A stretch of 64,000 nucleotides of DNA from NCBI GenBank assembly GCA_964621645.1, contig CAZUMH010000003.1, positions 14,485 through 78,484 of the forward strand, written 5' to 3'. The notes under the pieces are model-generated. The model was not told the origin of the DNA, ran no database searches, and worked only from the letters and a program-made list of their open reading frames with translations. This DNA is from an uncultured bacterium. Its GTDB lineage: Bacteria; Zhuqueibacterota; QNDG01; JAGLOF01. This document shows positions 1 to 64,000 of the stretch, piece by piece. A program made the position numbers and the translations under genes. The first letter of the stretch is position 1. The number at the start of each line of letters is the position of its first letter.

Positions 1-392
1 TAGGTAAACTGGAGGAATATGGCTTTTCCTCGGGCTATATTGATTTTACTGACCGAGGACGCCTCTGGGGCCATATCAGCATCGGGGCTCAGATGGTAAA
101 AGAGTGGATCGATAATCTGCCTGACGCTTTTCCCGAGGAGCTGAAGAATCTGGTCGTCCATATGATTTTAAGCCATCAGGGCGAACTGCAACACGGCTCT
201 CCGGTGCTGCCGGCAATAGTGGAAGCCATCATCCTCTATTACGCCGACGAGATGGATTCCAAAGCTAACGCCGTCAGCCATATCATCGAAAGGGATTCCG
301 GACCGGGACGCAGATGGAGCCAGTACATCAATCTTTTGGATAGATTTATCTATTTGGGTGAAACTAATCCGGAGGAGGACGGTTCCCCCTGA
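1..392 (+). CDS. HD-domain phosphohydrolase family protein, C-terminal fragment (gene begins upstream of window)
   Basis: The frame of ORF 93-392 stays open back to position 3 (..GKLEEYGFSSGYIDFTDRGRLWGHISIG..). It ends at a stop at 390-392 and is followed by a strong terminator. Family assignment is weak. Confidence 0.4.
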   Translation, partial: GKLEEYGFSSGYIDFTDRGRLWGHISIGAQMVKEWIDNLPDAFPEELKNLVVHMILSHQGELQHGSPVLPAIVEAIILYYADEMDSKANAVSHIIERDSGPGRRWSQYINLLDRFIYLGETNPEEDGSP

Positions 393-432
393 GCTTCATC
401 GAGGAACCGGATATATCCTGAGATGTCGCTGC

Positions 433-476
433 AAAAAAAATGGCGGGCTTCAAAAAGCCCGCCATTCTCATTTTTT
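433..476. terminator. Rho-independent terminator, bidirectional (A-run / 10-bp GC stem / T-run)
   Basis: The stem tggcgggctt (441-450) pairs with aagcccgcca (455-464) around a caaa loop. It is flanked by aaaaaaaa (433-440) and tttttt (471-476). It sits between convergent genes. Confidence 0.8.
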
Positions 477-483
477 CTTTATT

Positions 484-1827
484 CTATAGGAAGGATCCTA
501 AAAGAATGAGTAGAATCAGAAGCGGTGAAATGTACCGTATGGTAACCATCCAGAGTGTGGCCCCTTTGAAAGTGTGACCGCTAAGCTCAAGTTCCTTAAT
601 CGCGTTCGTTGTCTTCCAGCTCCAACCCACAAAAAGAGCGATAAAAAGCGCTCCGATGCTGAGAGAGAAATTGCCCCAGATCAGCATCCAGAAATCCAGA
701 AAACTCATATGCAGGAGAGGCAGATTGGTGAAGAAATTCACCGCTCCCTGGCCAAGCGCGGAAGGGATACCCACCAAGAAAGCTATTCCCCCCACCAGCA
801 TGGCGGCCTTCTTGCGGTTCCAGCTGCGTTCATCCACCACATAGGCGACCGGCACCTCAAGGATAGAAATAGTCGATGTGAGAGCGGCAATGGCCAGAAG
901 CAGGAAGAAAAGCGGTCCGAAAACAAACCCTCCGGGCATTTTAGCGAACAGTACCGGAAGGACATTGAACATGGTGCCGGAACCGGCAGCCGGATCCATA
1001 CCCTGGGAGAAGACAGCCGGGAAAATAATGAATCCTGCAATAATGGCGATGGCAGTGTCAAACAAAGCGATCCATCCACCCGCTGTGGCCAGATTTTCCT
1101 TTTTGCTCACGTAGGAGCCGTAAGTAATCATCGTTCCCATGCCCAGACTGAGACTGAAGAAGGCCTGTCCCATGGCCGCGATAATGATCTTCGGTTCCAG
1201 GGCTTTCAGATCCGGCTTTAGATAAAACTCCACTCCTTTGGATGCTCCCGGCAGTGTTAAGGCGCGGAGTAAAAGGAGAAGCAGGATTCCCAGGAGCATG
1301 GGCATGAGAATTTTGGAGAACTTTTCAATACCGCCCGCCACTCCCCGGGAGACCACATACACTGTCAGAAAGATAAACACAGCCAGCAGCAGTATCTGTA
1401 AAAATCCGTTGGCCGAAAAAGCCGTATAGGCTTGAACAGCCTCGGCACTCTGGATTCCCTTGAAATGGCCCAGTACCGCTTTGGCGAAATACCCCACCGT
1501 GGCTCCCGCCACTACCGAGTAGAAGGAAAGGATCATGAAACCGCTGGCAACGCCCAGGTAACCTACCAGTTTCCAGGCTGATCCGGGCTTAATGGCATTG
1601 AAAGCCCCCACCGGATTCTTGCCGGTATGGCGGCCCAGTGTGATTTCGGCCAAAAGAACCGGAAAGGCGATAATTACGACTGAAAGAAGGTAGATGATGA
1701 CAAAGAGCCCCCCGCCGTTCTCGCCCGCCGTGTATGGGAACTTCCAGAGATTTCCCAGTCCCACGGCCGACCCGGCCGCGGCAAGGATGAATCCCATTCT
1801 GCTGAAATTACCGCGATCTGCTTGCAT
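484..1827 (-). CDS. Sodium-dependent transporter, neurotransmitter:sodium symporter (NSS/SNF) family
   Basis: The N-terminus GFILAAAGSAVGLGNLWKFPY is the classic NSS signature. The 447-aa product is polytopic and hydrophobic. Confidence 0.85.
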   Translation of the reverse strand: MQADRGNFSRMGFILAAAGSAVGLGNLWKFPYTAGENGGGLFVIIYLLSVVIIAFPVLLAEITLGRHTGKNPVGAFNAIKPGSAWKLVGYLGVASGFMILSFYSVVAGATVGYFAKAVLGHFKGIQSAEAVQAYTAFSANGFLQILLLAVFIFLTVYVVSRGVAGGIEKFSKILMPMLLGILLLLLLRALTLPGASKGVEFYLKPDLKALEPKIIIAAMGQAFFSLSLGMGTMITYGSYVSKKENLATAGGWIALFDTAIAIIAGFIIFPAVFSQGMDPAAGSGTMFNVLPVLFAKMPGGFVFGPLFFLLLAIAALTSTISILEVPVAYVVDERSWNRKKAAMLVGGIAFLVGIPSALGQGAVNFFTNLPLLHMSFLDFWMLIWGNFSLSIGALFIALFVGWSWKTTNAIKELELSGHTFKGATLWMVTIRYISPLLILLILLGSFL

Positions 1828-1830
1828 AGA

Positions 1831-3537
1831 TTAATCCTTAAATTTCAGGTTAAGTCGTTTCGCCTCATCGGCATGTTCTTCTTTAAACTTGGCCCAGTAG
1901 TCGATGACGGAAGTCTTCATATCCCGGTGCAGGATGAGAATGCCGAAAAGATTCGGGACGGCCATGAGTACAATGGCAATATTGGCGAAGGTCCAGATTA
2001 TGGTAGTATCCGCCAACGCCGCAGCAAAGAAAGCGATGACATAGACAATGCGGTAGGGCAATACGAACTTCAATCCCAACAGATAGGTAATAGCGCGGTC
2101 GCCGTAGTAGGACCAGGAGATCACCGTTGAGAAAGCAAACAGAACTAATCCGATCGAGACCAAAAACTTGCCCCCTTCTCCGAAGAAACCGCGCCTGAAG
2201 GCCTCCGTGGTAAGCCGGGCGCTGTGCACCAGGGACCGCCCCTCTATCTCCAGGGAGGTGTCCACCGGTTTTCCCTCATCAATTTCCAGTTCCCCCGAAT
2301 AGGGTTCACCTTCTGATAAGAACTGGACATCCTCGGCCACCGAGCGGGCGTGAATGATAGTAAACGGTACATCGGAAGAGATACTCCCATCCTGCACCTG
2401 CAGGGTGCCGGTGTAAGGAAGGATCGTATCGTCGGATTCATGGTTGAGATGCCGGGTTAATGATTGTACGCCAGCGGCATCATGCTCATCCCAGACACCC
2501 TGAACGATCTCGAAATCGGCCCTTTGGAACGTGTTTGGGACCTTCTCGTTCCAGGCCCCCGAAGCCATGATTGCCAGGCCCGTCAGTGTGCAGATGATTA
2601 AGGTATCAATGAACGGCTCAAGCAGCGAGACCATGCCTTCCGAAACCGGCTCGTCCGCTTTGGCCGCGGAATGGGCGATCGCGGCGGAACCCTGTCCCGC
2701 CTCATTGGAATAGATGCCCCGGCTGACACCGTTGGTTAGAGCGAAGGAGAATGATGCTCCCAGGAATCCTCCCATAGCCGCCGTACCACTGAAGACATTC
2801 TTCAGAATACTGCCGAAGGCATGAAGGATATTGGAGGGATGCGCCAGGATCACCGCCAGGGCCCCGATTACATAAATAATGGCCATAAAGGGAACAATCT
2901 TCTCCGTCACTTTCGCGATCCGCCTGATCCCGCCGATGATGATCAGCGTGAGGATGACTGCCAGAAAGCCACCTGTAGCCCAGGGGGGGATTCCGAAGGT
3001 GGCATCCACGGAAACAGCCATATTATTAATCTGAGGCAAATTACCGGTTCCGAAACTGCAGATCACCGTGGCCACGGCAAAAATTACTGCCAGCCATTTC
3101 ATACGCAGCTTTTTCTCCATGTAAAACATGGGGCCGCCGGCGATACTGCCGTCCATTTCCACATCACGGTATTTATGAGAAAGAGTACATTCCACGAATT
3201 TCAGAGTCATACCGAAAAACGCCGTGGCCCACATCCAGAAAAGGGCCGCGGGACCTCCCATGAATATGGCCAGGCCCACTCCCGCGATATTACCGGTGCC
3301 CACGGTCCCGGACAGAGCCGTGGTCAACGACTGGAAATGGGTTGTATCGCCCTCAAAAGTATCCTTCTCATATTTCCCAGTAACAATTCTGGTAGCATGT
3401 TTGAAAAAACGCACTTGGGGAAACTTTAAATAGAGGGTAAAAAAGATACCTGTTCCCAGAAGCACAAAGGGAAACCAGTCGGAGTTGCTGCCGATTAATC
3501 CATTTACTGTAACGAGAAAATCATTGATGACATCCAT
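1831..3537 (-). CDS. Alanine/glycine:cation symporter (AGCS) family transporter with a ~100-aa acidic insertion
   Basis: AGCS-type motifs are present ([13 protein letters not shown]; [16 protein letters not shown]). At 568 aa the product is longer than typical. A hydrophilic, acidic segment lies between TM helices (see findings). Confidence 0.8.
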
Positions 3538-3686
3538 AATCTTCCTTTCAGTTTGAACGGCCGTTATCCAAGCGGAACTCCGGAATCAGGAAAATACTCG
3601 TGGAATCACTCTGACACGAGAAATCTGTGTTTTAATGCAGAGGAAGGGGGGCAGCAAACACTGTCCCCCTTTTCCTCTTCAGATAG

Positions 3687-4038
3687 TGGAGACGGTGGGA
3701 ATCGAACCCACGTCCGAGAACGCAACCCTGGAGACCACTACGTGCGTAGTCTGTTATTAATCTTCGCCGTTACAACCCAACAGACAGGATCGTTTCCGGC
3801 TGAGCCTGAGTGATATTCACTGTTTCCCTTCAGGCGAAGGAAACAGCTAACCCGCCGATTGCGACGTTCTTACCGGAACCCGGCAGGTGCGGTGCCGGCA
3901 GAACGGGCTACCTTTTAGGCAGCCAGTGCGTATGAATAATCGTTGCCGATTATTATGTGTTCTGGTTATTTACCAGGTGCCAGAACCTGGACACGCGCTC
4001 TCCAACACCGCAGAACCCGTCGAATCCAATTCGTCCCC
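3687..4038 (-). ncRNA. ssrA: tmRNA (ssrA), tag peptide reading (G/A)NDYSYALAA-stop
   Basis: The reverse-complement 5' end GGGGACGAATTGGATTCGACGGG matches the tmRNA acceptor/5' consensus. The 3' end GGTTCGATTCCCACCGTCTCCA is a tRNA-like T-arm plus acceptor. An internal reading frame GGC AAC GAT TAT TCA TAC GCA CTG GCT GCC TAA encodes NDYSYALAA. Confidence 0.9.
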
Positions 4039-4107
4039 GATGTTTTAACGCAGAAAAAAATTACTAAAAATCCTTCTGAATGTCAATTGAAAAGTCGTTT
4101 CGTTTAT

Positions 4108-5208
4108 CTATATATTATCAAGAGCTTCCAGGGCAAAGGCATAGGCTCCTACGGACACGGCCTCACTGGTGCCCAGCCTGGAAAGTCCGATTCCAATGCG
4201 CTTATGAGGATCATACCGGATCATCCTATTCTTTCCGGGCACGGCGACATCTTTAGCCTGCCCCACGAGAAACCGTTCCAGTGAGCCCGGTTCTTCCAAA
4301 TCGTACACCTTGGCTACCAGACGATTCATCTGCTGGCCCGCCAGGGTTTTCAAATAGCCATTCATCTCTTCCAGGAGTGCCGGTACAATGAGTGGATAGG
4401 CCCCGGAGAGCCCCCCTCCGACCACAATCAATCCATCCAGGATGGTCATTACCGTCGCCAAGGCGTCCCCCACCGTCTTACCCAGACGCTGAAAGGCCAG
4501 TCTCGCCGCCTTGGCATCACCGGGAGCCTGTTCCAGGGCGATGTCACGAATGGCTTTTGGATCGGGTGGATTATCATCTCCCGACTCCTCGGCGTAGACC
4601 CGTTTCACCGCCCGGATGCTGACACCCTCTTCGGCATAAGAGTGGGGCAGCAGCAGGTTTCGCAGGATCCAAATCTCGCCTGCGGCCGAATTGTCCCCGA
4701 TATAGAGACGGCCTCTGTGGACAAGTCCCCCGCCAAATCCAGTACCCAGCGTTATTCCAAAAAGATTACCGTAACGCTTGGGGCTGCCAGCCTCTTCCAG
4801 TAAACTGTTCACAAAAGGAAGGAATCCGGATATGGCTTCCCCCAGGGTAAAAAGATCACCGTCGTTGTTGATGAACACCGGAAGGCCGAACTCTTCTTCC
4901 AGAAACGGCCCCAGGGGCACGCCGCCCCTGAACGCGGGCAGGTTCACCAGATCACCGATAACCCCGGCCGGATAGTCGGCCGGTCCGGGAAAGGCAAAGC
5001 TTATCGCCACCGGTTCTTCCGGAAGGTTCTTCAGCACTTCCCTGAATCCCTCGACCATAGACAGTAAACAGCGCTCCAGGTTGTCGCCGTGGGCCTCTCT
5101 GCGAACCGGATCGACCACCGTCTTGTTTTCCCTCATGGCTGAGAAGATGAAATTTGTCCCTCCGGCATCCAAGGTCAGCACCGTCCGTCTGTCATTACGA
5201 TAATCCAT
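4108..5208 (-). CDS. ROK family sugar kinase (glucokinase/N-acetylglucosamine kinase-like) or ROK regulator
   Basis: The N-terminus LTLDAGGTNFIFSAM is the ROK/ASKHA phosphate-1 motif. Later glycine-rich motifs (GITLGTGFGGG) are also present. Confidence 0.7.
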   Translation of the reverse strand: MDYRNDRRTVLTLDAGGTNFIFSAMRENKTVVDPVRREAHGDNLERCLLSMVEGFREVLKNLPEEPVAISFAFPGPADYPAGVIGDLVNLPAFRGGVPLGPFLEEEFGLPVFINNDGDLFTLGEAISGFLPFVNSLLEEAGSPKRYGNLFGITLGTGFGGGLVHRGRLYIGDNSAAGEIWILRNLLLPHSYAEEGVSIRAVKRVYAEESGDDNPPDPKAIRDIALEQAPGDAKAARLAFQRLGKTVGDALATVMTILDGLIVVGGGLSGAYPLIVPALLEEMNGYLKTLAGQQMNRLVAKVYDLEEPGSLERFLVGQAKDVAVPGKNRMIRYDPHKRIGIGLSRLGTSEAVSVGAYAFALEALDNI

Positions 5209-5212
5209 TCAC

Positions 5213-6367
5213 CTATCTCCCGGCAGCAGGGCGTTGATGACGCACTGCTACATAGCCTATAAAAAGAAATGCCAGCAATGGAACAATAAATCCTACTTCC
5301 ACCGAAATCCTGTCAGCAATAAGCCCCATTAGAGGAGGCAGGATCGCTCCTCCAACAATTGCCGTAACCATAAGACCGGATAATTCATTCGTCTTTTCCG
5401 GCATTCCGTCAACGGTAATGGAGAAAATGAGCGGGAAAATATTGGCAAATCCCAGCCCAACCAGAATCACCGACACCAGCGCCACGATCTTTACCCCAAA
5501 AAACAGCCCCACGATCGCCAAAAACGATATCAGGGTCGTCAATAAGAAAAAACGCTTGGGCGACATCCAGGTGAGAATGACTCCCCCCAGGAGGCGTCCC
5601 ATAGTAAGCATTAGGAAAAAAAGGCCCGTTCCTAAAATGCCGATCTTCTCGATGTTTATCCCAAAGGCTTCTTCCAGATATAAGGGAATACCGGAACTCA
5701 TGCACACCTCTGCCCCGACATAGAGAAAGATGGCTGAAACCATCATAAACACGTAACGGTTTTTCAGAAGCCCCAGACAGGATCGGAACGTGGCCAGGTT
5801 TTCGGCACTTCCCTCCTTTTCTTTCACCTTCAATAATCCCACTGCTGCCAGAGTGACTATTATCGCCACACTGTATATAGGGAAAATAACGGACCAGTCC
5901 AATCCGAAGAAACGGGCCGCCAGGACCGGGATTACCGGGCCCGAAAGCGAGCCGATTGCCTTGACAAACTGTCCCAGAGAGAGGTTGCGGGAATACTTGC
6001 CCTCTTCCGAGACATCCCGCATGATGGGGTTGCCGGCTACCTGCAGAATCGTCGCTCCTCCGCCCAGAAGCAGAATAGTGACCAGAAACCGGGGGAAAGA
6101 CGTCAGGCCGAATATGGGGATGATCAAACCGACGAAGGCAACGATTAATCCTAAAAGGAGGATAAATTTCTTGCCTTTATGGGCTTGCAGAACTCCCATT
6201 GGCACAGAAAGCAGCCCGAACATAATAAATCCCACCAGAGGGATGAGAAACGCAAGTGAATTGCTGAGGGCGAACTGATTTTTTGCCAGCCCCACAAAGG
6301 GGCCGACTGCGTCAGCGAATCCCATAACCAGAAAAGCCAGAAAGATTGGCAGGACTCTTAGTTTCAT
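5213..6367 (-). CDS. MFS transporter, fucose/glucose:H+ symporter (FHS)-like sugar permease
   Basis: The 384-aa product has 12 predicted TM segments and MFS architecture. It is adjacent to the ROK kinase, separated by 4 nt, as a likely sugar uptake/kinase pair. Confidence 0.65.
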   Translation of the reverse strand: MKLRVLPIFLAFLVMGFADAVGPFVGLAKNQFALSNSLAFLIPLVGFIMFGLLSVPMGVLQAHKGKKFILLLGLIVAFVGLIIPIFGLTSFPRFLVTILLLGGGATILQVAGNPIMRDVSEEGKYSRNLSLGQFVKAIGSLSGPVIPVLAARFFGLDWSVIFPIYSVAIIVTLAAVGLLKVKEKEGSAENLATFRSCLGLLKNRYVFMMVSAIFLYVGAEVCMSSGIPLYLEEAFGINIEKIGILGTGLFFLMLTMGRLLGGVILTWMSPKRFFLLTTLISFLAIVGLFFGVKIVALVSVILVGLGFANIFPLIFSITVDGMPEKTNELSGLMVTAIVGGAILPPLMGLIADRISVEVGFIVPLLAFLFIGYVAVRHQRPAAGR

Positions 6368-6585
6368 GGCACTCTCCTTGGATAAGAAAGTTCAATGCGT
6401 GGATTCATTAAAATATCGAACGGAAGGGAAAAAAACAACGGCTTTTTACGGCCCGCCCAGGCATGAATCCCGAAAGAATCCGGATAAATACATGGGAGAA
6501 ACGTTCGTGGGTACCTTATCAATAGGAAGGCGCTCCTTTGGAAGCGCCTTTTAAGGGGTGGGGATAGTGGAAGAAGATGTAACTG

Positions 6586-7068
6586 CTAGTGTGTTGAGGC
6601 CAATAATAATTGGTTACTGCTTTTCAAGGACCGATAGCGGGCGAACCGGGCCGCTCCATCGACGTTAATTTTCATCGTATAGGACAAAGAATAGATTTCG
6701 TCTGACTCCCTTTGTACCCGAGCCAGGAGATTGTTATAGCGGTCGCGATATTCAAAGTGTAAAAATTGGACTCCCGTCAGCACAACATCCTGATTATGCC
6801 AAAGAGTTCCGCCTTCCAGGAAATAATCATGCAGGCCTCCATCCTCATCTCTGAAAAAGATACGGCTGGATTCCGCGTTTATAATAAAACGTACCCGATT
6901 CATTGTTCTATTCAATTCGCTGAATACCTCTCGATGGAATTCAGGAATAATCGCGCCGTTATCGTTGTTTGCCGAAAGCAGCGAATCCCTTCCCGGACTG
7001 AAAGAATAAAGAACGGTCACACCGGCTGATATAAGGATAGTAAATAAGATTATTGTTATTCTATTCAT
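6586..7068 (-). CDS. Hypothetical exported/membrane-anchored protein (N-terminal signal-anchor)
   Basis: The N-terminus ITIILFTILISAGVTVLYSF is a hydrophobic signal anchor. I recognise no family for it. Confidence 0.45.
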   Translation of the reverse strand: MNRITIILFTILISAGVTVLYSFSPGRDSLLSANNDNGAIIPEFHREVFSELNRTMNRVRFIINAESSRIFFRDEDGGLHDYFLEGGTLWHNQDVVLTGVQFLHFEYRDRYNNLLARVQRESDEIYSLSYTMKINVDGAARFARYRSLKSSNQLLLASTH

Positions 7069-7085
7069 CCCTGGTATCGAACCGT

Positions 7086-7262
7086 TTAATTTTTCCTTTT
7101 TTCTGGCGGCAATGGGTTAAAATAGAAGGCCGGACCGTCGGCGAGGAATCTCATTGTCATGACTTTTGTGTGACGGTTTCTCAGCAAGGACATATTTTCC
7201 GCACCGGTAAAGCCTTCCGGAGCGATAATGAAGTTTTTTCCTTTCGGCCATTCAAACCGCAT
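7086..7262 (-). CDS. Candidate small protein (58 aa), MRFEWPKGKNFIIAPEGFTGAEN..., with a perfect Shine-Dalgarno
   Basis: AGGAGG lies 6 nt upstream of an ATG at 7262-7260, and the stop is at 7086-7088. It lies 18 nt upstream of the 160-aa gene. It is absent from the ORF track, probably because it falls below the length cut-off. Confidence 0.4.
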   Translation of the reverse strand: MRFEWPKGKNFIIAPEGFTGAENMSLLRNRHTKVMTMRFLADGPAFYFNPLPPEKRKN

Positions 7263-7414
7263 TTCCCGCCTCCTTGTATATGGTTAACGATTTGATTAAT
7301 GCAAATATTGTACCTCTCGAGAAATCACTTTATCCTCTCTTTGAAATATCATGATAATTAATTGTTATATATCAAATTATCAAGACAGTAAAAATAAGGG
7401 ATAAAAAAGCTACA

Positions 7415-7444
7415 TTGACAAGCAGGTTTTTTTGTAAGTAAAAT
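7415..7444 (+). promoter_or_regulatory. Sigma70-like promoter consensus TTGACA-N18-TAAAAT with no obvious downstream plus-strand gene
   Basis: TTGACA lies at 7415-7420 and TAAAAT at 7439-7444, inside an AT-rich 450-bp intergenic region. Any transcript would run antisense into the 3' end of the histidinol-phosphatase gene. Confidence 0.3.
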
Positions 7445-7525
7445 CTCACATTTTGTAATCAAATATAAACAGAAAAGACTGCCTAAAGAGGGTAAATGTG
7501 GGGGATGGAAAAAGGAAAAAACGGA

Positions 7526-8338
7526 TCAAGATCCAGCCCGGAATATAGTCAGCCCCGAATCAGAGACAGCGGTACCGTATATCCCGGCCCTTTCGAGGCT
7601 CTTTTGGATGGAATCGAAATCCAGGCCCACTTCCTCAGGACGGTGAGCGTCCGAACCGGCACAAAACGCTATTCCAAGTTCTCCCGCCCGTCTGATGATG
7701 GCATCATCGGGATAGAGCCGGTTCGGTTTCTTGCGCAGGCCAGAGGAGTTCACCTCCAGAATGATATCCGCGCTCGCGATCCGGCTGAGTAACCGCTCCA
7801 GGCGCTGCTGTATTAAGGGATCGGTGAGAGAAAAAAGCCATTTAATTCCATCCATATGGCCGACAACATCCACCAGGCCGGAAGCTATCCCCTCCTCGTA
7901 CAGATTAAAATAGGTATTAACCTCCTGTCCCTGATCGAATTTCAAATCATCCAGCGGCGTTTTTAAAAAGACAAAAAGGCTGCCGAAATAATGGACCGAT
8001 CCGATGATATAATCGAAAGGATTGCTGGATCGCAGTTGCTGCAGCTGTTGCGCAAAATCCGGGAAGAGGCCGACTTCACCTCCCAGCAGGATGGAAATCG
8101 AGGGATATTTTTTTCTCAGCCTTTCTATCTCTTTCACATAGAGAGCGAGCTCTTCCCGGGTCATGGTGTGTCCATGATCATAGTCGGGCCCCAGCGGGAG
8201 GTGATCGCTGAATCCTATCTCCTTCAGCCCCAGATGCAGCGCCCGGAGCACGTACTGCTCTTCCAGACTATCGGCATGGTTGCAGCGGGCCGTGTGGATA
8301 TGGTAATCTCTTAATAGGGGAACCACAGTACTACTCAT
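7526..8338 (-). CDS. Histidinol-phosphatase, PHP family (HisJ/HisK-type)
   Basis: The N-terminal motif DYHIHTARCNHA matches PHP-domain metal-binding His motifs. Size is 270 aa. Confidence 0.75.
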   Translation of the reverse strand: MSSTVVPLLRDYHIHTARCNHADSLEEQYVLRALHLGLKEIGFSDHLPLGPDYDHGHTMTREELALYVKEIERLRKKYPSISILLGGEVGLFPDFAQQLQQLRSSNPFDYIIGSVHYFGSLFVFLKTPLDDLKFDQGQEVNTYFNLYEEGIASGLVDVVGHMDGIKWLFSLTDPLIQQRLERLLSRIASADIILEVNSSGLRKKPNRLYPDDAIIRRAGELGIAFCAGSDAHRPEEVGLDFDSIQKSLERAGIYGTAVSDSGLTIFRAGS

Positions 8339-9206
8339 CGGCAGCTAAAAGAGTCGAGATGGAGGAGAGTTTCCCCGGGTCCGTACCACTTTCTTTCGCC
8401 AACTGAAGGGTGATTTCGGCCAGAGCCTTGTAGGAAGGGAGCAGCCCGGGCAGATGGTCCCGGAGGACCCGTAGATGAGAGGCCACTGTTTCCCGATCTC
8501 CCCGTTGAATGGAACCGCTGAGGGCGGCCTCTACCCCTCGTTGTTCGATATTGTTCAGAGTGCTCCTGATCAAGGGGAACAGATATGACAAAGAGAGAGC
8601 ACTTTCGGCCTCATCCAGGCACTGTTGAGCTGCAAAAAGAAGTGAAACCAGATAATTTGAAGCCAGACTGCAGGCCAGATGATAGAACGGTTTGGCTTTC
8701 TCCGTCAGCAGGAAAGGTAATGCTCCCAGGGAATGGGCCAGGATTTTCAGCCTTTCTTCTGCTTCCGGATCCCCTTGCACAGCAATAGGGAGCCGATCCC
8801 AGGAAAGAGCCTCTCCTTCAAATGCAGGGAAGCTTAGGCAGGGATGGAATGAGCCCAACAAAGCTCCCCGCTCACGCAGAGGGGATAGCGTTTCTGCCGG
8901 CAGTAATCCGGAAAGATGTGCTGCCACAACACCTGAAGGGAACGTCAATAAGCAGGACAGCTCCGCTGCCATGAGCGCAATCTTGTCGTCAGGGAGAGCC
9001 AGGAAAATAAAAGTCGTATTAAGGGGAATTTCTCTTGCCGCGTCTGAAAAGGGGGCATTACAGATCCTGCCGCACGCTTCAGCCCGATGCTTGTTCTTAT
9101 CAACAACCAGAGAAATCTCTATGCCATGTTCGTTCAGGATTTGGGCCAGGGCCCGTCCTGCCCGACCGGCTCCCACCAGGCAAACTGAGCTGTCTTTTCT
9201 CTTCAT
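8331..9206 (-). CDS. Rossmann-fold NAD(P)-binding protein, DUF2520 family (start revised to ATG at 9206)
   Basis: The Rossmann motif VCLVGAGRAGRALAQIL is present. The ORF-track TTG start lies inside the -35 box of its own promoter. The ATG at 9206 has an AGGAAG RBS. Confidence 0.55.
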   Translation of the reverse strand: MKRKDSSVCLVGAGRAGRALAQILNEHGIEISLVVDKNKHRAEACGRICNAPFSDAAREIPLNTTFIFLALPDDKIALMAAELSCLLTFPSGVVAAHLSGLLPAETLSPLRERGALLGSFHPCLSFPAFEGEALSWDRLPIAVQGDPEAEERLKILAHSLGALPFLLTEKAKPFYHLACSLASNYLVSLLFAAQQCLDEAESALSLSYLFPLIRSTLNNIEQRGVEAALSGSIQRGDRETVASHLRVLRDHLPGLLPSYKALAEITLQLAKESGTDPGKLSSISTLLAADE

Positions 9207-9234
9207 CTGGCTTCCTTTCCGTAAAATCTGGTAT

Positions 9235-9264
9235 AGTATAACACAAACCGGCGCGATTGTCAAC
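9235..9264 (-). promoter_or_regulatory. Sigma70-type promoter TTGACA-N18-TATACT for the DUF2520 gene
   Basis: The reverse complement reads cTTGTTGACAatcgcgccggtttgtgtTATACTata. It lies 20 nt upstream of the AGGAAG RBS and ATG(9206). Confidence 0.7.
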
Positions 9265-9334
9265 AAGAAAGAGCTTGTACATGTTAGGATTATTTTTTAC
9301 ATTTATTATTATTTAAAATTCTATCCAGGAAAAC

Positions 9335-11005
9335 ATGAAAATACGAACGCCGGAAAATACCTTTACCGCAAAACTGGAAAACGGAGAGCTAGCCACTTTT
9401 CTCAAAGGGACGATACTGCAGGAAATCCTGGAATATGTGCGTCCTCCGGCTCAGGAGAAAATCGTTCTGGGAACAATAAACGGCCGGATAGCTCATCTCG
9501 GGGAGGCCATCGAAGAGGATTGTCCCGTTGGATGGATTTACGAAGGATCTGAATCAGCCGCGCGCAACTACCAGGCCACCGTCGAACTAATCCTGCTGCG
9601 GGCTGCCTTGGAACTCTATCCGGAACGGCGTCTTTTCATCGATCACTCACTAGGTGACGGTCCCTTCTGTACCTGGAAATACAAACAGCGCATGACGCGG
9701 CGACAACTGAAGAAACTTGAAAAACTTATGAACGAAATTATCGCCGCGAATGAGCCCATAACGCCGGTTGTCATGACCCGCAACAACGCCCTGGAGCAGG
9801 TGCGCCGCATTGGTGAGGACCCCCTGGTGTGCGCAGGTAATCCTGACCAGACAAAATTTATCTTTTACAGATGCGGCGATTTTATCATCCCCATGCAGGA
9901 TCCTGTCTTTACCTCAACGGGACGGGCTCGAACCTTCCATATTGTCCGCTGGTCTTCGGGCATGATCCTCCATTTCCCCCGCCGTGAGAGCCGGGTGAAG
10001 CGCAGTCCTCCTACCAATCAAAAGAAATTATTCCAGGTCTTTCAGGAATACGGCCACTGGCAGAGGATACTCGGCGTTGCCAATGTGGCTGACCTAAATG
10101 CAGCCATCCAAACGGATCGTATTGAAGAACTGGTTAAAATAAGCGAAGGATTTCACGAAAAGCGAATTGTCTTCATTTCGGACCTCATTTGCGACCGCAG
10201 CAACGATATTCGCCTGGTATTGATCGCCGGTCCTTCTTCTTCAGGAAAAACCACCTTCAGCAAACGCCTTAACATTCAGCTGCGGGTAAACGGGAAAAAA
10301 CCCTTGGTTCTCTCTCTGGATGACTATTTTCTCAACAGGGAGAATACTCCCCGAGACTCCCGGGGCAACTACAATTTCGAATCCCTGGCGGCGCTGAATA
10401 TAGAGCGCCTCAACAGCGATTTGCGTGCACTTTTAACCGGTAAATTGGTTACCCTGCCCCATTATGATTTCAAAACCGGTAAATCAAGTGACAGCCAGGA
10501 ATACCGTCTGCCTCAGGGTCAGCCGATACTATTGGAGGGAATCCACGGACTCAACGATACCTTGACCCGGCGCATCGCGCCTCGCCTGAAATTGAAAATT
10601 TATGTCAGTGTGCTTACCCAGCTCAATATCATGGACCACATACCGGTTCATACCAGTGATGTGCGTCTTTTGAGGCGGCTTCTGCGGGATGCCAAATATC
10701 GTGACTATGCTCCAGCCGACACCATAAGCAAATGGCCTTCAGTCAGATCCGGTGAAGAGAAAAATATATTTCCATATCAGGAAGGAGCGGATATTATCTT
10801 CAATTCCTCACTCATCTATGAACTGGCCGTGCTCAGACCGCTGTTACTGCCGTTTCTGCGGGAGATTAACAGTGAAGACCCGGTCCGTTCGGAAACGATT
10901 CGGCTGAAAATGCTCCTGGAACGCTTCCTGCCACTGGACCAATCACTGGTTCCTTCCAATTCACTGCTTCGCGAATTCATCGGCCAAAGCAGCTTTTGCT
11001 ATTAA
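9335..11005 (+). CDS. Uridine kinase/phosphoribulokinase-family P-loop kinase fused to ThrRS-like N-terminal TGS and second-additional domains
   Basis: A Walker A motif LIAGPSSSGKTTFSKRL sits in the middle. The N-terminal 150 aa resemble threonyl-tRNA synthetase N1/N2 (TGS-like) domains. Size is 556 aa. Confidence 0.6.
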   Translation: MKIRTPENTFTAKLENGELATFLKGTILQEILEYVRPPAQEKIVLGTINGRIAHLGEAIEEDCPVGWIYEGSESAARNYQATVELILLRAALELYPERRLFIDHSLGDGPFCTWKYKQRMTRRQLKKLEKLMNEIIAANEPITPVVMTRNNALEQVRRIGEDPLVCAGNPDQTKFIFYRCGDFIIPMQDPVFTSTGRARTFHIVRWSSGMILHFPRRESRVKRSPPTNQKKLFQVFQEYGHWQRILGVANVADLNAAIQTDRIEELVKISEGFHEKRIVFISDLICDRSNDIRLVLIAGPSSSGKTTFSKRLNIQLRVNGKKPLVLSLDDYFLNRENTPRDSRGNYNFESLAALNIERLNSDLRALLTGKLVTLPHYDFKTGKSSDSQEYRLPQGQPILLEGIHGLNDTLTRRIAPRLKLKIYVSVLTQLNIMDHIPVHTSDVRLLRRLLRDAKYRDYAPADTISKWPSVRSGEEKNIFPYQEGADIIFNSSLIYELAVLRPLLLPFLREINSEDPVRSETIRLKMLLERFLPLDQSLVPSNSLLREFIGQSSFCY

Positions 11006-11107
11006 AAAAGCCGTCCAATGCTCCCGGGCTTCAGCAGGTACTGCTGGGGATCCGCGCAGAGAAACCCGTAAGATCTGGACGGCCTCGAAAGAAATGAACC
11101 TGTCAGA

Positions 11108-12160
11108 TCAGGTGGGCTTTACCTCTTTGCAGAGATAAACATCCTGAATGGCATTGAGCAGTGTGACACCCTCTTTCATCGGCTTTTGAAATGCCTTACG
11201 GCCAGAAATCATACCCATTCCGCCTGCCCGCTTGTTGATTACAGCTGTACGTACGGCCTGTTCAAGATCACCCGCGCCCGCTGAAGCTCCACCCGAATTA
11301 ATCATACCCGCCCGGCCGTTATAACAGTTCACTACCTGATAACGGGTTAAATCAATGGGATGATCACTGGTCAGGTCTGAATATACTTTATCGCTCGTTT
11401 TGGCGAAGTTCAGGGCTTTAAAGCCGCCGTTATTGGTAGCCTGTTTCTGCTTGATTACATCCGCCTGTATTGTTACGCCCAGATGGTTGGCCTGACCGGT
11501 CAGGTCAGCAGCGGTGTGAAAGTCCGCCTGATTGGTCTTGAAAGCGCTGTTACGCAGATAGGCCCAGAGAAAGGTCACCATACCAAGTTCATGGGCGTAC
11601 TGAAACGCCTCCGAAACTTCCTGAAGCTGACGGTTGCTGTTTTCCGAACCAAAGTAGATGGTAGCACCCACTGCCACGGCACCCAGTTCAAACGCCTGCT
11701 GCACACTGGCAAAGAAAATCTGATCGAATTTGTTAGGATAGGTAAGCAATTCATTATGATTGAGTTTTACCATAAAGGGAATCCTGTGGGCATACTTTCG
11801 TGAGACGGCGCCCAGCACTCCAAGGGTCGACGCCACAGCATTGCACCCTCCTTCGATAGCCAGTTTGACAATATTCTCCGGATCGAAATAGAGCGGATTA
11901 GGCGCGAAAGAAGCGCCAGCCGTATGCTCGATACCCTGATCAACTGGAAGAATCGAAAGATATCCGCTTCCTGCCAGGCGCCCGTGGTCAAACATCGCTT
12001 GAAAATTCCTGAGTACTGCAGGAGGTCGATCCGTAAAAGTGCAAACCCGCTCTATGAAGTCGGGTCCCGGTAAAAGAAGCTGATCAACCGGGAATTTCGG
12101 GGTATAGGCAAGAAGATCCTTGCTCTCCTTGCCCAACCATTTCTCAATCTGAGCTATCAT
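11108..12160 (-). CDS. fbaB: Fructose-bisphosphate aldolase class I (FbaB/DhnA type)
   Basis: Long collinear identity to E. coli FbaB ([39 protein letters not shown]..; [16 protein letters not shown]; [10 protein letters not shown]). The start is probably Met10 of the track ORF. Confidence 0.9.
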
Positions 12161-12314
12161 GACCACACCTCCATTTTTTATAACCAAATGAAAAATACTG
12201 CCATTATCATAAAACCGTTCAGTCTTTACCAGTCAGCAATGAGTTCATCGATGCTGTTCCTCTGGATATCAGGGCTATCCTTACCCTGACCATCAGCACA
12301 TAAGAGAAAGAACC

Positions 12315-13472
12315 TCATTTTTTGGCAATAGATCCCTTCAGTACAGCTTTGGCGATCACATCCCGCTGAATTTCGTTGGTACCCTCATACAGCTGGGTAA
12401 TCTTGGCGTCCCGCATATACTTCTCCACGGGATATTCCCGCATATAGCCATAGCCCCCGAAGATTTGAACTGCTTCGGTAGTAACATACATCGCTACATC
12501 ACTGGCAAAAAGCTTGGCCTGGGCTGACTCCTTGGAAAATTCCTTATGACCAGCATCAATCATCCGGGCTACCGAATAGGTAAGAGCCCGGGCTGCCTCG
12601 ATCTTGGTAGCCATCTCGGCCAGCTTAAACTGAATGCCCTGGAAATAGATGATGGGCTGATCGAACTGGACTCTTTGTCTGCTGTAGGCTACAGCATGAT
12701 CCAGAGCCCCCTGGGCGATGCCAACAGCCTGGGCGGCCACACCCGGCCTGGACCGATCCAAAGTCCGAATGGCTATGGGAAATCCCATGCCTTCAGAACC
12801 CAGGAGATTCTCTTTAGGAATACGGCAGTCTTCGAAAATCAATTCACCTGTCGCTGAGGCGCGTATTCCCATCTTCTCTTCTTTCTTGCCGTAGGAGAAT
12901 CCCGGTGTACCTTCTTCTACGATAAACGCCGAAGCCCCGCGGCTCCCTCTGGCCGGATTAGTGGAGGCGATAATCGTGTAAAACTTGGCCACTCCTGCGT
13001 TGGTGATAAAGTGTTTCAAACCGTTTAGTACATAAAAATCACCGTCTTTACGGGCAGTGGTTTGCATGCGACTGGCATCTGACCCAGCATCAGGCTCGGT
13101 GAGGGCGAATCCAGCCAGCATCTTTCCCGCGGCCAGATCGGGCAGGAACTTCTCTTTCTGTTCCTTGTTGCCAAAGAGAAGGAGGGGAAGTGTGCCCAGG
13201 GCCGTGGCAGCAAAGCCAAGTGCAATGCCGCCGCAAGCACGGGAGAGCTCCTCTGTTGCTAACACCAGCCCCATGGTGCCCAGACCGAGCCCTCCAAACT
13301 CCTCATCCAGATATATTCTAAAGAAGTCCATTTCAGACAGGGTCTTCATAATATCCCAGGGGAATTCGCCTGATTCATCATACTTGGCCGCAACCGGCTT
13401 GATTCTCTCTTCTGCTACCTGTCTAGCCAAATCTCTGATCATCTGCTGTTCTTCTGTCAGATAATACTCCAT
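12315..13472 (-). CDS. Acyl-CoA dehydrogenase, short-chain (butyryl-CoA dehydrogenase-like)
   Basis: The 385-aa product has ACAD family motifs (LTEPDAGSD; YEGTNEIQR) and the C-terminal catalytic Glu region. Confidence 0.85.
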   Translation of the reverse strand: MEYYLTEEQQMIRDLARQVAEERIKPVAAKYDESGEFPWDIMKTLSEMDFFRIYLDEEFGGLGLGTMGLVLATEELSRACGGIALGFAATALGTLPLLLFGNKEQKEKFLPDLAAGKMLAGFALTEPDAGSDASRMQTTARKDGDFYVLNGLKHFITNAGVAKFYTIIASTNPARGSRGASAFIVEEGTPGFSYGKKEEKMGIRASATGELIFEDCRIPKENLLGSEGMGFPIAIRTLDRSRPGVAAQAVGIAQGALDHAVAYSRQRVQFDQPIIYFQGIQFKLAEMATKIEAARALTYSVARMIDAGHKEFSKESAQAKLFASDVAMYVTTEAVQIFGGYGYMREYPVEKYMRDAKITQLYEGTNEIQRDVIAKAVLKGSIAKK

Positions 13473-13508
13473 TCAATCTCTCCTTTTTCCTCTCACCTTT
13501 TCCTTAGG

Positions 13509-14255
13509 CTATTTTTTCCGTACGCCAAGAACCTCCAGGGCGCTTAACGCCGCTTTTTGTTCAGCGCTCTTCTTTGTTTTACCCAGTCCTTCTCCCAGGA
13601 TTTCTCCATTTACCCTGACATGCACAGTAAACATCTTCTTATGCTCCGGACCGCTTTCTTGAGTAACCTCATATTGCGGACTTTTATTTCCCTGGGATTG
13701 CACATATTCTAAAAGCAGACTCTTATAATTACGGTTGAATCTGCTTTCCTCAGGAAAGCGTCCTCCGTCCAGCAGCAGACGGCTGATGAAGCTTTCAGCT
13801 GCCGGCAGCCCTCCATCTATATAGAGAGCTCCAATAACAGCTTCCAATGAATCGGCCAGAATAGAATCCCGTTTCCTGCCGCCGGATTGTTCCTCTCCTG
13901 CACTGAGGATAAGATGTTCACCTAATCCAAGACTTTTCGCCGCGGTCGCCAGTGATTCCCTGCTGACCAGGTAGGATTTTTTACGGGTCAAATCACCTTC
14001 ATCCTGACGGGGGAATTTCCGGTACAGACGCTCAGACACAACCAGTCCCAGCACCGCATCTCCTAAAAATTCCAGCCGTTCGTTGGATAGCCATCCCTTC
14101 TTAAGTTCCCAATTCATTGATCGATGCGTTAACGCTGTCTTCAGAACCTGTTCATCCTGAAAACGGTAGCCGATAGTATGATAAAGGGAATCCTGCAAAG
14201 GGGATTCCCCGAGAACTGATTTCTCTTTATTTTTCCGCCGAAACCAGGTAAACAT
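13509..14255 (-). CDS. rnc: Ribonuclease III
   Basis: The RNase III signature ERLEFLGDAVLGLVVSERLY and a C-terminal dsRBD are present. Confidence 0.9.
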   Translation of the reverse strand: MFTWFRRKNKEKSVLGESPLQDSLYHTIGYRFQDEQVLKTALTHRSMNWELKKGWLSNERLEFLGDAVLGLVVSERLYRKFPRQDEGDLTRKKSYLVSRESLATAAKSLGLGEHLILSAGEEQSGGRKRDSILADSLEAVIGALYIDGGLPAAESFISRLLLDGGRFPEESRFNRNYKSLLLEYVQSQGNKSPQYEVTQESGPEHKKMFTVHVRVNGEILGEGLGKTKKSAEQKAALSALEVLGVRKK

Positions 14256-14290
14256 GGCAGGTTTCTCCGGATGTACCCTTTCCAGGATGG

Positions 14291-15535
14291 CTAATCGACG
14301 AATTTCTTTATGCAGAGACAGACATTGTGGCCGCCGAATCCGAAAGAATTGCTGATGACTGCCTTTACCGGCATGGTACGTGCCTCGTTGGGGACATAGT
14401 CAAGATCACAATCAGGATCAGGCTCTTCGTAATTAATGGTCGGCGGAACAATACCGTGCTGGATGCTGAGAACACTGGCGATAAATTCTACACACCCGGC
14501 CGCTCCCAGCAAATGGCCCACCATGGATTTATTGGAGCTGATAGCTGTCTTGCGGGCCGCTTCACCCAGCGCCACCTTGAGGGATATCGTCTCGACCCTA
14601 TCATTATGGGGAGTGGAAGTGCCATGGGCATTCACATAATCAACTTGATCGGGATTCAATCCTGCCATGTTGATGGCCCGTTTCATTGCTTGGGCCTGAG
14701 CGGCGCCATCCTCACGGGGAGCCGTCAGGTGAAAGGCGTCTCCGGAAAAGCCGTATCCTGAAAATTCGGCATAGATCCTGGCGCCTCTTTTTTTGGCATG
14801 TGCCAGCGTCTCCAGCACCACAACTCCGGCGCCTTCTCCCATAACAAAACCGTCCCTGTTTTTTTCAAAAGGCCTGCTGGCCTTTTCCGGCTCATCGTTC
14901 CGAGTAGAGAGGGCCTTCATACTGCAAAACCCTCCCATGGCCATCTCGTTAATCACAGATTCGGTCCCGCCGACGAGCATTACATCCGCATCACCGGCCA
15001 TCAGGTGCATAAAGGCTACGCCCAAGGCGTGGGCCGAAGATGCGCAGGCCGATACGGTGCAGTAGTTGGGCCCCATAAATCCATATTTAATAGACAAGTG
15101 CCCTGCAGTGATATCCGGAATCATCATGGGGATAAAGAAGGGACTGATACGACGGGGACCTTTATCCAGCAGTTTTTTATGCTCATTTTGATAAATGTCC
15201 ATTCCTCCGATGCCGGAGCTGATGATCACGCCGACACGGTGTGGGTCCTCTTTATCCGCATCAAGTCCGGAATCCTGCATGGCCATAACCCCCGCCGATA
15301 CTCCTAAAACGGTGAAGGGATCCATGCGCCGGGCTTCTTTGGCGTCAACAAAATGAGTTGAATCAAAGCCCTTTACCTCAGCCGCTATTTGTGAAGTGAA
15401 CTCTGTTGCATCGAACTTGCTTATATGTGAAATGCCGCTCTTGCCTTTGATGAGCCCCTCCCAGAAAGAGGATACATCATTGCCAATGGCTGTCACTGCG
15501 CCCAAACCAGTGACTACGACACACCGATCACCCAT
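14291..15535 (-). CDS. fabF: 3-oxoacyl-[ACP] synthase II
   Basis: The 414-aa product shows KAS II motifs (VVVTGLGAV.., active-site Cys region CASS, HGTSTP, NSFGFGGHN). Confidence 0.9.
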   Translation of the reverse strand: MGDRCVVVTGLGAVTAIGNDVSSFWEGLIKGKSGISHISKFDATEFTSQIAAEVKGFDSTHFVDAKEARRMDPFTVLGVSAGVMAMQDSGLDADKEDPHRVGVIISSGIGGMDIYQNEHKKLLDKGPRRISPFFIPMMIPDITAGHLSIKYGFMGPNYCTVSACASSAHALGVAFMHLMAGDADVMLVGGTESVINEMAMGGFCSMKALSTRNDEPEKASRPFEKNRDGFVMGEGAGVVVLETLAHAKKRGARIYAEFSGYGFSGDAFHLTAPREDGAAQAQAMKRAINMAGLNPDQVDYVNAHGTSTPHNDRVETISLKVALGEAARKTAISSNKSMVGHLLGAAGCVEFIASVLSIQHGIVPPTINYEEPDPDCDLDYVPNEARTMPVKAVISNSFGFGGHNVCLCIKKFVD

Positions 15536-15595
15536 ACTTCCTCCTTGAAATGGAGTCCCGTTCCATGGAACGGGACTCCATGTTGTTTCGGGACC

Positions 15596-15829
15596 TTATT
15601 TGGCTTTTTCTTTCAGATAATCCAGGGCCTTCCCTACGGTGGTCAGTTTCTCGGCTTCTTCATCGGGGATTTCGATATCGAATTCCTCTTCGAAGGCCAT
15701 GATCAGCTCAACCGTGTCCAGAGAGTCAGCACCGAGATCATCGATGAAAGAAGCCTCGGGAGTAATCTCGTTGGGATCCACACCCAGACGGTCGACGATA
15801 ATCTCCTTGAACTTATCTTGGTCGATCAT
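15596..15829 (-). CDS. acpP: Acyl carrier protein
   Basis: The 77-aa product carries the phosphopantetheine site [11 protein letters not shown]. Confidence 0.95.
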
Positions 15830-15871
15830 TATTCTTTCACCTCCTTTTTATCATTTTTTTCTTCGGGGTTT

Positions 15872-16609
15872 CTAAGCAATTAATAATCCACCATCAACAT
15901 GTATCGTTTGTCCTGTAATATAATCAGATGCTGTAGAGGCAAGAAATCCAACTACCCGGGCCACATCCGCACTGCTCCCCTCTCTTTTTGCCGGAATACT
16001 TTCCAGAAAAGCTTTCTTGACATCATCACTCAGGGATTTGGTCATTTCAGTAGCGATGTATCCAGGAGCCACCGCGTTAACCTGAATATTGCGGGCTGCA
16101 ACTTCGCGGGCCACACTCTTGGTCAAACCGATCAACCCAGCCTTCGAGGCTGCGTAATTCGCCTGCCCGGCATTCCCCATGACTCCCACAACTGAGGCGA
16201 TATTGATTATCTTTCCGCTTCTCTGCCGCATCATGCCTCGCACCACCTGTTTTGTGCAGAGAAACGCCCCTTTTAAATTAATCTTCATCACCAGATCCCA
16301 CTCATCCTCTGACATCCGAACCAGCAGGTTGTCCCGGGTAATCCCTGCATTATTGACCAGAATATCAATGCGGCCGAATCTTTCAATAGCAGTCTCAATC
16401 AGCTTCTCCACTTGGCTACTGTCGGAGACATCTGCCTTTATTGCCAAGGCTTCCGTCTCCAAGGCTGATGCGGTCCCGCGGGCTCCGGCTTCATCAATGT
16501 CTGAGATCACTAGCTTGCACCCACGACTGGACAATTCCTCGGCGATGGCCCGGCCGATTCCGCGCGCCGCCCCGGTAACGAGAGCGACTTTGTCCTTAAG
16601 ATCCTTCAT
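15872..16609 (-). CDS. fabG: 3-oxoacyl-[ACP] reductase
   Basis: SDR motifs are present (ALVTGAARGIGRAIA; NAG; YAASKAG). Confidence 0.9.
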   Translation of the reverse strand: MKDLKDKVALVTGAARGIGRAIAEELSSRGCKLVISDIDEAGARGTASALETEALAIKADVSDSSQVEKLIETAIERFGRIDILVNNAGITRDNLLVRMSEDEWDLVMKINLKGAFLCTKQVVRGMMRQRSGKIINIASVVGVMGNAGQANYAASKAGLIGLTKSVAREVAARNIQVNAVAPGYIATEMTKSLSDDVKKAFLESIPAKREGSSADVARVVGFLASTASDYITGQTIHVDGGLLIA

Positions 16610-16695
16610 ATCCAGTTCCTTATATGCAGTATGCAGTTCAACTCAGAGTGCAATTAAATATTATACGAATAATTGTTGAAGACTTCAATAACAAT

Positions 16696-17613
16696 TTACA
16701 AGCGTTCCAGATCTTCCAGAGAACCGCATGTCTCGATCTCGAGGTCGCGGCTGATTCTTTTTGCCAGGCCTGAAAGCACTTTCCCGGCTCCCACTTCGAT
16801 AACACGGGTAATCCCGTCGCTTACCATGTTCTCAATGGTTTCCACCCAGCGGACCGAATGGGTCAGCTGATTATGCAGCTGTGTTCTTGTCTCTTTCACG
16901 CTGCTGACCGGCTTGGCCGTCACATTGGCATATACCGGAATACCGGCCATATGTATTTCCACCTGCTCGAGCGTGCGGCCGAACTCCTCCACTGCGTCGG
17001 TCATAAGGGGCGAATGGAAAGCCCCGCTGACCGGCAGCGGCAGCACTCTTTTAGCGCCACGCTCCTTGGCAAGGCGGACGGCTTCTTCCACTCCCTTGAG
17101 TGAACCCGAAACAACGATCTGCTGAGGTGAATTGTAATTTGCCGGCTGTACCACACCGAGTTTTCCCGCTTCGACACAAATTTCCATAACAGTAGGGACA
17201 TCGAGGCCGATGATAGCAGCCATGGTCCCTGCTGCCTTTTCTCCTGCACGCTGCATGAGTCTGCCCCGCTCCTGAACCAGCTTCAGACCCGCCTGAACAG
17301 AAAACGCTCCAGCGAAGGCCAGGGCGGAATATTCTCCCAGACTGTGCCCCGCCGCAGCGTCTGCACTAATCGAGCGTTCCTTCAGTGCCGCAGCCAGCAC
17401 CATACTGTGTATATAAAGGGCAGGCTGAGTATACATAGTCTGCTTCAGTTTATCTTCCGGACCTTTAAAAGAGATGTCGCTGATGGAAAATCCGAGCAGG
17501 TCGTCGGCTTCCTGATACAGTTTTTTTGCCTGGGGAAGATTTTCGTACAGGTCTTTCCCCATACCAACGATCTGTGATCCCTGACCAGGGAAAAGAAAGG
17601 CTGTTTTTCCCAC
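16696..17613 (-). CDS. fabD: Malonyl CoA-ACP transacylase
   Basis: The active-site motif GHSLGEYSALAFAGA is present. Size is 305 aa. Confidence 0.9.
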   Translation of the reverse strand: MGKTAFLFPGQGSQIVGMGKDLYENLPQAKKLYQEADDLLGFSISDISFKGPEDKLKQTMYTQPALYIHSMVLAAALKERSISADAAAGHSLGEYSALAFAGAFSVQAGLKLVQERGRLMQRAGEKAAGTMAAIIGLDVPTVMEICVEAGKLGVVQPANYNSPQQIVVSGSLKGVEEAVRLAKERGAKRVLPLPVSGAFHSPLMTDAVEEFGRTLEQVEIHMAGIPVYANVTAKPVSSVKETRTQLHNQLTHSVRWVETIENMVSDGITRVIEVGAGKVLSGLAKRISRDLEIETCGSLEDLERL

Positions 17614-17632
17614 TGTCTCTCCCGTTTCCTGA

Positions 17633-18631
17633 TTAAAACTGAATCAGACTCGCGCCCCAGGTGAAGCCACCGCCAAAGGCCACCAACAGGCATTTATCCC
17701 CATCCTTGAGTCTGCCTTCCTGTCTGGCCTGAGCCAGAGCCAGAGGAATAGAGGCGGCGGATGTATTCCCAAATTCCTGAATATTTACAAAGACCTTTTC
17801 ATCCGGCAGTTTCAGACGGCTGGCAATGGCTTCGATGATTCTGGTGTTGGCCTGATGGGGGATGAGAAGATCCAGATCTTCCGAAGATACCCCCGCCAGC
17901 TTAAGGGCGTGCAGAGCCGCGTCCCTCATGGCCCGGACCGCGTGCTTGTAGATGTCCCGTCCTTCCATTTTGATGAAGTGCATCTTGTTCTTTACCGTCT
18001 CTTCCGTAGCCGGATGCAAGGACCCGCCGGCTGGCTGCTCTAAAAGATGCCCCAGACTGCCGTCAGCCCTCACGTAAGTCGAGAGGATGCCTCGCTTCCC
18101 GTCGGACGGCCCGACCACGACAGCTCCGGCACCGTCTCCAAACAGAACGCAGGTGGCCCTGTCCTCCCAATCGGTAATGCGGGTAAGAACATCTGAGCCG
18201 ATAACTACTATATATCGGGACTGGCCGGTCGCGATAAGTGAATTGGCCAGAGTAAGACCGTAGATGAATCCTGAACATGCTGCGGATATATCAAGGGCTG
18301 CAGCCTTTTTTGCCCCCAGTTTTGATTGTACCCGGCAGGCTGTTGATGGGAACAAGGTATCAGGCGTAACCGTGCCTATCAGGATCAGATCGATATCTTC
18401 CGATTGCAACCCTGCGTCTTCAATGGCCTTTTGCGCAGCTTCAGTGGCCAAATCGGAATTGGCTTTGCCCTCTTCCAGGACATGTCTTCGTTCAATGCCT
18501 GTCCGTTCCTTGATCCATTCATCCGAGGTATCGACCATTTTTTCAAGATCATGATTTGTCAATACTTTTCCCGAGACTGCAGAGCCGACTCCCAGGATCA
18601 TCGCTACCGGTTTATTTGGCACTATTGCCAT
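17633..18631 (-). CDS. fabH: 3-oxoacyl-[ACP] synthase III
   Basis: The 332-aa product has the KAS III family layout with an active-site Cys (AACSGF) and a C-terminal GFGGGFTWGA. Confidence 0.9.
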   Translation of the reverse strand: MAIVPNKPVAMILGVGSAVSGKVLTNHDLEKMVDTSDEWIKERTGIERRHVLEEGKANSDLATEAAQKAIEDAGLQSEDIDLILIGTVTPDTLFPSTACRVQSKLGAKKAAALDISAACSGFIYGLTLANSLIATGQSRYIVVIGSDVLTRITDWEDRATCVLFGDGAGAVVVGPSDGKRGILSTYVRADGSLGHLLEQPAGGSLHPATEETVKNKMHFIKMEGRDIYKHAVRAMRDAALHALKLAGVSSEDLDLLIPHQANTRIIEAIASRLKLPDEKVFVNIQEFGNTSAASIPLALAQARQEGRLKDGDKCLLVAFGGGFTWGASLIQF

Positions 18632-19652
18632 CCTTTCGAATTTTTACCAACTGTTCTTCAATGTGCTGATTTAATCTGCTGGTGATCATCCTCCACGCTT
18701 CTTCCACTGCATTTTTAATGGCCCTGGGACCAGAGCTGCCGTGGGAGATAATACAGTTTCCCTTGATTCCAAGGAGGGGGGCTCCTCCATATTCCTGATA
18801 ATCAAAAAGTTTGAAAAACTTACGCAAGCTGGGCCGCATTAGGTACATGCCCAAAGTACCAGGCAAATTGCCCCTAATAGTGCGTCTCATGGTGCGCGAA
18901 ATCATCCGGGCTAGGCTTTCACCGAATTTCAGGATCACATTACCGGTAAATCCGTCGCAAATGATTACATCCGTCTCTCCCCGCAGAATATCGCGCCCCT
19001 CCACGTTTCCGGTGAAATTCAGGGAGCTTTTCTCAAGCAGGCGGTACGCCGCCCGTACCGTTTCCGTTCCCTTGGAGGATTCCTCACCTATATTAAGCAG
19101 ACCCACCCGGGGCGATTCAATCCCCATGATGTGGTTCATAAAAATTGATCCCATCATCCCGAATTGAAAAAGATGCTGAGGCCGGCAGTCGACATTAGAA
19201 CCGACGTCGAGCATGAGGCAGACACCCGATTCATGAGGCATGAAAGATCCGATGGCAGGCCTTTGCACGCCCTGAATCGTACGCAGCTGCACCAAAGCGG
19301 AAGCCATGACAGCACCTGTATTCCCGGCACTGACCACAGCATCAACCTCACCCGCTTTATGGAGTCGGATGGCGACCGCGATGGATGAATCAGGTTTTTC
19401 GCGCAGAGATAAAGCCGGAGCATCCTTCATGGAGACTTGCTGGGAAGCATGCACAATTGATATCGGCAAGTCCTTTACAAAATGATGATGGACCAGTTCC
19501 TCCTCAATCGCCCCTTCATCCCCGACCAAAACCACTTCATAACGGCCACCGGACTTCCTGGCAGCCTCGATAGCACCCGATACGATCGCTTCGGGTGCAT
19601 TATCGCCGCCCATGGCGTCAACCGCAATCTTGATTATAGATTGAGATTTCAT
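18612..19652 (-). CDS. plsX: Phosphate acyltransferase PlsX
   Basis: The N-terminus IAVDAMGGDNAP matches PlsX. The gene sits between rpmF and fabH. Confidence 0.9.
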   Translation of the reverse strand: MKSQSIIKIAVDAMGGDNAPEAIVSGAIEAARKSGGRYEVVLVGDEGAIEEELVHHHFVKDLPISIVHASQQVSMKDAPALSLREKPDSSIAVAIRLHKAGEVDAVVSAGNTGAVMASALVQLRTIQGVQRPAIGSFMPHESGVCLMLDVGSNVDCRPQHLFQFGMMGSIFMNHIMGIESPRVGLLNIGEESSKGTETVRAAYRLLEKSSLNFTGNVEGRDILRGETDVIICDGFTGNVILKFGESLARMISRTMRRTIRGNLPGTLGMYLMRPSLRKFFKLFDYQEYGGAPLLGIKGNCIISHGSSGPRAIKNAVEEAWRMITSRLNQHIEEQLVKIRKDGNSAK

Positions 19653-19835
19653 CTACCGTTCTCGGGGAACGGTAACCAGACGGCCACTATAATAACCGCA
19701 ATTGGGACAGGCCCGGTGCGGTAGTTTGGGTTGATGACAATGGGAACACTCCGTTACCGTGACCGCATCCACTTTCTGGTGGGTCCGCCGTTTGTCTCGG
19801 CGTGATTTTGATATCTTTCTTTTTGGTAAGGGCAC
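19653..19835 (-). CDS. rpmF: 50S ribosomal protein L32
   Basis: The 60-aa product reads PKRKISKSRRDKRRTH with a CxxC...CxxC zinc ribbon. It occupies the canonical position upstream of plsX. Confidence 0.9.
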   Translation of the reverse strand: MPLPKRKISKSRRDKRRTHQKVDAVTVTECSHCHQPKLPHRACPNCGYYSGRLVTVPRER

Positions 19836-19845
19836 AACAGACTCC

Positions 19846-20376
19846 TTATTCCTTAGTGTTGAATTTTATATTTTTCAGGCCGTCCCAGCGGGAATCATTA
19901 TCTTTACCGCTGCAGCGACAGCTGGTCTTATTTAAATTGACTCCACACCGCTGGCAAAGCCCCCTGCATTCCAGCCGGCAAAGAGGCGTGGAGGGCAAAG
20001 AAAGAACGATCGCATCCCAGACATCCTGGCTGATGTCCAATGCATCCGCTTCGGGCGAGATATACCGAATCTCGCTCTCTTCTCCACCTTCCTCACACTC
20101 CTCCCGATCGGTGGTGAAGTAAGTCTGTACCGTGCCCTCGATGCGGCCGGGGAATTCACTGCCACAGCGACCACAGAAAAAAATCACCTCTCCTCTGACT
20201 ACGGTATCGGCCAGAAAACCGTTGTCAAGAGCGGTAATATCACAAACCACTGAAAGCGGCTCGTGACAAACCGCAATCCCGGAAATCGGTTCATCCGGGC
20301 ATGTATATTTCAGATTAAATGATACCCTTTCCTTATTGATGGAGGAAAAGGGTATCTGCAATACTTCTTGTTTCAC
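19846..20376 (-). CDS. yceD: YceD/DUF177 family protein (23S rRNA accumulation protein)
   Basis: The 176-aa acidic product has a C-terminal CxxC..CxxC. It occupies the canonical position upstream of rpmF. Confidence 0.8.
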   Translation of the reverse strand: MKQEVLQIPFSSINKERVSFNLKYTCPDEPISGIAVCHEPLSVVCDITALDNGFLADTVVRGEVIFFCGRCGSEFPGRIEGTVQTYFTTDREECEEGGEESEIRYISPEADALDISQDVWDAIVLSLPSTPLCRLECRGLCQRCGVNLNKTSCRCSGKDNDSRWDGLKNIKFNTKE

Positions 20377-20540
20377 TTTACTACCATTCTCCGCGTCCTG
20401 AGATCCCGCCCCGGTTGTTCAAGATCCGGACGCGTTATCCGCAGCCGGGGCCCTCTTTGCCTTAAAACCGCCGGCAGCTGGTTTAATAGCTCCAAGAACG
20501 CTAAAGGTAGCCATTTCTGTAGAATAAATCAAGCAAAAAC

Positions 20541-21983
20541 CTAATCCTGCTCAGGTGGCTCCGGAGCCTTGGATATCTCCAAACGAAGCTGACAGCGCAG
20601 ACAACGGCTGGATTCATCTACTGCGGTATCCTCTTCAAAGCAAAAATCCACCTGGTGGAATCCCTTGAGCCGTTCTTTTACCGGCAGCGTCTTGCGAATG
20701 GCCCGTTTAAGGATGGCAAAGGACTCCTTGCTTCCGATACAGGGGTTGTCGTTCTCCCGAGGCACCAGTATCTGATCAATAATACCATCCCCGCCCAGGT
20801 AACGGTCGATGCTCGCGGCGGCCCTGCGGCCCGCTGAAATGGCCTTAATCACCGAGGCCGGGCCGCTTACCACGTCCCCACCGGCAAATACACCGTCCCG
20901 GGAAGTCATCATAGTGCCCTTGTCAACCGGGATACTGCCCCATTTGTCGGTCTCAACATCGAATTTTTCTGGAACGACATGATTCTGACCGATGGCTACG
21001 ACCAGTTTATCAGCGGGAATGACAAACTCACTCCCTTCAATGGGGATGGGTCTGCGGCGTCCGCTTTCATCAGGTGGTCCTAGTTCCATGCGGATACAGG
21101 TTATATTGAGGTGATCCTTGGCGGGATCTACTTTGACCGGATTCACCAGGAAATTGAAATGCACCCCTTCATTATAGGCTTCCTCAATCTCCTCCGGATC
21201 AGCAGGGGCCTGTTCCCTGGCCCGCCGATAGAGGATGTGGACCTCGTCGGCACCCACTCGGAGAGCGGTTCGGGCTACATCCATAGCTACGTTACCTCCG
21301 CCCACTACGCAAATCTTTCCAGTGAGCCCCATGTCATTGCCATGGCTGATTCCGTTGAGCACGAAGATACCGTCCATCACCCGGGGATCATCATCTCCGG
21401 GAATTTTCATTGAACTGCCCACCGGAGCTCCCAGGCCCAGGAAGACAGCGTTATAGCCGTTATTGAAAAGAGGATCGAGATCTTCCACCTTTTTTTCCGT
21501 GTGTATTTCCACACCCAAATTCTCAATCTCTTCTATCTCGCTGTTCAGCACCTCGATAGGTAGTCGGTAGCGGGGAATGCCCGAGAACATCATACCGCCA
21601 CAGTTTTTTAACGACTCATACACTGTGATCTGATGTCCCTTGAGGCGCAGGTACCAGGCCGCTGTCAACCCTGCGGGGCCGCCTCCGATAATGGCCACTT
21701 TCTTACCAGTGTCAGGAGCGACATTCAGTTTCTTACGCCAGCTTTTATCATCTTGTTCGGCCACAAAACGTTTTATATCCCTGATGGCTATAGAGCCACC
21801 CAGATCCTGACGGCGGCAGGCAGCTTCGCAGGGATGGTCACAGACCAATCCCAGCGAATGCGGAAAAGGAACCGTTTCCCGGACCACTTCCAGCGATTCC
21901 TGGTAACGTCCCTCCGCGGCCAGCTGTACATAGCGGGGGATGTCGATGTGAGCCGGACAGGTATAGCGACAGGGAACCAGCAC
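20541..21983 (-). CDS. GltD/NfnB/SudA-family NAD(P)H-dependent FAD oxidoreductase with partial N-terminal FeS motif
   Basis: The FAD site VAIIGGGPAGLTAAWYL and NAD(P)H site ICVVGGGNVAMDVAR are present. The N-terminus reads CRYTCPAHIDIP..GLVCDHPCEAAC. It has a GTG start in frame with, and 21 nt after, the upstream gene. Confidence 0.8.
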   Translation of the reverse strand: MLVPCRYTCPAHIDIPRYVQLAAEGRYQESLEVVRETVPFPHSLGLVCDHPCEAACRRQDLGGSIAIRDIKRFVAEQDDKSWRKKLNVAPDTGKKVAIIGGGPAGLTAAWYLRLKGHQITVYESLKNCGGMMFSGIPRYRLPIEVLNSEIEEIENLGVEIHTEKKVEDLDPLFNNGYNAVFLGLGAPVGSSMKIPGDDDPRVMDGIFVLNGISHGNDMGLTGKICVVGGGNVAMDVARTALRVGADEVHILYRRAREQAPADPEEIEEAYNEGVHFNFLVNPVKVDPAKDHLNITCIRMELGPPDESGRRRPIPIEGSEFVIPADKLVVAIGQNHVVPEKFDVETDKWGSIPVDKGTMMTSRDGVFAGGDVVSGPASVIKAISAGRRAAASIDRYLGGDGIIDQILVPRENDNPCIGSKESFAILKRAIRKTLPVKERLKGFHQVDFCFEEDTAVDESSRCLRCQLRLEISKAPEPPEQD

Positions 21984-22010
21984 TTCTTCGGGATCATCCG
22001 GATTTACGGG

Positions 22011-22628
22011 CTACTTCTCCTGCATCCCACCCGAGGGGCAGACCTCAACACAGGCGCCGCAGTACTTGCAGAGAGCATCGGCATAGGAATCTCCAAAGGG
22101 AGGCCCTATCTCGGACCGATAACCACGATTAATGAATCCCAGCGTGCCCACGCCCCTCACTTCCTGACAGACAGCGACACAACGACCGCAAAGGATACAT
22201 TTATTCATGTCCCGCACGAAGAGAGGATCATCAGCGAGAACCGGCAGATCCCTCGATTTGGGCGCGTAATTGGCCAGGATTTCATCAACGCCGCAGTATT
22301 CCACCACCTTCATGAGCTGGGTATCCTTGGGCTGATCCGGGGGTAGTTCACTCAGGGTCAGCCAGATGAGCCGGCGGCGCAGTGACTGCAGCTCTTCTGT
22401 TTTCGTCTGTACCACCATCCCCTCTTTGGCCTGAGTAGCACAGGCCACAGGCAGCCCGCGCATGCCTTCGATCTGAACGACGCAGAGCCTGCAGGTGGTC
22501 AGTGGCGGCAGATCTGGGTGGTAGCAGAGGTTAGGGATATAAATCCCATTGGCCAGGGCGGCCTCCAATACTGTCTGGCCTTCCTCTACGGTAATCTTCT
22601 TATTATCTATGGTGAGATGTATACTCAT
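22011..22628 (-). CDS. NuoG/HydA N-terminal-like FeS protein ([2Fe-2S] + His-type [4Fe-4S] + [4Fe-4S])
   Basis: The product reads MSIHLTIDNKKITV..CYHPDL..C..C (2Fe-2S), then CILCGRCVAVC and CKYCGACVEVCP. The ATG at 22628 has a GAGGAAG RBS. The track ORF is over-extended. Confidence 0.8.
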   Translation of the reverse strand: MSIHLTIDNKKITVEEGQTVLEAALANGIYIPNLCYHPDLPPLTTCRLCVVQIEGMRGLPVACATQAKEGMVVQTKTEELQSLRRRLIWLTLSELPPDQPKDTQLMKVVEYCGVDEILANYAPKSRDLPVLADDPLFVRDMNKCILCGRCVAVCQEVRGVGTLGFINRGYRSEIGPPFGDSYADALCKYCGACVEVCPSGGMQEK

Positions 22629-22638
22629 AGCTTCCTCT

Positions 22639-24438
22639 TCATTCAACAGTGATGGCATCGAATCGACAGGCTTCCTTACAGGCGCCGCAGCGGGTGCAGA
22701 TATCCTGATCAATGATGTGCGCCTCTTTCTTTTCTCCGGAAATCGCTTCAACCGGACAATTCCTGGCGCAAAGGGTACAACCGGTGCATTTTTCCGGATC
22801 TATTGTGAACGTGATAAGGGCCTTGCATACTCCTGCCGGGCAGCGTTTCTCATTGACATGAGCTTCATACTCATCCCGGAAATAGCGCAGGGTGGTCAGC
22901 ACTGGATTTGGTGCTGTGTTACCGAGTCCGCAAAGCGCCGTTTTCTTGATCAAATCGGCCAGGGATTCCAGGCCTTCGACATCACCCGGCTCACCGTTTC
23001 CGCTGGTAATCTTTTCCAGCAGTTCCTTCATACGGACCAATCCGACCCGGCAGGGTGTACACTTGCCGCAGGATTCATCCACCAGGAAGTTGATGAAGTA
23101 AAGAGCGATATCAACCATACAGGTCTCTTCATCCATGACGATGAGACCGCCAGAGCCCATGATGGCGCCTGCTTCGGTCAGTTTCTCATAATCCACCGGA
23201 AGATCAAGCAGGCTGGCCGGCACGCATCCCCCCGAGGGACCGCCTGACTGTACCGCTTTGAATTTTTTCCCGCCGGGAATACCGCCGCCGATTCCGTAGA
23301 TGATCTGACGCAGCGGGATGCCCATGGGAACCTCAACCAGACCGGAATTGTTGATTTTACCGACCAAAGAGAACACCTTGGTCCCCTTGCTCTTCTCCGT
23401 ACCCAGGGTAGCATACCAGGCGCCGCTCCGCTGAATGATAATCGGCACGTTGGCCCAGGTCTCCACGTTGTTAATATTGGTGGGCTTGCCCCAGAGTCCC
23501 TTTTCAGCCGGATAGGGAGGACGGGCGCTGGGGCGTCCCGGTCTACCTTCGATGCTGGCCATAAGCGCCGTTTCCTCACCGCAGACGAAGGCTCCACCAC
23601 CGCGGATGACTTCCACCTCGAAGCTGAATCCGGTGTCAAGGATATTCTCTCCCAGAAGTCCGTAATCAGTTGCCTGTTCAATGGCGTTCTTGATCCTTCT
23701 CACCGCCAGCGGATATTCATCCCGTACGTATATAAAACCCTTGCTGGCTCCTATCGCCTTGGCCCCGATGGTCATTCCCTCCAGAACGGCATGGGGATCA
23801 GCCTCGAGAATTGAACGATCCATATAGGCCCCGGGATCGCCCTCATCGGCGTTGCAGATGAGATATTTAACATCGCCCGGAGACTTCTTGCAGAGTGCCC
23901 ACTTAATTGCCGTGGGGAAACCTCCTCCTCCCCGTCCCCGCAGACCGGAGATCTTGATCTCTTCGATGATTTCCTCCGGGGACATACCGGTCAGGGCTTT
24001 AGCCAGCGCCTGATACCCGTCAAATGCGATATACTCATCAATCTTCTCCGGATCCATCCGGCCCCGGTTGCGAAGCACCACCAGCATCTGGTGCTTGAAG
24101 AAATCTATGTCCATCAGCTTGGGTATTTCTTTCTTGGCATCCTCCGGCACATACATGCATTTTTTATAGGGACGCCCTTTGAGAAAATGTTCCTCCACCA
24201 GGAGGGGAATGTCCTTCTCGCTGAGTTCCTGATAAAACACATCTTCAGGCTGTACAATAGCGATCGGTCCTCTCTCGCAAAATCCCTGACAGCCGGTGGC
24301 GATTATCTGCACTTCCTCTTCCAGTCCCCGCTTCTTGATCTCCTGCTCGAAGGCATCTTTGATAAGCATGGACCTGTTGGAAACGCAGCCCGTCCCGGCG
24401 CATACCAGCACATGAGTCCTGTATTTTCTTGAATCCAC
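22639..24438 (-). CDS. NuoF/HydB-like NADH-binding FMN FeS flavoprotein with N-terminal Trx-like [2Fe-2S] and C-terminal 2x[4Fe-4S] domains
   Basis: The motif GLRGRGGGGFPT, an FMN/NADH site and CGKCTPCR are present, plus two C-terminal ferredoxin motifs. Size is 599 aa. Confidence 0.9.
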   Translation of the reverse strand: MDSRKYRTHVLVCAGTGCVSNRSMLIKDAFEQEIKKRGLEEEVQIIATGCQGFCERGPIAIVQPEDVFYQELSEKDIPLLVEEHFLKGRPYKKCMYVPEDAKKEIPKLMDIDFFKHQMLVVLRNRGRMDPEKIDEYIAFDGYQALAKALTGMSPEEIIEEIKISGLRGRGGGGFPTAIKWALCKKSPGDVKYLICNADEGDPGAYMDRSILEADPHAVLEGMTIGAKAIGASKGFIYVRDEYPLAVRRIKNAIEQATDYGLLGENILDTGFSFEVEVIRGGGAFVCGEETALMASIEGRPGRPSARPPYPAEKGLWGKPTNINNVETWANVPIIIQRSGAWYATLGTEKSKGTKVFSLVGKINNSGLVEVPMGIPLRQIIYGIGGGIPGGKKFKAVQSGGPSGGCVPASLLDLPVDYEKLTEAGAIMGSGGLIVMDEETCMVDIALYFINFLVDESCGKCTPCRVGLVRMKELLEKITSGNGEPGDVEGLESLADLIKKTALCGLGNTAPNPVLTTLRYFRDEYEAHVNEKRCPAGVCKALITFTIDPEKCTGCTLCARNCPVEAISGEKKEAHIIDQDICTRCGACKEACRFDAITVE

Positions 24439-24446
24439 TGTAACTC

Positions 24447-24893
24447 CTATTGATATTTTTCCAGAACCTTGCCAATATCCTTCTGGGTCAATTTACCATG
24501 AAAATTCTCGTCGATAACCATGACCGGCGCCAATCCGCAGCATCCTACGCATCTCACTTCTTCAAGGGTAAAGCGTTCATCCGCAGTGGTTTCTCCGTTC
24601 CTGATTCCCAGATCACGCTCGAGCTTCTCCACCAGTTTGGCAGCGCCGCGTACGTGACAGGCGGTGCCGGTGCACACATTAATGGTGTGCCGGCCCCTGG
24701 GTGTCAGGCTGAAGGCCTTATAAAAAGTAGCCAGGCTGTAGAGGCGGGAGAGAGGGACACTCACTTCGGCGGCCACGATCTTCAGCGCCTCCTTGGGCAG
24801 ATATCCTTTTTCCTTCTGAATATCCTGAAGCATGGCAATTAAGCTGCGCTCACGTTTGTTATATCTTTCCACTATTTGTTTTACTGACTTCAA
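24447..24893 (-). CDS. NuoE/HydC-like [2Fe-2S] thioredoxin-fold protein
   Basis: The NuoE-type cluster motifs C..CTGTACHVRGA..VRCVGCCGLAP are present. Size is 148 aa. Confidence 0.9.
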   Translation of the reverse strand: MKSVKQIVERYNKRERSLIAMLQDIQKEKGYLPKEALKIVAAEVSVPLSRLYSLATFYKAFSLTPRGRHTINVCTGTACHVRGAAKLVEKLERDLGIRNGETTADERFTLEEVRCVGCCGLAPVMVIDENFHGKLTQKDIGKVLEKYQ

Positions 24894-24914
24894 TAAAAAC
24901 CTCCCTTTTTATAA

Positions 24915-25457
24915 TCAATCTATTTGAATCTTGCGCAAATCGTTCAGTTCCCGCCGCACAAATTTTATCACGGCCGGAGTACTGCGAACTGCTTCTCCAT
25001 ACTCTTCTTCTATACGGGATGAGTGCCAGCTGAATTCTTCTCTTTCCCCATGATAGTTTATCTGAAATTCCGTCTGGGGATGGGCGGTCAGCAGCACGAT
25101 CATCATCTCGACAAGATCGCCCAAAGGCTGGCGGTCGATATGATTGCTGTGAAAAACCGCCTCAACACTGGTTCCCTGGTCCGGGATTGAGTGTATGGTC
25201 AAATCACCGCCTGTTTTCCTGGCCGCCTCCTTCATCATGGAAAGGCCCAGTCCCACTCTCTTTTTATCCTTTGTGGTTATAAAGGGATCGAGGACGGCCC
25301 GTTGCATATCTTCATCCATGCCTCGGCCATTGTCCAGAATCTGAATCGCAAGAGTAGAGTCTTCCTTTTCCTCACTCAGATCGATTACCACAAGATCGGC
25401 TCCGGCTCTCACCGAATTTTCCACGATATCGATGATATGGAGCGATATTTCAATCAT
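24915..25457 (-). CDS. GHKL/histidine-kinase-like ATPase domain protein (no sensor or DHp domain)
   Basis: The HATPase_c-like motif ILDNGRGMDED...GLGLSMM is present. Proteins of this type recur in HydABC-type operons. Confidence 0.65.
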   Translation of the reverse strand: MIEISLHIIDIVENSVRAGADLVVIDLSEEKEDSTLAIQILDNGRGMDEDMQRAVLDPFITTKDKKRVGLGLSMMKEAARKTGGDLTIHSIPDQGTSVEAVFHSNHIDRQPLGDLVEMMIVLLTAHPQTEFQINYHGEREEFSWHSSRIEEEYGEAVRSTPAVIKFVRRELNDLRKIQID

Positions 25458-26209
25458 GCCGTCTTCATCCGTGAAACCACTTTTCTGCCTTCCTGGTTTT
25501 TCAAGGCAAGCCGCATCTCAGCGGTGGTCATCTCGGCAACCGTCCATTCGGTCCAGACCCGGCCAATATCATCGAGTCGGTGGGCATCCGACGACCGGAT
25601 CAGGGGAAAGTCTGCGGCGCCAGGGAGCTTCTTTACCTCTTCCAGATCTCCCCGGGGAGAAACTTCAAGCGCGTCAAGAGCCAATCCTTCCGGAATAAAT
25701 CCCAGCTGGCTGATAAGGCTGTAACTGCCCCGGTCGACGTGTGAGGCCACTGCCAGACCGTTCAGAGCGTGAATATGACCGACCACTTCTTCCACCGTCA
25801 GTGTCGTCCCTCCGATGAGAAGCCGGTATTCAAAATACTCCACCTCGTCGTTCTCGTTTGCCACTACCTGCATGCCAAAGAGCTCATCATCATTGCGTCC
25901 GGGCAAAAGATGATTATATACGGTATCCTGCAGAGTCAGGACCTCTGCGGCCCTGTCAAACAGTGCCAGGATATGGACTTCCTCGGCGGTGCTCACTTCC
26001 ATGCCTGCCAGAATCCTGGGCCCCTCATCGCCCGCGGCGGCCGATACTCCCGCCACGTTCTTGGCGCTGTTGTGATCACTGACAGCGACGGTATCAAGCT
26101 TTTCCCGTCGGCAGCGCTCCACAATTTTCATTGGGGTCATCTCCAACTCGCCGCAGGGGGAAAGGCAGGTATGCAGATGCAGATCGGCCTTGAATACGCA
26201 AAGGCTCAT
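25454..26209 (-). CDS. PHP-domain metal-dependent phosphoesterase
   Basis: PHP motifs are present (DLHLHTCLSPCG; VAVSDHN; SDAH). Confidence 0.7.
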   Translation of the reverse strand: MSLCVFKADLHLHTCLSPCGELEMTPMKIVERCRREKLDTVAVSDHNSAKNVAGVSAAAGDEGPRILAGMEVSTAEEVHILALFDRAAEVLTLQDTVYNHLLPGRNDDELFGMQVVANENDEVEYFEYRLLIGGTTLTVEEVVGHIHALNGLAVASHVDRGSYSLISQLGFIPEGLALDALEVSPRGDLEEVKKLPGAADFPLIRSSDAHRLDDIGRVWTEWTVAEMTTAEMRLALKNQEGRKVVSRMKTA

Positions 26210-26553
26210 CCTTTCCGGCCGACCCCCAGATTGTAGAGACGTCCGGCTAATTCATAGGCGGAAAGATCCGAGGCCAGAAGAGGCACACCTTCCTTTTCCG
26301 CTTTCTCCCTGGTCTGATCCGCGGGCTGCTTACCGCCGATGATAACGATCCCGGCCAGTTCCTTGAGAGTCGCTACGGCCACGGTGTTTTCATGAACCTG
26401 CAGGGTAAGCCAAAGATCTCCTTTCCTGGAATTGGCGATCACGTCACTAAGCATGTCGCTTACATACCCGTTTTCCACTTCGGCATCAAGTTTGCCGGCA
26501 GCTGCTTCTACCGATAATTTCAGCTTTTCAACAATGTCCGCAAGTTTCATCAT
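26206..26553 (-). CDS. DRTGG domain protein
   Basis: The 115-aa product belongs to the small DRTGG family and is a paralog of 28271-28603. Confidence 0.55.
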   Translation of the reverse strand: MMKLADIVEKLKLSVEAAAGKLDAEVENGYVSDMLSDVIANSRKGDLWLTLQVHENTVAVATLKELAGIVIIGGKQPADQTREKAEKEGVPLLASDLSAYELAGRLYNLGVGRKG

Positions 26554-26559
26554 ATTTCC

Positions 26560-27819
26560 CTATTTATTCTGGGTCACGAACACGCAGTCTTCCAGTCGGG
26601 CCTCGCCCCTGACAATATCTCTGGCCAGGGTTTTGCAATCCGGGGCACCGCAGGCGCCGCACTCCTTGCCTCCCAGCTGGGGGATGAGTTCTTCGATTCG
26701 CTGCCTCTTTTTCAAGGCCTTAACCGGATCGGGGTCCAAAGGAGGCAGAGGATGGCGCTCCATCCCTTTCTCCAGAAAGAAGTAGTTCTCTTGATAGAGA
26801 CGCCGGATCACCTTGCGGCTCACCCGGCTGCGTTCCCCGAACATCTTCACCAGGTTTTCGGACCGCTTCTTGGCAATATGACGGTTTTCCACTACCTGGG
26901 GTCCACCGATGCAGCCGTCCGGGCAGACAAGGCACTCCAGATACTGGATATCCTTCAGTTTCCCCGCCTCCACATCATCCAGAATCTGAATGACATCGGA
27001 GACTCCCGAAACGGCCAGACAGTTATCCAGGTTGATCCCGTTAACCTCTCCTCCGGATTTACCCCAGCCGAGTCCAACGCCGCTTGACTGCTGCAGGATG
27101 ATATCTTCGTCCATGTCTTCAATGACCTCAAGAAGATCGGCGTAAATATCACTGATCGCTATGGCACCGTCAAGGGAAGATTTGGAAAGCCCGATGGGAT
27201 TATTGATCGACACCATCTTGGCCGAACAGGAGGTGATATGGATGATACCGATCTCCTCTTCTTTGAAGCCTTTCTCTTGCGCCAGCTTCTTGCGAAGATT
27301 CCTGGCCAGCACCTCTCTTGGAACATCGATAGGCATCATATTCTCCGCCAGCTCGGGATAGAGGAAGGAGACCAGCCGTACCACCGCCGGACAGACCGTG
27401 GAAATACGCGGCCGGGGACCTTTATCCTCTTTTAAAAAGATCTCGTAAGCGGCATTTACCTTCTCGCACACCCAGGCCAGATCAACAACGTAATCAAAGC
27501 CTATTTTGCGAAGAGCCAGCAATACCTGATTGGGCATTACCTCCCAGCCAAACTGGGTGTATAACACCGGCGAGGGGAGGGCCACTGTGTATTTAAACCG
27601 TTTCAAATCGGAAAATGAAGTCGTCTGGGGCACGACCGCTTCGTGGGGGCAGACCCGATAGCATTCCCCGCAATCAACGCAGCGCTCACTCAAAATAACC
27701 GCTTTCCCAGTGCGTACCCTAATGGCCTTGGTGGGACAGGCCTTCATACAGAGAACACACCCCACGCACTTATCTTCATCTATCGTAAGGGAGTGCAGTT
27801 TTTTAACCGGTTTATCCAT
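26560..27819 (-). CDS. [FeFe]-hydrogenase-like protein (HydS/HfsB-like, putative sensory/regulatory), N-terminal 2x[4Fe-4S], C-terminal extra Cys4
   Basis: H-cluster motif equivalents are P1 STVCP (TSCCP lacking the proton-relay Cys), P2 TSCSAKM (MPCxxK) and P3 ECLVCPDGCIGGPQ (ExMACxxGCxxGG). The C-terminus carries CGACGAPDC...C. Confidence 0.75.
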   Translation of the reverse strand: MDKPVKKLHSLTIDEDKCVGCVLCMKACPTKAIRVRTGKAVILSERCVDCGECYRVCPHEAVVPQTTSFSDLKRFKYTVALPSPVLYTQFGWEVMPNQVLLALRKIGFDYVVDLAWVCEKVNAAYEIFLKEDKGPRPRISTVCPAVVRLVSFLYPELAENMMPIDVPREVLARNLRKKLAQEKGFKEEEIGIIHITSCSAKMVSINNPIGLSKSSLDGAIAISDIYADLLEVIEDMDEDIILQQSSGVGLGWGKSGGEVNGINLDNCLAVSGVSDVIQILDDVEAGKLKDIQYLECLVCPDGCIGGPQVVENRHIAKKRSENLVKMFGERSRVSRKVIRRLYQENYFFLEKGMERHPLPPLDPDPVKALKKRQRIEELIPQLGGKECGACGAPDCKTLARDIVRGEARLEDCVFVTQNK

Positions 27820-28261
27820 TATTTACCGCTCTCTTGATATGAATTTCCAATCTGGTCCCTTTTCCGGCAGCGGTGTCTATCTTCAGCTCGTCGGAATTTC
27901 TCTTGATATTGGGCAGCCCCATCCCAGCGCCGAATCCCATCTCCCGCATTTCGTCGGTAGCGGTTGAGTATCCTTCCTGCATAGCTTTAGTCACATCCGG
28001 AATACCAGGACCTTTGTCCTCTACGATGAGGATAACATCCTCGGGATTGACTCGAAGCGTCACTTTACCCCCGCCACCATACATGACCACATTCATCTCC
28101 GCTTCGTAGGAAGCCACTGCCACCCGCCGGATAACCGAAGAGTCGAATCCCACCTCTTTAAGGATATTCTTGATCTGTACGGAAGCTTCTCCGGCACTGG
28201 CAAAGTCGTTTCCTTTTATCTGGAATGACTTCTGGAAAAGAACCTGTTCACTCATGCTCAT
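27812..28261 (-). CDS. GHKL/anti-sigma-factor-like ATPase domain protein
   Basis: The HATPase_c-like motif IVEDKGPGIPD...GFGAGMGL is present. Size is 149 aa. Confidence 0.6.
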   Translation of the reverse strand: MSMSEQVLFQKSFQIKGNDFASAGEASVQIKNILKEVGFDSSVIRRVAVASYEAEMNVVMYGGGGKVTLRVNPEDVILIVEDKGPGIPDVTKAMQEGYSTATDEMREMGFGAGMGLPNIKRNSDELKIDTAAGKGTRLEIHIKRAVNNG

Positions 28262-28270
28262 CTTTCCATT

Positions 28271-28603
28271 TCATTTCAGATGGGAGTAGAGAATCCCGCA
28301 GACTTCAAACATGCTCAGATCCGTTGCCAAAAGAGGAAAACCGCGATTTTCCGCAAGTTTAATGGTCTCCTCGCTGGGCACTTTTCCCCGCACATAGACA
28401 ATGGCACCCAGGTCGACTACTTCTGCGGTACGCACCGTCTGAGCGTTAACCAGTCCGGTAACGAGAATATCTCCGCGTCTGCTGGAGCTGAGAACATCGC
28501 TCATCAGATCGGATGCCTTGATATAGGAAACCTCCATATCGAAGTCTACCGAGTCTGTCAGGGCCCGGGCCTGGATTAGCTCCTTGATAGTTGCCAGTTT
28601 CAC
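28271..28603 (-). CDS. DRTGG domain protein
   Basis: The 110-aa product is a paralog of 26206-26553. Confidence 0.55.
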   Translation of the reverse strand: MKLATIKELIQARALTDSVDFDMEVSYIKASDLMSDVLSSSRRGDILVTGLVNAQTVRTAEVVDLGAIVYVRGKVPSEETIKLAENRGFPLLATDLSMFEVCGILYSHLK

Positions 28604-29148
28604 GTTTTTCCATCCTCGCTTCTGGATGATTCCTTGATAGGTGACTTTTTACCCTGTTCGCGGGAACTCACTATCTCTTCCCGAATGATCCGGCGGGCGA
28701 CAGCGGGAATCGCCGCCGTGACCTCCGGTGTGCAGGAGTCCCCGAAAGTGGTGACGTCCTTCACGCCGATACCGTAGATGACTATCTCTTCCGGCAGATC
28801 CATCTTCAGTCTCTGTCCCAACGCCAGTGCCTCGTTCAAGGGAACCTGATGACGTGACATGGCCGATCCTCCGGTCAAATCTTCGGCCTTCAATCTGACC
28901 AGAGAACCGGGCCCGGCCGTCCCCAAAGCATCAACAATGACGACCTTGCGATACCCGCGCATCAGATCCAACAGTTCAAGTCCACCCAGGCTGGCTTCGA
29001 TGAAGTCGACCCCGGCACCGCTGTACAATTTTTCAATCTCCCGGCTGACATAGATACCCACCCCGTCATCGCTGAGAATAGTGTTGCCCAAACCGAGGAT
29101 CAGCGTGGGGGATTCCCGTTTGGGGAGAGTATGCCCGGAGCGGCTCAC
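28600..29148 (-). CDS. Hydrogenase maturation protease family protein (HyaD/HybD/FrhD-like)
   Basis: The N-terminus LILGLGNTILSDDGVGIYV matches the HybD-like fold. It also has DALG and a C-terminal His candidate. Confidence 0.65.
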   Translation of the reverse strand: MSRSGHTLPKRESPTLILGLGNTILSDDGVGIYVSREIEKLYSGAGVDFIEASLGGLELLDLMRGYRKVVIVDALGTAGPGSLVRLKAEDLTGGSAMSRHQVPLNEALALGQRLKMDLPEEIVIYGIGVKDVTTFGDSCTPEVTAAIPAVARRIIREEIVSSREQGKKSPIKESSRSEDGKT

Positions 29149-29708
29149 GTCTCCTCACGGTTGTAGGCGGCCATTCCTTCTTTGTAAAGATCGCCGCCGA
29201 AAGCGTCGTTTACCACTACTGCGGGGAAATCTTCCACCTCGAGCCGACGGATCGCTTCCGGGCCCAGATCTTCAAAGGCTACGACCTCCGCCTTTTTCAC
29301 CGCCTGAGCCATAAGGGCGGCGGCTCCGCCGATTGCTCCAAAATAGACCGCCCCGAATTTTTTCTGTGCTTCGATGACCTCCGGAGCCCGGTTTCCCTTG
29401 CCGATCATTCCTTTCAGGCCCACTTCAATAAGACGGGGGGCGAAAGGATCCATCCGATAGCTGGTTGTGGGACCGACCGAACCTATGGGCCGACCCGGTT
29501 TGGCCGGCGCCGGTCCAGCATAATAGATTATCTGTCCCTTAAAATCCACCGGCAGGGTCTCTCCCCGGTCCAGGGCTTCGATAAGCCGTTTATGGGCTGA
29601 ATCCCGGGCTGTATAGATTACTCCGCTGATTACCACCGCATCACCGATACGGAGCTGTTTCACGGCTTCATCCGTCAGGGGAGTGGTTATTCTTTTTACA
29701 TCAGACAT
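29145..29708 (-). CDS. Fumarate hydratase class I, beta (C-terminal) subunit
   Basis: The Fe-S hydro-lyase beta-type sequence reads GKGNRAPEVIEAQKKFGAVYF. The start is probably MSDVKR at 29708. Confidence 0.8.
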   Translation of the reverse strand: MSDVKRITTPLTDEAVKQLRIGDAVVISGVIYTARDSAHKRLIEALDRGETLPVDFKGQIIYYAGPAPAKPGRPIGSVGPTTSYRMDPFAPRLIEVGLKGMIGKGNRAPEVIEAQKKFGAVYFGAIGGAAALMAQAVKKAEVVAFEDLGPEAIRRLEVEDFPAVVVNDAFGGDLYKEGMAAYNREET

Positions 29709-29752
29709 GGCCTTTTCCTCATATACGGGTGTGCATTGAATTGACTTGTTTA

Positions 29753-30595
29753 TTACAGGATGACTTCCTTGTGGCGCGCCACATGGCACTGCATATTCAC
29801 CGCAACAGGGAAACTGGCGATATGACAGGGATGAACCTCAATATGCACGGCCAATGCAGTGCATCTGCCGCCGAACCCCTGGGGACCGATACCCAGCTTA
29901 TTTATCTTCTCTAGAAGTTCTGCCTCCAGGTCAGCGTAGAACGGATCGGGATGGCGCGATCCAACCGGGCGCAGCAGGGCTCTTTTGGCGATCTGGGCGC
30001 ACTTGTCGAATGTTCCCCCGATGCCGACACCCACAATAACCGGAGGGCAGGGATTGGCACCGGATCTTCGCACCCGGTCCACCACGAATTCCTTGACCCC
30101 CTCGACCCCGGCGGCTGGAGCCAGCATCTTCACTTCGCTCATATTCTCACTGCCGCCTCCTTTGGGAGCAATGGTAATCTTGATCTTATCGCCCGGCACG
30201 ATATCGCAATACACAATGGCGGGAGTGTTATCTCCGGTGTTTTTCCGTTCAATGGGATCACTGACCACCGACTTGCGCAGATATCCTTCTGCGTATCCCT
30301 GCCGCACTCCTTCGTTGATCGCCTCACCCAGGTCACCACCGATGATATGCAGGTCCTGCCCGATCTCGACGAAGAAGACGGCGTATCCGGTGTCTTGACA
30401 GAGGGGGACCGCATCGTTTTTCCCGATTTCGATGTTCTGGAGAATTTTGCCCATCACCTCTTTCCCTGTGGGCGATTCTTCCCGTTCCATACAGGATTTA
30501 ATTCTGTCGGTGACATCATCCCCCAAATAAAAATTAGCGTCCAAACAAAGCTTCTTGACCGCTTCCGTTATTCGAGCAACGTCCAGTTCTCTCAT
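29753..30595 (-). CDS. Fumarate hydratase class I, alpha (N-terminal) subunit
   Basis: The 280-aa Fe-S hydro-lyase alpha-type product has Cys ligands (CQDTG..; ..CPP; ..C). It lies adjacent to the beta subunit. Confidence 0.8.
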   Translation of the reverse strand: MRELDVARITEAVKKLCLDANFYLGDDVTDRIKSCMEREESPTGKEVMGKILQNIEIGKNDAVPLCQDTGYAVFFVEIGQDLHIIGGDLGEAINEGVRQGYAEGYLRKSVVSDPIERKNTGDNTPAIVYCDIVPGDKIKITIAPKGGGSENMSEVKMLAPAAGVEGVKEFVVDRVRRSGANPCPPVIVGVGIGGTFDKCAQIAKRALLRPVGSRHPDPFYADLEAELLEKINKLGIGPQGFGGRCTALAVHIEVHPCHIASFPVAVNMQCHVARHKEVIL

Positions 30596-30687
30596 GAATT
30601 GGCTCCTTTAGATTGTCTGCCGTCTTTCCCGCTGCCGGGAAAAACGTATCTGAAAATTCCAGCGATATAGTAAACGGCGGGGATCGG

Positions 30688-31350
30688 TCAGCACCATCCC
30701 ACCACCTTGTTTACCAGCTTCTCGATACCCGGGGCAATATCGGAGATAGCGGGACCCAGCATATACGCAGGCGTGGACACGATTTTCATCTCTTCATCGA
30801 CCACAATCTGGTCAACTGAAGCCGTTTGGTGTCTGGCTCCGAAGTATTCAATGTCCGCGGCCGTTCCCGTATCCGTTCCTATGGTAAGCAACGGTTTTCT
30901 GGCCTCTTCCTTGAAGGCGACTGCCGCCAATACCGGCGCGATGCAGATGAAGCCCAATGGCTTGCCCGCAGCCCGCATTCCGAGAATCAAGTTCTTCACT
31001 TCCGGACGCAGCGTACAATCCCGCCCTTTAAAAGCGTAATTCGAAAGATTCTTGGCCGCTCCGAATCCTCCCGGGAGTATCAGTCCATCCAGCTCTCCCA
31101 CCTTTACATCCGTCACCGGATGCACACCGCCCCTGGCAATACGGGCCGACTCAACCAGAATATTCCTCTCTTCCCCGGAGGGAGAGTCATTCTGATGATT
31201 TATCACTTCTGACTGGGCCGCGTCCGGGGCTATAAAGTGTATCGTAACTCCAGCCTGATCCAGGAACAGAAGGGTCAACGTGGCTTCATGTATTTCGCTG
31301 CCGTCATTCACGCCGCAGCCGGAAAGCAGCACTCCGATTGTCTTCGCCAT
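30688..31350 (-). CDS. elbB: DJ-1/PfpI-family protein ElbB (isoprenoid biosynthesis glyoxalase-like)
   Basis: It is collinear with E. coli ElbB (IGVLLSGCGVNDGSEIHEATLTL..; LPGGFGAAKNLSNYA; GKPLGFICIAP; TPAYML). The start is at a Met with a GGAGGTG RBS. Confidence 0.85.
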   Translation of the reverse strand: MAKTIGVLLSGCGVNDGSEIHEATLTLLFLDQAGVTIHFIAPDAAQSEVINHQNDSPSGEERNILVESARIARGGVHPVTDVKVGELDGLILPGGFGAAKNLSNYAFKGRDCTLRPEVKNLILGMRAAGKPLGFICIAPVLAAVAFKEEARKPLLTIGTDTGTAADIEYFGARHQTASVDQIVVDEEMKIVSTPAYMLGPAISDIAPGIEKLVNKVVGWC

Positions 31351-31470
31351 GGGCCACCTCCATTCTCTTCTTATAGGATTTAAATTGTACAAAAATTAAT
31401 GACTTCATGCAAGCGGAAAAAATATTTCATGCCTCCTTTCAGCACCTGTTTGTCTGTCCCTACGGGAATG

Positions 31471-31497
31471 AAAAAACCCCGCCATTAGGCGGGGTTT
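31471..31497 (-). terminator. Rho-independent terminator downstream of icd
   Basis: The stem aaccccgcc (31475-83) pairs with ggcggggtt (31489-97) around an attag loop. On the minus strand it is followed by a U-run (plus-strand aaaaaa, 31471-76). Confidence 0.75.
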
Positions 31498-31544
31498 CCA
31501 GGTGTTAAAAACAGCAGTATCTCAGCAATATCGGGCATCCTGAA

Positions 31545-32747
31545 TCAGGACTGTTTCGCGTATGATTCCCAGCGCTGCTGCAAGCGGGCATCCTGCATGG
31601 TTTCCATAACATAGTTGCTGAATTCGGCGGCGGTTGCTCCCGTATCTCTGCCGGTTATCCGCAGTTTCTTTTCAAACACGCTGCAGATATCCAGCGCCTT
31701 TTCCAAAAGATCGGCTTTATCCTGATAGCCGATGTGCCCCAGAAGCATCACCGAAGCCCGCAGCATACTGCAGGGATCTGCGTAATTCCCCCGCCCCTCC
31801 TTCATCATACGCGGCGCCGATCCGTGGATGGCCTCAAACATCGCATAGCGTTTGCCGATGTTGGCGCTGCCGGCAGTGCCCACACCACCCTGAAATTCAG
31901 CCGCTTCATCGGTCAGGATATCACCGTATAGATTCGGCAGGACCATGACCCGGAACTGTGTTCTGCGTTTGGGATCCACCAGTTTGGCCGTCATAATATC
32001 AATATACCAGCCCTCCCAGTGAATGTGGGGATATTCCTTGCCTATTTCAGCAGCGACATCGAGGAAGAGTCCGTCCGTGGTCTTGATAACGTTGGCTTTC
32101 GTGACCACAGTCACCGAATCGATACCGTTCTTATCCGCGTAATCGAATGCCATCCGGATAATCCGTTCGGCTCCCTGTCTGGTGATGACCTTGAAATCCA
32201 TAGCCAGATCAGCTCCAACCATGACTCCCTGGCTGCCCAGTACATAAGCCCCTTCGGTATTCTCACGGAAAAACATCCAGTTGATACCCTGACTGGGAAC
32301 CTTTACCGGCCGGACATTGGCAAACAGGTCAAGATAACGGCGCATGGCAACATTTGCGCTTTCGATATTGGGCCACTCGCTCCCCTTTTCAGGCGTGGTC
32401 GTGGGTGCCTTGAGAATGACGTGGCAGGCCTTTAATGCTTCCAGCACATCATCGGGGATGGCCTTCTTATGAGCGGCCCGGTTCTCGATGGTTAATCCCT
32501 CGATGGTCCGAAAGACAACTTTTCCGGAAGCCGTCTCCTTTTCCAGCAGGAATTCCAGTACCCGCCGGGCTTCCTGGGAAATAATAGGACCGATACCGTC
32601 ACCGCCGCACACTCCGATGATAATGGGTGACAGACTGGCGTAATCGATCCAGTCAGCGGCCTGTTTCATCTTTTCAATACGTCCCAACTGTTGGGTAAGG
32701 ATGGTTTCGAAATGTTGCTTGGCCTTCTCTATCTCGGGATTACTCAT
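31545..32747 (-). CDS. icd: Isocitrate dehydrogenase (isocitrate/isopropylmalate dehydrogenase family)
   Basis: The family motifs NLYGDILTDEAA, GSANIG and FEAIHGSAP are present. Size is 400 aa. It lies in a TCA-gene context next to aconitase. Confidence 0.75.
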   Translation of the reverse strand: MSNPEIEKAKQHFETILTQQLGRIEKMKQAADWIDYASLSPIIIGVCGGDGIGPIISQEARRVLEFLLEKETASGKVVFRTIEGLTIENRAAHKKAIPDDVLEALKACHVILKAPTTTPEKGSEWPNIESANVAMRRYLDLFANVRPVKVPSQGINWMFFRENTEGAYVLGSQGVMVGADLAMDFKVITRQGAERIIRMAFDYADKNGIDSVTVVTKANVIKTTDGLFLDVAAEIGKEYPHIHWEGWYIDIMTAKLVDPKRRTQFRVMVLPNLYGDILTDEAAEFQGGVGTAGSANIGKRYAMFEAIHGSAPRMMKEGRGNYADPCSMLRASVMLLGHIGYQDKADLLEKALDICSVFEKKLRITGRDTGATAAEFSNYVMETMQDARLQQRWESYAKQS

Positions 32748-32769
32748 AGTGGATTCTCCGAATTATTTA

Positions 32770-34707
32770 TCAACTCGATTTTCTGGTGAAGTTCAGCAGT
32801 CCTCCCGCAAAAATGATTTCTCTCTGCCGGGGTGAAAGTTCGTAGGTCAGGCGGATGTCGGTCTTTTGTGTGATATTCTTCAGAATGACTTCATCACCCT
32901 GGGACAGTTTTTCCCTCAGGGAGGGTATGTGGAGCTCGTCTCCCTGCCGGATGGTATCATAATCCTTGGGATCGGCGAAACAGAAGGGCACGATGCCGAA
33001 ATTAATCAGGTTGGCGGTATGGATCCTCTCAAGACTCTTGGCGATCACCGCCTTCACGCCCAGGTACATGGGACAGAGGGCCGCATGTTCCCGGGAAGAA
33101 CCCTGCCCGTAACTGAGTCCCCCCACAATAACGTTATGCTTTCCCTTGTCTCTGTTTTCCAGGCAGCGTTTGGCGAAAGTCGAGTCGACTGGTTCAAACA
33201 CGAAACCGGCGTATACCGGAACGTTGGAACGGTATTTCAACCGCGCTCCCGCCGGCATGATATGGTCGGTGGTTATTTTATCCCCGACTTTGATGGTGAC
33301 CTCGCCGTGCAACTCCCCGGGCAGAGGATCATTGACCGGCGGATCGCCGATGTTGGGCCCGCGAAACACCTCAACTGAGGATCCGTCTCTCGGCGGAGGC
33401 AGGATGAGGCTGTCGTCTATGGTAAAGATATTGGGCAGCAGGATGTCGGGATACCGCAAGCCGGCGCCACTGGGATCGGTCATTTCACCGGTGAGAGCGG
33501 CAACGACGGCGGTCTCCGTGCTGGCCAGATATACCTGGGCGGATTTTGTTCCGGATCGTCCTTCAAAATTGCGGTTATTGGTGCGGATAGAGACGGCGTT
33601 CGTCTGAGGGGCCTGTCCATTGCCGATACAGAAGCCGCAGGCCGTCTCCATGATTCGGGCTCCGGCTGCGATCATATCGCTCAGGGCGCCCTGATCGGCA
33701 ATCATCCGCAGCACCTGTTTGGAACCGGGCGCTACGATCAGGCTGACATCCGGGTGAACCGTTTTTCCTTTAAGGACCGCAGCGACAGTGAGCAGATCCT
33801 TTAGGGAGGAGTTGGTGCAGCTGCCGATTGCCACCTGATTTACCTTCATCCCCGCCAGATCAGACACCTTACAGACGTTGTCAGGGCTGTGAGGCTGGGC
33901 CAACATGGGTTCAATTTGGCTCAAATCAAGGTCAATCTGCCTGTCATATTCTGCATCGGCATCCGCTTTGAGCTCGCTCCAGCTTTCCCTCCGCTTCTGG
34001 GCCTCAAGAAAAGTTCGGGTGATATCGTCACTGGGGAAAAGTGAAGTGGTTACTCCCAGTTCGGCACCCATATTGGTTATGGTGGCCCGTTCGGGAACGC
34101 TGAGGGTTCTCACCCCTTCACCGCCGTACTCAACTACCCAGCCCACATTTCCCTTGGTGGTCAGGATCTCCAGGACCTTCAGGATCACATCCTTGGCAGC
34201 CACCCAGGGCCGCAGCTTTCCCGTAAGGGTAACGTTAAGGACTTTGGGATAGCTGATATAGAAGGCGCCGCCTCCCATAGCCACGGCGACATCGAGCCCC
34301 CCTGCTCCAATGGCCAACATGCCTATCCCTCCGCCGGTAGGCGTATGACTGTCGGATCCGAGAAGTGTCTTCCCTGGGACGCCGAAGCGTTCCAGATGGA
34401 CCTGGTGACAGATGCCGTTTCCCGCCTTGGAAAGATAGATGCCGTATTTGGCGGCAACGGATTGCAGATAGCGGTGATCGTCCGCGTTCTCAAACCCCTG
34501 CTGCAGGGTGTTATGGTCGATATAGCTGACCGACAAATCCGTCTTCACTCGGGGGATTCCCATCGTTTCAAACTGCAGGTAGGCCATGGTGCCGGTGGCA
34601 TCCTGGGTCAGCGTCTGGTCAATATGGATCGCCGCCGGCTTTCCAGGAATCATTTCTCCTTCAACCAGGTGGGCCGCAATGATCTTCTCGACGATATTTT
34701 GTCCCAT
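32770..34707 (-). CDS. Aconitate hydratase (645-aa aconitase-family protein)
   Basis: Aconitase family regions are present (GSDSHT, CTNSS, FEGRSG-like, SRE). It is adjacent to icd. Confidence 0.75.
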   Translation of the reverse strand: MGQNIVEKIIAAHLVEGEMIPGKPAAIHIDQTLTQDATGTMAYLQFETMGIPRVKTDLSVSYIDHNTLQQGFENADDHRYLQSVAAKYGIYLSKAGNGICHQVHLERFGVPGKTLLGSDSHTPTGGGIGMLAIGAGGLDVAVAMGGGAFYISYPKVLNVTLTGKLRPWVAAKDVILKVLEILTTKGNVGWVVEYGGEGVRTLSVPERATITNMGAELGVTTSLFPSDDITRTFLEAQKRRESWSELKADADAEYDRQIDLDLSQIEPMLAQPHSPDNVCKVSDLAGMKVNQVAIGSCTNSSLKDLLTVAAVLKGKTVHPDVSLIVAPGSKQVLRMIADQGALSDMIAAGARIMETACGFCIGNGQAPQTNAVSIRTNNRNFEGRSGTKSAQVYLASTETAVVAALTGEMTDPSGAGLRYPDILLPNIFTIDDSLILPPPRDGSSVEVFRGPNIGDPPVNDPLPGELHGEVTIKVGDKITTDHIMPAGARLKYRSNVPVYAGFVFEPVDSTFAKRCLENRDKGKHNVIVGGLSYGQGSSREHAALCPMYLGVKAVIAKSLERIHTANLINFGIVPFCFADPKDYDTIRQGDELHIPSLREKLSQGDEVILKNITQKTDIRLTYELSPRQREIIFAGGLLNFTRKSS

Positions 34708-34719
34708 CGGTTATTCCTT

Positions 34720-36000
34720 TCAGGCAGCGCCTGTTTGCTTTTCCACCCAGCTGATCCCCACCGATTTCGGACGCTCAATTGGTGATCCTATAGCCCGGTC
34801 GATAATCATCTGGGAGCATATCCCCAGACACCGGGAAACACCGAAAAGAACGGTATAATACGGGAATTCCGTCAGGCCGAAATGATGGAGTAACGCGCCG
34901 GAACCGGCATCCACATTGGGCCAGGGATTTTTTGCCTTGCCGTGTTCCTCCAGAATACCCGGTACTATTTTAAACAGCTTGGATACAATGCTGAAGACTT
35001 CGTCATTGGCACAATATTTCTCACCAAAGGCATGGAAGGCTGTGTAGCGCGGATCCGTGGCCCGCAGCACCGCATGTCCATAGCCGGGGATTACTCTTCC
35101 TGAGTTAAGTGTATCCCAGACAAACTTGGCCAACTCCTCATCGGAGGGGACACCGTTATACTGGTCACGCAGAGCCAGAACAAATTTCAAGCATTCCTGA
35201 TTAGCCAGACCGTGCAACGGTCCTGCCAGTCCGTTCAGTCCGGCGCAGATGGAATAATAGGCGTCGGAGAGAGCGGAAGCCACCAGATGACAGGTATGGG
35301 CGCTGACATTGCCGCTTTCATGGTCACAGTGAAGCACCATATACAGCCTCATCAGGTCGGCGAATGTACTGTCAGGATCGTCGATGCCCAGCATGCGGGC
35401 GTAGTTGGTGCTCCAGTCCAGATTTGGATTGTAGGGAATAATCGGTCCTTTTTTAAAGCGGATGCGATAGACTCCTGCTGCAATGCTGGGAAGTTTGGCG
35501 ATAATGCTGAGACAATCCTCATACATCGGCTTCCAATAGTCTTCTTTCTTCAGGCCGCGGCTGTATTGCCGACGGAATTCCGATTCGCTTTCCAGCACCA
35601 GGATGGCGGCATTGAACATCTCCATGGGATGTGAGTCTTCCGGTAAATCCCGCAGGACATTCCAGACATAATCGGACACATGGGCTCTTTTGGTCAGGTC
35701 GTCCTTGAAATCTTCCAATGATTTTTTGTCGGGAAGCTCTCCGGTGGTGAGAAGATAGAAAATTTCCTCCGGCAGTCTGTCGGTCAATTCTGATATGGGG
35801 ATGCCCCTGATAATCAATCCCTTCATGGGATCCACTAACGAGGTTTCGCACAGCAGGCATTTGACTCCCCGTACGCCTCCGAAAAGCTGTTGTACCGTTA
35901 CCTCTGAAATGACCTTGTCTCCGTGTTCCTTGACTAATGTGCGGATTCGCTCTCGCAATCCGGGTATCTGTTCTTCCAGTACGTCTTTGATCGTTGACAT
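34720..36000 (-). CDS. gltA: Citrate synthase, eukaryote/mitochondrial-like type
   Basis: The motif VIPGYGHAVLRATDPRYTAF matches the mitochondrial-type CS signature, not the E. coli type GFGHRVY. Size is 426 aa. Confidence 0.85.
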   Translation of the reverse strand: MSTIKDVLEEQIPGLRERIRTLVKEHGDKVISEVTVQQLFGGVRGVKCLLCETSLVDPMKGLIIRGIPISELTDRLPEEIFYLLTTGELPDKKSLEDFKDDLTKRAHVSDYVWNVLRDLPEDSHPMEMFNAAILVLESESEFRRQYSRGLKKEDYWKPMYEDCLSIIAKLPSIAAGVYRIRFKKGPIIPYNPNLDWSTNYARMLGIDDPDSTFADLMRLYMVLHCDHESGNVSAHTCHLVASALSDAYYSICAGLNGLAGPLHGLANQECLKFVLALRDQYNGVPSDEELAKFVWDTLNSGRVIPGYGHAVLRATDPRYTAFHAFGEKYCANDEVFSIVSKLFKIVPGILEEHGKAKNPWPNVDAGSGALLHHFGLTEFPYYTVLFGVSRCLGICSQMIIDRAIGSPIERPKSVGISWVEKQTGAA

Positions 36001-36419
36001 GATAAACTCCTTTCTGGAACACTTAACGGTTTATGAAAAATTACCTCTGCTTGCGATCACCTTTTATCAACCACAGAGAATACAAATAAAATTCTCAGAC
36101 AATGTGTTAAATTTTACTGCGATAAAGCCAGCAGGTCCTAAATGGGAAAAAGCTTTTCGAGAGAGACTTTCGCAGAACACCGTTATTGCTAACGATGAAT
36201 AGATCTATCTGGCCGCTGATGAAAAGGGTCCCCGATTTCCGAAACAGTATGGTTACGGCGGGAACCCCGTAACCGGATGTGGAAGCTCGCAATAAAAATA
36301 ATGTATAAAAAAGTCAGAGTAAATGCAAGTTCCTCATCCACCAGGATCTCAGAGCGGCAATGAAGCGTCCAGGCTTTTCGAGCCGTCAGATGAACATCCG
36401 CCTCAGCCGTACGAAATGC

Positions 36420-36809
36420 TTAACCGGGCTCCATACTCTGGATTTCAGAGGTGAATCGGTCAATAGCCTGCTGAAGTTTTCCGGCCTCACCTTTGTCTAT
36501 CCACTCCAGGCGCAGACGCTCAGGATTAATGCCCAGCTGACCCAGCATGGTTTTTAACAGCCGTACCCGACCCACCGTCTGATAATTACCGTCGTGTTCG
36601 CACTTGTCTTTTGGACAGGCAGCCAGCATCACCCCCGCAGCTCCTTTTTGGAAGGACTGTACGATAAGCTCCGGTGAAATTCGACCGGAACACATGCTGA
36701 CCATGAATTTGGTATCATCCGAGTCAGCCGCACAGGGTCCGCAGCTGGACATCTGCAATCCCGGGTAAGAGGACCAGTTACAGAAGAAGATAACTGTTTT
36801 ATTTTTCAT
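36420..36809 (-). CDS. MvhD-like hydrogenase iron-sulfur subunit, degenerate Cys motif
   Basis: It has the MvhD fold, but its N-terminal motif is CNWSSYPG where the paralogs read C(K/N)WC(S/T)Y..ADLAG. One cluster Cys is Ser and ADLAG is absent. Confidence 0.6.
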   Translation of the reverse strand: MKNKTVIFFCNWSSYPGLQMSSCGPCAADSDDTKFMVSMCSGRISPELIVQSFQKGAAGVMLAACPKDKCEHDGNYQTVGRVRLLKTMLGQLGINPERLRLEWIDKGEAGKLQQAIDRFTSEIQSMEPG

Positions 36810-37363
36810 GAGAGGCCCCCTTCCAGGTAGGTGCTTACTTGCTCAAGCAATTCCCGCTGACTCAGGCCGAATCCTTCCCTGCTTTTGGCCGCTCCTGAAG
36901 GACAGGCCGCCACACAGCACCCGCAGCTCTGACATTTCACCTTGTCAATCACGATCTTGTCGGTTTTGGGATCATAACTCCGCGCTTCATGCCTGCAGGC
37001 AGAAATACAAATGCAGCAGCGGCTGCAGAGATCCTCATCCGTGAATGAGGTTGTGCCCGTCACATCCAATCCCGCCTCGAGAAAGTCCGCCTTGGCCTCA
37101 GTGAAGATATCGGTTACCGGAACTTTGGCCGAGCAGGAAGAGTCACAGCGCTTGCACATATAACACTCAAATACCTTTTCGGCCAGGTACTCACTGGGTT
37201 CCAGATCACCCTGCATGAGGCCATAGAGCATAATCAGCTTGCCTCGTGGTGTATCCGTCTCCCACCCGGTAATTTTGAAGATATGACACTGTTCAAAACA
37301 GTATCCGCACCTGATGCAAAGATTGAGTGTATCCTGCCATTTTTTCAGTCTGGTAAATTCCAT
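36806..37363 (-). CDS. 4Fe-4S dicluster ferredoxin-domain protein (HdrC/GlcF N-terminal-like)
   Basis: The motifs CIRCGYCFEQC and CYMCKRC..C are followed by CSRCCICISAC and CQSCGCCVAACP. No CCG domain is present. Confidence 0.6.
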   Translation of the reverse strand: MEFTRLKKWQDTLNLCIRCGYCFEQCHIFKITGWETDTPRGKLIMLYGLMQGDLEPSEYLAEKVFECYMCKRCDSSCSAKVPVTDIFTEAKADFLEAGLDVTGTTSFTDEDLCSRCCICISACRHEARSYDPKTDKIVIDKVKCQSCGCCVAACPSGAAKSREGFGLSQRELLEQVSTYLEGGLS

Positions 37364-37380
37364 AGCTCGCTCCCGCCATC

Positions 37381-38811
37381 TTAGTTGATGTTATAGCGCA
37401 GTTTAGTCGCCGTCACCCAATCGTCCGGCGCGTCCATCAGTTTACCCGGATTGAGAATATTGTTTGGATCAAGAGCCCGTTTTATCGCCAGCATATAGGG
37501 CAGTGAATCTTTCTTTTCCTTCTTGAAGGCCGGTGCCTTGGAGATGCCGATGCCGTGTTCCGCAGACGTCGTCCCTCCCACCGAGATGACATAATCATAA
37601 ATTTCGGCTACCGCCTTCTGCGCGCCGTACCACTGTTTGCCTTTGGTTGCTTCCATGAGGATTTTCGTGTGCATACATCCAGAACCGCAGTGCCCGTACG
37701 CCGTCATGATAACCCCGTTCTTGTCGGCTATTTCATGGATCTTGCGGGCCGCTTCCGCCATCTTGGAATAGGGAACAGCCATATCATCCGCCAGGGAGGT
37801 GCAGGAATAGTGTTCCATGTATTTGGATAATGCCGGGAAAAGCTTCTTACGGCCGGCGAAAAGTTTGGTGCGTTCCGCGGCGTCATAGCTCATCTGGATG
37901 TTTGAGCCGCCGTTTTTTTCGCAGATCTCTTTTATTTTCTGGATTTCGAATTCGACCGCCTCTTTGACCATACCGTCGGCCTCGAACATGAGTATCGCAT
38001 CCACATCGGAGAGCCCCATATCCATAGCCTTGTTGACAGCGGTGATGGCCACATTGTCCATCAGTTCGAGGAGTGAGGGTTGAGCTCCACTAGCCATGAT
38101 ATCGGCAATGGCCCTGCCGGCATCTTCCAGCTGGTTAAAATCGGCCTTACCCAGGCAGCGAAACTTGGGAATGGGAACGAAACGCAAGGTAGCTTCTACG
38201 ATGATGCCCAACGTCCCCTCTGATCCGACCATGAGACGATCCAGCTGATATCCGGCCGCCTCCACTCTGGTACGGCATCCCAGATGAACCAATTCACCAG
38301 TAGCCATGATTACGGTCATGCCCAAAACCGAATCACGCACCGCCCCGTACTTGACTGAACGCACACCGGAGGCGTTATTGGCGATCTCCCCCCCTATAGT
38401 CGCCACCCGGCTGGACGCGGGAGCTACCGGGTACATGACTCCATAGGGCTTCAGCGCCTTGTTCAGATCATCATCCACCACTCCCGCCTGCACCCGGCAG
38501 TATCCATCCGCGAGATTGATATCCAATATTTTGTTTAGACGTTTCATATCCAGGACAATACCGCCCTGAGAAGGAACCGCCTGACCAGACATGCCGGAGC
38601 CGGACCCCCTTGCTACCAACGGGATCTTCTCCTTATTGGCATAATGGACGATGGTTTGAATCTGTTCGTAGTCAGTGGGACGCACTACAATCCAGGCCGA
38701 AGCTTCATGTACCGATGAATCCGATCCGTATACATAGCGATCGGCTGCGTTCTCGCGAACATTCTCCTTACCGACGATATCAACGAGCTGTTTGGTGTCG
38801 ACAGTGTTCAT
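37381..38811 (-). CDS. FAD-linked oxidase (GlcD/D-lactate dehydrogenase family, PCMH-type FAD binding)
   Basis: The sequence GSGSGMSGQAVP and a FAD-binding PCMH domain are present. An ATG at 38811 is preceded by GGGAGG, so the track start at 38859 is probably too early. Confidence 0.75.
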   Translation of the reverse strand: MNTVDTKQLVDIVGKENVRENAADRYVYGSDSSVHEASAWIVVRPTDYEQIQTIVHYANKEKIPLVARGSGSGMSGQAVPSQGGIVLDMKRLNKILDINLADGYCRVQAGVVDDDLNKALKPYGVMYPVAPASSRVATIGGEIANNASGVRSVKYGAVRDSVLGMTVIMATGELVHLGCRTRVEAAGYQLDRLMVGSEGTLGIIVEATLRFVPIPKFRCLGKADFNQLEDAGRAIADIMASGAQPSLLELMDNVAITAVNKAMDMGLSDVDAILMFEADGMVKEAVEFEIQKIKEICEKNGGSNIQMSYDAAERTKLFAGRKKLFPALSKYMEHYSCTSLADDMAVPYSKMAEAARKIHEIADKNGVIMTAYGHCGSGCMHTKILMEATKGKQWYGAQKAVAEIYDYVISVGGTTSAEHGIGISKAPAFKKEKKDSLPYMLAIKRALDPNNILNPGKLMDAPDDWVTATKLRYNIN

Positions 38812-38956
38812 ACTTGGAACCTCCCTGCTGGATATGGAAAAGGTCTTTGCTTTATACAACCTACTTCTTTTACCGGCCGCTCAAACGCACCCTTTTCCTC
38901 TAAACAAGGTTGGGGACGTCTACAATTCGCCCGGGATTGGAAACAGCCTTCTATTA

Positions 38957-39382
38957 CTAATTACTGCTCGAATTCTTCACAACTTTGCCTGTGGCTTTGG
39001 CGTACACAGTTCCGGAAGCGTCGCGTATCCATGATTCCGCGAGAGAGATGCGCCCCCCGGCCTTCAAGCAGCGGCCCGAAACCTGGCAGGGGGTGCCGAT
39101 AAGAAGTGGAGTAAGGTAGCGTATAGTGATTTCAGCGGTTACGCCAAAGATGTTGTTCCTATAATAGCAGGCCCAGATGAGCGCTTCATCCAACAGAGCG
39201 CCGATTATTCCACCGTGCACGATCTCTTCATACCCGCGGTGAACCGGTTTGGGTGTGAAATCAGCTTTGACCATCTCTAATTCCCCTGGAGAAAAAACAG
39301 CGTGCAACCCCTGCGGATTTTCATGCCCGCAGACATAACAGTGGGGGAACAGAGGAAAAGTGCGATCTCCAGTCGCCTGCAT
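38957..39382 (-). CDS. PaaI/4HBT hotdog-fold thioesterase
   Basis: The 141-aa product carries the motif VHGGIIGALLDEA. Confidence 0.6.
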   Translation of the reverse strand: MQATGDRTFPLFPHCYVCGHENPQGLHAVFSPGELEMVKADFTPKPVHRGYEEIVHGGIIGALLDEALIWACYYRNNIFGVTAEITIRYLTPLLIGTPCQVSGRCLKAGGRISLAESWIRDASGTVYAKATGKVVKNSSSN

Positions 39383-39389
39383 GGAATGG

Positions 39390-40262
39390 TTATCCTGTTA
39401 GTATTCGTTTCATGGTGTACCCGATCTCTGCCGGGGAAGTGACCACCGTAACACCGCACTTCTCCAGCATCTCCATCTTTTCTTTTGCCGTACCCTTGCC
39501 CCCGGCGATAATGGCTCCAGCATGCCCCATTCTCTTTCCCTTGGGAGCCGTCTGACCGGCGATGAAAGCAACGACAGGTTTATCAAATGATTCTTTAATA
39601 TAAGCGGCGGCAATTTCTTCATCTGTACCGCCGATCTCTCCGATCATTACCACACCTTCGGTAGTGGGATCTTCCTTAAAAAGCCTTAGGGCGTCGATAA
39701 AACGGGTGCCGACGATGGGATCGCCGCCCAGGCCGATACAGGTAGTCTGGCCCAATCCCTCCCGGGTCAGCTGATCCACGGCTTCATACGTAAGAGTGCC
39801 GCTACGCGATATGACTCCTATTTTTCCGGGGCTGTGGATAAATCCCGGCATAATACCGATCTTGCATTTCCCTGGTGTGATGATTCCGGGGCAGTTTGGA
39901 CCGATCAGCCTCGTTTCTTTACCCTGAATGAAGGTCCAGGCTTTTACCATATCCAAAGTGGGGATTCCTTCACTGATACAGACGATGAGTCTCACACCCG
40001 CGTCTGCGGCCTCCATGACGGCATCAGCCGCGAAGACCGGCGGGACAAAAATTACCGATGTATCCGCACCGGTATTCTCTACTGCATCGGCTACGGTGTT
40101 GAACACCGGAATGCCTTCGTGTTTCAGGCCGCCTTTGCCCGGTGTCACGCCCGCCACTACCCGGGTGCCGTATTCCACCATCTGTGCAGCGTGAAAAGTC
40201 CCCTCTTTTCCTGTGAGACCTTGGACTACCACTCTGGTTTTATCATCAACAAGAATACTCAT
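39390..40262 (-). CDS. sucD: Succinyl-CoA synthetase alpha subunit
   Basis: The product reads [15 protein letters not shown], with the catalytic His region [17 protein letters not shown] and GHAGAI. Confidence 0.9.
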
Positions 40263-40285
40263 CTTTTCCTCGTCTTTTCAGGATG

Positions 40286-41443
40286 CTAGTTAATGGCAGC
40301 CACGGCTTTCTGGGCCGCGTCAGCCAGATTATCCGCCACGGTAAAGGTCAGGGACGAATTTTTTAATATCTCGGCCGCTTCTGCGGAATTGGTACCAGCC
40401 AGACGGACCACGATGGGAACGGAAAGATCAAGCCGCTTGGCCGCCTCGACCACCCCATTTGCCACCCGGTCACAGCGCACAATACCGCCGAAGATATTTA
40501 TCAGAACCACCCGAACGTTTTCATCGGACATGAGAATCCTGAAGGCGTTCTCCACCCGTTCCACTGAAGCTGCGCCGCCCACATCCAGGAAATTGGCCGG
40601 AACGGCGCCGTAATGCTTGATAATATCCATGGTGGCCATGGCCAGTCCGGCCCCGTTCACCATACAACCGACATTGCCGTCCAGTTTCACGTAGCTGAGA
40701 TTGTGTTTTGATGCCTCAATCTCGGTTGGTTCTTCCTCGTTGAGATCCCTCAGTTCCATAATTTTCGGATGGCGGCCCAGAGCATTGTCATCAAAATTTA
40801 TCTTGGCGTCCGCGGCCAGCAGCCTCCCTTCTTCGGTAATCACTAGAGGATTGATTTCCGCCAGAGAGGCGTCGGACTGAGTGAAAAGACAGTAAAGGTT
40901 AAGGAGTAATTTTACCGCATCGTTCAGGACTTCTTTGGGCAGATTGAGACCAAAGGCGATCTTGCGGGCCTGGAAAGGCTGCATCCCAACCCGGGGATCG
41001 ATATACTCTCGTAGGATTTTTTCAGGATTCTTGGCCGCGACCACCTCTATCTCGACTCCTCCCTCTTCCGAAGCGATGACCACAAGCCGGGAGGTCTCCC
41101 GGTCGATGACCATCCCAAGGTAGAGTTCCTTCTTGATCTTGAGAGCCTCTTCCACCAAAACCTTTCTGACCAGTTTCCCCTCAGGTCCGGTTTGATGAGT
41201 AACCAGGGTCATCCCCAGTATTTCCTTGGCCCTGGCTTCGGCGTCAGCCGAATTATCCGCCAATTTAATACCGCCGCCCTTGCCTCTCCCCCCTGCGTGT
41301 ATCTGAGCCTTAACCGCTACCTTCGCACCGATTTCTCCTGCGACACGGCCAGCTGCGGATGGTTGCTCAACTGTCTTTCCTTGTGGCACCGGGATGCCGA
41401 AGCTGGCCAGCAGTTCCTTCGCCTGATATTCATGAATCTTCAT
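40286..41443 (-). CDS. sucC: Succinyl-CoA synthetase beta subunit
   Basis: The N-terminus MKIHEYQAKELL and an ATP-grasp domain are present. It is adjacent to sucD. Confidence 0.9.
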   Translation of the reverse strand: MKIHEYQAKELLASFGIPVPQGKTVEQPSAAGRVAGEIGAKVAVKAQIHAGGRGKGGGIKLADNSADAEARAKEILGMTLVTHQTGPEGKLVRKVLVEEALKIKKELYLGMVIDRETSRLVVIASEEGGVEIEVVAAKNPEKILREYIDPRVGMQPFQARKIAFGLNLPKEVLNDAVKLLLNLYCLFTQSDASLAEINPLVITEEGRLLAADAKINFDDNALGRHPKIMELRDLNEEEPTEIEASKHNLSYVKLDGNVGCMVNGAGLAMATMDIIKHYGAVPANFLDVGGAASVERVENAFRILMSDENVRVVLINIFGGIVRCDRVANGVVEAAKRLDLSVPIVVRLAGTNSAEAAEILKNSSLTFTVADNLADAAQKAVAAIN

Positions 41444-41464
41444 AAAATTACCTTCTCCGTTCGT

Positions 41465-41896
41465 TTATAAAAAGATTTCCTTCTTTGCTGGATTTTCTCC
41501 AAGGCCCACCAACTCTTCGGTAAACTCCGAACTCACCCGGGCGAACTTGACTCCTTCCGACGCTGAAATCCACGCGAGTCTGATACGTTTCGTTTCCAAT
41601 CCAAACGAATCAAATATTTTATGTAAAATCGCGACGCGGCGCCTTGTGTGATAATTCCCCGATTGATAATGACAATCACCCGGATGACATCCTCCGATCA
41701 AAACACCATCCGCACCGCTGAAAAATGATTTGAGAACGAAAATCGGGTTTACACGACTGGAACACATCACCCTGATTGGTAATATAGTCGGCGGATATTT
41801 AAGCCGGCTCGTTCCAGCCAAATCCGCGCCAGAATACGAACACCACTTGCAAAGGAAACTGATAATACGCGGGGTAAATGTTTTCTCTGTCATCAA
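41465..41896 (-). CDS. mvhD: MvhD-type hydrogenase iron-sulfur subunit (intact Cys motif)
   Basis: It has the N-terminal motif FLCKWCSYSGADLAG and the characteristic CSSRV...GCHPGDCHY. Confidence 0.8.
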   Translation of the reverse strand: MMTEKTFTPRIISFLCKWCSYSGADLAGTSRLKYPPTILPIRVMCSSRVNPIFVLKSFFSGADGVLIGGCHPGDCHYQSGNYHTRRRVAILHKIFDSFGLETKRIRLAWISASEGVKFARVSSEFTEELVGLGENPAKKEIFL

Positions 41897-41944
41897 TCTT
41901 CTCTCCAGAGTAAATGAATCATTATGCCTGTTGTATCTTTATTC

Positions 41945-43039
41945 CTATCCGAGTTTCGACAACTCTTCCTCTTTGTACACCGTTACCGGCACAGGCTCAT
42001 CTATATCTCGACCGGGAATGTAATCAAATAATTGGGCGGTTTCCGACCCTGTTTTCATAAAAATAGATGCCACCGGAATATCAGCCGGACATACCTCGGT
42101 GCACATGCCGCATCCCACACAGGAAAAACTCATGTGGTTCATTCTCCCAAGTTGAAATAAAATTGTATCAGTCGGGAGCCGCATCCCCTCTTTTCGGGAA
42201 AATTCCTTTTCAATCACGGAGGCCTCATGATCGAAAAGATGAGATTCGAAATCACAGAGGATGCAGTGGCACATTGGGCAGACACGGCTGCATCCATGAC
42301 AGCCGACACACCTGCTAAAGACCTCAACCACACCACCCAGGTCTTTCATCACACTTCCAATTTCCTGAAAGAGTCTCGTTTTCTCAGCCTTCCTTTTTTC
42401 AAGGAGCGTATCAACGATCTGAGATTTCGTTCCCTCTTCGGAATATTCGCCTTTAAATCCCGCGGCCATTTCCTTCGCCTTCTCTGTATGCAATTCGAGG
42501 ACACATTCATCTTCATGATTCTTGCCAACCAATGAAACAGTCGCATCCGCATTCATCGGGACAAAATATTCACAGGCTTTGCACGTCGGCCTGATCTCTT
42601 TATAATTTTCTCCTTTCTCAACAGCCTTCCAATAACCAGGGAGGTTGGTATCGCCCTTCCCGTGCAATGAACTTGCAAATCGGAGAGCGCCGCCGCACGT
42701 ATAGGAAATCAGCAGAAAATGATCCGGCGTCCCCTGGACACGTTTAATAAGTTCTATGAATCCTCTCAATTCACACGGTCTGATGACTGCGGCGACCTGT
42801 TTTTTCATTGCTTTAAAGCGGGAAAGCTCCTGTCCGGCATTCACCGGCATGAATGGGTGAAGGGGAATGGCCTGCTTCAACATCTGGACATCAGTGATCA
42901 GTCCATAGTCAAAAACACCCTCTTTCCCGGTTTCTCGCAAAGTAAATACCGCACTGATCTTTCTCGTCTCAAGCAGGAATGTGAGGAAATCAATTAATCC
43001 TTGTTCCGAACTTTTTTTAATCGTTAGTTGATTAGCCAT
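41945..43039 (-). CDS. FrhB/FdhB-family protein with C-terminal 2x[4Fe-4S] ferredoxin motifs
   Basis: An FrhB-like N-domain is followed by the ferredoxin motifs CVGCHGCSRVCP and CVGCGMCTEVCP. It is a paralog of 43032-44198. Confidence 0.65.
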   Translation of the reverse strand: MANQLTIKKSSEQGLIDFLTFLLETRKISAVFTLRETGKEGVFDYGLITDVQMLKQAIPLHPFMPVNAGQELSRFKAMKKQVAAVIRPCELRGFIELIKRVQGTPDHFLLISYTCGGALRFASSLHGKGDTNLPGYWKAVEKGENYKEIRPTCKACEYFVPMNADATVSLVGKNHEDECVLELHTEKAKEMAAGFKGEYSEEGTKSQIVDTLLEKRKAEKTRLFQEIGSVMKDLGGVVEVFSRCVGCHGCSRVCPMCHCILCDFESHLFDHEASVIEKEFSRKEGMRLPTDTILFQLGRMNHMSFSCVGCGMCTEVCPADIPVASIFMKTGSETAQLFDYIPGRDIDEPVPVTVYKEEELSKLG

Positions 43040-44198
43040 CCTTACTCATCGCTCCTTCGGCTTGATGGACTATGTTTTGAACTCCCTGGATCTCTTCCAT
43101 CCGGTACCTGGTAATCGGGATCGCATCTTCTCCGCTCTCTCCGGCCCTGTATTCGAATGTCCGCTGCGTTTGGTCCGCGACATAACTGAATACCTCTGCA
43201 ACCGGTATTGAAACCGGACACGCATCAGAACACAATCCGCAAGAGACACAGGAAAGACTCATATGCGTCATTCTCCCAACATGGAAAAAAATACGATCCA
43301 TCGGGAAGGATATGCCGCCGCGTACTTCGGCTTTTTGAAAGATGAAATCAGAATCCGGTCTGGAGATCGTGGAATTGAAATAACATTGCCGACAATAACA
43401 GATGGGACAGGCACTTTGACAATTATGACAGCCGATACAAGCTGCAAAGGTTTCCAGAAGCGGCTCAAATCCTTTTGCCATGGTTTGAACCTCTTCGAAT
43501 CGCTTCTCCCGTTTCTTCTGTCTCTTTTTCGTCAGGTCTTCAATGCTTTTCTTCCATTCCGAGACGGATTCTGAAGCCTGAAGCTTCATCTCATTTAAAA
43601 CGCGCTGTCCTTTTTCGCTATTGGAAATCAAAAAAATCCCTTTTTTCTGCCCCCGCATCAGACCAAAGTGAAGGTCACTTGCAGGCTGCCAAGAGAATTG
43701 ATCGCAGATTTGACAAACGGGTTTACTCGTCTCATCACTCCAACTCTCCCCTGTAAACAGTGCTTCGAACCGCTTTTCCCCTTCTTCGGGATTTTGGATA
43801 TAGTCAGAGAGAGGCAGTGCTCCGGGGCAATCGATACTCATCAGTGTTATTTTTTCCGGATGTATCTGATTCAGTTTGGTCAACTCAATACTTGCCCGGA
43901 TTTCGCATGGTCGCATGAGAACCGCAAAGTTTAGAGTCCCCTTCCCTTTTCGAGTAAGGCTCTTCAAGGCTTTTGCTCCCTGAACGGGCATAACAGGAGC
44001 CAATGGGGATGCCTTCATGATGAGCGAGGGCTCGCGTACCAGCACCCAGGCGTAGGAATTCTTTGCCGGAACCCGCATGGGTACCATAATCCCATCGAAA
44101 ACATATTTTTCCAGTAACGTTTTCAAAAATCCCAAAATGGATTTATTGATTCCTTCTTTTTCAGGAAGGAAAACTCCCTTGCCTGCGATACCCTTCAT
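43032..44198 (-). CDS. FrhB/FdhB-family protein with C-terminal 2x[4Fe-4S] ferredoxin motifs (paralog)
   Basis: It has the same architecture, with motifs CIGCHNCQSACP and CVSCGLCSDACP. It overlaps the upstream paralog by 8 nt. Confidence 0.65.
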   Translation of the reverse strand: MKGIAGKGVFLPEKEGINKSILGFLKTLLEKYVFDGIMVPMRVPAKNSYAWVLVREPSLIMKASPLAPVMPVQGAKALKSLTRKGKGTLNFAVLMRPCEIRASIELTKLNQIHPEKITLMSIDCPGALPLSDYIQNPEEGEKRFEALFTGESWSDETSKPVCQICDQFSWQPASDLHFGLMRGQKKGIFLISNSEKGQRVLNEMKLQASESVSEWKKSIEDLTKKRQKKREKRFEEVQTMAKGFEPLLETFAACIGCHNCQSACPICYCRQCYFNSTISRPDSDFIFQKAEVRGGISFPMDRIFFHVGRMTHMSLSCVSCGLCSDACPVSIPVAEVFSYVADQTQRTFEYRAGESGEDAIPITRYRMEEIQGVQNIVHQAEGAMSKDG

Positions 44199-44228
44199 AC
44201 TCTTTTCCTCTGAAGAATAATTAATTTA

Positions 44229-45911
44229 TTATCGAATCGCTTCGATCATTTCCGTGTAGAGTTGGGGAGCCGTAAACTGTCTCGCCTGAATTGCTCCTGA
44301 CGGACAACTGGCGGCGCAGTTCCCGCACCCCCGGCACACAGCCTCGTTGACCACCGAGATCCCTTTCTCTTCATTAAAAGAGATAGCCCCGTAACAGCAA
44401 ACTTCCAAACAGGTTTGGCACCCGGTGCAGAAAGCCTCTGAAATAACCGCGACTTTGACTTCTGGAACAATCTTTTCTCCTGGAATCAAGCGGGACAGAA
44501 TTTTGCCGCTCGCGGCCTGCGCTTGCAGCATCGCTTCCGAAATCCCCATCGGTCCGTGAGCGGTTCCAATAATATAGACGCCCTCAGTAGAAGTGCCTAC
44601 CGGATTAAGATGATAATGCGCTTCCTGGAAAAAACCTGTCTCGTCCAGGGGAATCGCCAAAATATCCGACAGAGCTTCAGTGTCTTGTGAAGGCTCCATG
44701 GCGGGAGCAAGGATTACCATGTCAGCACTGTCCTCACCCTTGGATCCGTTACTCGCTGTATATACAATAGTGGTGCCCTTAACTCTTGTGTCTAATACGC
44801 GAATAAAATCAATCCCCTGTGCCTTAATGTCTTCATAAAATCGCTGATCATCTTTATGAGGAAGACAGAGGTCTCGATAGTATACCTTTATGGATGTTTC
44901 CGGGTATTGGTCTTTCAAAGATTTGGCAATGTTGATCATATACGTGCAGCATATCCTCGAACAGTACCCTTTCTCGTCCCTTCCAACACAGTGAATTAGT
45001 GCCACGGTTTTGGGCACTTCACCGGGTGTAAAATTTATCGTGCCGTCTTCTGAAATCATTTTTTCGATTTCGAGAGACGTGTATACATTATCTTCTCGCT
45101 TGTATTTGTAGGCAGGCAACCTCGTTGGATCAAGCAGGCCGGACCCAGTCGCCAAGACAATGGCGCCGACTTTCAGCTCCGTGCCGGCCTCTTCATCTTT
45201 TTTATTCTTTACGACTACTTCAAAATTACCGAAAAATCCCACTACTCTCTCAACCTCGGTCTCTGTAAAAACCTGAATATTCTCATTCTTTTCAACATCC
45301 ATGATCTTCTGTGCGACCAGCCCCCAGCTGTCTTGCTGTCGGGGGAGCAGTCTGCTGTAGAACGTTGATTTTCCACCTAAAACTTCGGATTTTTCGATTA
45401 AATAGACGGTCCGCTGTTCGCTGGCAAGTGATAAAGCCGCTTCCAATCCCGCAATGCCACCTCCTATCACCAGCACATCCGGTCTGCTTTCTATCTCCTT
45501 TTCCAATAACTCGGATTGATAGAATACTCTGCGTATACCGGCCCGGATATAACGGGTGGCTTTCTTCGTGGCCTCTATTTTGTCCGGGATAATCCAGGCG
45601 CAATGCTCCCGGATATTCACCATCTTGAAAAGGTATGGATTCATGTCTGTTTTCTTGCACACATTAATAAATGTGGATTCATGATCCCTGGGGGAACAGG
45701 CGGCAACTACCAGATGAGTAATCCCGTTCGCTTTGATCTCTTCTTCAAGAAATTGCTGACCTTCCTTTGAACAGAGCAATTTATGTCGCTTGACAATCAG
45801 TTCGATATCCTCAAATTCCTGAAGGGATGGTATGGTTTTTAAGATAGAATCGATGTCAATATGCTCTGCAATATTGGGTCCGCACTCACATACAAAAACG
45901 CCAATTCTCAT
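44229..45911 (-). CDS. HdrA-like FAD FeS flavoprotein (N-terminal Cys domain + FAD core + C-terminal 2x[4Fe-4S])
   Basis: The N-terminus reads GVFVCECGPNIA. The FAD site is VLVIGGGIAGLEAALSLA. The C-terminus carries CTGCQTCLEVC and CRGCGNCAASCP. Confidence 0.75.
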   Translation of the reverse strand: MRIGVFVCECGPNIAEHIDIDSILKTIPSLQEFEDIELIVKRHKLLCSKEGQQFLEEEIKANGITHLVVAACSPRDHESTFINVCKKTDMNPYLFKMVNIREHCAWIIPDKIEATKKATRYIRAGIRRVFYQSELLEKEIESRPDVLVIGGGIAGLEAALSLASEQRTVYLIEKSEVLGGKSTFYSRLLPRQQDSWGLVAQKIMDVEKNENIQVFTETEVERVVGFFGNFEVVVKNKKDEEAGTELKVGAIVLATGSGLLDPTRLPAYKYKREDNVYTSLEIEKMISEDGTINFTPGEVPKTVALIHCVGRDEKGYCSRICCTYMINIAKSLKDQYPETSIKVYYRDLCLPHKDDQRFYEDIKAQGIDFIRVLDTRVKGTTIVYTASNGSKGEDSADMVILAPAMEPSQDTEALSDILAIPLDETGFFQEAHYHLNPVGTSTEGVYIIGTAHGPMGISEAMLQAQAASGKILSRLIPGEKIVPEVKVAVISEAFCTGCQTCLEVCCYGAISFNEEKGISVVNEAVCRGCGNCAASCPSGAIQARQFTAPQLYTEMIEAIR

Positions 45912-45915
45912 AATA

Positions 45916-47232
45916 CTACTCCTGAATATTACCTTGGGCCGTCTCAGATGGCAAATGACTATTTATTACCGAACCCACAACCGATTCTGCCTGCACCACC
46001 GCACTTTGTGCATCTTTTGGTCCTTCGGCACATCCGGCAACATATATCCCCTCCCTAGAGGTCTTTACCGAGCCCATTGAAGGAGAAGATACCTTGATAA
46101 ATCCATGATCATCCAGCTCGATCCCCATAACCTTCGCTAGATGCGGTGTGCTCTGATCCGGTACTATGGCAACCGCGAGAATGATCATATCTACGGAGAG
46201 TTCTTCATCGATGTCATCATTCTTTTTATAAGAAATGGTAAGACCCGTCCCATTCCCAGTCACTTTGAGATCAGCCGGTTCAGACAGGTAGATGAAATTC
46301 ACATTTTCTTCCTTGACTTTCTTGAAAAATTTCTGGGAAGTTTTGCCCGGCACGCACAAATCGGAATGGAACTCGTAAACTTTTGTTTCCGGTAACTTAT
46401 GTTTGACAAAATGGGCATGTTTTAAGGAACTCAAACAGCAAACTCCTGAACAATAGTGTAATCCCTTGCGTCCCACACAGTGAACAATCGCGACTGATTT
46501 CGGGGATTCACCCCCCCTGAGGGTGAGTTCGCCGGATGTTGGACCGTTTGAAGCGAACAGGCGTTCAAATTCCATGGAGGTATACACTCCCGGGAACTTG
46601 CCATACCCCAGATTTGAAAATTGGCTGACATCGATGATTTCAAAACCGGTGGCAACGATAATCGAACCTGTCTGTATGACTACATCTTCGGCTTTCCCGG
46701 AGAAATCGATAGCGCCAAACATACACGCTTCCTGGCATGCCTGGCAACTCTTCTTTCCATTAAGGTTGAGACAATACCTGGGATCGATAACCGGGACATT
46801 CGGCAAGGCGCCGGCGCACGGCACATAGATCGCCTTCTTATCGGAGAGTTTCTCCTCCCACTCATTTTTCAAGCTCACCGGACATGGCTCATAACACATT
46901 CCGCATCCGATACAAGCTTCGAGGCTCACATATCTTGGTTGTTTGTGAATCGTCACGTTAAAGTTGCCCGCCTCACCCTCCACCTTCTCCACTGAGCCGA
47001 GAGTAATAACATCGATGTCCGAATTCTGTAAAACTGCCTGTTGCACCGGAGCTACCATACACGTTGAACATTCTAAATGGGGAAAACTCTCTTCGTTCTT
47101 AATGATATTCCCGCCGATCAGGGGCAGTTTTTCCACCAAACACACTTTCCTTCCGCTGTTAGCCAGTAGCAGACCTGCCTCCATTCCTGCGATACCGGCT
47201 CCTACAATTAACGCATCATAGGCACTGCTCAT
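45916..47232 (-). CDS. HdrA-like FAD FeS flavoprotein, core-only form (start revised to ATG 47232)
   Basis: The FAD site ALIVGAGIAGMEAGLLLA and an inserted ferredoxin motif CIGCGMCYEPCP are present. The N- and C-terminal domains of canonical HdrA are absent. A GGAAG RBS precedes MSSAYD. Confidence 0.7.
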   Translation of the reverse strand: MSSAYDALIVGAGIAGMEAGLLLANSGRKVCLVEKLPLIGGNIIKNEESFPHLECSTCMVAPVQQAVLQNSDIDVITLGSVEKVEGEAGNFNVTIHKQPRYVSLEACIGCGMCYEPCPVSLKNEWEEKLSDKKAIYVPCAGALPNVPVIDPRYCLNLNGKKSCQACQEACMFGAIDFSGKAEDVVIQTGSIIVATGFEIIDVSQFSNLGYGKFPGVYTSMEFERLFASNGPTSGELTLRGGESPKSVAIVHCVGRKGLHYCSGVCCLSSLKHAHFVKHKLPETKVYEFHSDLCVPGKTSQKFFKKVKEENVNFIYLSEPADLKVTGNGTGLTISYKKNDDIDEELSVDMIILAVAIVPDQSTPHLAKVMGIELDDHGFIKVSSPSMGSVKTSREGIYVAGCAEGPKDAQSAVVQAESVVGSVINSHLPSETAQGNIQE

Positions 47233-47286
47233 TTTGTCTTCCTCAAAAGAAATGAAAAATACATACGACAGGGTGACCAATCTCAG

Positions 47287-47724
47287 CTAATAATACGCGT
47301 TCCGATTTATCGGATTGGGGCCCAGCTTTTTAATCTTTTCCGTAAATTCATTGACGATATCTGCATACCGTTTTCCTTCCGAGGCGGAAACCCATGACAA
47401 TTGCACTCTTCCGGGATCTAATTCCAATGCCTCAAACACACTCTTCAGCATGGCATACCGTCTGCGCGCATAGTAATTCCCTTTGTCATAGTGACAATCA
47501 CCAGGATGACATCCGGCAATTAAAATACCATCGGCTCCCCCAAAAAAGGTGGTTAATACAAGATTGTAATCGACTCTGCTTGAACACATCACACGGATCA
47601 CATTGAAGGATGGTGATATCTCCATCTTGGAAGAACCAGCCAAATCGGCTGCCGCATAGGTACACCAATTACATAAATATCCGACTATTCGAGGGACAAA
47701 CTCCTCTTTTCCGTTGGATTCCAT
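47287..47724 (-). CDS. mvhD: MvhD-type hydrogenase iron-sulfur subunit
   Basis: It has the motif YLCNWCTYAAADLAG. The start is probably Met24 of the track ORF. Confidence 0.8.
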   Translation of the reverse strand: MESNGKEEFVPRIVGYLCNWCTYAAADLAGSSKMEISPSFNVIRVMCSSRVDYNLVLTTFFGGADGILIAGCHPGDCHYDKGNYYARRRYAMLKSVFEALELDPGRVQLSWVSASEGKRYADIVNEFTEKIKKLGPNPINRNAYY

Positions 47725-47836
47725 TTTACCCCCGTATTTATCGCCCCACCGGAAATTCTGAACGAGAAACCGGCCACCCTGGGCTCTTAACAAAATTGTT
47801 GAAATCAGGCATAACTCTTATTATGAGCGTCCTGAT

Positions 47837-48061
47837 CTATATCTGTATCTGTGCCGAATGTTTGCCGTTTCCATCCGTCGTGCACATGAGTAACGTCTTC
47901 CCCATCCTGCCGCACCATGCTTTTATATCACTCGGGAAAGAAGGACAATCCGCCTCAATTTCCAGTGTATCTCCAGGACTTAACTGAGGAAGCAGAGCAA
48001 CAACTTTCAGTATTGGTTGGGGACACTTCAGGCCGAGTGTATCCAATTTATGTACCGCCAT
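47837..48061 (-). CDS. tusA: TusA-family sulfur carrier protein
   Basis: The 74-aa product has the TusA active-site motif LDTLGLKCPQPILK, which fits the CPxP signature. Confidence 0.85.
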   Translation of the reverse strand: MAVHKLDTLGLKCPQPILKVVALLPQLSPGDTLEIEADCPSFPSDIKAWCGRMGKTLLMCTTDGNGKHSAQIQI

Positions 48062-48080
48062 TTTAATCCTCCGATAAAAA

Positions 48081-48440
48081 TTAAAAGGAAAACGTTAATT
48101 GAGCTCCCTGGGCTTCCGCAATAAAGGTGGTGGCTCCGACTACTTCCGTACCTTCGATGAGATCCTTTTCGGTAAAATTATGAACATCAAAGGCCAATTC
48201 ACAGACTAAAAGCCTGCCACCCAAACTGATCAATCCCTTATATAATTCTATGAGATCAGGAAGCGCCGGCGCCGCATCATTCAATTTTTCAAGAGCTCCT
48301 TTTACCATTGAAGGTGCGCCACCCGGGGTAAAAAACAGGATAACCTCATCACTGCTGGCCGCCGCCGATGATCCTAATATAAAAGGTGGATAGACATTTT
48401 TGCCCTCTGCCCCGTTTACGGTAATCGCCACTTTTGCCAT
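48081..48440 (-). CDS. dsrE: DsrE/DsrF/YchN-like family protein
   Basis: The 119-aa product has the DsrE-like fold and a Cys in LLVCELA. It is adjacent to tusA. Confidence 0.6.
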   Translation of the reverse strand: MAKVAITVNGAEGKNVYPPFILGSSAAASSDEVILFFTPGGAPSMVKGALEKLNDAAPALPDLIELYKGLISLGGRLLVCELAFDVHNFTEKDLIEGTEVVGATTFIAEAQGAQLTFSF

Positions 48441-48482
48441 GACTAGTTTCTCCTTACGCTAAAAATTAATATTAGTTTGACC

Positions 48483-49568
48483 TCACAACTGGTCTTTCGG
48501 GGGATAAAGCGCTTCCCATAAAAGATCGAGTACATTCTTTACCTTTAACCTTCCATTTAACTTTTCAGCAGCATTTTTCAGATTCAATTCGCATGTTGGA
48601 CAAAGTGTGACCAGATACTCAGCCCCCGTTTCCAACGCTTGTTTCACCCGTTTTTCAGCTAACCGATCGGCAAGCTCCCTATCTGTCACAAGTAAGCCCC
48701 CACCTCCGCCGCAACATTGTGCTTCCTTGCCATGTGTCGCCATTTCAACTACTTCAGCTCCGATTTCCTTGAGCAACCATCGAGGCTCATCAACCATTTC
48801 CAGGCCCCGTGCCACATTACAGGGATCATGATACGTCACTTTTACATTGAGTTTATGAATTTTATCCCTCTGATTTGAAAGCCTCTCAACGATTTCGTCA
48901 ATGATATACTTCGACTTTAAATCAGGATATTTTTTCTTGATAAAAAACGCACATGTTGTACAGGCACAAATAATTTCCTCATTTGCGTCTGGAATTGTTT
49001 TTCTGAATTTGTCCTGTTGATTCCGAAATCCATTTTTATCACCCAGCACTCCAAACGGCATGCCACAGCATGTTTCATCAAACGTCTTCGGTTTCACCCC
49101 GAGAATCTCAAGAATTTCCAGGTATTTCCCTGCGTCCTCTTTTCTTTCAAGCAACCGACAGCCGAGTAAAACCGTTTTTTCGCCCTGCGATGCAGGCGCT
49201 TCAAGCCGCTTTCCAAATATATTACCGCTTGTTTCAATTTTATCCAAAAGCTGCTTGTGCGAATCGTAGGAATACCCCGCTTCAAATAAATCTGCTCGTG
49301 CTGCGGATAGAATGTCCGGAATCGAAACACCAGCCGAACATCGCTGCACACAATCTTTGCAAAATGTGCATTGAAACATCTTTTCCGCGATATAGGGTGA
49401 CGGCTCCAGATCATCAACGTACAATCCATAAGCGATTACCACCTTACCCCTTGCACCGTCTACTTCCCACCCCAGATCCTTGAATACAGGACATCCTTCA
49501 AAGCAATAGGCACAGCGGATACATCTGTGCAAGTCATTCTTCCATTCGGCGATATTGTCTGTCTGCAT
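48483..49568 (-). CDS. HdrD/GlcF/GlpC-like FeS protein: N-terminal 2x[4Fe-4S] plus two CCG domains
   Basis: The motifs CIRCAYCFEGCP and CTFCKDCVQRC are present. The CCG motifs are ETCCGMPFG and AQCCGGGGG. Confidence 0.75.
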   Translation of the reverse strand: MQTDNIAEWKNDLHRCIRCAYCFEGCPVFKDLGWEVDGARGKVVIAYGLYVDDLEPSPYIAEKMFQCTFCKDCVQRCSAGVSIPDILSAARADLFEAGYSYDSHKQLLDKIETSGNIFGKRLEAPASQGEKTVLLGCRLLERKEDAGKYLEILEILGVKPKTFDETCCGMPFGVLGDKNGFRNQQDKFRKTIPDANEEIICACTTCAFFIKKKYPDLKSKYIIDEIVERLSNQRDKIHKLNVKVTYHDPCNVARGLEMVDEPRWLLKEIGAEVVEMATHGKEAQCCGGGGGLLVTDRELADRLAEKRVKQALETGAEYLVTLCPTCELNLKNAAEKLNGRLKVKNVLDLLWEALYPPKDQL

Positions 49569-49664
49569 CGAATCCGCCTATTCGATATGATCACTAAACA
49601 TAAAAAACATTGACTGGGACAAACAACGTATTAACAGTATATGCAAATAATAGAATAAATCATT

Positions 49665-49940
49665 TTAAAAAATAACATCTTCTCCCATCATTGTAATAAT
49701 TTGTTTTGCCCAATCGTTTGTGACGGAATAGCAGACCATCGTCCCTTCTCTCTCACCTTTAATAATGCCTGCCTGCTTCAACACTTTTAAATGCTGTGAT
49801 ATTGTTGACTGCGGAAGTCCCAGTTTCTTTTGTATTTCAGATACGTTGCAGCCATCCTGTTTTAATCCGGCGACGATTCTCAACCGTGCAGGATGCGAAA
49901 GCGCTTTTAAAATTTCACTCATTTCGTCAAATCGATCCAT
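49665..49940 (-). CDS. ArsR/SmtB-family transcriptional regulator with two Cys (sHdrR/SoxR-like)
   Basis: The winged HTH reads LSHPARLRIVAGL...VSEIQKKLGLPQSTISQHLKVL. Cys residues occur in DGCNV and MVCY. It is the first gene of the run. Confidence 0.8.
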   Translation of the reverse strand: MDRFDEMSEILKALSHPARLRIVAGLKQDGCNVSEIQKKLGLPQSTISQHLKVLKQAGIIKGEREGTMVCYSVTNDWAKQIITMMGEDVIF

Positions 49941-49985
49941 CAGCTTATTGTACTCTTTGTAATATATGTGATATCTTTTTTCTGC

Positions 49986-50516
49986 TTACACCTGTATCTT
50001 CTTTCCGAATTCATAGCCCTCTTCAAATGCCTTCATATTTTTATCAATAAATCTTTCAGGAACGGATTCCGGAATTGTCTTTCTCATCGCTTCCAGGGAG
50101 ACAACTCCTGTTGTGGCCGTTACAAATCCAAGCATCACCACGTTAGCAAAAATTCTATGACCCGTCTGTTCGGCAATCCGGGTTGAAGGTATGGAAAGAA
50201 TTTTCTTTTTTGTGTCGGTCTCCACCAAATCCTCATCGATAATGATCACCCCGTTATCCTTGACTTCTGGTTCAAATTTATTGTATCCCTCCTGAGACAT
50301 TGCTATTAAAAAATCTGTTTTTACGACATAGGGATACAATATTTTTTTATCAGAGACGACAAGCTGCGAGCTGCACGCGCCTCCCCTTGCTTCCGGTCCA
50401 AAGGACTGATTCATTGTGGCGAATCCCTCATCATAAATGGATACTGCCCTTCCTACAATAATCCCTGAACGGATTATTCCCTGCCCTCCGAATCCTGCAA
50501 ATCTCATTTCAGTCAT
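49986..50516 (-). CDS. 2-oxoacid:ferredoxin oxidoreductase gamma subunit
   Basis: The N-terminus FAGFGGQGIIRSGIIVGRA matches the Por/Kor gamma family. Confidence 0.85.
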   Translation of the reverse strand: MTEMRFAGFGGQGIIRSGIIVGRAVSIYDEGFATMNQSFGPEARGGACSSQLVVSDKKILYPYVVKTDFLIAMSQEGYNKFEPEVKDNGVIIIDEDLVETDTKKKILSIPSTRIAEQTGHRIFANVVMLGFVTATTGVVSLEAMRKTIPESVPERFIDKNMKAFEEGYEFGKKIQV

Positions 50517-50541
50517 GTGTAATTTCCCGCTTTATCTTGAG

Positions 50542-51261
50542 TTAAACTTCAATTTTTATGAATTTTTCGCCGATAACATCAGAAAGCTGCTTGTTGTACG
50601 ATTCGATGAATGTCGGTCTCTCCCTCTCAAAAAATTTCCCAAGGATTATTTTTTTATCGCTCTCAATTACGACATCATTAGTATCCGCATCATTGTTTAT
50701 TTCCGAGTGATCGCGGTAGAACTCAAGCAATTCAGGAGGAGGAGAAATCACATCAATGACGGAAAGGCCCGCTTTCTTTAAAGCGTCAGTTATCGAATTT
50801 GCCAATTCATTGGTGTGCAATGGTGTCCATCTGGCCACGTAGACGCTGCCGCAGGACCTTGCCATATGAGGAATATTTAACGGGTTTTCAAACAATAGGT
50901 ACGGCGAAAAAATAATTTGATCGACGTTCCCGGGGGCCTTCTCTTCGTCAACCTCCCGATAGAGAAAGTTATTAACGCAGATCACCATGATATCCATGTT
51001 CCTTCGGCAGGCATGCACAAAATGATTACCCCCCAGTGTTGCCATGTCCCCAATGAACACCACTGGTTTTAACATCGGATTCGATAGCTTCATTCCCGTC
51101 GCAAATGGGATTGCCCTGCCTCTTGATGTATGAAAGAAATCTATGCCCAGATAATCAATGGTATCGGGGCTGTAGGGAATATCCGTGACCATGCATACTC
51201 TTTGTCGCTCTATCCCAGAACTGTCAATTCCTCGATTAAAAGCTTCAATAGTTTTATCCAT
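50542..51261 (-). CDS. 2-oxoacid:ferredoxin oxidoreductase beta subunit (TPP-binding), copy 2
   Basis: The TPP motif GDMATLGGNHFVHACRRNMDIMVICVNN is present. Size is 239 aa. Confidence 0.85.
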   Translation of the reverse strand: MDKTIEAFNRGIDSSGIERQRVCMVTDIPYSPDTIDYLGIDFFHTSRGRAIPFATGMKLSNPMLKPVVFIGDMATLGGNHFVHACRRNMDIMVICVNNFLYREVDEEKAPGNVDQIIFSPYLLFENPLNIPHMARSCGSVYVARWTPLHTNELANSITDALKKAGLSVIDVISPPPELLEFYRDHSEINNDADTNDVVIESDKKIILGKFFERERPTFIESYNKQLSDVIGEKFIKIEV

Positions 51262-51279
51262 TATATCCCTGCCAAATAA

Positions 51280-52572
51280 TTAATGTTTTTCTGCCAGGCT
51301 TCCACCGAAAACCGAACGTTCCAGAGTCGTGGTAAATTCAAAAACTCCCTGATATCGTTTATTTTCGGTGGCTATCTGTTTTATCGCCTTATAAATATCA
51401 TCCGGATTATGAACCGACCCGCCTCCATGGGGAACGAGAATAACATTGGCATTTCCGTGACTGCACCTGTCCACCTCAAAAACAACCTGACCATAGTTGA
51501 TCTCGGGAACCACAAATCCCTTTACTTTTTTAGCAAGTTGAGCTATTCTCTCTTCTGGGAATGGCCAGATTGTGATCAGGCGAAGCGTGCCGACCTTTAA
51601 TCCCTCCGAGCGGGCCTGTTTCACCGCTCTGTAAGCTACCCTGGACGTGATTCCGTATGAGACGACGACAACATCGGCGTCTTCAATATTTTCTTCCTGG
51701 ATTTCGATGATATCATCCCTGTTCTTCCGGATTTTATCAACCAGGAATTGATTCGTCGATTTCTTATGCAGCACTGCAGCCTTTTCTAAATCGGGAAGTG
51801 ATTTTCCGTCCAAAATGGGATGCCCGCTCTCGTCGTGGGTTAATCCGGTGATATAGATCTTATAGCCGTCTCCCGCTTTTACGAGGGCAGGGACAAGATC
51901 TTTATCTCTTTTATATGGTTTGTATTCTTCTTTCGGACCGGTATAAAACCGCCGCGGCTCCAATTCAATTTCAGAAGCCTCTGGAATCACCACCTTCTCC
52001 GTCATATGCCCCACACACTCATCGGCCATCAGCATCACCGGCACACGGTAACGCTCGGCCAGATTAAACGCTTTAATTGCAAACTCAAATCCTTCCTGCG
52101 GGGAATCGGGCGCCAGGGCTATTACTTCATAATCGCCATTGGCACCCCATCTGGACTGCATAATATCCGCCTGTCCGGTATTGGTCGGTACACCGGTGGA
52201 AGGACCGCCCCGCTGAACATTGATAATCACAAAAGGAATCTCCATGGCCGCGCCAAGACCGATATTTTCCATCATGAGGGAATAGCCGGGTCCGGACGTG
52301 ATGGTCATAGATTTTTGTCCTCCCCACGAGGCGCCCAACACAGAAGCGATTGAACCTAGTTCGTCCTCCATTTGGATAAATCTGGCCCCAGCACGAGGCG
52401 CTATTTTCGCAAACGCTTCTGCAGCCTCGGTGGAAGGCGTTATCGGATATCCGCCTAAAAATTTGCACCCGGCAGCGAGGGCGCCGTAAGCCATCGCCAC
52501 ATCGCCATCAATATAATAGATACCCGTTAAAACATCCCGCGGATTTGCTTTCAATCTATGCCTCCCTGTCAA
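51280..52572 (-). CDS. 2-oxoacid:ferredoxin oxidoreductase alpha subunit, copy 2
   Basis: The 430-aa product belongs to the Por/Kor alpha family and is a paralog of 53420-54586. Confidence 0.85.
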   Translation of the reverse strand: MTGRHRLKANPRDVLTGIYYIDGDVAMAYGALAAGCKFLGGYPITPSTEAAEAFAKIAPRAGARFIQMEDELGSIASVLGASWGGQKSMTITSGPGYSLMMENIGLGAAMEIPFVIINVQRGGPSTGVPTNTGQADIMQSRWGANGDYEVIALAPDSPQEGFEFAIKAFNLAERYRVPVMLMADECVGHMTEKVVIPEASEIELEPRRFYTGPKEEYKPYKRDKDLVPALVKAGDGYKIYITGLTHDESGHPILDGKSLPDLEKAAVLHKKSTNQFLVDKIRKNRDDIIEIQEENIEDADVVVVSYGITSRVAYRAVKQARSEGLKVGTLRLITIWPFPEERIAQLAKKVKGFVVPEINYGQVVFEVDRCSHGNANVILVPHGGGSVHNPDDIYKAIKQIATENKRYQGVFEFTTTLERSVFGGSLAEKH

Positions 52573-52581
52573 TCCTGTCCT

Positions 52582-53412
52582 TTATTTCTTCTGCCAACTT
52601 TTCAATGACTCAGAAAACGTGGGCCTCTCTCTGTCAATAAATTTTCCCACGATGATTTCTTTTTGATAATCGATATCCAGATTGTCGGTCGACTCGCCAT
52701 GTCTGATGGTAGAATTTTCATAATAAAATTTCATCATGTCGAGTCCGTCGCCCAACTTGTTGATTCTGGAATAGTACATTGCACACGGTGAAATGACCTC
52801 GACGACGGAAAATCCCGGTCTGTTAAACGCTTCGACGATTGATTCGGCCAATCGGCGCATATGCAGAGCCGTCCATCTTGCCACATAGACCGCACCCGCC
52901 GCCTCGGCCAACCGAGGAATGTTCGCGGGAGCTTCAAAATTTCCGAACGGAGAAGTCGTTGTGTATGCGGGCATGGGTGTGGTGGGAGCCACCTGGCCTC
53001 CCGTCATGGCGTAAATAAAATTATTGACGAGAATGACCGTCAGGTCAATATTCCTTCGTGCCGCGTGAACGAAATGATTTCCGCCGATGGAAACCAGATC
53101 TCCGTCACCCGAAATAACCGCGACCTTCAAGTCTGGATTACCGAGTTTTATCCCTGTCGCAAAGGGAATGGCCCGACCATGGGTTGTGTGAAAAGAATCG
53201 ACTTTAATATATCCCGCGACTCTCCCTGTGCAACCGATTCCGGACACCACGCACAGCTTATCCAAATCAAATTCCAATTTGCTCAACGCTTCGGCGAACG
53301 CGCTGACCGCATTGCCTATCCCGCAGCCGGGACACCATATATGTGGTATCCTGTCCATCCGAAGTAAAGAATCCATCGGATGCGCTTTTTCTTTCAGTTG
53401 GATTGATTCCAT
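52582..53412 (-). CDS. 2-oxoacid:ferredoxin oxidoreductase beta subunit (TPP-binding), copy 1
   Basis: The motifs IPHIWCPGCGIG and GDGDLVSIGGNHFVHAARRN are present. Confidence 0.85.
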   Translation of the reverse strand: MESIQLKEKAHPMDSLLRMDRIPHIWCPGCGIGNAVSAFAEALSKLEFDLDKLCVVSGIGCTGRVAGYIKVDSFHTTHGRAIPFATGIKLGNPDLKVAVISGDGDLVSIGGNHFVHAARRNIDLTVILVNNFIYAMTGGQVAPTTPMPAYTTTSPFGNFEAPANIPRLAEAAGAVYVARWTALHMRRLAESIVEAFNRPGFSVVEVISPCAMYYSRINKLGDGLDMMKFYYENSTIRHGESTDNLDIDYQKEIIVGKFIDRERPTFSESLKSWQKK

Positions 53413-53419
53413 CTTACGC

Positions 53420-54586
53420 CTATTTTTTTACCAGTTTTTTAATTGATTTAAGAATATCGTCCGACTCTCCGATCTTGTCCGATGGATGGTTCAGTGAGTA
53501 AGTCACGGCCTCTCCTCTGCTGCACCGTTCGACTTCAAGAGAGATTTGTCCGAAATTGATTTCAGGGACGATAAAACCATCTATTTTTTTCGCAAGTTCC
53601 GCTATTCTCTTCTCCGCAAAGGGCCAAACCGTAATAAGCCGCAGGTGACCCGCCTTCACACCCTCCTTCCTGGCCTGCTGCACTGCTTCGTGTGCATCCT
53701 TCGACGCAATCCCATATGATACGACGATGACATCTGCGTCCTCTGTCTGGCTCTCTTCTACATCCACTATCTGATCGGTAAACATTCTGATTTTATTCAC
53801 CAGCCGGTGGACATTCCACTCCTGGCATTCGTCGTTCATGACAGGATATCCCCGCTGGTCATGGGTCAGTCCCGTCACATGAAACCGGTATCCCTGGCTG
53901 ATATCGACCATTGGAGGGACAAGATCCTTTTTATCATATGCAAAAGGCAGGTAATTGTCTTTTGCCCCTGTAAAATATTTTCTTTTTTCGACTTTGATAT
54001 CCTTTGGATCCGGGATCTCAACCTCACCTTCCAGTTTTCCGACGCCAACATCTGACATGACCATGACAGGAGTTCGATACTTTTCTGAGAGACTGAAAGC
54101 CCTGACAGTCAAATCGAACATTTCTTGTGGAGAATTTGGAGCGACAGCGATTATCTCATAATCACCATGAGAGCCCCAACGAGCCTGCATGATGTCTCCC
54201 GCTCCCGCGACATTCGGCAGCCCCTCGGAGACACCATCGTGTTGAATATCGACGATGACACACGGAGTTTCAAGCATCACTCCGAGACCAACGTGTTCCA
54301 TCATCTGAGAGAGTCCCGACCCGGATGTTACTGTCATGGATTTCTTCCCCGTCCAAGAGGCTCCCAAAACAGCGGCAAGAGCCGAGATCTCATCCTCCAT
54401 CTGAATAAATATACCATCGACATCTGAGGATCTCTCGATAAACCTCTTCACAATCTCAAAGGAAGGTCTAATGGGATAGTATCCTAAAAACCGGCATCCG
54501 GCTGCTATGGCTCCCTCGGCACAGGCTTGATACCCACTCAGCTGCTGTTTCCCCGTTAATACAGCTTTTAGATCTGCTTTCAACAA
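53420..54586 (-). CDS. 2-oxoacid:ferredoxin oxidoreductase alpha subunit, copy 1
   Basis: The 388-aa product belongs to the Por/Kor alpha family. Confidence 0.85.
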   Translation of the reverse strand: MLKADLKAVLTGKQQLSGYQACAEGAIAAGCRFLGYYPIRPSFEIVKRFIERSSDVDGIFIQMEDEISALAAVLGASWTGKKSMTVTSGSGLSQMMEHVGLGVMLETPCVIVDIQHDGVSEGLPNVAGAGDIMQARWGSHGDYEIIAVAPNSPQEMFDLTVRAFSLSEKYRTPVMVMSDVGVGKLEGEVEIPDPKDIKVEKRKYFTGAKDNYLPFAYDKKDLVPPMVDISQGYRFHVTGLTHDQRGYPVMNDECQEWNVHRLVNKIRMFTDQIVDVEESQTEDADVIVVSYGIASKDAHEAVQQARKEGVKAGHLRLITVWPFAEKRIAELAKKIDGFIVPEINFGQISLEVERCSRGEAVTYSLNHPSDKIGESDDILKSIKKLVKK

Positions 54587-54647
54587 TATCCCCTTTACCT
54601 TAATTTAATATATCTAATAATATAATTCTCTTCATTCCAGTCCATCA

Positions 54648-54956
54648 TCAACTCTCCACGGCTGCCTTTTGGGTTTTTTCCTGCTCTTGTGGTTGTGGTT
54701 TCCCCACTAAAAAGATGGCAAAATCAGGGCATATCATTTGACAAAAACCGCAATCCGCACAACCATCTCCATTGACTATTTCGGGAGGATGATACCCTTT
54801 TGAATTATATCGTTCGGACGTCTCGAGCACATCATTGGGACAATATTCCACACAAAAACCGCATCCCTTGCACCGATCCTCGATGATGACAATCTCTCCA
54901 CAAGGAGTAACAGGTTTGTCAAAGCCGAAAGGTCTTTCTCTGTATCGTATACGCAT
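54648..54956 (-). CDS. 2-oxoacid:ferredoxin oxidoreductase delta subunit (2x[4Fe-4S] ferredoxin)
   Basis: The ferredoxin motifs CKGCGFCVEYCP and CADCGFCQMICP are present. Size is 102 aa. Confidence 0.8.
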   Translation of the reverse strand: MRIRYRERPFGFDKPVTPCGEIVIIEDRCKGCGFCVEYCPNDVLETSERYNSKGYHPPEIVNGDGCADCGFCQMICPDFAIFLVGKPQPQEQEKTQKAAVES

Positions 54957-54977
54957 GAGGCCACCTATGTAAAATAA

Positions 54978-56651
54978 TTACCGCAACGTGCCCACATAAT
55001 TGGTTGTCAATTGTTTCTTTCGAACATCGGGGTTACTGTAATCCGGTAAAATCATGGGAGATACCCGTCCGCCGGTTTTAACCCCTGTCTTATCCAGCTC
55101 ATTATGATATTTCTTCACATGTTCCAAGCTCAGTTTCCCGTCTTTAAATTTATTTTTTATATACTCCGCAGCCGTCACACCGGCTATTCTGCCGAACACC
55201 GTCACATCCAGGAGGGAATTACCCATGAGTCTGTTCTCTCCATGAACTCCTCCGCTGACCTCTCCGCCGACGATAAGGCCGGGCACGATGGTCTCACATT
55301 TACTGTTTATCTCAAGGCCCCCATTCTGGTAATGAAGTGTGGGGAACACCAGCATGGGTTCCTTGGTAATATCGATCCCGTACCTGTGAAAGAGAATCCA
55401 CTTTCCAGGGAACTCCTTGCGCACATACCCTTCTCCTTTAAGGAGGTCAATCATCGGAGAATCCAGCCACACACCGAATTTGCCTGTCGGAGTGGGAATT
55501 CCCTTGTTGCGAACGGTACATTCCCTAATAAAAGCCGAGGCTTCGACATCTCGGGGCTCCCGTTCGTATACAAACTGTTCCCCATCGATGTTGACGACAT
55601 TCGCGCCTGCTCCTCTAAACTTTTCCGTAATCAGCAACCCTTCAGCCTGCTCAGGGAATACGGCTCCAGTGGGATGATACTGCACCGTATGTAAAAATTT
55701 GATGGGAACCCCGGCACGATAGCCGATGATCAAACCATCGCCAGTGGCTCCGTAATGATTGGTCGTCATGAAATCCTGGATATGAAGCCTGCCCGAACCG
55801 CCGGTGGCGATGATGGTGGCCTTTGCTTTTACAATAAGATATTCCTCGGTTTCCAGATTATAGAGAACGGCTCCGGCACAAGCGCCCTTGTCATTCAGGA
55901 TCAACTCTATCGCCGGCGAGAATTCCAGAACCTTGATATCAGCGGGATGATTCCTTGCCTCATCCCGTATCGTCCGCATGATCTCCGCTCCGGTAATATC
56001 TCCCGCGTAGTGCATTCGTTTCCGGGACGTGCCACCGCCGTGAAGCGTCTTGAACCGTCCCTCCTCAGACTTGGAAAACATCGCACCCAGTTTATCAAGC
56101 CACTGCATGACTTTGGGAGCTTCTGTTACAAGAGTCTCGACCAGCTCGGGATCATTCTTAAAGTGCCCCCCACCTATTACATCCAGATAGTGATAATATG
56201 GCGAATCTTTACCACTCTTGGTCGCCGCCTGGATGCCGCCTTCGGCCATCATCGTATTGGCATCGCCATGCCGGAGTTTTGTGGCGATGATCACTTTGAC
56301 TCCCTTCTCCCGCGCCATAAGGGCCGCAGAAGTCCCTGCTCCGCCACCGCCGATAATCAAGACATCCGTTTCAAAATCAGGATTGGAAAGGTCCAGCAGA
56401 TCTGGGTCAATCCTGCTTTTAGCATGCAGAAGGTCGACGATTTCGTTGGAAATCTTGTATCCCTTATTAGGCCCAACCTTAATCTCGGAACGTCCTTCCT
56501 GCTTAAAATCGGGATGATACTTTAATATATCCTCCCTCTCTTCGAGAGACATGGCCGGAAACTCTTTCCCCTGTTTCTTCATTTCCACCCTGGCCGGCCG
56601 CGTCTTCTCCACAACTTTGATTAATTTTTTCAACTCTGGTGTGTATGGCAT
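54978..56651 (-). CDS. Fumarate reductase/succinate dehydrogenase-family FAD flavoprotein with ~90-aa N-terminal extension
   Basis: The FAD site VLIIGGGGAGTSAALMA, the motif AEGGIQAA and the substrate-site motif QYHPTG (FrdA HPT) are present. It lacks a membrane anchor partner. Confidence 0.75.
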   Translation of the reverse strand: MPYTPELKKLIKVVEKTRPARVEMKKQGKEFPAMSLEEREDILKYHPDFKQEGRSEIKVGPNKGYKISNEIVDLLHAKSRIDPDLLDLSNPDFETDVLIIGGGGAGTSAALMAREKGVKVIIATKLRHGDANTMMAEGGIQAATKSGKDSPYYHYLDVIGGGHFKNDPELVETLVTEAPKVMQWLDKLGAMFSKSEEGRFKTLHGGGTSRKRMHYAGDITGAEIMRTIRDEARNHPADIKVLEFSPAIELILNDKGACAGAVLYNLETEEYLIVKAKATIIATGGSGRLHIQDFMTTNHYGATGDGLIIGYRAGVPIKFLHTVQYHPTGAVFPEQAEGLLITEKFRGAGANVVNIDGEQFVYEREPRDVEASAFIRECTVRNKGIPTPTGKFGVWLDSPMIDLLKGEGYVRKEFPGKWILFHRYGIDITKEPMLVFPTLHYQNGGLEINSKCETIVPGLIVGGEVSGGVHGENRLMGNSLLDVTVFGRIAGVTAAEYIKNKFKDGKLSLEHVKKYHNELDKTGVKTGGRVSPMILPDYSNPDVRKKQLTTNYVGTLR

Positions 56652-56689
56652 GATCCCGTCTCCATCAATGTATTCTATAGCCTTGTAAC

Positions 56690-57511
56690 CTATATAACTA
56701 GATGTATCTTTTCTTTGGGCTCCCAGAACTCATCAGCCGTATCGGGTTCGGTTTCCCGCGCGCTGTACACCTTCTTGAGAGCCTCAATGTCCATTTTTTT
56801 CAATTCTTCCAAATCCTTGTTGAACTTTCCCTTCTTTATATTTTCTACGACAGAATCAACATGCTTCGCTCTCGGCGATATGTGTCTTCCGTATAGCCGT
56901 CTCGTCAATATCGCCACATTATACTGAGCCTCCTCGGCCGGACAGCGGGCCGTACATAATCCGCACATGACACAATCGAAGGAAAGCTCGGCAGCTCCCG
57001 CAATGTCTCCCCGAATTGCTTTAGCAATATAATCCATCACATCGATATCCATCGGGCAGCTCCGGGTACAGGTGCCGCAGCCGACACACTTGAAAATTTC
57101 AGGATAAAGCGCCGTCACCGTAGATCCCGTTGGTTCTAATTTCTCGATATCATAGGTAGCTTTGTTGGCCGGGAAAAAGGGGATTTGCGTAATATACATA
57201 TCCGGCTGAACGACTGTCTGGCAGGCCAATCCCACCTCGATGCGGTAAGAATTGGGAAACCGGTACAGTGTTCCACAGGCACCGCATATACCTCCACGGC
57301 AGCCACACCCGCGTATGAGCTGATAGCCGGCATATTCCAATGCTTTCTGTATTGTCAGAGAGGCAGGCACTTGGTATTTCTTGCCCATGACGAATATGGG
57401 TACCATCTCATCTGCTTTTTGAGATGCCTTCTTGGTTGAAGCACTGGAGGGACTCTCCTTTTCTTTACCTTTCTGATTGTTGGGAACGGCGACTTTACTC
57501 ATGGCTGACAC
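56690..57511 (-). CDS. SdhB/FrdB-like iron-sulfur subunit ([2Fe-2S] + 2 ferredoxin-type clusters) with Lys/Ser-rich N-terminal extension
   Basis: The 2Fe-2S motif is CRGGICGACG. The ferredoxin-type motifs are CVGCGTCTRSCP and CVMCGLCTARCP. The first 35 aa are low-complexity and Lys-rich. Confidence 0.7.
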   Translation of the reverse strand: MSAMSKVAVPNNQKGKEKESPSSASTKKASQKADEMVPIFVMGKKYQVPASLTIQKALEYAGYQLIRGCGCRGGICGACGTLYRFPNSYRIEVGLACQTVVQPDMYITQIPFFPANKATYDIEKLEPTGSTVTALYPEIFKCVGCGTCTRSCPMDIDVMDYIAKAIRGDIAGAAELSFDCVMCGLCTARCPAEEAQYNVAILTRRLYGRHISPRAKHVDSVVENIKKGKFNKDLEELKKMDIEALKKVYSARETEPDTADEFWEPKEKIHLVI

Positions 57512-57932
57512 CCTCTTTTGTTAATGCTTTACTATCAAGATTAATTGGACCCAGGGCTCGTATTGTGTCTGCGAATTCGTTCATTACCGTAACAAATTTT
57601 TTCCCTTCAGCCGCAGAAATCCATTCCAATCGGAGACGTTTGCTATCGATTCCAAGATCGTCAAGCATTTTCTTGAAGAGGATTATTCTCCGAAGCGTCT
57701 TATAATTACCTTCAACGTAGTGGCAATCTCCGGGATGACATCCTCCCATGAAAACACCATCAGCGCCCTGTTTGAATGCGTGAAGAATATGCTGCGGGTC
57801 TATCCGGCTGGAACACATAACCCTCAGATTAATTCCATGGGGCATATATTCCATCCGTGACGTACCGGCAAGATCGGCCCCCGCATAGGTACACCACTTG
57901 CAGAGGAAACAGATAATCTTTGGTTCAAACAT
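57495..57932 (-). CDS. mvhD: MvhD-type hydrogenase iron-sulfur subunit
   Basis: It has the motif FLCKWCTYAGADLAG and overlaps the downstream gene by 17 nt. Confidence 0.8.
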   Translation of the reverse strand: MFEPKIICFLCKWCTYAGADLAGTSRMEYMPHGINLRVMCSSRIDPQHILHAFKQGADGVFMGGCHPGDCHYVEGNYKTLRRIILFKKMLDDLGIDSKRLRLEWISAAEGKKFVTVMNEFADTIRALGPINLDSKALTKEGVSHE

Positions 57933-57934
57933 AG

Positions 57935-59905
57935 CTATTCCTTTAACATCACTTTAACCATTGAAAATATTTGATCATCAGTCAAATTGCGCTGCTGAGC
58001 AGCTCCTGAGGGGCAGGCAGCCGCACAGGCTCCACAGCCCTCACAGAGAACTTCGTTGACCGTGACCACTTTTCTTTCTAAATCCAGTGATCTGGCACCG
58101 TATGGACAGACGGCCACGCAGATACCGCATCCGCTGCAGAGCTCTTCGTTCACCGGAACAATCGTCGGTTCATGAAGGAGCACTTCCTGAGCGAACAGAT
58201 CTCCGACCTTGGCTGCAGCCGCTGAAGCTTGAGAGACGGTCTCGGGGATATCCTTGGGGCCGTGGGCGCATCCAGCGAGGTAGAAGCCGGCGTTCAGGCT
58301 CTCGACGGGCCGTAATTTTGGATGGGCCTCCGCCAGCCATCCGTTGGCATCCGTAGAAATCTTAAGCTTTTTTAAGAGACTTTCCACACCCTCGGTCTTT
58401 ACCATGGACATGGCCAGCACGACCATATCGGCCTCCATTTCCACTTTCTTCCCGGTAAGTGTATCCGAACCCCAGACAATCAGTTTGTCTCCCTCTTTGA
58501 TAATCTTGGATACCTTTCCGCGGATATAGAGCACCTCGTCTTCATCGATGGCCCGTTGGTAGAATTCTTCAAAGGCCTTTCCGCCGGTCCGCACGTCGAT
58601 GTAGAATACCGTGGCATTCCCATCGGGCACGCGGTGTTTATAGAGCATTGCATGTTTGGCCGTGTACATACAACAGATCTTACTGCAGTAGGAATTATGA
58701 TTTTCCGGATCCCGGGAGCCGCAACATTGTATGAAGACGACATTCTTCGGCACCTTTCCGTCTGAGGGCCTGCGGACTTCACCTCCAGTCGGTCCGGACG
58801 CGGACAGGATTCGCTCAAATTCCAGGCCATTGAGGACATCTTCGTACTTTTCTCCGCCGTATTCACCCAGAGCCTGCATCGTGTACAGATCATACCCCGT
58901 GGCGACAACAATCGCGCCAACCTCTTCTTCCAGGATCTCCTCGACCGCATCATAATTGATGGCATTCGGTTCACATACCTCTTTGCACTTACCGCACCGG
59001 ACAGGAAGAAGACCGAGACAACTGTCGATGTCCAGGGTGTAGGTTCCGGGAATAGCCTGCGGGAACGGCAGATAAATTGCTTTCCTGAATGAAAGTCCCA
59101 TATTGTATTCATCGGGAACGACTTGCGGGCAAACATCTTCGCAATCTCCGCAAATCGTGCAGACATTCTCATCCACAAAGCGAGGTATCTTTCTGATCTT
59201 GACTTTGAAGTTCCCCACAAATCCGGATACCTCAAGAACTTCGTGGTAGGTCATTACCCGGATATTCGGGTGGCGAGACACTTCCACCATTTTGGGGGTC
59301 ATGATACACTGGGAGCAGTCTAGAGTGGGAAACGTTTCGGAAAGCTGGATCATATGGCCACCGATAGACGGTTCTTTCTCTACCAACAAGACTTCATATC
59401 CATGATCCGCGATATCCAAAGCCGCCTGAATGCCGCTGATTCCGCCACCAATGACCATCGCCCGGCGAGTCACGCCAACACGGATGGGCTCAAGGCTCTC
59501 ATCCTGTTTGGCCTTCTCCACCATGGACTTGACAATCCTGATGGCCTTCTCCGTTGCCATTTCCTTATCGGAATGCACCCAGCTATCCTGTTCACGAATA
59601 TTGGCAATCTCAATCTGATAGGGATTGAGCCCAGCCAGCTCGGCCACGTTTTGAAATGTTTTCTCATGAAGCGTCGGAGAGCAGGCCGCGACAATAATGG
59701 CATCTAATTTCTCTTTCTTGATCGTCTCAAGAATCGTCGTCTGTCCCGGATCCGAACACATATACACATAATGCGTCGAAAAAGCTACTCCCGGGTAGGA
59801 TTCCAGTTCCTTAGCAACCCGCTCAACATCGACGACACTGGAAATATTGACACCACAGTGACAGACAAAAAGACCGATTCGCTTTTTCTTCCCGTTTCCA
59901 TTCAT
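57935..59905 (-). CDS. hdrA: Heterodisulfide reductase subunit A (full-length HdrA)
   Basis: The N-terminus reads GLFVCHCGVNIS. The FAD site is AMVIGGGISGIQAALDIA. An inserted ferredoxin domain and C-terminal motifs CSGCGICVAVCP and CEGCGACAAACP are present. Size is 656 aa. Confidence 0.85.
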   Translation of the reverse strand: MNGNGKKKRIGLFVCHCGVNISSVVDVERVAKELESYPGVAFSTHYVYMCSDPGQTTILETIKKEKLDAIIVAACSPTLHEKTFQNVAELAGLNPYQIEIANIREQDSWVHSDKEMATEKAIRIVKSMVEKAKQDESLEPIRVGVTRRAMVIGGGISGIQAALDIADHGYEVLLVEKEPSIGGHMIQLSETFPTLDCSQCIMTPKMVEVSRHPNIRVMTYHEVLEVSGFVGNFKVKIRKIPRFVDENVCTICGDCEDVCPQVVPDEYNMGLSFRKAIYLPFPQAIPGTYTLDIDSCLGLLPVRCGKCKEVCEPNAINYDAVEEILEEEVGAIVVATGYDLYTMQALGEYGGEKYEDVLNGLEFERILSASGPTGGEVRRPSDGKVPKNVVFIQCCGSRDPENHNSYCSKICCMYTAKHAMLYKHRVPDGNATVFYIDVRTGGKAFEEFYQRAIDEDEVLYIRGKVSKIIKEGDKLIVWGSDTLTGKKVEMEADMVVLAMSMVKTEGVESLLKKLKISTDANGWLAEAHPKLRPVESLNAGFYLAGCAHGPKDIPETVSQASAAAAKVGDLFAQEVLLHEPTIVPVNEELCSGCGICVAVCPYGARSLDLERKVVTVNEVLCEGCGACAAACPSGAAQQRNLTDDQIFSMVKVMLKE

Positions 59906-60834
59906 GACGCAACCTCAGCTTTCGACTCGATTCCCAGTATGGACCGAGGGTCACAATAGTGTTGATCAAATCCTAACATTTTTTCATCGACTCCCAACGC
60001 CCATGCGAGCAATTGAGTAAAGAAAAGAACCGGCATTCCAGTGAAATCAAGAAATTTCTCTTTTATCCTGTCCTGCCTGCGATCTAAATTATAATAACAC
60101 AGGGGGCAACTCAAGGCGACGGCATCAGCCCCATTTAACTTTGCCGAACGAAGTATGTTATATGATGCCTCTGAAGCCGCATCCGGCATCGATATTGACA
60201 GGTACGATCCGCAACATTCCTGCTTGTAGGGAAAATCAATTACATCACACCCAATATTTTGAAGGAACTCTTCGAAAATCGTCGGATCATCAGGTTCATC
60301 GATCCCTACTTCGCCCTTGGGGCGAAGAAGACGACAGCCGTAATAGGGGACGACTTTCAGACCTGAAAGATCCCGTTTGATCAGTGATCGGATTTTTTCA
60401 TACCCCACTTCATTCTTGATAAATTCCAGCAAATGAAGCACCCAGACCGTTCCGTTATACTCTGCAAAACCCGTCGTCTTCTTATTCGTTAACGGATCTA
60501 TTTTAATATCATCATGGAGATAGGCGTTGATACGCTTATGTTTCAAGGGATCTTTCAACAAAGCCTCATTCGTGCGTTTCAGTACGTTGAAACAGAAAGC
60601 GCATACAGTAAAAACCTTGTCTCCTCCCTCTATTTCAACCTGCCTGAGAATGCGAGCCGGTGCTGCCAGACCGATAATCTTCTCCTCATTTAAGGGAAAC
60701 TCGGCCCCGCAACAGGTCCAGTTTTCCGGCTCGACCAACTCGTAGCCCAACGCTTCCATGGCCGCGTAGGTCGACGTATCCAAATTTACGGTCTTCTCTT
60801 TTACGGTACATCCAGGGTAATAATGAATTTTCAT
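59902..60834 (-). CDS. hdrB: Heterodisulfide reductase subunit B (two CCG domains)
   Basis: The motifs YYPGCTV, WTCCGAEF and QECCGSY identify two CCG domains. It overlaps hdrA by 4 nt. Confidence 0.85.
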   Translation of the reverse strand: MKIHYYPGCTVKEKTVNLDTSTYAAMEALGYELVEPENWTCCGAEFPLNEEKIIGLAAPARILRQVEIEGGDKVFTVCAFCFNVLKRTNEALLKDPLKHKRINAYLHDDIKIDPLTNKKTTGFAEYNGTVWVLHLLEFIKNEVGYEKIRSLIKRDLSGLKVVPYYGCRLLRPKGEVGIDEPDDPTIFEEFLQNIGCDVIDFPYKQECCGSYLSISMPDAASEASYNILRSAKLNGADAVALSCPLCYYNLDRRQDRIKEKFLDFTGMPVLFFTQLLAWALGVDEKMLGFDQHYCDPRSILGIESKAEVAS

Positions 60835-60878
60835 GCTCGCTTCTTCCTATTCTGATTTACTCATATAATCAAACAAGA

Positions 60879-61298
60879 TCACTTACTGAATTTCCGATAT
60901 ACGGCTACCAGTACCTGTTGAGGAAGTTCTTCGGCTAATTCAGCGGGTACTTCGTTGGGTCCGAAATAATCCTTCCCTTTGGGTTCGATAAGAGATCGGA
61001 CCGCTTCTGCCACACTTGCGATATTGATTCCCTTGGGGCAGCGACTCTGACATGTAAAACATGAAGCACAGAGGAAAAGAGCCTTCGATCCTATCAGTTC
61101 TTCCTCCTGGCCCATTTGCACCAATCGTATCATCTGATTTGGAAGAATATCCATTTCGAAAGCAAAGGGGCAGCCGGCACTGCACCGACCGCACTGATAG
61201 CAGCTGTACACGTTTTCACCTGAAAGCTCGTTGACTTTCTCGATGAATTTCTTTTCATCCTCGCCACGTTTTAGTTTTATCCGCATATATTTCCTCAC
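60879..61298 (-). CDS. hdrC: Heterodisulfide reductase subunit C (2x[4Fe-4S])
   Basis: The motifs CYQCGRCSAGCP and CASCFTCQSRCP are present. Size is 139 aa. Confidence 0.85.
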   Translation of the reverse strand: MRKYMRIKLKRGEDEKKFIEKVNELSGENVYSCYQCGRCSAGCPFAFEMDILPNQMIRLVQMGQEEELIGSKALFLCASCFTCQSRCPKGINIASVAEAVRSLIEPKGKDYFGPNEVPAELAEELPQQVLVAVYRKFSK

Positions 61299-61305
61299 TT
61301 AATAC

Positions 61306-63138
61306 TTATGCCGCAGCACTTTTATTGAGTTTCTTTAACGATTCTTCCGCAACTTCTCGGACCGTTTTCCTCTCTCCCTTATTCTGAATGAGTAATTTCA
61401 ATGGAGGGATCGCTCTCGTGTCACCGATTTCTCCCAATAACCTTGCTGCCCGAAAACGGGTAGTCCAGGACTTGCTCGAAAGGGCGTGAATGCAGTGGGA
61501 TACTGCCGTTGATCCGAAATTTATCAAGGCCATTTCCGCGCTCTGCCGTACGCTCCAATGACTGTCGGCAGTAACTTCCAGCAGCGGCCCGATGGACCGG
61601 TTATCCTGAAAATTCCCCAACAGACGGGCCGCCTGAGAACGAACAGTTCTATCTTTGTCCGCCAGAGCCTGGCGGGCCGTCTCAATGACCCCGCGCTTGC
61701 CGGTCCCGATGGAACGAAGGAGACGCATGGATTCCGAACGAATGTAGGGATCTCGGTCCGCGACTACCTCTTTGCGCAACGCCTGAACTGCTTTGTCGCC
61801 CCCCACACGGGCCAAAGCCCGTACCGCCTCGAGACGCACATTGCCAGAATCATCACCCAGGGAATAGATAAAGTTCCGGGCCAGACTTTCATCTCCCACA
61901 TGGCTCAGGACGATAAGAGCGCCTATTCTTCCCCAGGCGGCGCAGCCAATACGGTAAAGTGCGGACACCACTTCTTCCCGGACTTCAGGACTGGCCTTCT
62001 CCTCCAGCTTTTTCAATACATCTCTCGCTCTGTGATCTTCCAATCCTCCCAGAGCCTGAACTGCACGCATCTGTTCTCCCGGATCGGATCCCTTACGGGC
62101 CTGCTCCATCAGATCAGTGATATCTGTTTCATTATAGGCCAAAAGAGGCACCAAGGTGGGAATTACAGCCTCCCCGAACCGCACCAGTGCCGTCACTGCC
62201 GTGCGCCGCACAACAAAGTAACTGCTTCGCAGCTGAGCCGCCAACGCTCCGATGGCCCTCTCATTTCCGATCAGGCCCAGACAGTGAATGATCTGACGCA
62301 GGGTAAATTTATCTTTTTCATGAGCCAGGGCATCCAGCAAGTGATCGACGGCAAGGGAACCGAAACCAGCCAGAGCTTCCGTGGCCTGATTTTGCACCGC
62401 AGGTACCGTATCACTCAGACAGGAAACCAGTGGAATAATAGCAGTTGCATCCTGTATAAGCCCCAGTCCATTAACCGCTGTTTCACGAACCTGCCAGTCC
62501 GGATCTTCCAATAGATCAATCAGCCGCGGCACCGCCGGTTTATACCCGATACGGCCCAGAGCCAGGGCCGCGTGTCCGCGCATAAGAGGAGAAGGATTCC
62601 CCAGTGTTTCAAAAAGAAGATCCGTGGCTTCATTTCCCATGGTGATCAATCCCGCCAGGGCCAGGTCCACGATTTCCCGATTTTCCAGGGATAGAAGGCG
62701 GATCAGCTGCCGCAGATACTGCTTATTGCCGATTTCAATGATTTCCTGAATCTTGTATTTGATCTCGGTAGCCGCCTGGTTTCGCACGATCCATTCAGGA
62801 TCATCCACCCGCTGGATCAAGGTGTCGATCACATGAAAATCGCCCAAGCGGCCGATGGCTGCCAGAGCGGCCCAGCGGATATTGGGATCCAGCGACTGCA
62901 GGATATACGCCTTGCTTAGCTCATCCACCGCTTCCGGATTGCCGAAGCGTCCCAGGGAAATGACCGAGGCATGCTGCACGCTGCGATTGGCATCCCGCAG
63001 CGAAGCCAAGAGAGCGGTATAGATACGCTTCCCTTCCCGGTAACCAAGTTTGATCACCGCCTCCCGGCGCAGGCTCGCGTCCTCGCCTGAATGTGTCTGA
63101 TTGATGAGTGTGTCGATACTTTCGGCCATAATTCCCAA
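61306..63138 (-). CDS. HEAT-repeat (PBS-lyase HEAT-like) protein, 610 aa
   Basis: It contains more than 12 tandem ~30-aa repeats of the PBS-lyase HEAT-like type (..VR..A..ALG.IGD..A...L...L.D.D..VR..A..AL..). It lies 7 nt upstream of hdrC. Confidence 0.7.
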   Translation of the reverse strand: MGIMAESIDTLINQTHSGEDASLRREAVIKLGYREGKRIYTALLASLRDANRSVQHASVISLGRFGNPEAVDELSKAYILQSLDPNIRWAALAAIGRLGDFHVIDTLIQRVDDPEWIVRNQAATEIKYKIQEIIEIGNKQYLRQLIRLLSLENREIVDLALAGLITMGNEATDLLFETLGNPSPLMRGHAALALGRIGYKPAVPRLIDLLEDPDWQVRETAVNGLGLIQDATAIIPLVSCLSDTVPAVQNQATEALAGFGSLAVDHLLDALAHEKDKFTLRQIIHCLGLIGNERAIGALAAQLRSSYFVVRRTAVTALVRFGEAVIPTLVPLLAYNETDITDLMEQARKGSDPGEQMRAVQALGGLEDHRARDVLKKLEEKASPEVREEVVSALYRIGCAAWGRIGALIVLSHVGDESLARNFIYSLGDDSGNVRLEAVRALARVGGDKAVQALRKEVVADRDPYIRSESMRLLRSIGTGKRGVIETARQALADKDRTVRSQAARLLGNFQDNRSIGPLLEVTADSHWSVRQSAEMALINFGSTAVSHCIHALSSKSWTTRFRAARLLGEIGDTRAIPPLKLLIQNKGERKTVREVAEESLKKLNKSAAA

Positions 63139-63146
63139 ACCGCCTC

Positions 63147-63644
63147 TCAGCGGCGTTCGATGTATCCCTTACAGTCACCCTCCATATCGAAGGAGGTGAC
63201 CTGATAGTCTGCGTCCAGATTTGAAAGCGCCCGTACAGCCGCTCTGAAACAACCGATGCGGGCACAGGTAAGATCACGTAACCCCATCCCCTGCTCGATG
63301 AGAGTCCGGCAGCTTTTTAAATACTTACACTCATGGATGGTTATATCCACTTTGAAAGGATTCGCTTCCACCAGCTCGAAATCACTGGCGTCACGGAAAA
63401 CGCGAGCCGCTACTCCCACTTCAATGTATTTACTGATCGCATCAATAATTGATGTGGCCTTTCCTACCCGGATGCCGTACTCGTCTCCCAGCCGGTGCAG
63501 AAAATGCTGTACCGAATGCTCGTAGGCACGTTCGCAGAACATCCGCGGCCGGGTGCCGTGAAAATCACGTGCTGTCTCCTCCAGAGCGCTGAGCCAGCTT
63601 AAGGCAACGACCCAGCCGGCTTCTTCTTTATTTATCTTCTGCAT
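63147..63644 (-). CDS. Hypothetical Cys-containing protein (possible V4R-like small-molecule-binding domain)
   Basis: The 165-aa product has several Cys residues (C..., CKYLKSC, CARIGC, CKG) and no confident family assignment. Confidence 0.35.
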   Translation of the reverse strand: MQKINKEEAGWVVALSWLSALEETARDFHGTRPRMFCERAYEHSVQHFLHRLGDEYGIRVGKATSIIDAISKYIEVGVAARVFRDASDFELVEANPFKVDITIHECKYLKSCRTLIEQGMGLRDLTCARIGCFRAAVRALSNLDADYQVTSFDMEGDCKGYIERR

Positions 63645-64000
63645 GAATTCTTTCCTGGATTTCCCTCATAGTCCGGCTGGGGATCCCCTCCAATCCCAGA
63701 TTTTTCAACTCCCGGCGCACACTCTGAACGGAGTACGATTCCCCGGTTTTCTGATTTAACTCCCGCGTGATCTCCGCCGCCGGCTCACCGGGCATTTCGG
63801 CCCAAAGCATGATCAGCGCCACCCTGTCTTCCGGGACAAGATTTGCCAGTCTTGTTTTCTTTTCAATCTGGGAAATTTCCGTCTCAGGCTGTTCTCCCAC
63901 GCTGATGAGTATTTCCTGGGTGTCCTGTGCAATCGCCAGCTCCTCATTGGTGGGGATTACCAGAACGTGCACCGAGCCCGTACCCAGATCGAGCTCGTTC
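63628..64000 (-). CDS. Acetate/propionate kinase-like C-terminal fragment with unusual ~85-aa C-terminal extension (gene begins beyond window end)
   Basis: The frame is open to the window edge, reading ..NELDLGTGSVHVLVIPTNEELAIAQDT. This matches the AckA C-terminal motif VIPTNEEL(V/M)IA(Q/R)D. It is followed by about 85 more residues with an HTH-like segment. Confidence 0.4.
   Translation of the reverse strand, partial: NELDLGTGSVHVLVIPTNEELAIAQDTQEILISVGEQPETEISQIEKKTRLANLVPEDRVALIMLWAEMPGEPAAEITRELNQKTGESYSVQSVRRELKNLGLEGIPSRTMREIQERIHAEDK

Follow-up and report, generated by a model that had tools for sequence, protein, structure and literature searches.

What is encoded by a row of genes in which a hydrogenase-like sensor gene and genes for ATPases, DRTGG proteins and a phosphoesterase adjoin NuoE-, NuoF- and GltD-like genes? 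The row was analyzed in a stretch of 64 kb from an uncultured anaerobe, referred to here as the window, and consists of 11 minus-strand ORFs from 29148 down to 20541. The first-pass annotation described an eleven-gene operon, in which the regulatory cassette of bifurcating hydrogenases is attached to an Stn/Nfn-like transhydrogenase. The co-oriented ORFs lie where that annotation placed them. Their spacing is wider than the claimed overlaps or gaps of 10 nt or less, ranging from -8 to +27 nt with two larger gaps (21 and 27 nt). The count of 11 ORFs also stands, but two of them are halves of one ancestral gene, and the row extends further upstream. The features are as follows.

29145..30595, minus strand: class I fumarase beta and alpha genes (PF05683, PF05681), in conserved synteny
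28600..29148, minus strand: HycI/HybD-family hydrogenase maturation protease-like gene (PF01750, E-value 2e-16; TIGR00072, 115 bits, above cutoff)
28271..28603, minus strand: DRTGG-a, small protein of DRTGG/HPrK-N-like fold (PF07085, 19.2 bits, below cutoff)
27812..28261, minus strand: GHKL-a, SpoIIAB-like GHKL ATPase (Pfam HATPase_c, HATPase_c_2)
26560..27819, minus strand: HydS-like, group-D (M2e)-like [FeFe]-hydrogenase homologue (two Fer4, Fe_hyd_lg_C, C-terminal PF04060)
26206..26553, minus strand: DRTGG-b, small DRTGG-fold protein, enzyme-proximal (PF07085, 24.5 bits, below cutoff)
25454..26209, minus strand: PHP-family metal-dependent phosphoesterase (PF02811, PF13263)
24915..25457, minus strand: GHKL-b, histidine-kinase-like ATPase (HATPase_c, E-value 6e-16)
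24447..24893, minus strand: BfuC, NuoE/HydC-like [2Fe-2S] subunit, StnA in Stn nomenclature (PF01257, E-value 6e-54; NuoE and HoxE families)
22639..24438, minus strand: BfuB, NuoF/HydB-like FMN/NADH subunit (Pfam; N-terminal [2Fe-2S]-type domain, two C-terminal [4Fe-4S] clusters)
22011..22628, minus strand: N-terminal part of BfuA, NuoG-N/HydA-N-like (Fer2_4, Fer4_Nqo3; one [2Fe-2S] and two [4Fe-4S] clusters)
22011..22013, minus strand: in-frame TAG splitting the ancestral BfuA gene, at a variable linker residue (T, A, K or N in relatives)
20541..21983, minus strand: C-terminal part of BfuA, GltD/NfnL-like FAD/NADPH domain with two [4Fe-4S] clusters (Fer4_20, Pyr_redox_2)

The row reaches upstream beyond 29148: the stop codon of fumB overlaps the GTG start of the HycI-like gene by 4 nt, with fumA further upstream, and these contiguous fumarase genes probably belong to the same transcription unit. 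The first-pass annotation left the ORF at 28600-29148 unnamed in its title, and overlooked both its HycI-like identity, indicated by the Pfam and TIGR00072 matches, and the fumarase genes. The HycI-like gene is kept at the same position in relatives, is fused in frame with DRTGG in locus L013, and adjoins a cassette-free operon in locus L091. No genes for the large or small subunit of a NiFe hydrogenase were found within the 64-kb window. The order fumA-fumB-HycI-cassette-NuoE-NuoF-BfuA-yceD-plsX recurs in related metagenomic contigs, at protein identities of 68-78%, and the conservation of the whole gene order indicates that the arrangement is more than chance. The neighbours include genes for IDH, 2-oxoglutarate:ferredoxin oxidoreductases, fumarase and fumarate reductase, which make the window a TCA island.

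The PDB chains most similar to BfuB are those of HydB and NfnB proteins whose bifurcating nature is structurally proven: 7t2r_B (1e-257), 7q4v_B, 9bov_B, 9n5u_B and 8oh5_B. These similarities support the assignment of the NuoE/NuoF pair to the bifurcating HydBC/Bfu type. The first-pass annotation proposed that HydA is replaced by a 206-aa FeS protein plus a GltD/NfnB-like flavoprotein. This replacement by two separate proteins is rejected. The ORFs of ~206 aa and 480 aa share one frame and are parted by one TAG and 9 codons. Among the 120 best homologues, 119 are single proteins of ~696 aa covering 98-100% of the joined ORFs, and one, of 647 aa, covers 91%. On this comparison the two ORFs are the halves of one conserved NuoG-N::GltD fusion gene of ~696 aa, broken by the in-frame TAG.

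The N-terminal part of BfuA matches HydA1, NiFe-HydA, and StnC at residues 4-97 and 602-674 in PDB; its Cys ligands are invariant in the family alignment A2, and no His-ligated cluster is present in it. The C-terminal part matches 9bov_A (8e-117) and 8oh5_C (1e-108) far more closely than the L subunit of NfnSL (2e-74), which assigns it to the StnC/NfnA type of NfnABC/Stn. As ligand of the FAD-proximal cluster, StnC has a strictly conserved Lys, where NfnB has Glu (PMC10482914, PMC11829005). The corresponding K71 (K286 in the fused numbering) is invariant, as are the YRR and GGGN motifs. In the 22 BfuA family members compared, the Lys ligand, all Cys ligands, and the GxGxxG, GGGN and YRR motifs are invariant.

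The split BfuA, with predicted products of 205 aa and 480 aa, may be assembled into the enzyme from two pieces, may be made by read-through, or may have been recently inactivated. It is a minor but real possibility that the locus is decaying, with the TAG as a recent nonsense mutation that inactivates BfuA and leaves the NADPH domain unmade or untethered, so that the locus would be a relic. All relatives carry a sense codon at this position, TAG is an ordinary stop in this genome (17 of the 49 window genes), and no Shine-Dalgarno sequence was found ahead of the downstream GTG of the 480-aa ORF, which is the ancestral Val codon. However, both halves retain every invariant residue of the family and no second lesion is seen. 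The break falls exactly in a variable linker of constant length, between domains which other lineages make as separate polypeptides. The stop is followed by C, which is a weak termination context, with a restart codon 27 nt downstream. The TAG may also be an assembly error or a population variant. That it may make the enzyme non-functional in this genome counts against the reading preferred below.

Stand-alone NuoE-NuoF-BfuA operons are present in three unrelated genomes, and thus the enzyme is complete without the cassette. It is decidedly unlikely that the GltD-like domain is not an NADPH port but the input or output module of another reductase, such as a GltB-like, sulfide/polysulfide or TCA-linked one. 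GltD-like proteins serve many enzymes, and a gene with the Glu_synthase domain PF01645 follows cassette-linked NuoF(::GltD) and NuoGN in WOR-3, Aminicenantes, Acidobacteria and other lineages. Against it, the domain belongs to the StnC type, having both the Lys ligand and the NADPH motif YRR, and no gltB homologue was found in the 64-kb window or beside the three stand-alone operons. The first-pass annotation had named a partnership of the GltD-like protein with a glutamate synthase large subunit as evidence against its own reading; the window has no gene for such a partner, although a gltB may lie elsewhere in the genome.

The cassette was matched in 488 genomes, and the 80 loci with sensors most similar to that of the window were scored. 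NuoF is present in 53 of these best 80 of 488 loci, and a HydA-like gene in none of the 80. The partner sets within the same 80 are NuoF::GltD+NuoGN+GltB (14 loci), NuoF+NuoGN+GltB (11 loci), NuoF+NuoG-Mo-pterin+NfnA+NfnB (9 loci) and NuoGN::GltD (4 loci). True NfnA and NfnB genes occur at the corresponding locus in L011 and L012. In Desulfomonile tiedjei, DRTGG-b, PHP and GHKL-b sit between nuoD and nuoE of a complex-I-type operon; upstream of that nuo region lie DRTGG-a and a CBS::GHKL-a fusion carrying a CBS pair, without HydS. GHKL-b is directly upstream of the NuoE/HydD-like/NuoF genes in all loci of sufficient length. These arrangements show that the module accompanies the NuoE/NuoF core irrespective of the kind of third substrate module, and that the sensor is exchangeable. 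They suggest that the cassette regulates the electron-splitting core in general and not hydrogenases in particular.

A hydrogenase cassette transplanted once is rejected, given that its nearest relatives in the 80 genomes adjoin GltD, GltB, Nfn or Mo-pterin modules. The label "regulatory cassette of bifurcating hydrogenases" is likewise abandoned, as no HydA-like gene accompanies any of the 80 closest loci and half of the cassette lies inside the D. tiedjei complex-I operon. The first-pass annotation had also stated that catalytic HydA is missing, and had made this depend on no hydA lying next to the operon; this agrees with the search, which found no catalytic hydA in the 64-kb window, including directly beyond the operon.

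The domain composition given for the cassette is borne out. Both HATPase_c domains, PHP and Fe_hyd_lg_C are confirmed by Pfam, and the two DRTGG calls fall just under the PF07085 gathering score of 25.2 bits. The DRTGG calls are backed by homologues bearing PF07085 and by fold matches to the HPrK N-domain and DRTGG structures; the AF2 model of DRTGG-b (pLDDT 80) has 1ko7 (HPrK N-domain) and the DRTGG structures 3l2b and 2ioj as its top matches. DRTGG-a is 40% identical to DRTGG-b and is proposed to be the adaptor on the sensor side.

The HydS-like protein also bears the group-D (M2e) features expected of a HydS-like sensor, as described in PMC8163306 and PMC13104023. Its H-cluster ligands C143, C198, C299 and C303 do not vary among 15 homologues, nor does K201; it carries a Cx2Cx4Cx16C motif at the C-terminus, and no PAS domain was found. 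Val occupies the position of the proton-relay Cys, and the flanking Met residues have likewise been exchanged, as in slow sensory enzymes. The protein is a putative H2 sensor on these features. No hydEFG maturase genes were found in the 64-kb window, which counts against the preferred reading and leaves the H-cluster putative. A 2026 study of a group-D enzyme (PMC13104023) found its C-terminal cluster to be unresponsive to H2, which also counts against the preferred reading, and the signalling route is thus only proposed.

The invariant ligands would also suit a HydS-like protein that is a catalytic subunit, with its two N-terminal [4Fe-4S] clusters docked onto the NuoG-N-like domain. Such a complex would amount to an unusual hydrogenase equipped with an NADPH port, working as an H2-dependent NAD(P)+/ferredoxin oxidoreductase. 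Group-D TamHydS turns over H2 (PMC8163306), in many loci the sensor gene has NuoE on its upstream and NuoF on its downstream side, like a structural gene, and a published analysis takes group-C3 enzymes as the "T subunit" of BfuABC (PMC11406978). This is nevertheless quite unlikely, considering the residues replaced as in slow sensory enzymes, the BfuABC enzyme without HydS in three genomes, the CBS domain in the place of HydS in D. tiedjei, and the GHKL, DRTGG and PHP genes, typical of signalling, which always flank HydS.

In-frame fusions were observed as DRTGG::GHKL, DRTGG::HydS and HydS::DRTGG, which support a physical sensor complex. The fusion partner of DRTGG-a is GHKL-a in L051, L052 and L062 but HydS in L043; DRTGG-b is joined to HydS in L067. 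The top NCBIfam match of GHKL-a is anti-sigma F factor, under cutoff, its top PDB matches are SpoIIAB, and it is possibly a serine protein kinase. GHKL-b has no HisKA domain. The nearest solved structures to the PHP protein are the PHP nucleotide phosphoesterases 3e0f and 2yb1, both weak matches; the closer relation to these than to protein phosphatases counts against the reading preferred below.

The resemblance of GHKL-a to anti-sigma factors also makes a transcriptional output through an unlinked sigma factor possible. The cassette would then be a partner-switching system in which GHKL-a serves as a serine kinase or anti-sigma factor, the DRTGG proteins antagonize it and PHP is the phosphatase; its target would be a regulator or sigma factor that is encoded at another locus and controls the operon. 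An AraC-type regulator in the TamHydS gene neighbourhood (PMC8163306) and response-regulator and histidine-kinase genes adjoining the cassette in L012 are in line with it. It is rather unlikely, as the SpoIIAB matches are weak and under curated cutoffs, and no sigma factor, STAS, PP2C or DNA-binding protein was found in the window or the conserved part of the 80 loci; the earlier statement that the cassette has no recognizable DNA-binding domain is upheld. The cassette sits inside enzyme operons, including between nuoD and nuoE. Moreover, the cassette-linked NuoFs are more alike than the type of third module predicts: the window NuoF shares 66-79% identity with other cassette-linked NuoFs, versus only 52-55% with those of cassette-free operons with the same BfuA type.

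The explanation favoured on balance, taking parts, function and mechanism together, is that the locus encodes two linked things, a BfuABC-type transhydrogenase and a six-gene, H2-sensor-like module gating its core. The module consists of a sensor half (DRTGG-a, GHKL-a and the HydS-like gene) and an enzyme-proximal half (DRTGG-b, PHP and GHKL-b). From its sequence, the enzyme is best explained as a three-subunit member of the BfuABC (HydBC-core) family, and by analogy it probably exchanges electrons among NADPH, NADH and ferredoxin. As in StnABC/NfnABC, NADPH would reduce the FAD of BfuA, and the Lys-ligated cluster and then the FeS chain would carry the electrons to the BfuB FMN site, where they would bifurcate to NAD+ and ferredoxin; the reverse direction would make NADPH. 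The group-D HydS-like sensor probably controls the enzyme post-translationally through the GHKL ATPases, DRTGG adaptors and PHP. H2 bound at HydS would alter how the DRTGG and GHKL proteins interact or are phosphorylated, PHP would reset this state, and the output would fall directly on the BfuBC core and not on DNA. If this is true, the NADPH/NADH/ferredoxin balance of the neighbouring TCA enzymes is tied to the ambient H2 level.

Among known systems, the solved protein that best matches the window NuoF is HydB of the bifurcating NiFe-HydABCSL hydrogenase from Acetomicrobium mobile (PDB 7T2R). Its HydA is a good match to the NuoG-N part, and a NiFe-type maturation protease gene is in the window row, whereas the NiFe subunit genes are lacking. 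The cassette resembles SpoIIAB/SpoIIAA/SpoIIE in the small HATPase_c_2-type GHKL ATPase, small antagonist-like proteins, a phosphoesterase, and no DNA-binding domain; it differs in antagonists that are DRTGG/HPrK-N-like and not STAS, in PHP instead of PP2C, and in having no linked sigma factor. The HydABC(D) [FeFe]-hydrogenase operons with group-D (M2e) HydS, such as Thermoanaerobacter mathranii TamHydS, share the sensor architecture (two [4Fe-4S] clusters, an H-domain without the proton-relay Cys, the same C-terminal motif, no PAS). In contrast to them, the window and the 53 related NuoF-holding loci have no catalytic HydA, and the third module is NADPH-linked.

The window enzyme presumably catalyses the same overall reaction as NfnAB (NfnSL), whose FAD/NADPH domain with two [4Fe-4S] clusters is homologous, but the window has no NfnA/S subunit. 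With Lys rather than Glu as ligand of its proximal cluster, the window enzyme is expected to bifurcate at the FMN site of NuoF and not at the FAD (PMC10482914). Nuo-Bfu (complex I with a BfuABC input module; D. tiedjei nuo operon) shares DRTGG-b, PHP, GHKL-b, NuoE, a small [2Fe-2S] protein and NuoF in the same order, and the proteins of loci L089 and L090 are 38-62% identical to those of the window. It differs in being membrane-bound, in a sensor that is not HydS but a CBS pair joined to GHKL-a, and in a third substrate that is presumably quinone.

The best PDB matches are StnABC of Sporomusa ovata and NfnABC (Nfn-Bfu) of Caldicellulosiruptor saccharolyticus and Thermococcus sibiricus (8OH5, 9BOV, 9N5U). 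They share with the window enzyme a bifurcating core of NuoE- and NuoF-like subunits and a third subunit in which NuoG-type FeS clusters are joined to a GltD/NfnL-like FAD/NADPH domain; the NADPH motif and the Lys ligand of the proximal cluster are conserved as well. StnC/NfnA (963-1178 aa) has its GltD domain between the [2Fe-2S] domain and a NuoG/Fdh-like domain with a dead-end cluster branch, while the window BfuA (~696 aa) runs from [2Fe-2S] through two [4Fe-4S] to GltD, without an Fdh-like remnant or His-ligated cluster. This order is unlike that of every characterized Stn/Nfn-Bfu enzyme, which counts against the preferred reading, and a further difference is the TAG split in this genome. 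The label "Stn/Nfn-like transhydrogenase" thus holds for the NADPH domain, closest to StnC/NfnA, and for the HydBC/Bfu-type core, but not for the domain order. The locus is best read as a minimal, rearranged Stn/NfnABC-type (Bfu family) transhydrogenase predicted within a TCA-cycle gene island. No regulatory cassette has been described for the characterized StnABC/NfnABC enzymes, whereas the enzyme of the window adjoins one.

Eleven minus-strand ORFs run from 29148 down to 20541, as the first-pass annotation had placed them. Their spacing was described there as 10 nt or less throughout, which is true for most junctions; two gaps are wider, 21 and 27 nt, and the spacing ranges from an 8-nt overlap to the 27-nt gap. 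The domain types proposed there were borne out by Pfam for all genes but the two DRTGG genes, whose scores are below the cutoff. DRTGG-a lies between the HycI-like gene and GHKL-a, and DRTGG-b between the sensor gene and the PHP gene. The other ORFs are as follows.

ORFs of the row with their domain support, from 29148 downward
28600-29148, minus strand: HycI/HybD-family hydrogenase maturation protease (Pfam and NCBIfam), left unnamed in the title of the first-pass annotation
27812-28261, minus strand: GHKL-a, HATPase_c and HATPase_c_2 (Pfam)
26560-27819, minus strand: HydS-like sensor, two Fer4, Fe_hyd_lg_C (E 3e-26) and a C-terminal PF04060 FeS domain
25454-26209, minus strand: PHP protein, PHP and PHP_C (Pfam)
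24915-25457, minus strand: GHKL-b, HATPase_c (Pfam)
24447-24893, minus strand: NuoE-like [2Fe-2S] subunit, PF01257 (E 5.8e-54)
22639-24438, minus strand: NuoF-like subunit with an N-terminal [2Fe-2S]-like stretch and C-terminal 2x[4Fe-4S]
22011-22628, minus strand: N-terminal ORF of BfuA, Fer2_4 and Fer4_Nqo3
20541-21983, minus strand: C-terminal, GltD-like ORF of BfuA, Fer4_20 and Pyr_redox_2

The six genes from DRTGG-a to GHKL-b are designated as the cassette, and the third module of the bifurcating (Bfu) enzyme as BfuA. The NuoE-like and NuoF-like genes are 8 nt apart. The row does not begin at 29148, as had been assumed: the end of the fumarase beta gene falls inside the GTG start of the HycI-like gene, and the fumarase alpha gene is located just upstream of the beta gene. 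A consensus scan for promoters and terminators in 19600-32000 returned nothing above shuffled controls (fewer matches than the controls) and is uninformative on the operon ends. The order fumA, fumB, HycI, DRTGG, GHKL, HydS, DRTGG, PHP, GHKL, NuoE, NuoF, BfuA, yceD, plsX, fab is kept in related metagenomic contigs, at 68-78% protein identity to the window. The gene arrangement of the row is not due to chance. Neither BfuA nor any of the cassette proteins received a name at equivalog level from NCBIfam.

The HydS-like sensor is a protein of 419 aa with two N-terminal [4Fe-4S] motifs. Six residues of its H-domain show no variation among 15 homologues: the four Cys ligands of the H-cluster (C143, C198, C299 and C303), the CN-binding Lys (K201) and P144. 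The L1, L2 and L3 motifs are visible in the alignment with DdH, and the motifs of the protein read STVCP, TSCSAK and ECLVCPDGC. Val is present instead of the proton-relay Cys (C299 of CpI), and Thr and Leu instead of the two di-iron-framing Met residues (Met353 and Met497), where TamHydS has Ser and Leu (PMC8163306). The C-terminal Cx2Cx4Cx16C (C387, C390, C395 and C412) is invariant, and no PAS domain was found in the protein with Pfam. The features of group D (M2e) were described for TamHydS (PMC8163306), and by these features the protein is probably a group-D member, likened to TamHydS from the published description. One group-D feature, an operon shared with a group-A (bifurcating) hydrogenase, is absent from the window. 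No second H-domain was found there, nor any catalytic hydA, NiFe hydrogenase, hydEFG or gltB within the 64 kb.

The two DRTGG proteins score 24.5 and 19.2 bits against PF07085, for which the gathering cutoff is 25.2, and many of their homologues with 54-68% identity are annotated with PF07085. Because a sequence search of PDB returned no match for DRTGG-b (115 aa), a fold search was used. Its AF2 model (pLDDT 80.2) was matched by Foldseek to 1ko7 (E 2e-4, TMq 0.60), 3l2b (E 0.018) and 2ioj; the best folds are thus the HPr-kinase N-domain and solved DRTGG domains. The model modestly suggests a DRTGG/HPrK-N-terminal-like fold. The nearest relatives of the PHP protein are nucleotide phosphoesterases, and a nucleotide-based signal is therefore possible.

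Fusions of these genes, called from stop-to-stop ORFs, were found in other genomes: DRTGG::GHKL-a (three genomes), DRTGG::HydS, HydS::DRTGG and HycI::DRTGG, all in frame. They argue for physical contacts among the fused cassette proteins. Three homologous loci (L051 6141-8647, L052 1988-4585 and L062 2754-5217) contain a second, tandem mini-cassette upstream of NuoE, in which DRTGG and a DRTGG::GHKL fusion are accompanied by a paralogue of HydS only 36-37% identical to that of the window. In another locus with the same flanking synteny (L012 2257-9185), the stretch from HycI to the cassette contains additional genes, which encode a response regulator, a group-C1-like sensor kinase (H-domain::HisKA::HATPase), a hybrid PAS histidine kinase and a 798-aa NfnA::NfnB fusion. 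They appear to amount to a second, classical two-component H2-sensing system beside the first.

The first-pass annotation considered HydA to be replaced by two proteins, a 206-aa FeS protein and a GltD-like flavoprotein. These two ORFs, the second of 480 aa, correspond to one gene in relatives. Both are in one frame, and only a TAG (22011-22013) and nine codons lie between them. In a search with the joined ORFs, 119 of the 120 best matches were single proteins of 647-727 aa, nearly all of about 690-710 aa, with query coverage of 98-100% (91% for the 647-aa protein) and identity up to 78%; the sole 480-aa match was the protein of the window itself. A sense codon occupies the TAG site in six relatives; the residue encoded there varies (T, A, K or N) and is positioned within a linker of constant length from the last ferredoxin-type motif to the first Cys of the GltD domain. 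Recoding of TAG, either as pyrrolysine or through an altered code, is unlikely because TAG is an ordinary stop, terminating 17 of the 49 window genes, the 64-kb window contains no tRNA gene, and the site is in a variable linker position. Only a tmRNA gene was found (3686-4038, minus strand; tag peptide GNDYSYALAA).

All residues invariant in a 22-member family alignment are retained in the two halves of BfuA, which leaves four explanations for the break. It may be recent. It may be tolerated by the enzyme, since certain other lineages encode the two BfuA domains as separate polypeptides. It may be bypassed through read-through or re-initiation; the GTG opening the 480-aa ORF is an ancestral Val codon, and no Shine-Dalgarno sequence precedes it. 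It may also be an assembly or population variant.

The enzyme itself resembles bifurcating transhydrogenases. The NuoF-like protein is composed of Complex1_51K, NADH_4Fe-4S, 2Fe-2S_thioredx (residues 7-82) and two Fer4 domains (residues 545-597), and all its top PDB matches are bifurcating HydB, NfnB or StnB: NiFe-HydB of A. mobile (1e-257), HydB of A. woodii, NfnB of C. saccharolyticus and T. sibiricus, and StnB of S. ovata. For the GltD-like part, the match to the NADPH domain of NfnA/StnC, the third subunit of the characterized Stn/NfnABC enzymes, has e-values of 8e-117 and 1e-108; the matches to the large subunit of the classical two-subunit NfnSL (2e-74) and to GltD are far weaker. In StnC/NfnA, the [4Fe-4S] cluster adjacent to FAD is bound by three Cys and one Lys, and this Lys is strictly conserved and essential; NfnB has Glu at that position, associated with the bifurcating FAD (PMC10482914, PMC11829005). 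A gapless alignment to 9bov_A places C9, C48, C52 and K71 of the 480-aa ORF at C108, C147, C151 and K170, the ligands of this cluster (the Lys being K170 in StnC). This Lys (K286 in the fused numbering) is invariant in 22 homologues, together with every Cys ligand and three motifs of the BfuA family, GxGxxG, GGGN and YRR. No GltB (PF01645) was found in the window with tblastn and a GltB-like query. From these sequence features, we infer that the window enzyme is a minimal Nfn-Bfu/Stn-type NADPH:NAD+/ferredoxin transhydrogenase. A three-gene operon of NuoE, NuoF and BfuA of about 696 aa, free of the cassette, was found in one Planctomycetota chromosome and two other genomes, which indicates that the enzyme is a self-sufficient, widespread unit.

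The partners of the cassette were surveyed by a pattern scan with an alignment of sensor homologues, using one genome per species. It matched 488 genomes, and the 80 closest loci, with sensors 47-76% identical, were annotated against the window proteins. These 80 are from MAGs including WOR-3, Aminicenantes, KSB1, TA06, Stahlbacteria, Edwardsbacteria, Gemmatimonadota, Acidobacteria and Desulfuromonadales. NuoF is present in 53 of them, and most of the remaining 27 are short contigs. A HydA-like gene, meaning a single gene joining a NuoG-N domain and an H-domain, is present in none of these best 80 loci, 53 of them with NuoF. The cassette had been interpreted as a regulatory set of hydrogenases; this does not hold for the best 80 of the 488 genomes, in which the cassette appears to go with the NuoE/NuoF core and not with hydrogenases. 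The following modules accompany it.

Third modules linked to the cassette among the 80 closest loci
NuoF::GltD fusion, small NuoG-N protein and PF01645 Glu_synthase-domain protein: 14 loci
NuoF, NuoG-N and PF01645 Glu_synthase-domain protein: 11 loci
NuoF, 864-aa NuoG/molybdopterin protein, NfnA and NfnB: 9 loci
Window type, NuoF and NuoG-N::GltD: 4 loci, L083 counted in
StnC-like protein of about 1270 aa with the StnC domain order: 1 locus (L083), among the four of the window type

The NuoF of the window is 66-79% identical to other cassette-linked NuoFs, whereas its identity to the NuoFs of cassette-free operons with the same BfuA type is 52-55%. This pattern fits a unit of cassette and NuoE/NuoF core that exchanges third modules. 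Two close relatives (L011 15302-20076 and L012 15166-20012) have the 864-aa NuoG/molybdopterin protein, NfnA and NfnB at the site of NuoGN::GltD; one lineage has thus swapped its third module but kept its cassette and flanks. Many lineages have an additional small thioredoxin-like [2Fe-2S] protein similar to the N-terminal [2Fe-2S]-type domain of NuoF and to HydD of the tetrameric Thermoanaerobacter hydrogenases.

A PF01645 Glu_synthase-domain protein of about 530 aa is encoded after the cassette-linked NuoF, often a GltD fusion, and a small NuoG-N protein in WOR-3, Stahlbacteria, Aminicenantes and Acidobacteria (L007 17578-19161 and 24 other loci). In WOR-3, a glutamate dehydrogenase and a sigma-54 two-component pair are encoded upstream. 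These loci may encode an H2-gated NADH/ferredoxin-dependent glutamate synthase.

Part of the cassette is carried by a complex-I-type operon in Desulfomonile tiedjei (CP003360; L089 5800-17500) and in one further locus (L090). From nuoD to nuoH, these operons encode DRTGG-b, PHP, GHKL-b, NuoE, a small [2Fe-2S] protein, NuoF and NuoG, and DRTGG-a and a CBS::GHKL-a fusion are encoded just upstream of nuoA. No HydS was found in the two operons, which suggests that the sensor half there uses CBS in place of HydS. According to this arrangement the cassette consists of two putative halves: a sensor half, in which DRTGG-a and GHKL-a are combined with HydS or CBS as exchangeable input, and an enzyme-proximal half of DRTGG-b, PHP and GHKL-b.

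In the proposed mechanism, H2 binding at HydS would change a complex of the DRTGG adaptors and the GHKL ATPases, the PHP phosphoesterase would restore the starting state, and the output would be directed at the NuoE/NuoF core. GHKL-a may instead work in an anti-sigma mode; it is similar to SpoIIAB, with weak matches. No STAS, PP2C or sigma factor was found in the window, and of the components of a SpoIIAB-type partner-switching system GHKL-a alone fits, weakly. A post-translational output is favoured because the cassette has no conserved companion among DNA-binding proteins, sigma factors, STAS or PP2C components, because the cassette is inserted within structural operons, and because cassette-linked NuoFs are more alike than the type of their third module predicts. 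It is conceivable, albeit rather doubtful, that the DRTGG/GHKL/PHP proteins are a general post-translational switch of the bifurcating NuoE/NuoF core with exchangeable inputs, HydS for H2 and CBS for adenine nucleotides. If so, group-D enzymes would gate bifurcation in enzymes that never touch H2, such as transhydrogenases, glutamate-synthase-like complexes and complex-I-type Nuo-Bfu, and the DRTGG and SpoIIAB-like proteins encoded beside group-D enzymes would be their long-sought partners. No paper on the DRTGG/GHKL/PHP cassette or its non-hydrogenase Bfu partners was found in an incomplete literature search, and an earlier description is possible; the words kinase, phosphatase and sensory are absent from the Bfu family survey paper.

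NuoE-NuoF-NuoGN::GltD modules with no NiFe hydrogenase nearby are repeatedly accompanied by a gene for a HycI-family maturation protease of NiFe hydrogenases. In the window lineage this gene precedes the cassette (28600-29148); it is divergent and upstream of a cassette-free operon in L091 (5934-6434), and fused in frame to DRTGG in L013 (8658-9551). It may be left over from a NiFe-Bfu ancestor, or it may be a recruited domain.

The window is a TCA-cycle island, with citrate synthase, aconitase, isocitrate dehydrogenase, fumarase and succinyl-CoA synthetase. It also encodes two 2-oxoacid:ferredoxin oxidoreductase sets (Kor-like pairs), a fumarate-reductase-like flavoprotein with its FeS subunit, and Hdr-like genes.

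Metabolic features of the window
31545-63138: TCA/redox island including SucCD
41945-49568 and 57935-60834: two Hdr-like clusters
61306-63138: 610-aa HEAT-repeat protein

It is plausible for a transhydrogenase to be located among these TCA enzymes, which use NADP(H), NAD(H) and ferredoxin, and its tuning by H2 would suit a syntrophic or H2-exposed anaerobe. Elsewhere in the window, a second PHP-domain protein gene (7526-8338) overlaps a Rossmann-like/DUF2520 gene (8331-9266); in the Planctomycetota locus L005, too, a DUF2520 gene (12158-13057) is present, directly after the stand-alone NuoE-NuoF-BfuA operon.

Group-D [FeFe] hydrogenases have been named "putatively sensory". Their signalling partners are still to be found, and a 2026 study called partner identification a critical gap (PMC13104023). 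The locus and its relatives offer candidate partners for tests, as the fusions tie the DRTGG proteins to the sensor and to the SpoIIAB-like ATPase. Regulation appears to be directed at the bifurcating NuoE/NuoF core and not at hydrogenase as such. The role of H2 sensing would thereby be widened to the NADPH/NADH/ferredoxin balance, and possibly to glutamate synthesis and respiration, in many uncultured phyla of anaerobes and, among cultured organisms, at least in Desulfomonile tiedjei.

Compared with the characterized Stn/NfnABC enzymes, the NuoE-like subunit, the NuoF-like subunit of bifurcating type and the Lys-ligated GltD-like subunit are all present, but the domain order is different. The characterized third subunit is one polypeptide of 963-1178 aa with [2Fe-2S], an inserted GltD and a NuoG/Fdh-like domain. 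BfuA (about 696 aa) has the order [2Fe-2S], 2x[4Fe-4S], GltD without a molybdopterin-like domain. In its N-terminal part, a [2Fe-2S] cluster is accompanied by two [4Fe-4S] clusters of ferredoxin type, and the His-ligated cluster present in HydA and NuoG is missing. Thus, the enzyme is likely to be a new architectural variant of the Bfu/Nfn family: a version of the Stn/NfnABC transhydrogenase that is minimal, has another domain order and is widespread. The Fdh-like part of the characterized enzymes bears a dead-end cluster branch, which is held to be an evolutionary remnant (PMC11829005). The minimal BfuA holds roughly the clusters thought to form the productive electron path, and would be a useful simplified model for the mechanism of Bfu bifurcation.

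Follow-up and report, generated by a model that had tools for sequence, protein, structure and literature searches.

The gene at positions 26560 to 27819 (minus strand) of the stretch of DNA analysed here (64 kb in all, hereafter the window) encodes a homologue of [FeFe]-hydrogenases that belongs to group D (the M2e subclass) and is of the TamHydS type. It lies at the centre of a rigid cassette of six genes, in one operon with subunits of the NuoE/NuoF type, and it is this NuoE/NuoF core, not a hydrogenase, that is the constant neighbour of the cassette. The protein as such is nothing new: M2e (or group D) is a named and biochemically studied class, represented by TamHydS (PMC8163306, PMC10407848, PMC13104023), its sole characterised member, and the target matches this class feature by feature. 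It is a typical representative of that class and therefore adds no new chemistry. The unusual point is that its putative signalling cassette adjoins a redox-balancing enzyme of the transhydrogenase type instead of a hydrogenase, both here and in a large uncultured clade.

The protein and its class

The target gene and the parts of it discussed below are:

26560..27819, minus strand: target gene, group D (M2e-type) [FeFe]-hydrogenase homologue, 419 aa (Pfam, TamHydS alignment, AF2 model)
27637..27786, minus strand: N-terminal 2x[4Fe-4S] motifs, Fer4 x2, residues 12-61 (Pfam)
26899..27591, minus strand: H-domain, residues 77-307 (Pfam PF02906, Fe_hyd_lg_C, E 3e-26; DdH alignment)
27388..27402, minus strand: P1 motif STVCP, with V142 and C143 (DdH alignment, exact translation)
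27208..27234, minus strand: P2 motif TSCSAKMVS (DdH alignment, exact translation)
27043..27057, minus strand: SGGEV, with S255 and E258 corresponding to S249 and E252 of TamHydS (BLASTP against TamHydS)
26896..26937, minus strand: P3 motif ECLVCPDGCIGGPQ (DdH and TamHydS alignments, exact translation)
26584..26661, minus strand: C-terminal Cx2Cx4Cx16C, i.e. CGACGAPDC-x16-C with C387, C390, C395 and C412 (Pfam PF04060 'FeS', residues 384-414)

The open reading frame is intact, and its Pfam domains are Fer4 (twice), Fe_hyd_lg_C and FeS. A phmmer search of the PDB matched the protein to the [FeFe]-hydrogenase of D. desulfuricans (DdH, E 2e-21), with STVCP aligned to TSCCP, ITSCSAKMVS to IMPCIAKKYE and LECLVCPDGCIGGPQ to IEYMACPGGCVCGGGQ; because these motifs align to DdH, residues can be assigned in CpI numbering. 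A first reading of the letters alone (the sequence-only reading) had recognised the H-domain motifs with four cluster cysteines, and had named a wrong assignment of these ligands among the things that would overturn it; the DdH alignment assigns all four (C143, C198, C299 and C303 of the target). The same reading saw the proton-relay cysteine replaced by Val and the Glu of the second motif by Ser, and the alignment agrees (V142 and S204). It was also right about the two N-terminal [4Fe-4S] sites, which are the two Fer4 domains (CxxCxxCxxxCP twice, C18-C28 and C47-C57), and about the C-terminal CGACGAPDC..C, found by PF04060 and in the exact translation, which is the predicted site of an extra [4Fe-4S] cluster. 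Finally, its description of a HydS-like protein devoid of PAS domain holds: Pfam detects no PAS domain in the target, whose end is only 7 residues past the last of these cysteines, and the identity to TamHydS is 42%.

Relatives of the target were gathered by a scan of a genome collection. Homologues with E <= 1e-10 number 1439, and the 120 of them that are listed have the same domain set as the target, a few being truncated at the N-terminus; an identical protein is already recorded (P0001). We define the clade as the loci with at least 48% identity to the target (85 distinct relatives), and residue conservation was scored over 121 sequences. In P1, V142 occupies the position of C299 of CpI (the proton-relay cysteine), where Cys is found in 0/121 sequences (T 71, V 26, I 11, A 4), and C143 that of the ligand C300, kept in 121/121. 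In P2, T196 corresponds to M353 of CpI (T or S in 121/121), C198 to C355 (121/121), K201 to K358 (116/121) and S204 to E361 (Ser in 120/121). In P3, E295 corresponds to E289 of TamHydS (120/121) and, in CpI, L297 to M497 (106/121), C299 to C499 and C303 to the bridging C503 (each 121/121), and the Gly pair behind the bridging cysteine is kept in 119-121 of the 121 sequences. E258, the equivalent of E252 of TamHydS, is kept in 118/121. Thus the H-cluster ligands, K358, the T/S at M353 and E252/E289 (in TamHydS numbering) are all found in 116-121 of the 121 sequences; the eight N-terminal cysteines are each kept in 114-121, and the four of the C-terminal motif in every one (121/121).

The strength of this conservation bears on the possibility that the protein carries [4Fe-4S] clusters alone, with no [2Fe] subcluster (compare the eukaryotic Nar1/NARFL), and that, independently of H2, it senses ferredoxin or the redox state. 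Such a protein would agree with partner enzymes that handle ferredoxin and NAD(P)H and not H2, with the stability of apo-TamHydS with its FeS clusters alone (PMC8163306), and with the NCBIfam and Pfam scans of the large ORFs, which found no hydE, hydF or hydG within the 64-kb window and no catalytic hydrogenase in either the operon or the window. Nevertheless, residues that are relevant only with a [2Fe] site and its amine are strongly constrained, namely K358, the equivalents of E252 and E289, and the Gly pair, at the frequencies given above. Moreover, the genes for HydEFG often lie at a great distance from those for hydrogenases, so that their absence from one window says little. We thus regard a protein with [4Fe-4S] clusters alone as unlikely, if still worth keeping in mind.

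In BLASTP, the target and TamHydS are 42% identical (E 1e-107) and colinear over residues 8-419; the comparison with group A enzymes and a C1-like sensor gives about 20-25% identity. The target is nearer in sequence to TamHydS (E 1e-107) than to group A (E ~1e-21), this closeness being a matter of pairwise comparisons in which the group C side is represented by the C1-like H-domain of locus L003 (25% identity). The TamHydS sequence that we used came from a PDF supplement by machine reading and has 434 of the 435 residues; its positions past ~250 are shifted by one, hence the residue correspondences rest on the alignment and not on the numbers.

All the protein features by which M2e was described (PMC8163306) are present in the target: two N-terminal cluster motifs, the four H-cluster cysteines, a C-terminal Cx2Cx4Cx16C (a motif defined for M2e/M2f proteins in the same paper) and no PAS, together with the loss of Cys299 and of the group A proton pathway (V142, S204) and the replacement of M353, here by Thr. 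The target and TamHydS both have a hydroxyl residue at this last position (Ser in TamHydS), Leu at M497 and no Cys at 299, where TamHydS has Ala and the target Val. E252 and E289 of TamHydS have a role in the proton path proposed for group D, with S249 and D265 (PMC10407848); E258, E295 and S255 of the target match E252, E289 and S249, and D265, the proposed proton exit, is replaced by Ser in the target as in 111/121 clade members. The genomic settings differ as well. The TamHydS gene is upstream of a bifurcating HydABC and adjoins an AraC regulator (PMC8163306), whereas downstream of the target gene there is an Nfn-Bfu/Stn-like enzyme, and neither a hydrogenase nor a DNA-binding protein; the association of M2e genes with an adjoining group A bifurcating hydrogenase, which is frequent and not strict, is thus not found here.

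The proteins of group C (M2f), i.e. TmHydS, HfsB and R. albus HydS, resemble the target by their N-terminal clusters, their C-terminal Cx2Cx4Cx16C cluster, an H-domain devoid of Cys299 and of the group A proton path, and a genomic link to kinase/phosphatase genes and Bfu-type operons. In contrast to the target, they have a C-terminal PAS domain after the extra cluster and Gly/Ser at M353/M497, and are paired with Ser phosphatases of the PP2C type, whereas the partners of the target are DRTGG, GHKL-ATPase and PHP proteins. With the enzymes of group A (CpI, DdHydAB, HydA of HydABC), the target shares the fold, the four H-cluster cysteines, Lys358 and a ferredoxin-like N-terminal domain. It differs from them by the replacement of Cys299, Glu361, Met353 and Met497, by its extra C-terminal cluster domain and by an identity of only ~20%; neither the TSCCP with Cys299 nor the E279/S319/E282/R286 pathway of catalytic group A enzymes is present (STVCP, E361 replaced by Ser). 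For the AlphaFold2 model of the target (mean pLDDT 90.6, pTM 0.88), the best fold matches are solved [FeFe]-hydrogenases (DdH, CbA5H, CpI and HydA of HydABC); the TM-score, normalised to the query, is ~0.69 and E ~1e-20, far beyond chance.

The six-gene cassette and the co-encoded enzyme

The target is surrounded by the other five genes of the cassette, always in the order DRTGG, SpoIIAB-like ATPase, M2e protein (the target), DRTGG, PHP phosphoesterase and kinase-type ATPase:

28271..28603, minus strand: DRTGG-domain protein 1, 110 aa, first cassette gene (Pfam DRTGG, below the family cutoff)
27812..28261, minus strand: SpoIIAB/RsbW-like GHKL ATPase, 149 aa (Pfam HATPase_c, HATPase_c_2)
26206..26553, minus strand: DRTGG-domain protein 2, 115 aa (Pfam DRTGG)
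25454..26209, minus strand: PHP-family metal-dependent phosphoesterase, 251 aa (Pfam PHP, PHP_C)
24915..25457, minus strand: stand-alone ATPase like the catalytic domain of histidine kinases, 180 aa (Pfam HATPase_c, E 6e-16)

DRTGG protein 1 is present in all 69 clade loci with sufficient upstream flank and the SpoIIAB-like ATPase in 69/69 loci, the former with an invariant SDxxSDV...T motif and the latter with invariant N, G1 and G2 boxes; the best PDB matches of this ATPase are to the anti-sigma F factor SpoIIAB (E 1e-4). DRTGG protein 2, for which a sequence search of the PDB gave no match, is found in 82/83 clade loci. The PHP protein (67/68 loci), with invariant metal ligands and CLSPC motif, matches phosphoesterases of the TrpH/YciV type in the PDB, and its closest solved relatives are nucleotide phosphoesterases, not protein phosphatases. 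In the kinase-type ATPase (58/58 loci), the boxes N, G1, F and G2 are conserved. None of the cassette proteins has a DNA-binding domain or a known phospho-acceptor fold. The cassette also occurs in loci of Firmicutes and Bacteroidota.

Gene junctions measure -8 to +27 nt from fumB to the GltD part of the last subunit, and the stop of the SpoIIAB-like ATPase gene overlaps the start of the target gene by 8 nt; such overlaps imply translational coupling. In the same operon follow three subunits of an enzyme:

24447..24893, minus strand: NuoE/HydC-like [2Fe-2S] subunit, BfuC (Pfam 2Fe-2S_thioredx, E 6e-54)
22639..24438, minus strand: NuoF/HydB-like FMN/NAD(H) subunit with C-terminal 2x[4Fe-4S], BfuB (Pfam Complex1_51K, NADH_4Fe-4S, Fer4 x2)
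20541..22628, minus strand: BfuA-like third subunit (Pfam Fer2_4, Fer4_Nqo3, Fer4_20, Pyr_redox_2)

The architecture of the NuoF-like subunit is that of HydB. The BfuA-like subunit consists of HydA-type N-terminal FeS domains (22014-22628), which match the N-termini of HydA and StnC, followed by a GltD/NfnB-like FAD/NADPH module (20541-22010), which matches the inserts of NfnA/StnC (9bov_A, E 8e-117; 8oh5_C, E 1e-108). Since this NADPH module sits where HydA has its H-domain, the enzyme resembles the Nfn-Bfu/Stn transhydrogenases, and its domains predict, instead of a hydrogenase, a minimal Nfn-Bfu/Stn-like complex linking NAD(H), ferredoxin and NADP(H). Its genes are embedded among those of the TCA cycle. 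Like Stn/NfnABC (S. ovata StnABC, C. saccharolyticus NfnABC, T. sibiricus Nfn-Bfu), the enzyme has NuoE-like and NuoF-like subunits and a third one that joins HydA-type FeS domains with a GltD/NfnB-like module, i.e. BfuC, BfuB and BfuA with an NADP(H) module, in a different order. StnC/NfnA carry their GltD module as an insert behind the [2Fe-2S] domain, and next comes a molybdopterin-like domain; in the present subunit the module is appended to the end of the FeS domains and there is no pterin-like domain.

An in-frame TAG (22011-22013) splits the BfuA-like gene between its Fd and GltD parts, whose orthologue in both L081 and L083 is one uninterrupted protein of 696 aa. Selenocysteine recoding was rejected: the codon is TAG, not TGA, and the orthologues have Thr or Lys at this position. 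The stop more likely reflects a point mutation, an error of the assembly or a gene that is truly split, and it may leave the controlled enzyme impaired in this genome or assembly. One could also take the stop as a sign of decay, the target gene being left over from an earlier hydrogenase operon and now without function. We give this idea hardly any credence, considering that the target ORF is intact, that its 85 distinct relatives (at least 48% identical) have all cofactor ligands invariant and show purifying selection, and that the gene order is rigid, with overlaps suggestive of translational coupling.

Hydrogenases in the operon and in the clade

The sequence-only reading had stated that the operon contains no catalytic hydrogenase, and both the GltD module of the third subunit and the domain scans are in accord with this. 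It had also called such an operon unusual. This stands against the published Firmicutes examples, but not in the target's own clade, where it is the rule: a HydA H-domain was found in none of the 42 clade loci that contain NuoF (0/42), and 31 of these 42 have modules like GltD, GluSyn or FdhA. HydA is present in 4 of the 6 Firmicutes/Bacteroidota loci.

One could read this differently and see in the M2e protein a working hydrogenase subunit, docked on NuoE/NuoF/Fd-GltD and feeding in or withdrawing electrons as H2; the complex would then be an H2-dependent NAD(P)+/ferredoxin oxidoreductase, and the ATPase, DRTGG and PHP proteins would be accessories for assembly or regulation. In all 42 loci, as in the operon, there is indeed no other H-domain by NuoF, TamHydS works on H2 in both directions, oxidation and evolution (PMC8163306), the N-terminal 2x[4Fe-4S] is the normal electron wire of DdH-type enzymes, the genes are apparently coupled in translation, and in Hydrogenedentota a sensor-type protein of group C3 has been regarded as an additional subunit of Bfu, 'BfuT'. 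We nonetheless think this distinctly unlikely. The same cassette is found in Firmicutes/Bacteroidota operons that already have a complete HydA after NuoF, where the M2e protein is therefore dispensable as catalytic unit; besides, the group A proton pathway is missing and the rates of TamHydS are low (PMC8163306), and the BfuA-like subunit already ends in a catalytic NADPH module of its own.

A possible role of the cassette

The sequence-only reading took the target for a regulator that senses H2 or redox state, not for a catalyst. Such a sensory role is still no more than a hypothesis for TamHydS, as for the class as a whole. TamHydS has a low turnover in both H2 oxidation and H2 evolution and a high affinity for H2 (PMC8163306); according to the TamHydS literature, H2 induces a structural change in the protein and does not reduce its C-terminal cluster, which removes the simplest route of signalling. 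A functional analogue is the regulatory [NiFe]-hydrogenase HoxBC-HoxJ, in which a hydrogenase of low turnover is thought to be an H2 sensor coupled to a kinase (PMC8163306). Its metal site and fold are unrelated to those of the target, and HoxJ differs from the cassette proteins in having PAS and HisKA domains and acting via a response regulator.

The explanation that we favour, and hold to be reasonably likely as a whole, is that a TamHydS-type group D protein at the centre of the cassette signals to the adjacent Bfu-type enzyme. Once matured by HydEFG, the target would bind an H-cluster and, to judge from TamHydS biochemistry, react with H2 slowly and with high affinity, so that it would report H2 or redox state and carry no metabolic flux. 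We infer that its H2-dependent state could be passed by protein contacts to the SpoIIAB-like ATPase, and that the kinase-like ATPases, opposed by the PHP enzyme, could run a cycle of phosphorylation and dephosphorylation in which the DRTGG proteins would likely serve as substrates or adaptors. The adjacent Bfu-type enzyme, here the Nfn-Bfu/Stn-like complex, would be tuned by this cycle. Control by the cassette is probably post-translational, since the cassette has no DNA-binding protein; the phospho-relay is a conjecture, as the cassette proteins have neither a DNA-binding domain nor a known phospho-acceptor fold.

More tentatively, group D proteins might not be hydrogenase-specific regulators at all, but the head that senses H2 or redox state in a conserved module of six proteins (with two DRTGG proteins, two GHKL ATPases and one PHP phosphoesterase) whose constant partner would be the NuoE/NuoF bifurcating core. 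If this were true, the module would govern Bfu enzymes resembling transhydrogenase, glutamate synthase or formate dehydrogenase in a large uncultured clade, and in our window it would tie the balance of NADH, NADPH and ferredoxin in a TCA-cycle gene cluster to the availability of H2. In a stronger form of this idea, the M2e protein may plug into Bfu complexes as their H2 input. With NuoE/NuoF as the constant neighbour, the likely role of these proteins is widened from the control of H2 production to a general control of electron-bifurcating redox balance.

In the latest work on TamHydS, the identification of the as yet unknown partners with which group D proteins interact is called the critical next step; the invariant gene order supplies five concrete candidates. 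Because the operon encodes no other hydrogenase, it is also a natural system for separating a sensory from a catalytic role. We found no description of a DRTGG/PHP cassette with hydrogenases or in group D neighbourhoods in a literature search whose coverage was incomplete, and which is thus no proof that none is published; the Stn/Nfn-Bfu literature searched mentions no associated sensor cassette. In a scan of the 19-33 kb region, promoter and terminator sites were no more numerous than in shuffled sequence, and the sole find of an Rfam scan was a tmRNA.

A further gene lies between fumB and the cassette:

28600..29148, minus strand: homologue of the HycI-type [NiFe]-hydrogenase maturation protease (Pfam HycI, E 2e-16)

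Its membership of the cassette system is uncertain. It overlaps both neighbours by 4 nt, being translationally coupled to fumB and to the cassette, and it is found at the same place in L001-L003, L081 and L083.

The M2e protein and its class

The gene at 26560-27819 (-) encodes 419 residues, in which Pfam recognises two ferredoxin-type [4Fe-4S] motifs (residues 12-61), an [FeFe]-hydrogenase H-domain (PF02906, residues 77-307, E 3e-26) and a 'FeS' domain (PF04060, residues 384-414), and finds no PAS domain. The top matches among all PDB sequences (phmmer) are the D. desulfuricans and C. pasteurianum [FeFe]-hydrogenases (E 2e-21 to 1e-14). In the printed alignment motif P1 reads STVCP against TSCCP, P2 ITSCSAKMVS against IMPCIAKKYE, and P3 LECLVCPDGCIGGPQ against IEYMACPGGCVCGGGQ. 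All four cluster ligands are retained (Cys300, Cys355, Cys499 and Cys503 in CpI numbering; C143, C198, C299 and C303 here), as is Lys358 (K201); the proton-relay Cys299 is replaced by Val (V142), Glu361 by Ser (S204), Met353 by Thr and Met497 by Leu, and the C-terminal motif is exactly Cx2Cx4Cx16C. The AlphaFold2 model (39 homologues) is confident (mean pLDDT 90.6, pTM 0.88), and among solved structures it matches [FeFe]-hydrogenases best (query-normalised TM-score about 0.69, E about 1e-20).

The sequence-only reading had proposed a HydS-like protein lacking a PAS domain, with an N-terminal 2x[4Fe-4S] domain, a complete set of H-cluster cysteines, no proton-transfer Cys, Ser in place of the motif-2 Glu and an extra C-terminal Cys4 motif. 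It was correct in all of this, and the protein class is already known and biochemically studied: the features are those of the published M2e subclass (PMC8163306), now named group D. Identity to TamHydS, the characterised representative (sequence from the supplement of PMC6984386), is 42% across residues 8-419 without rearrangement (E 1e-107), and about 20-25% to group A enzymes and to the kinase-fused H-domain of one relative. E252 and E289 of TamHydS, proposed and mutated as a group-D-specific proton path (PMC10407848), align to E258 and E295; S249 corresponds to S255, whereas D265 is Ser in our protein.

The database holds 1439 homologues at E <= 1e-10. The best 120 of these come mostly from metagenome-assembled genomes (KSB1, WOR-3, TA06, Deltaproteobacteria, unclassified) and have a common domain set, save a few that are N-terminally truncated. 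Aligned together with TamHydS, they give the following picture.

Conservation among 121 sequences (best 120 homologues and TamHydS)
Four H-cluster cysteines: 121/121
Four C-terminal cysteines: 121/121
Lys358 equivalent: 116/121
E252 equivalent: 118/121
E289 equivalent: 120/121
Thr or Ser at the Met353 position: 121/121
Cys at position 299: 0/121

By these measures the protein is a regular, well-conserved member of group D. A reading of the gene as decaying is excluded by this conservation. If HydEFG were lacking, the protein would carry FeS clusters only and would be a redox sensor. These maturases were not found in the 64-kb window. That Lys358 and the two glutamates are so strictly kept speaks for a functional [2Fe] site.

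The operon and its Bfu-type enzyme

From fumB to the GltD-like gene, the genes form one tightly packed operon on the (-) strand, with neighbours overlapping by up to 8 nt or spaced by no more than 27 nt.

Genes in operon order
1. (-), class I fumarase (fumA, fumB)
2. 28600-29148 (-), HycI-type protease
3. (-), DRTGG protein
4. (-), GHKL ATPase, 149 aa
5. 26560-27819 (-), M2e protein
6. (-), second DRTGG protein
7. 25454-26209 (-), PHP phosphoesterase
8. (-), GHKL ATPase, 180 aa
9. (-), NuoE-like subunit
10. (-), NuoF-like subunit
11. (-), FeS protein
12. (-), GltD-like flavoprotein

The first ATPase (Pfam HATPase_c_2), whose PDB match is the anti-sigma-factor serine kinase SpoIIAB, overlaps the start of the M2e gene by 8 nt; among solved structures, the PHP protein is closest to TrpH/YciV-type metal phosphoesterases. 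The HycI gene, which encodes a homologue of [NiFe]-hydrogenase maturation endopeptidases, shares 4 nt with fumB on one side and 4 nt with the first cassette gene on the other, and is kept at the same spot in the closest relatives (L001-L003, L081, L083). The window contains no [NiFe] hydrogenase.

The NuoF-like subunit is built like HydB/BfuB, down to the 2x[4Fe-4S] domain at its C-terminus. The FeS protein aligns with the N-terminal cluster domains found in HydA and StnC/NfnA, and the GltD-like protein with the GltD/NfnB-like insert of solved Nfn-Bfu/Stn subunits (9bov_A, E 8e-117; 8oh5_C, E 1e-108; 9n5u_A, E 1.5e-105). In L081 and L083, which are the closest relatives with long contigs, one 696-aa protein combines the FeS and GltD parts, and our two ORFs align with it end to end. 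By its domains, then, the third subunit is a HydA-like FeS stalk with an NADPH-binding flavoprotein module in place of the H-domain. Schut et al. describe the same pattern in non-hydrogenase Bfu enzymes; compared with StnC/NfnA, the domain order differs and our subunit is without the pterin-like domain. The enzyme is best predicted to be an electron-bifurcating transhydrogenase of NAD(H), ferredoxin and NADP(H).

The BfuA-like gene (20541-22628, -) is split into the 205-aa FeS part and the GltD-like part by an in-frame TAG (22011-22013) at a linker codon, which is Thr or Lys in L081/L083. The stop may reflect a true nonsense mutation, a gene that is genuinely split, or an error of assembly; translation could resume at a GTG nine codons downstream.

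A six-gene cassette and its partners

With the operon proteins as queries, the comparison covered 165 related loci drawn from collections of genomes and metagenomes. In 89 of these (85 distinct genes), hereafter the clade, the M2e protein shares 48% identity or more with ours. Among clade loci with enough flank, DRTGG1 is present in 69/69, the first ATPase in 69/69, DRTGG2 in 82/83, PHP in 67/68 and the second ATPase in 58/58. In Clostridia and Marinilabiliales, where the M2e protein is more distant (33-41% identity), its gene is flanked by the same cassette. Alignments of the partner proteins show no variation in the ATP-binding boxes of either ATPase or in any PHP metal ligand, nor in a D..SDV...T pattern common to both DRTGG proteins. 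The cassette is thus a rigid six-gene module of apparently active enzymes. Residues 9-19 of the PHP protein form an invariant DLHxHTCLSPC motif, whose two cysteines (C15, C19) could be an extra metal or redox site.

A full-text search of incomplete coverage returned no match for DRTGG together with hydrogenase, and the Stn, Nfn-Bfu and Bfu-survey literature consulted does not mention such a cassette.

None of the 42 clade loci that include NuoF (11 of them truncated or interrupted) has a HydA-type H-domain adjoining it, and HydA-query matches reach only residues ~8-235, that is, the FeS domains. Instead of HydA, 23 of the 42 have GltD-like modules, 17 a GltB-type Glu_synthase domain protein and 9 a molybdopterin (FdhA/NuoG-like) subunit, usually with NfnA- and NfnB-like genes after it. 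By contrast, a full HydA (MPCxxK, CPGGCxxGG, TSCCP or TSCSP) is found in four of the six Firmicutes/Bacteroidota loci with NuoF. What accompanies the cassette constantly, across phyla, is therefore the NuoE/NuoF core and not a hydrogenase.

The sequence-only reading had considered a regulated operon without catalytic hydrogenase to be unusual. The absence is real, and it does differ from the published setting of the TamHydS gene, upstream of HydABC; within the clade, however, where the cassettes lie beside non-hydrogenase enzymes, it is the rule. The M2e protein could itself be the catalytic hydrogenase module of the Bfu-type complex, as no other H-domain is present and TamHydS is catalytically competent, but an identical cassette in operons already having HydA fits this poorly.

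Several loci deserve separate mention. The only other H-domains in the clade loci are a second M2e cassette in L112 and a 695-aa protein (L003 2954-5041; also L088 and L098) with 2x[4Fe-4S], an H-domain (P1 = SSFCP), a Cx2Cx4Cx16C domain, HisKA and HATPase_c, which by this architecture is a group C1-like, hydrogenase-like sensor histidine kinase. In L003 its gene separates the HycI gene from the M2e cassette and stands beside response regulators and an NfnAB fusion. The tandem cassettes of L112 (2012-8980; M2e 37% and 52% identical to ours) have a NuoE gene between them and stand upstream of NuoF, an FdhA-like gene, NfnA and NfnB. In many clade members, among them L085 (13422-19161), L101, L105, L113, L123 and L128, the partner operon consists of genes for a NuoF::GltD fusion (~1000 aa), an FeS protein of 234 aa and a GltB-type Glu_synthase domain protein; this is a hint that the same cassette may serve a glutamate-synthase-like enzyme that is linked to NuoEF and possibly bifurcating. 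In two Clostridia loci (L006 3862-5634 (-); L007 15813-17570) the HydA after NuoF has TSCSP rather than TSCCP as P1, with MPCxxK and CPGGCxxGG kept.

A possible controller of NuoEF-type enzymes

What our analysis adds is context: the rigid cassette supplies candidate signalling partners, and in a large uncultured clade it is consistently linked with non-hydrogenase Bfu-type enzymes. Its interest would rise should the cassette turn out to be a general H2/redox controller, or an H2 input, of bifurcating NuoEF complexes.

TamHydS binds the H-cluster and combines high H2 affinity and slow turnover with a stabilised reduced state and an H2-induced structural change; by analogy, our protein would do the same. 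The SpoIIAB-like ATPase might read its H2- or redox-dependent state, and the two ATPases, the PHP enzyme and the DRTGG proteins might form a phosphorylation/dephosphorylation cycle that modulates the NuoEF-type enzyme. Control would probably be post-translational, because the cassette is without a DNA-binding protein. Three points weaken this signalling model: a sensory function is an unproven hypothesis for group D as a whole, the phospho-acceptor is hypothetical, and the C-terminal cluster of TamHydS is unresponsive to H2. In L084 (13834-14712) the NuoE-like subunit carries a fused response-regulator receiver domain, which fits phospho-control exerted on the Bfu core itself; the partner operon of this locus also has toxin-antitoxin genes scattered through it.

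As to why a transhydrogenase should be controlled, we can speculate that the supply of H2 would dictate how NADH, NADPH and reduced ferredoxin must be balanced. The operon is embedded in a TCA-cycle gene cluster with ferredoxin-dependent 2-oxoglutarate oxidoreductases and Hdr-like proteins. The large group of TCA-cycle and redox genes at 29145-60834 (-) encodes citrate synthase, aconitase, isocitrate dehydrogenase, class I fumarase and succinyl-CoA synthetase, along with two 2-oxoacid:ferredoxin oxidoreductase sets, a TfrAB-like fumarate reductase, several HdrA-like proteins, one MvhD-like and one HdrB-like. This gene content suggests a TCA cycle that is linked to ferredoxin and possibly reversible. 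Rfam matches nothing in the window except a tmRNA gene at 3684-4038 (-) (RF00023, 177.6 bits).

Follow-up and report, generated by a model that had tools for sequence, protein, structure and literature searches.

The window analyzed here is a 64,000-nucleotide stretch of DNA from an uncultured bacterium. At positions 49986 to 54956 of its minus strand lie, as the initial annotation had described, six co-oriented genes in the order delta-alpha1-beta1-alpha2-beta2-gamma, each with a strong match to a domain of the 2-oxoacid:ferredoxin oxidoreductases (OFORs):

54648-54956 (-): delta, 102 aa, ferredoxin with Fer4_7 and Fer4 matches
53420-54586 (-): alpha1, 388 aa, putative non-catalytic alpha paralog
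52582-53412 (-): beta1, 276 aa, canonical TPP and [4Fe-4S] subunit
51280-52572 (-): alpha2, 430 aa, predicted canonical catalytic alpha subunit
50542-51261 (-): beta2, 239 aa, putative pseudo-beta
49986-50516 (-): gamma, 176 aa, OFOR domain III with a match to PF01558 (POR; E value, 9e-36)

From delta to gamma, the intergenic gaps were 61, 7, 9, 18, and 25 nt; the gaps are thus short, as annotated, with the upper value of the annotated range (7 to 60 nt) one nucleotide off. A scan of the region gave 18 promoter-like and 12 terminator-like matches, against 16.9 and 11.5 in shuffled sequence, and therefore showed no sign of internal transcription signals.

Both alpha subunits matched the Pfam domains POR_N (E values of 5e-54 for alpha1 and 9e-65 for alpha2) and PFOR_II (2e-18 and 6e-23), and both beta subunits matched TPP_enzyme_C (3e-33 for beta1 and 1.5e-17 for beta2). 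In NCBIfam, the PRK08659 cut-off of 411 bits was passed by alpha1 (470 bits) and alpha2 (509 bits), while gamma scored 199.5 bits against PRK08537 (cut-off 235) and the best match of delta, OGOR_delta, lay under its own cut-off. An identity as oxalate oxidoreductase was rejected, with scores of 57 and 47 bits against the OxalOxred alpha model (cut-off 500) and 32 bits against the OxalOxred beta model (cut-off 590). The delta translation contains two CxxCxxCxxxCP motifs, and two [4Fe-4S] clusters are therefore expected in this subunit. The paralogs proved to be as diverged as first noted, alpha1 and alpha2 being 50% identical and beta1 and beta2 43% identical.

In the alignment, cysteines C27, C30, C61, and C210 of beta1 correspond to Cys19, Cys22, Cys53, and Cys202 of H. 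pylori OorB (ligand numbering from PMC12307629). These four ligands of the proximal [4Fe-4S] cluster are complete in beta1, and none is present in beta2. The GDG...N Mg/TPP motif is likewise found in beta1, with GDGD at 102 to 105 (G102-D103-G104), N130/N131, and the TGGQ loop all present, but not in beta2. In the latter, some 35 N-terminal residues, CxxC among them, are missing and the alignment with beta1 starts at beta1 residue 35; further along, SGIGC was replaced by TDIPY, GDGD by GD, YAMTGGQ by YREVDEE, and SPC by SPP, which converts the fourth Cys to Pro. Across 82 sequences of the beta2 type, Cys accounted for 0 to 1% at each of the four Cys columns, the first Gly-Asp of GDGD was deleted and the TGGQ loop was gone in 82/82, and the Mg-ligand Asn, at a variable position, was retained by just 59%. 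Since beta2 lacks both the proximal cluster and the Mg/TPP ligands, alpha2-beta2 cannot be an OFOR core. Other features of beta2 are strictly maintained: its alignment has 54 invariant columns, two residues (D27 and R47) are newly fixed in 82/82 sequences, and the C-terminal tail found in ordinary betas, which beta1 has lost, is kept. Its AF2 model (pLDDT of 87 and pTM of 0.86), for which OFOR betas were the top fold matches, predicts a well-folded protein. The remaining Gly-Asp and GGNH are also invariant, so that some cofactor might still be bound at a putative pseudo-site between alpha1 and beta2.

The alpha subunits were compared in matched samples of alpha1 (n = 128), alpha2 (n = 130), and ordinary alphas (n = 65). 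In the Sulfolobus tokodaii enzymes (StOFOR), the defining residues are GDG, the Mg-binding Asn, Glu294a, Thr256a, and Arg344a; the Thr of YPITP and the Arg of RGGPSTG bind the substrate carboxylate, and mutants of the YPITP residues and of Arg344a were inactive or strongly impaired (PMC5020499). Both carboxylate-binding residues are present in alpha2, which carries YPITPST (T45), QRGGPSTGVPT (R121, T126, and T130), E71, DECVGHMTEKV, and VPHGGGSVHNP, with T45 and R121 99 to 100% conserved in the 130 orthologs. Both are missing from alpha1, where YPIRP has R40 in place of the Thr and QHDGVSEGLPN (H116) stands in place of QRGGPSTGxPT. Across alpha1 orthologs, the Thr position was occupied by at least 13 different residues and by Thr in 4% (n = 128). 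Over YPITPST, QRGGPSTGxPT, DECVGHMTEKV, and VPHGGxSVHxP, entropy was 0.01 to 0.51 bits in alpha2, while the alpha1 means were 1.0 to 2.3 bits. The TPP-activating Glu motif QMEDE (E66) was nevertheless retained in 128/128 alpha1 sequences, which is poorly explained by a fully dead site and is also compatible with alpha1 lying opposite a TPP.

A reciprocal pattern was found in the segments expected to reach the partner protomer. In StOFOR, Asp468a' lines the pocket of the other protomer, and the C-terminal arm of beta extends over the partner (PMC5020499). The corresponding loop in alpha1, HVTGLTHDxRGYP, which was mapped by this one published residue of a distant archaeal enzyme in a reading of one alignment, was 95 to 100% conserved at most positions (n = 128) but relaxed in alpha2 (Thr 36% and Tyr 65%; n = 130). 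WGSHGDYE showed the same contrast, invariant in alpha1 and relaxed in alpha2. Alpha2 also has a family-specific C-terminal extension of 40 residues past the HNP motif, compared with 12 in ordinary alphas. These residue losses and their conservation pattern were observed directly.

The rates of change followed the same division. Of 147 positions with a conservation of 95% or more in ordinary alphas, alpha2 keeps 121 to 123 and alpha1 87; of 109 such positions in ordinary betas, beta1 keeps 93, in a small sample (n = 9), and beta2 37. Identity to the window copy was 74 to 89% for beta1, 66 to 82% for alpha2, 57 to 70% for alpha1, and 48 to 69% for beta2, and depth from the root in NJ trees was 0.855 for beta2 against 0.381 for beta1 and 0.545 for alpha1 against 0.432 for alpha2. 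Each of the four families was monophyletic (bootstrap, 93 to 100%); the best NJ tree placed the paralogs as sisters, corresponding to a single duplication, with a bootstrap of just 25 to 30%. The six-gene arrangement lies far beyond chance, with the same order in all 12 other loci examined (L001 to L005, L082, L084, and L086 to L090; L085 duplicates L084), and alpha1-beta1-alpha2-beta2-gamma stayed together in every one although the surroundings were rearranged. The loci include MAGs labeled WOR-3, Cloacimonadota, and Phycisphaerae as well as a 2.85-Mb WOR-3 record (CP070664.1), so the arrangement occurs in several uncultured bacterial phyla. Like the residue losses, this synteny and phylogeny are direct observations.

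The closest sequence relatives are ordinary four-gene delta-alpha-beta-gamma OFOR operons (L006 to L080) from MAGs labeled Ignavibacteria, KSB1, Acidobacteriota, Bacteroidota, and others, whose betas are 56 to 70% identical to beta1 and whose alphas are 51 to 65% identical to alpha2. Unlike the window operon, these encode just one alpha and one beta, in which every catalytic residue is present; the alpha is without the C-terminal extension, and the beta retains the tail. Among solved structures, OorB of OorDABC, the Helicobacter pylori 2-oxoglutarate:acceptor oxidoreductase (PDB 8YS5/8YS6; PMC12307629), was the best match of beta1 (E value, 6e-64), and OorDABC was the second best for both alphas. 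It shares the subunit families and the delta-alpha-beta-gamma logic of the window operon; TPP is bound at its alpha/beta interface, and alpha and beta together form the dimer interface (PMC12307629). In OorDABC, however, four genes encode a four-subunit protomer that forms a symmetric dimer, whereas the window has two diverged alphas and two betas, of which one each would be non-catalytic. StOFOR1/2 (PDB 5B46 to 5B48; PMC5020499), the top Foldseek match of the beta2 model, shares the core fold but has two kinds of subunit, arranged as (ab)2; gamma is fused to alpha, delta is absent, and the two identical protomers are both active.

Taken together, the patterns indicate that the genes probably encode one asymmetric four-subunit OFOR of the Kor/Oor type, with a live site at alpha2/beta1, a dead pseudo-site at alpha1/beta2, and 2-oxoglutarate as the likely substrate. 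The symmetric dimer of alpha-beta protomers would have become a pseudo-symmetric alpha1-beta1-alpha2-beta2 core, so that two equivalent active sites in a dimer of identical protomers are not predicted here. At the sole catalytic site, alpha2 would contribute the substrate-binding and TPP-activating residues, and beta1 would hold Mg-TPP together with the TGGQ loop and the proximal [4Fe-4S] cluster, from which electrons would pass on to the pair of clusters in delta. The place of the second protomer would be taken by alpha1 and beta2, with no cluster, lost Mg/TPP ligands, and unconstrained substrate residues at their pseudo-site. Alpha1 would supply the loop lining the partner's substrate pocket and beta2 the C-terminal arm clasping the partner, and we propose that both are retained because the live site needs them. 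Co-assembly, the alpha-beta pairing, and the stoichiometry, with perhaps a single delta and a single gamma for each core, are inferred from sequence. The initial annotation had offered a heterotetrameric alpha1-beta1-alpha2-beta2 enzyme and a degenerate pair as separate options. Each appears to be half right, and the two combine: degenerate subunits do exist, but the loss of catalytic and TPP residues is crosswise, affecting the substrate residues of alpha1 from the first pair and the Mg/TPP motif of beta2 from the second, with the intact beta1 and alpha2 as neighbors in the middle of the operon. In pseudoenzyme hetero-oligomers, a duplicated subunit loses catalysis and is retained as it completes the active site or assembly of its partner. 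The same principle is proposed here for alpha1 and beta2; full-text literature searches found no OFOR described with non-catalytic alpha/beta paralogs.

Alternatively, alpha2 and beta1, which are wholly canonical and adjacent, could form an ordinary (alpha2-beta1-gamma-delta)2 OFOR, as the single delta and gamma genes of ordinary operons would allow, leaving alpha1 and beta2 to a separate non-catalytic complex acting in regulation, as an Hdr/Tfr scaffold, or as an assembly factor. This was considered unlikely, since the alpha2 loop would then line the live site, yet it is relaxed while the alpha1 loop is invariant, and the partner-clasping arm is gone from beta1 but kept by beta2. The four genes also remain together across phyla with or without nearby Hdr genes (e.g., L089).

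A catalytic alpha1-beta1 protomer of altered specificity, with alpha2-beta2 as an accessory non-redox partner, seems improbable. In its favor, the two genes adjoin with a 7-nt gap, alpha1 has QMEDE in all 128 sequences, and its YPIRP in the window is the motif of the Moorella thermoacetica oxalate oxidoreductase (MtOOR). The match to MtOOR is best regarded as coincidental, because this residue is hypervariable among alpha1 orthologs, which argues against any new conserved specificity, and the NCBIfam scores are far under their cut-offs (57 bits against 500 for alpha1 in the alpha model). Moreover, the strict YPITPST and RGGPSTGxPT of alpha2 would face a cluster-less, TPP-damaged site and be conserved without reason, and the reciprocal loop conservation fits the opposite pairing.

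Faster evolution and loss of catalytic residues might also mark alpha1 and beta2 as functionless, decaying relics of a tandem duplication, but this is very hard to reconcile with intact, constant-length ORFs in MAGs labeled as several phyla, with alpha1 segments that are 100% conserved, or with the monophyly, invariant columns, newly fixed residues, and confident predicted fold of beta2. Equally implausible is the first option of the initial annotation, two independent cores (alpha1-beta1 and alpha2-beta2) acting on different 2-oxoacids with shared delta and gamma; both pairs do match the OFOR alpha and beta families, but the sequence already contradicts this reading in the missing Cys, Gly-Asp, and TGGQ of beta2 and the missing essential YPITP Thr of alpha1.

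For the favored asymmetric enzyme, the neighboring genes bear on the substrate. As the initial annotation had stated, the OFOR genes lie downstream of an Hdr/Frd operon on the same strand, with a TfrA-like gene 21 nt upstream of delta:

54978-56651 (-): TfrA-like fumarate reductase flavoprotein
56690-57511 (-): Fe-S protein, upstream of the TfrA-like gene
57495-57932 (-): MvhD, Hdr/Tfr block
57935-59905 (-): HdrA, Hdr/Tfr block
59902-60834 (-): HdrB, Hdr/Tfr block
60879-61298 (-): HdrC, Hdr/Tfr block

This block (54978 to 61298) is probably co-transcribed with the six OFOR genes. In NCBIfam, the alpha, beta, and delta models specific for 2-oxoglutarate all gave scores under their cut-offs. The 2-oxoglutarate role suggested in the initial annotation has indirect support from the conserved neighbors and from the nearest relative of known structure, H. 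pylori OorDABC, and 2-oxoglutarate/succinyl-CoA is the most likely substrate; we infer this, and the direction of the reaction, from such comparisons. In the window, the neighbors include succinyl-CoA synthetase, fumarase, and citrate synthase, besides the TfrA-like fumarate reductase with HdrABC/MvhD. The sucCD genes and those for fumarase, malate dehydrogenase, and fumarate reductase-like proteins were linked to the OFOR genes in the window as well as in L086, L087, L088, and L090, and in L082, L086, and L087 the same Hdr/Tfr block immediately precedes delta.

The initial annotation had called six 2-oxoacid:ferredoxin oxidoreductase (OFOR) genes in the window. All six open reading frames were found where it had placed them, and each was assigned to its OFOR subunit family by Pfam and NCBIfam:

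54648-54956, minus strand: delta, 102 aa
53420-54586, minus strand: alpha1, 388 aa
52582-53412, minus strand: beta1, 276 aa
51280-52572, minus strand: alpha2, 430 aa
50542-51261, minus strand: beta2, 239 aa
49986-50516, minus strand: gamma, 176 aa

In gene order from delta to gamma, the intergenic gaps were 61, 7, 9, 18, and 25 nt, and a purine-rich stretch was present ahead of every start codon. A split into two operons by an internal promoter and terminator, considered at the outset, was rejected on these gaps of 7 to 61 nt and on promoter-like and terminator-like matches that were no more common than in shuffled sequence. The two alpha subunits were 50% identical and the two beta subunits 43%.

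When the TPP-binding and substrate residues were checked, beta1 and alpha2 were found to be canonical, while beta2 lacked GDGD and alpha1 lacked the Thr of YPITP. Since the motif losses fall in alpha1 and beta2 and the canonical motifs in beta1 and alpha2, the degeneration is crosswise, with alpha1 and beta2 damaged and beta1 and alpha2 intact. The initial annotation was therefore partly right: degeneration of paralogs had been proposed, but its crosswise form, affecting alpha1 and beta2, had not been foreseen.

Beta1 retains all the motifs that mark an OFOR beta, namely CPGC (C27, C30), GIGC (C61), SPC (C210), GDGD (102-105), NN (130-131), and YAMTGGQ. Upon alignment to OorB of the Helicobacter pylori 2-oxoglutarate oxidoreductase, its four cysteines fell on Cys19, Cys22, Cys53, and Cys202, the ligands of the proximal [4Fe-4S] cluster (PMC12307629). 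The CxxC segment was absent from beta2 because this protein starts approximately 35 residues later than beta1, and it further reads TDIPY for SGIGC, GD for GDGD, YREVDEE for YAMTGGQ, and SPP for SPC. All 17 aligned beta2-type sequences lacked the four cysteines and carried the two-residue deletion, and the Mg-ligand Asn was kept in only 59% of beta2-type sequences. A hidden N terminus was excluded, as no start codon lies between the preceding in-frame stop and the start already assigned, and only 18 nt separate the gene from the end of alpha2. With the first possible start already used and the same truncation present in 82 relatives, a frameshift or annotation artifact was also excluded. Nor is beta2 a decaying gene. 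Its alignment contained 54 invariant columns, and two residues were newly fixed in 82 of 82 beta2-type sequences, D27 (for Gly of SGIGC) and R47 (for the second His of HTTHGR). The AF2 model was confident (pLDDT 87.2, pTM 0.86) and in structural comparison matched OFOR betas best. Separately, a beta-like protein of 260 aa (P0261) was observed in which CxxC, GIGC, and the fourth Cys are kept, with CDND for GDGD and MMGNQ for MTGGQ; it may be an OFOR beta that is TPP-defective in another way.

The alpha subunits were examined against the Sulfolobus tokodaii enzyme (StOFOR). In StOFOR, Thr256a of YPITP binds the carboxylate of the substrate together with Arg344a, single mutants of these residues being inactive or strongly impaired, Mg2+ is bound by GDG and Asn118b, and TPP is activated by Glu294a (PMC5020499). 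At the corresponding motifs, alpha2 has the canonical YPITPST and QRGGPSTGVPT, and alpha1 has YPIRPSF and QHDGVSEGLPN. In matched samples of 128 alpha1 and 130 alpha2 sequences, the motifs YPITPST, QRGGPSTGxPT, DECVGHMTEKV, and VPHGGxSVHxP were largely invariant in alpha2 (0.01 to 0.51 bits), whereas their mean entropy in alpha1 was 1.0 to 2.3 bits, with at least 13 different residues at the position of the YPITP Thr. This variability reads as a signature of lost constraint rather than of new specificity. The YPIRP sequence raised the possibility of an oxalate oxidoreductase-like subunit, which was rejected because of the hypervariability of this position and of family scores far below the cutoff. 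The opposite pattern was observed for the loop HVTGLTHDxRGYP, most positions of which were 95 to 100% conserved in alpha1 and relaxed in alpha2 (Thr 36%, Tyr 65%), and the same reversal was seen for WGSHGDYE. Alpha2 has also gained conserved sequence at its C terminus, where 40 residues follow the HNP motif versus 12 in ordinary alphas. An extra insertion of ∼11 to 18 residues (SLPDLEKAAVLHKKSTNQF) at alpha2 residues ∼255 to 272 (about 51757-51810) was present in the window and in the related loci L082, L086, L087, and L090 and absent from other alpha2 orthologs, alpha1, and ordinary alphas.

The same division was apparent across relatives. As a reference, positions at least 95% conserved were taken from 65 ordinary alphas and 63 ordinary betas of four-gene operons (loci L006-L080 and L084). 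Alpha2 retained 121 to 123 of the 147 conserved alpha positions and alpha1 retained 87, while 93 of the 109 conserved beta positions were retained by beta1 and 37 by beta2; the ranking was unchanged when the comparison was limited to the same nine loci. Ortholog identity to the window proteins was 74 to 89% for beta1, 66 to 82% for alpha2, 57 to 70% for alpha1, and 48 to 69% for beta2. In neighbor-joining trees, the four families were each monophyletic (93 to 100% bootstrap), with the longer branches leading to alpha1 and beta2. The paralogs were sisters in the best tree, with only 25 to 30% bootstrap for a single duplication event. In sequence comparisons, ordinary alphas invariably gave a better match to alpha2 than to alpha1, and ordinary betas to beta1 than to beta2.

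The six-gene arrangement is a conserved family and not an accident. A search with beta2 returned about 75 clusters of short (238 to 265 aa) beta2-type proteins at 48 to 80% identity, with ordinary betas (283 to 307 aa) appearing from ∼45% identity downward, and the best 120 matches listed in each of the alpha1 and alpha2 searches were of their own type. A scan of genome contigs for beta2-type genes gave at least five loci. The order alpha1-beta1-alpha2-beta2-gamma was found in 12 of 12 other loci, as far as the contigs extend, and delta precedes alpha1 in all but L002, in which it comes after gamma; delta and alpha1 are separated by a CBS-domain gene in L088. The locus records were labeled WOR-3, Cloacimonadota, Phycisphaerae, or “bacterium,” and homolog annotations additionally included KSB1, Planctomycetes, Armatimonadetes, and Stahlbacteria. 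In the WOR-3 record CP070664.1 (2.85 Mb), beta2 was again Cys-less and beta1 canonical. When 1.84 billion representative proteins were searched with a profile, one beta2-type representative appeared among the best 150 matches, and the other short matches inspected there, candidates for independent Cys-less lineages, were truncated ordinary betas; therefore, the beta2 type looks like a single lineage. In L084 and its second copy, L085, an ordinary, distant four-gene delta-alpha-beta-gamma operon (2648-5551; about 41% identity to alpha2 and 49% to beta1) lies directly upstream of the six-gene operon, so both types can coexist in one genome.

Which alpha works with which beta can be inferred from three features: the constraint on the alpha motifs, the reversed loop pattern, and the beta tail. 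Given the lost constraint in its active-site motifs, alpha1 would always face the dead site and hence beta2. In StOFOR, Asp468a′ from the other protomer lines the substrate pocket and is required for 2-oxoglutarate turnover (PMC5020499), and by our reading of the alignment HVTGLTHDxRGYP is the probable counterpart of that segment. As the loop is conserved in alpha1 and the StOFOR segment lines the partner's pocket, the alpha1 loop would reach into the live alpha2/beta1 site, and the alpha2 loop into the dead one. The beta C-terminal tail, which in StOFOR reaches over the other protomer (PMC5020499), is absent from beta1 and retained in beta2. Together, these features suggest that the core would be pseudo-symmetric, with alpha2/beta1 as its one live site and alpha1/beta2 as a pseudo-site, and that the dead subunits would be kept for completing the live protomer. 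The motif QMEDE, which includes the Glu equivalent to Glu294a and was present in 128 of 128 alpha1 sequences, is left unexplained if the pseudo-site is purely empty. It may have a structural role where the two alphas meet or be a remnant of intersite communication, or some cofactor may still be bound. Gly-Asp and GGNH are likewise invariant in beta2, in contrast to the Mg-ligand Asn (59%).

The six-gene enzyme belongs to the four-subunit Kor/Oor family of OFORs and would work as these enzymes do. Its closest solved relative, H. pylori OorDABC, differs in that the window enzyme has six genes and, as predicted here, one active site per core. All seven OFOR structures hit in the PDB searches were described as having identical protomers, which consist either of a single chain or of a single type each of alpha and beta. 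No description of an OFOR with duplicated or noncatalytic subunits was found in full-text searches on OFOR pseudoenzymes, paralogs, tandem korA/korB, Cloacimonadota metabolism, Hdr/Tfr, or OFOR structures, and a preprint on Cloacimonadota treats the kor genes as an ordinary enzyme. OFORs are central to anaerobic carbon metabolism and to CO2 fixation via the reverse tricarboxylic acid (TCA) cycle. A family in which one site would have been disabled over long evolutionary time, with the dead subunits still under selection, offers a ready-made test of whether the second site is needed for catalysis, what the partner protomer contributes to the live site, and how a homo-oligomer becomes an obligate hetero-oligomer. 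It would equally be a natural test of half-of-the-sites behavior in thiamine enzymes, for which alternating-sites reactivity, with communication between two sites, has been proposed (PMC5020499). The asymmetric OFOR also bears on the annotation of uncultured anaerobes. All the paralogs are labeled in naming sources as ordinary “korA/korB” or “2-oxoacid oxidoreductase” subunits; therefore, when metabolism is reconstructed from WOR-3, Cloacimonadota, KSB1, and related metagenome-assembled genomes, what would be a single enzyme may be counted as two.

Three further gene blocks of the window lie on the same strand:

29145-41443, minus strand: fumarase, isocitrate dehydrogenase, aconitase, citrate synthase, 2x[4Fe-4S] protein, GlcD-like FAD-linked oxidase, SucD, SucC
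41945-49568, minus strand: second Hdr-like cluster, with two Fer4_8 proteins (364 and 388 aa), two HdrA-like flavoproteins (560 and 454 aa), MvhD (168 aa), TusA (74 aa), DsrE-like (119 aa), and HdrD-like CCG (361 aa)
54978-61298, minus strand: HdrC-HdrB-HdrA-MvhD-FeS (273 aa)-TfrA-like flavoprotein, immediately followed by delta after 21 nt

Taken together with the OFOR and the Frd-like genes, the first block places nearly a whole TCA cycle, perhaps a reversible one, within about 30 kb, and the order on the strand is TCA genes, second Hdr-like/MvhD/TusA/DsrE cluster, ArsR-type regulator, and OFOR. The TfrA-like unit is a bacterial soluble fumarate reductase-like enzyme, fused at the operon level to HdrABC/MvhD and the OFOR, and the whole block could be an electron-bifurcating fumarate reductase. 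It occupies the same position in L082, L086, and L087 and lies nearby, rearranged, in L088. Gamma is followed by sucCD in L086, L087, and L090; L086 and L088 both have a linked fumarase gene, and L088 has a malate dehydrogenase gene as well. These linked TCA-type and Hdr/Tfr genes support 2-oxoglutarate/succinyl-CoA as the substrate pair. It is conceivable, and in our estimate improbable, that the asymmetric OFOR is the ferredoxin-side module of a supercomplex with the co-transcribed HdrABC-MvhD-FeS-TfrA-like proteins, with alpha1/beta2 and the alpha2 tail as a docking surface and one active site wired directly via delta. Such a supercomplex would couple flavin-based, electron-bifurcating reduction of fumarate to ferredoxin-dependent succinyl-CoA/2-oxoglutarate interconversion. 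Hdr genes are absent around the six genes in the WOR-3 locus L089; therefore, the asymmetric core is not dependent on the Hdr context. In loci without the Tfr block (L089, 14909-16122; L084, 11604-13556), gamma is followed by a GltD/NfnB-like Fer4_20 and Pyr_redox_2 flavoprotein, so that linkage of the OFOR to a flavoprotein electron acceptor recurs.

The second Hdr-like cluster suggests sulfur-carrier-linked redox chemistry, and the same gene set was also found downstream of gamma in L082 and L087. In the window (61306-63138, minus strand), a 610-aa protein with ∼10 HEAT/PBS-lyase repeats is encoded directly upstream of HdrC, an arrangement shared with these two loci. At 20541-27819 on the minus strand, a NuoF-like protein (599 aa), a GltD/NfnB-like protein (480 aa), and an [FeFe]-hydrogenase-like protein (419 aa) are encoded, which possibly form a bifurcating hydrogenase or NADH-ferredoxin module. 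A full-length tmRNA gene (Rfam RF00023, 177.6 bits) was located at 3684-4038 on the minus strand.
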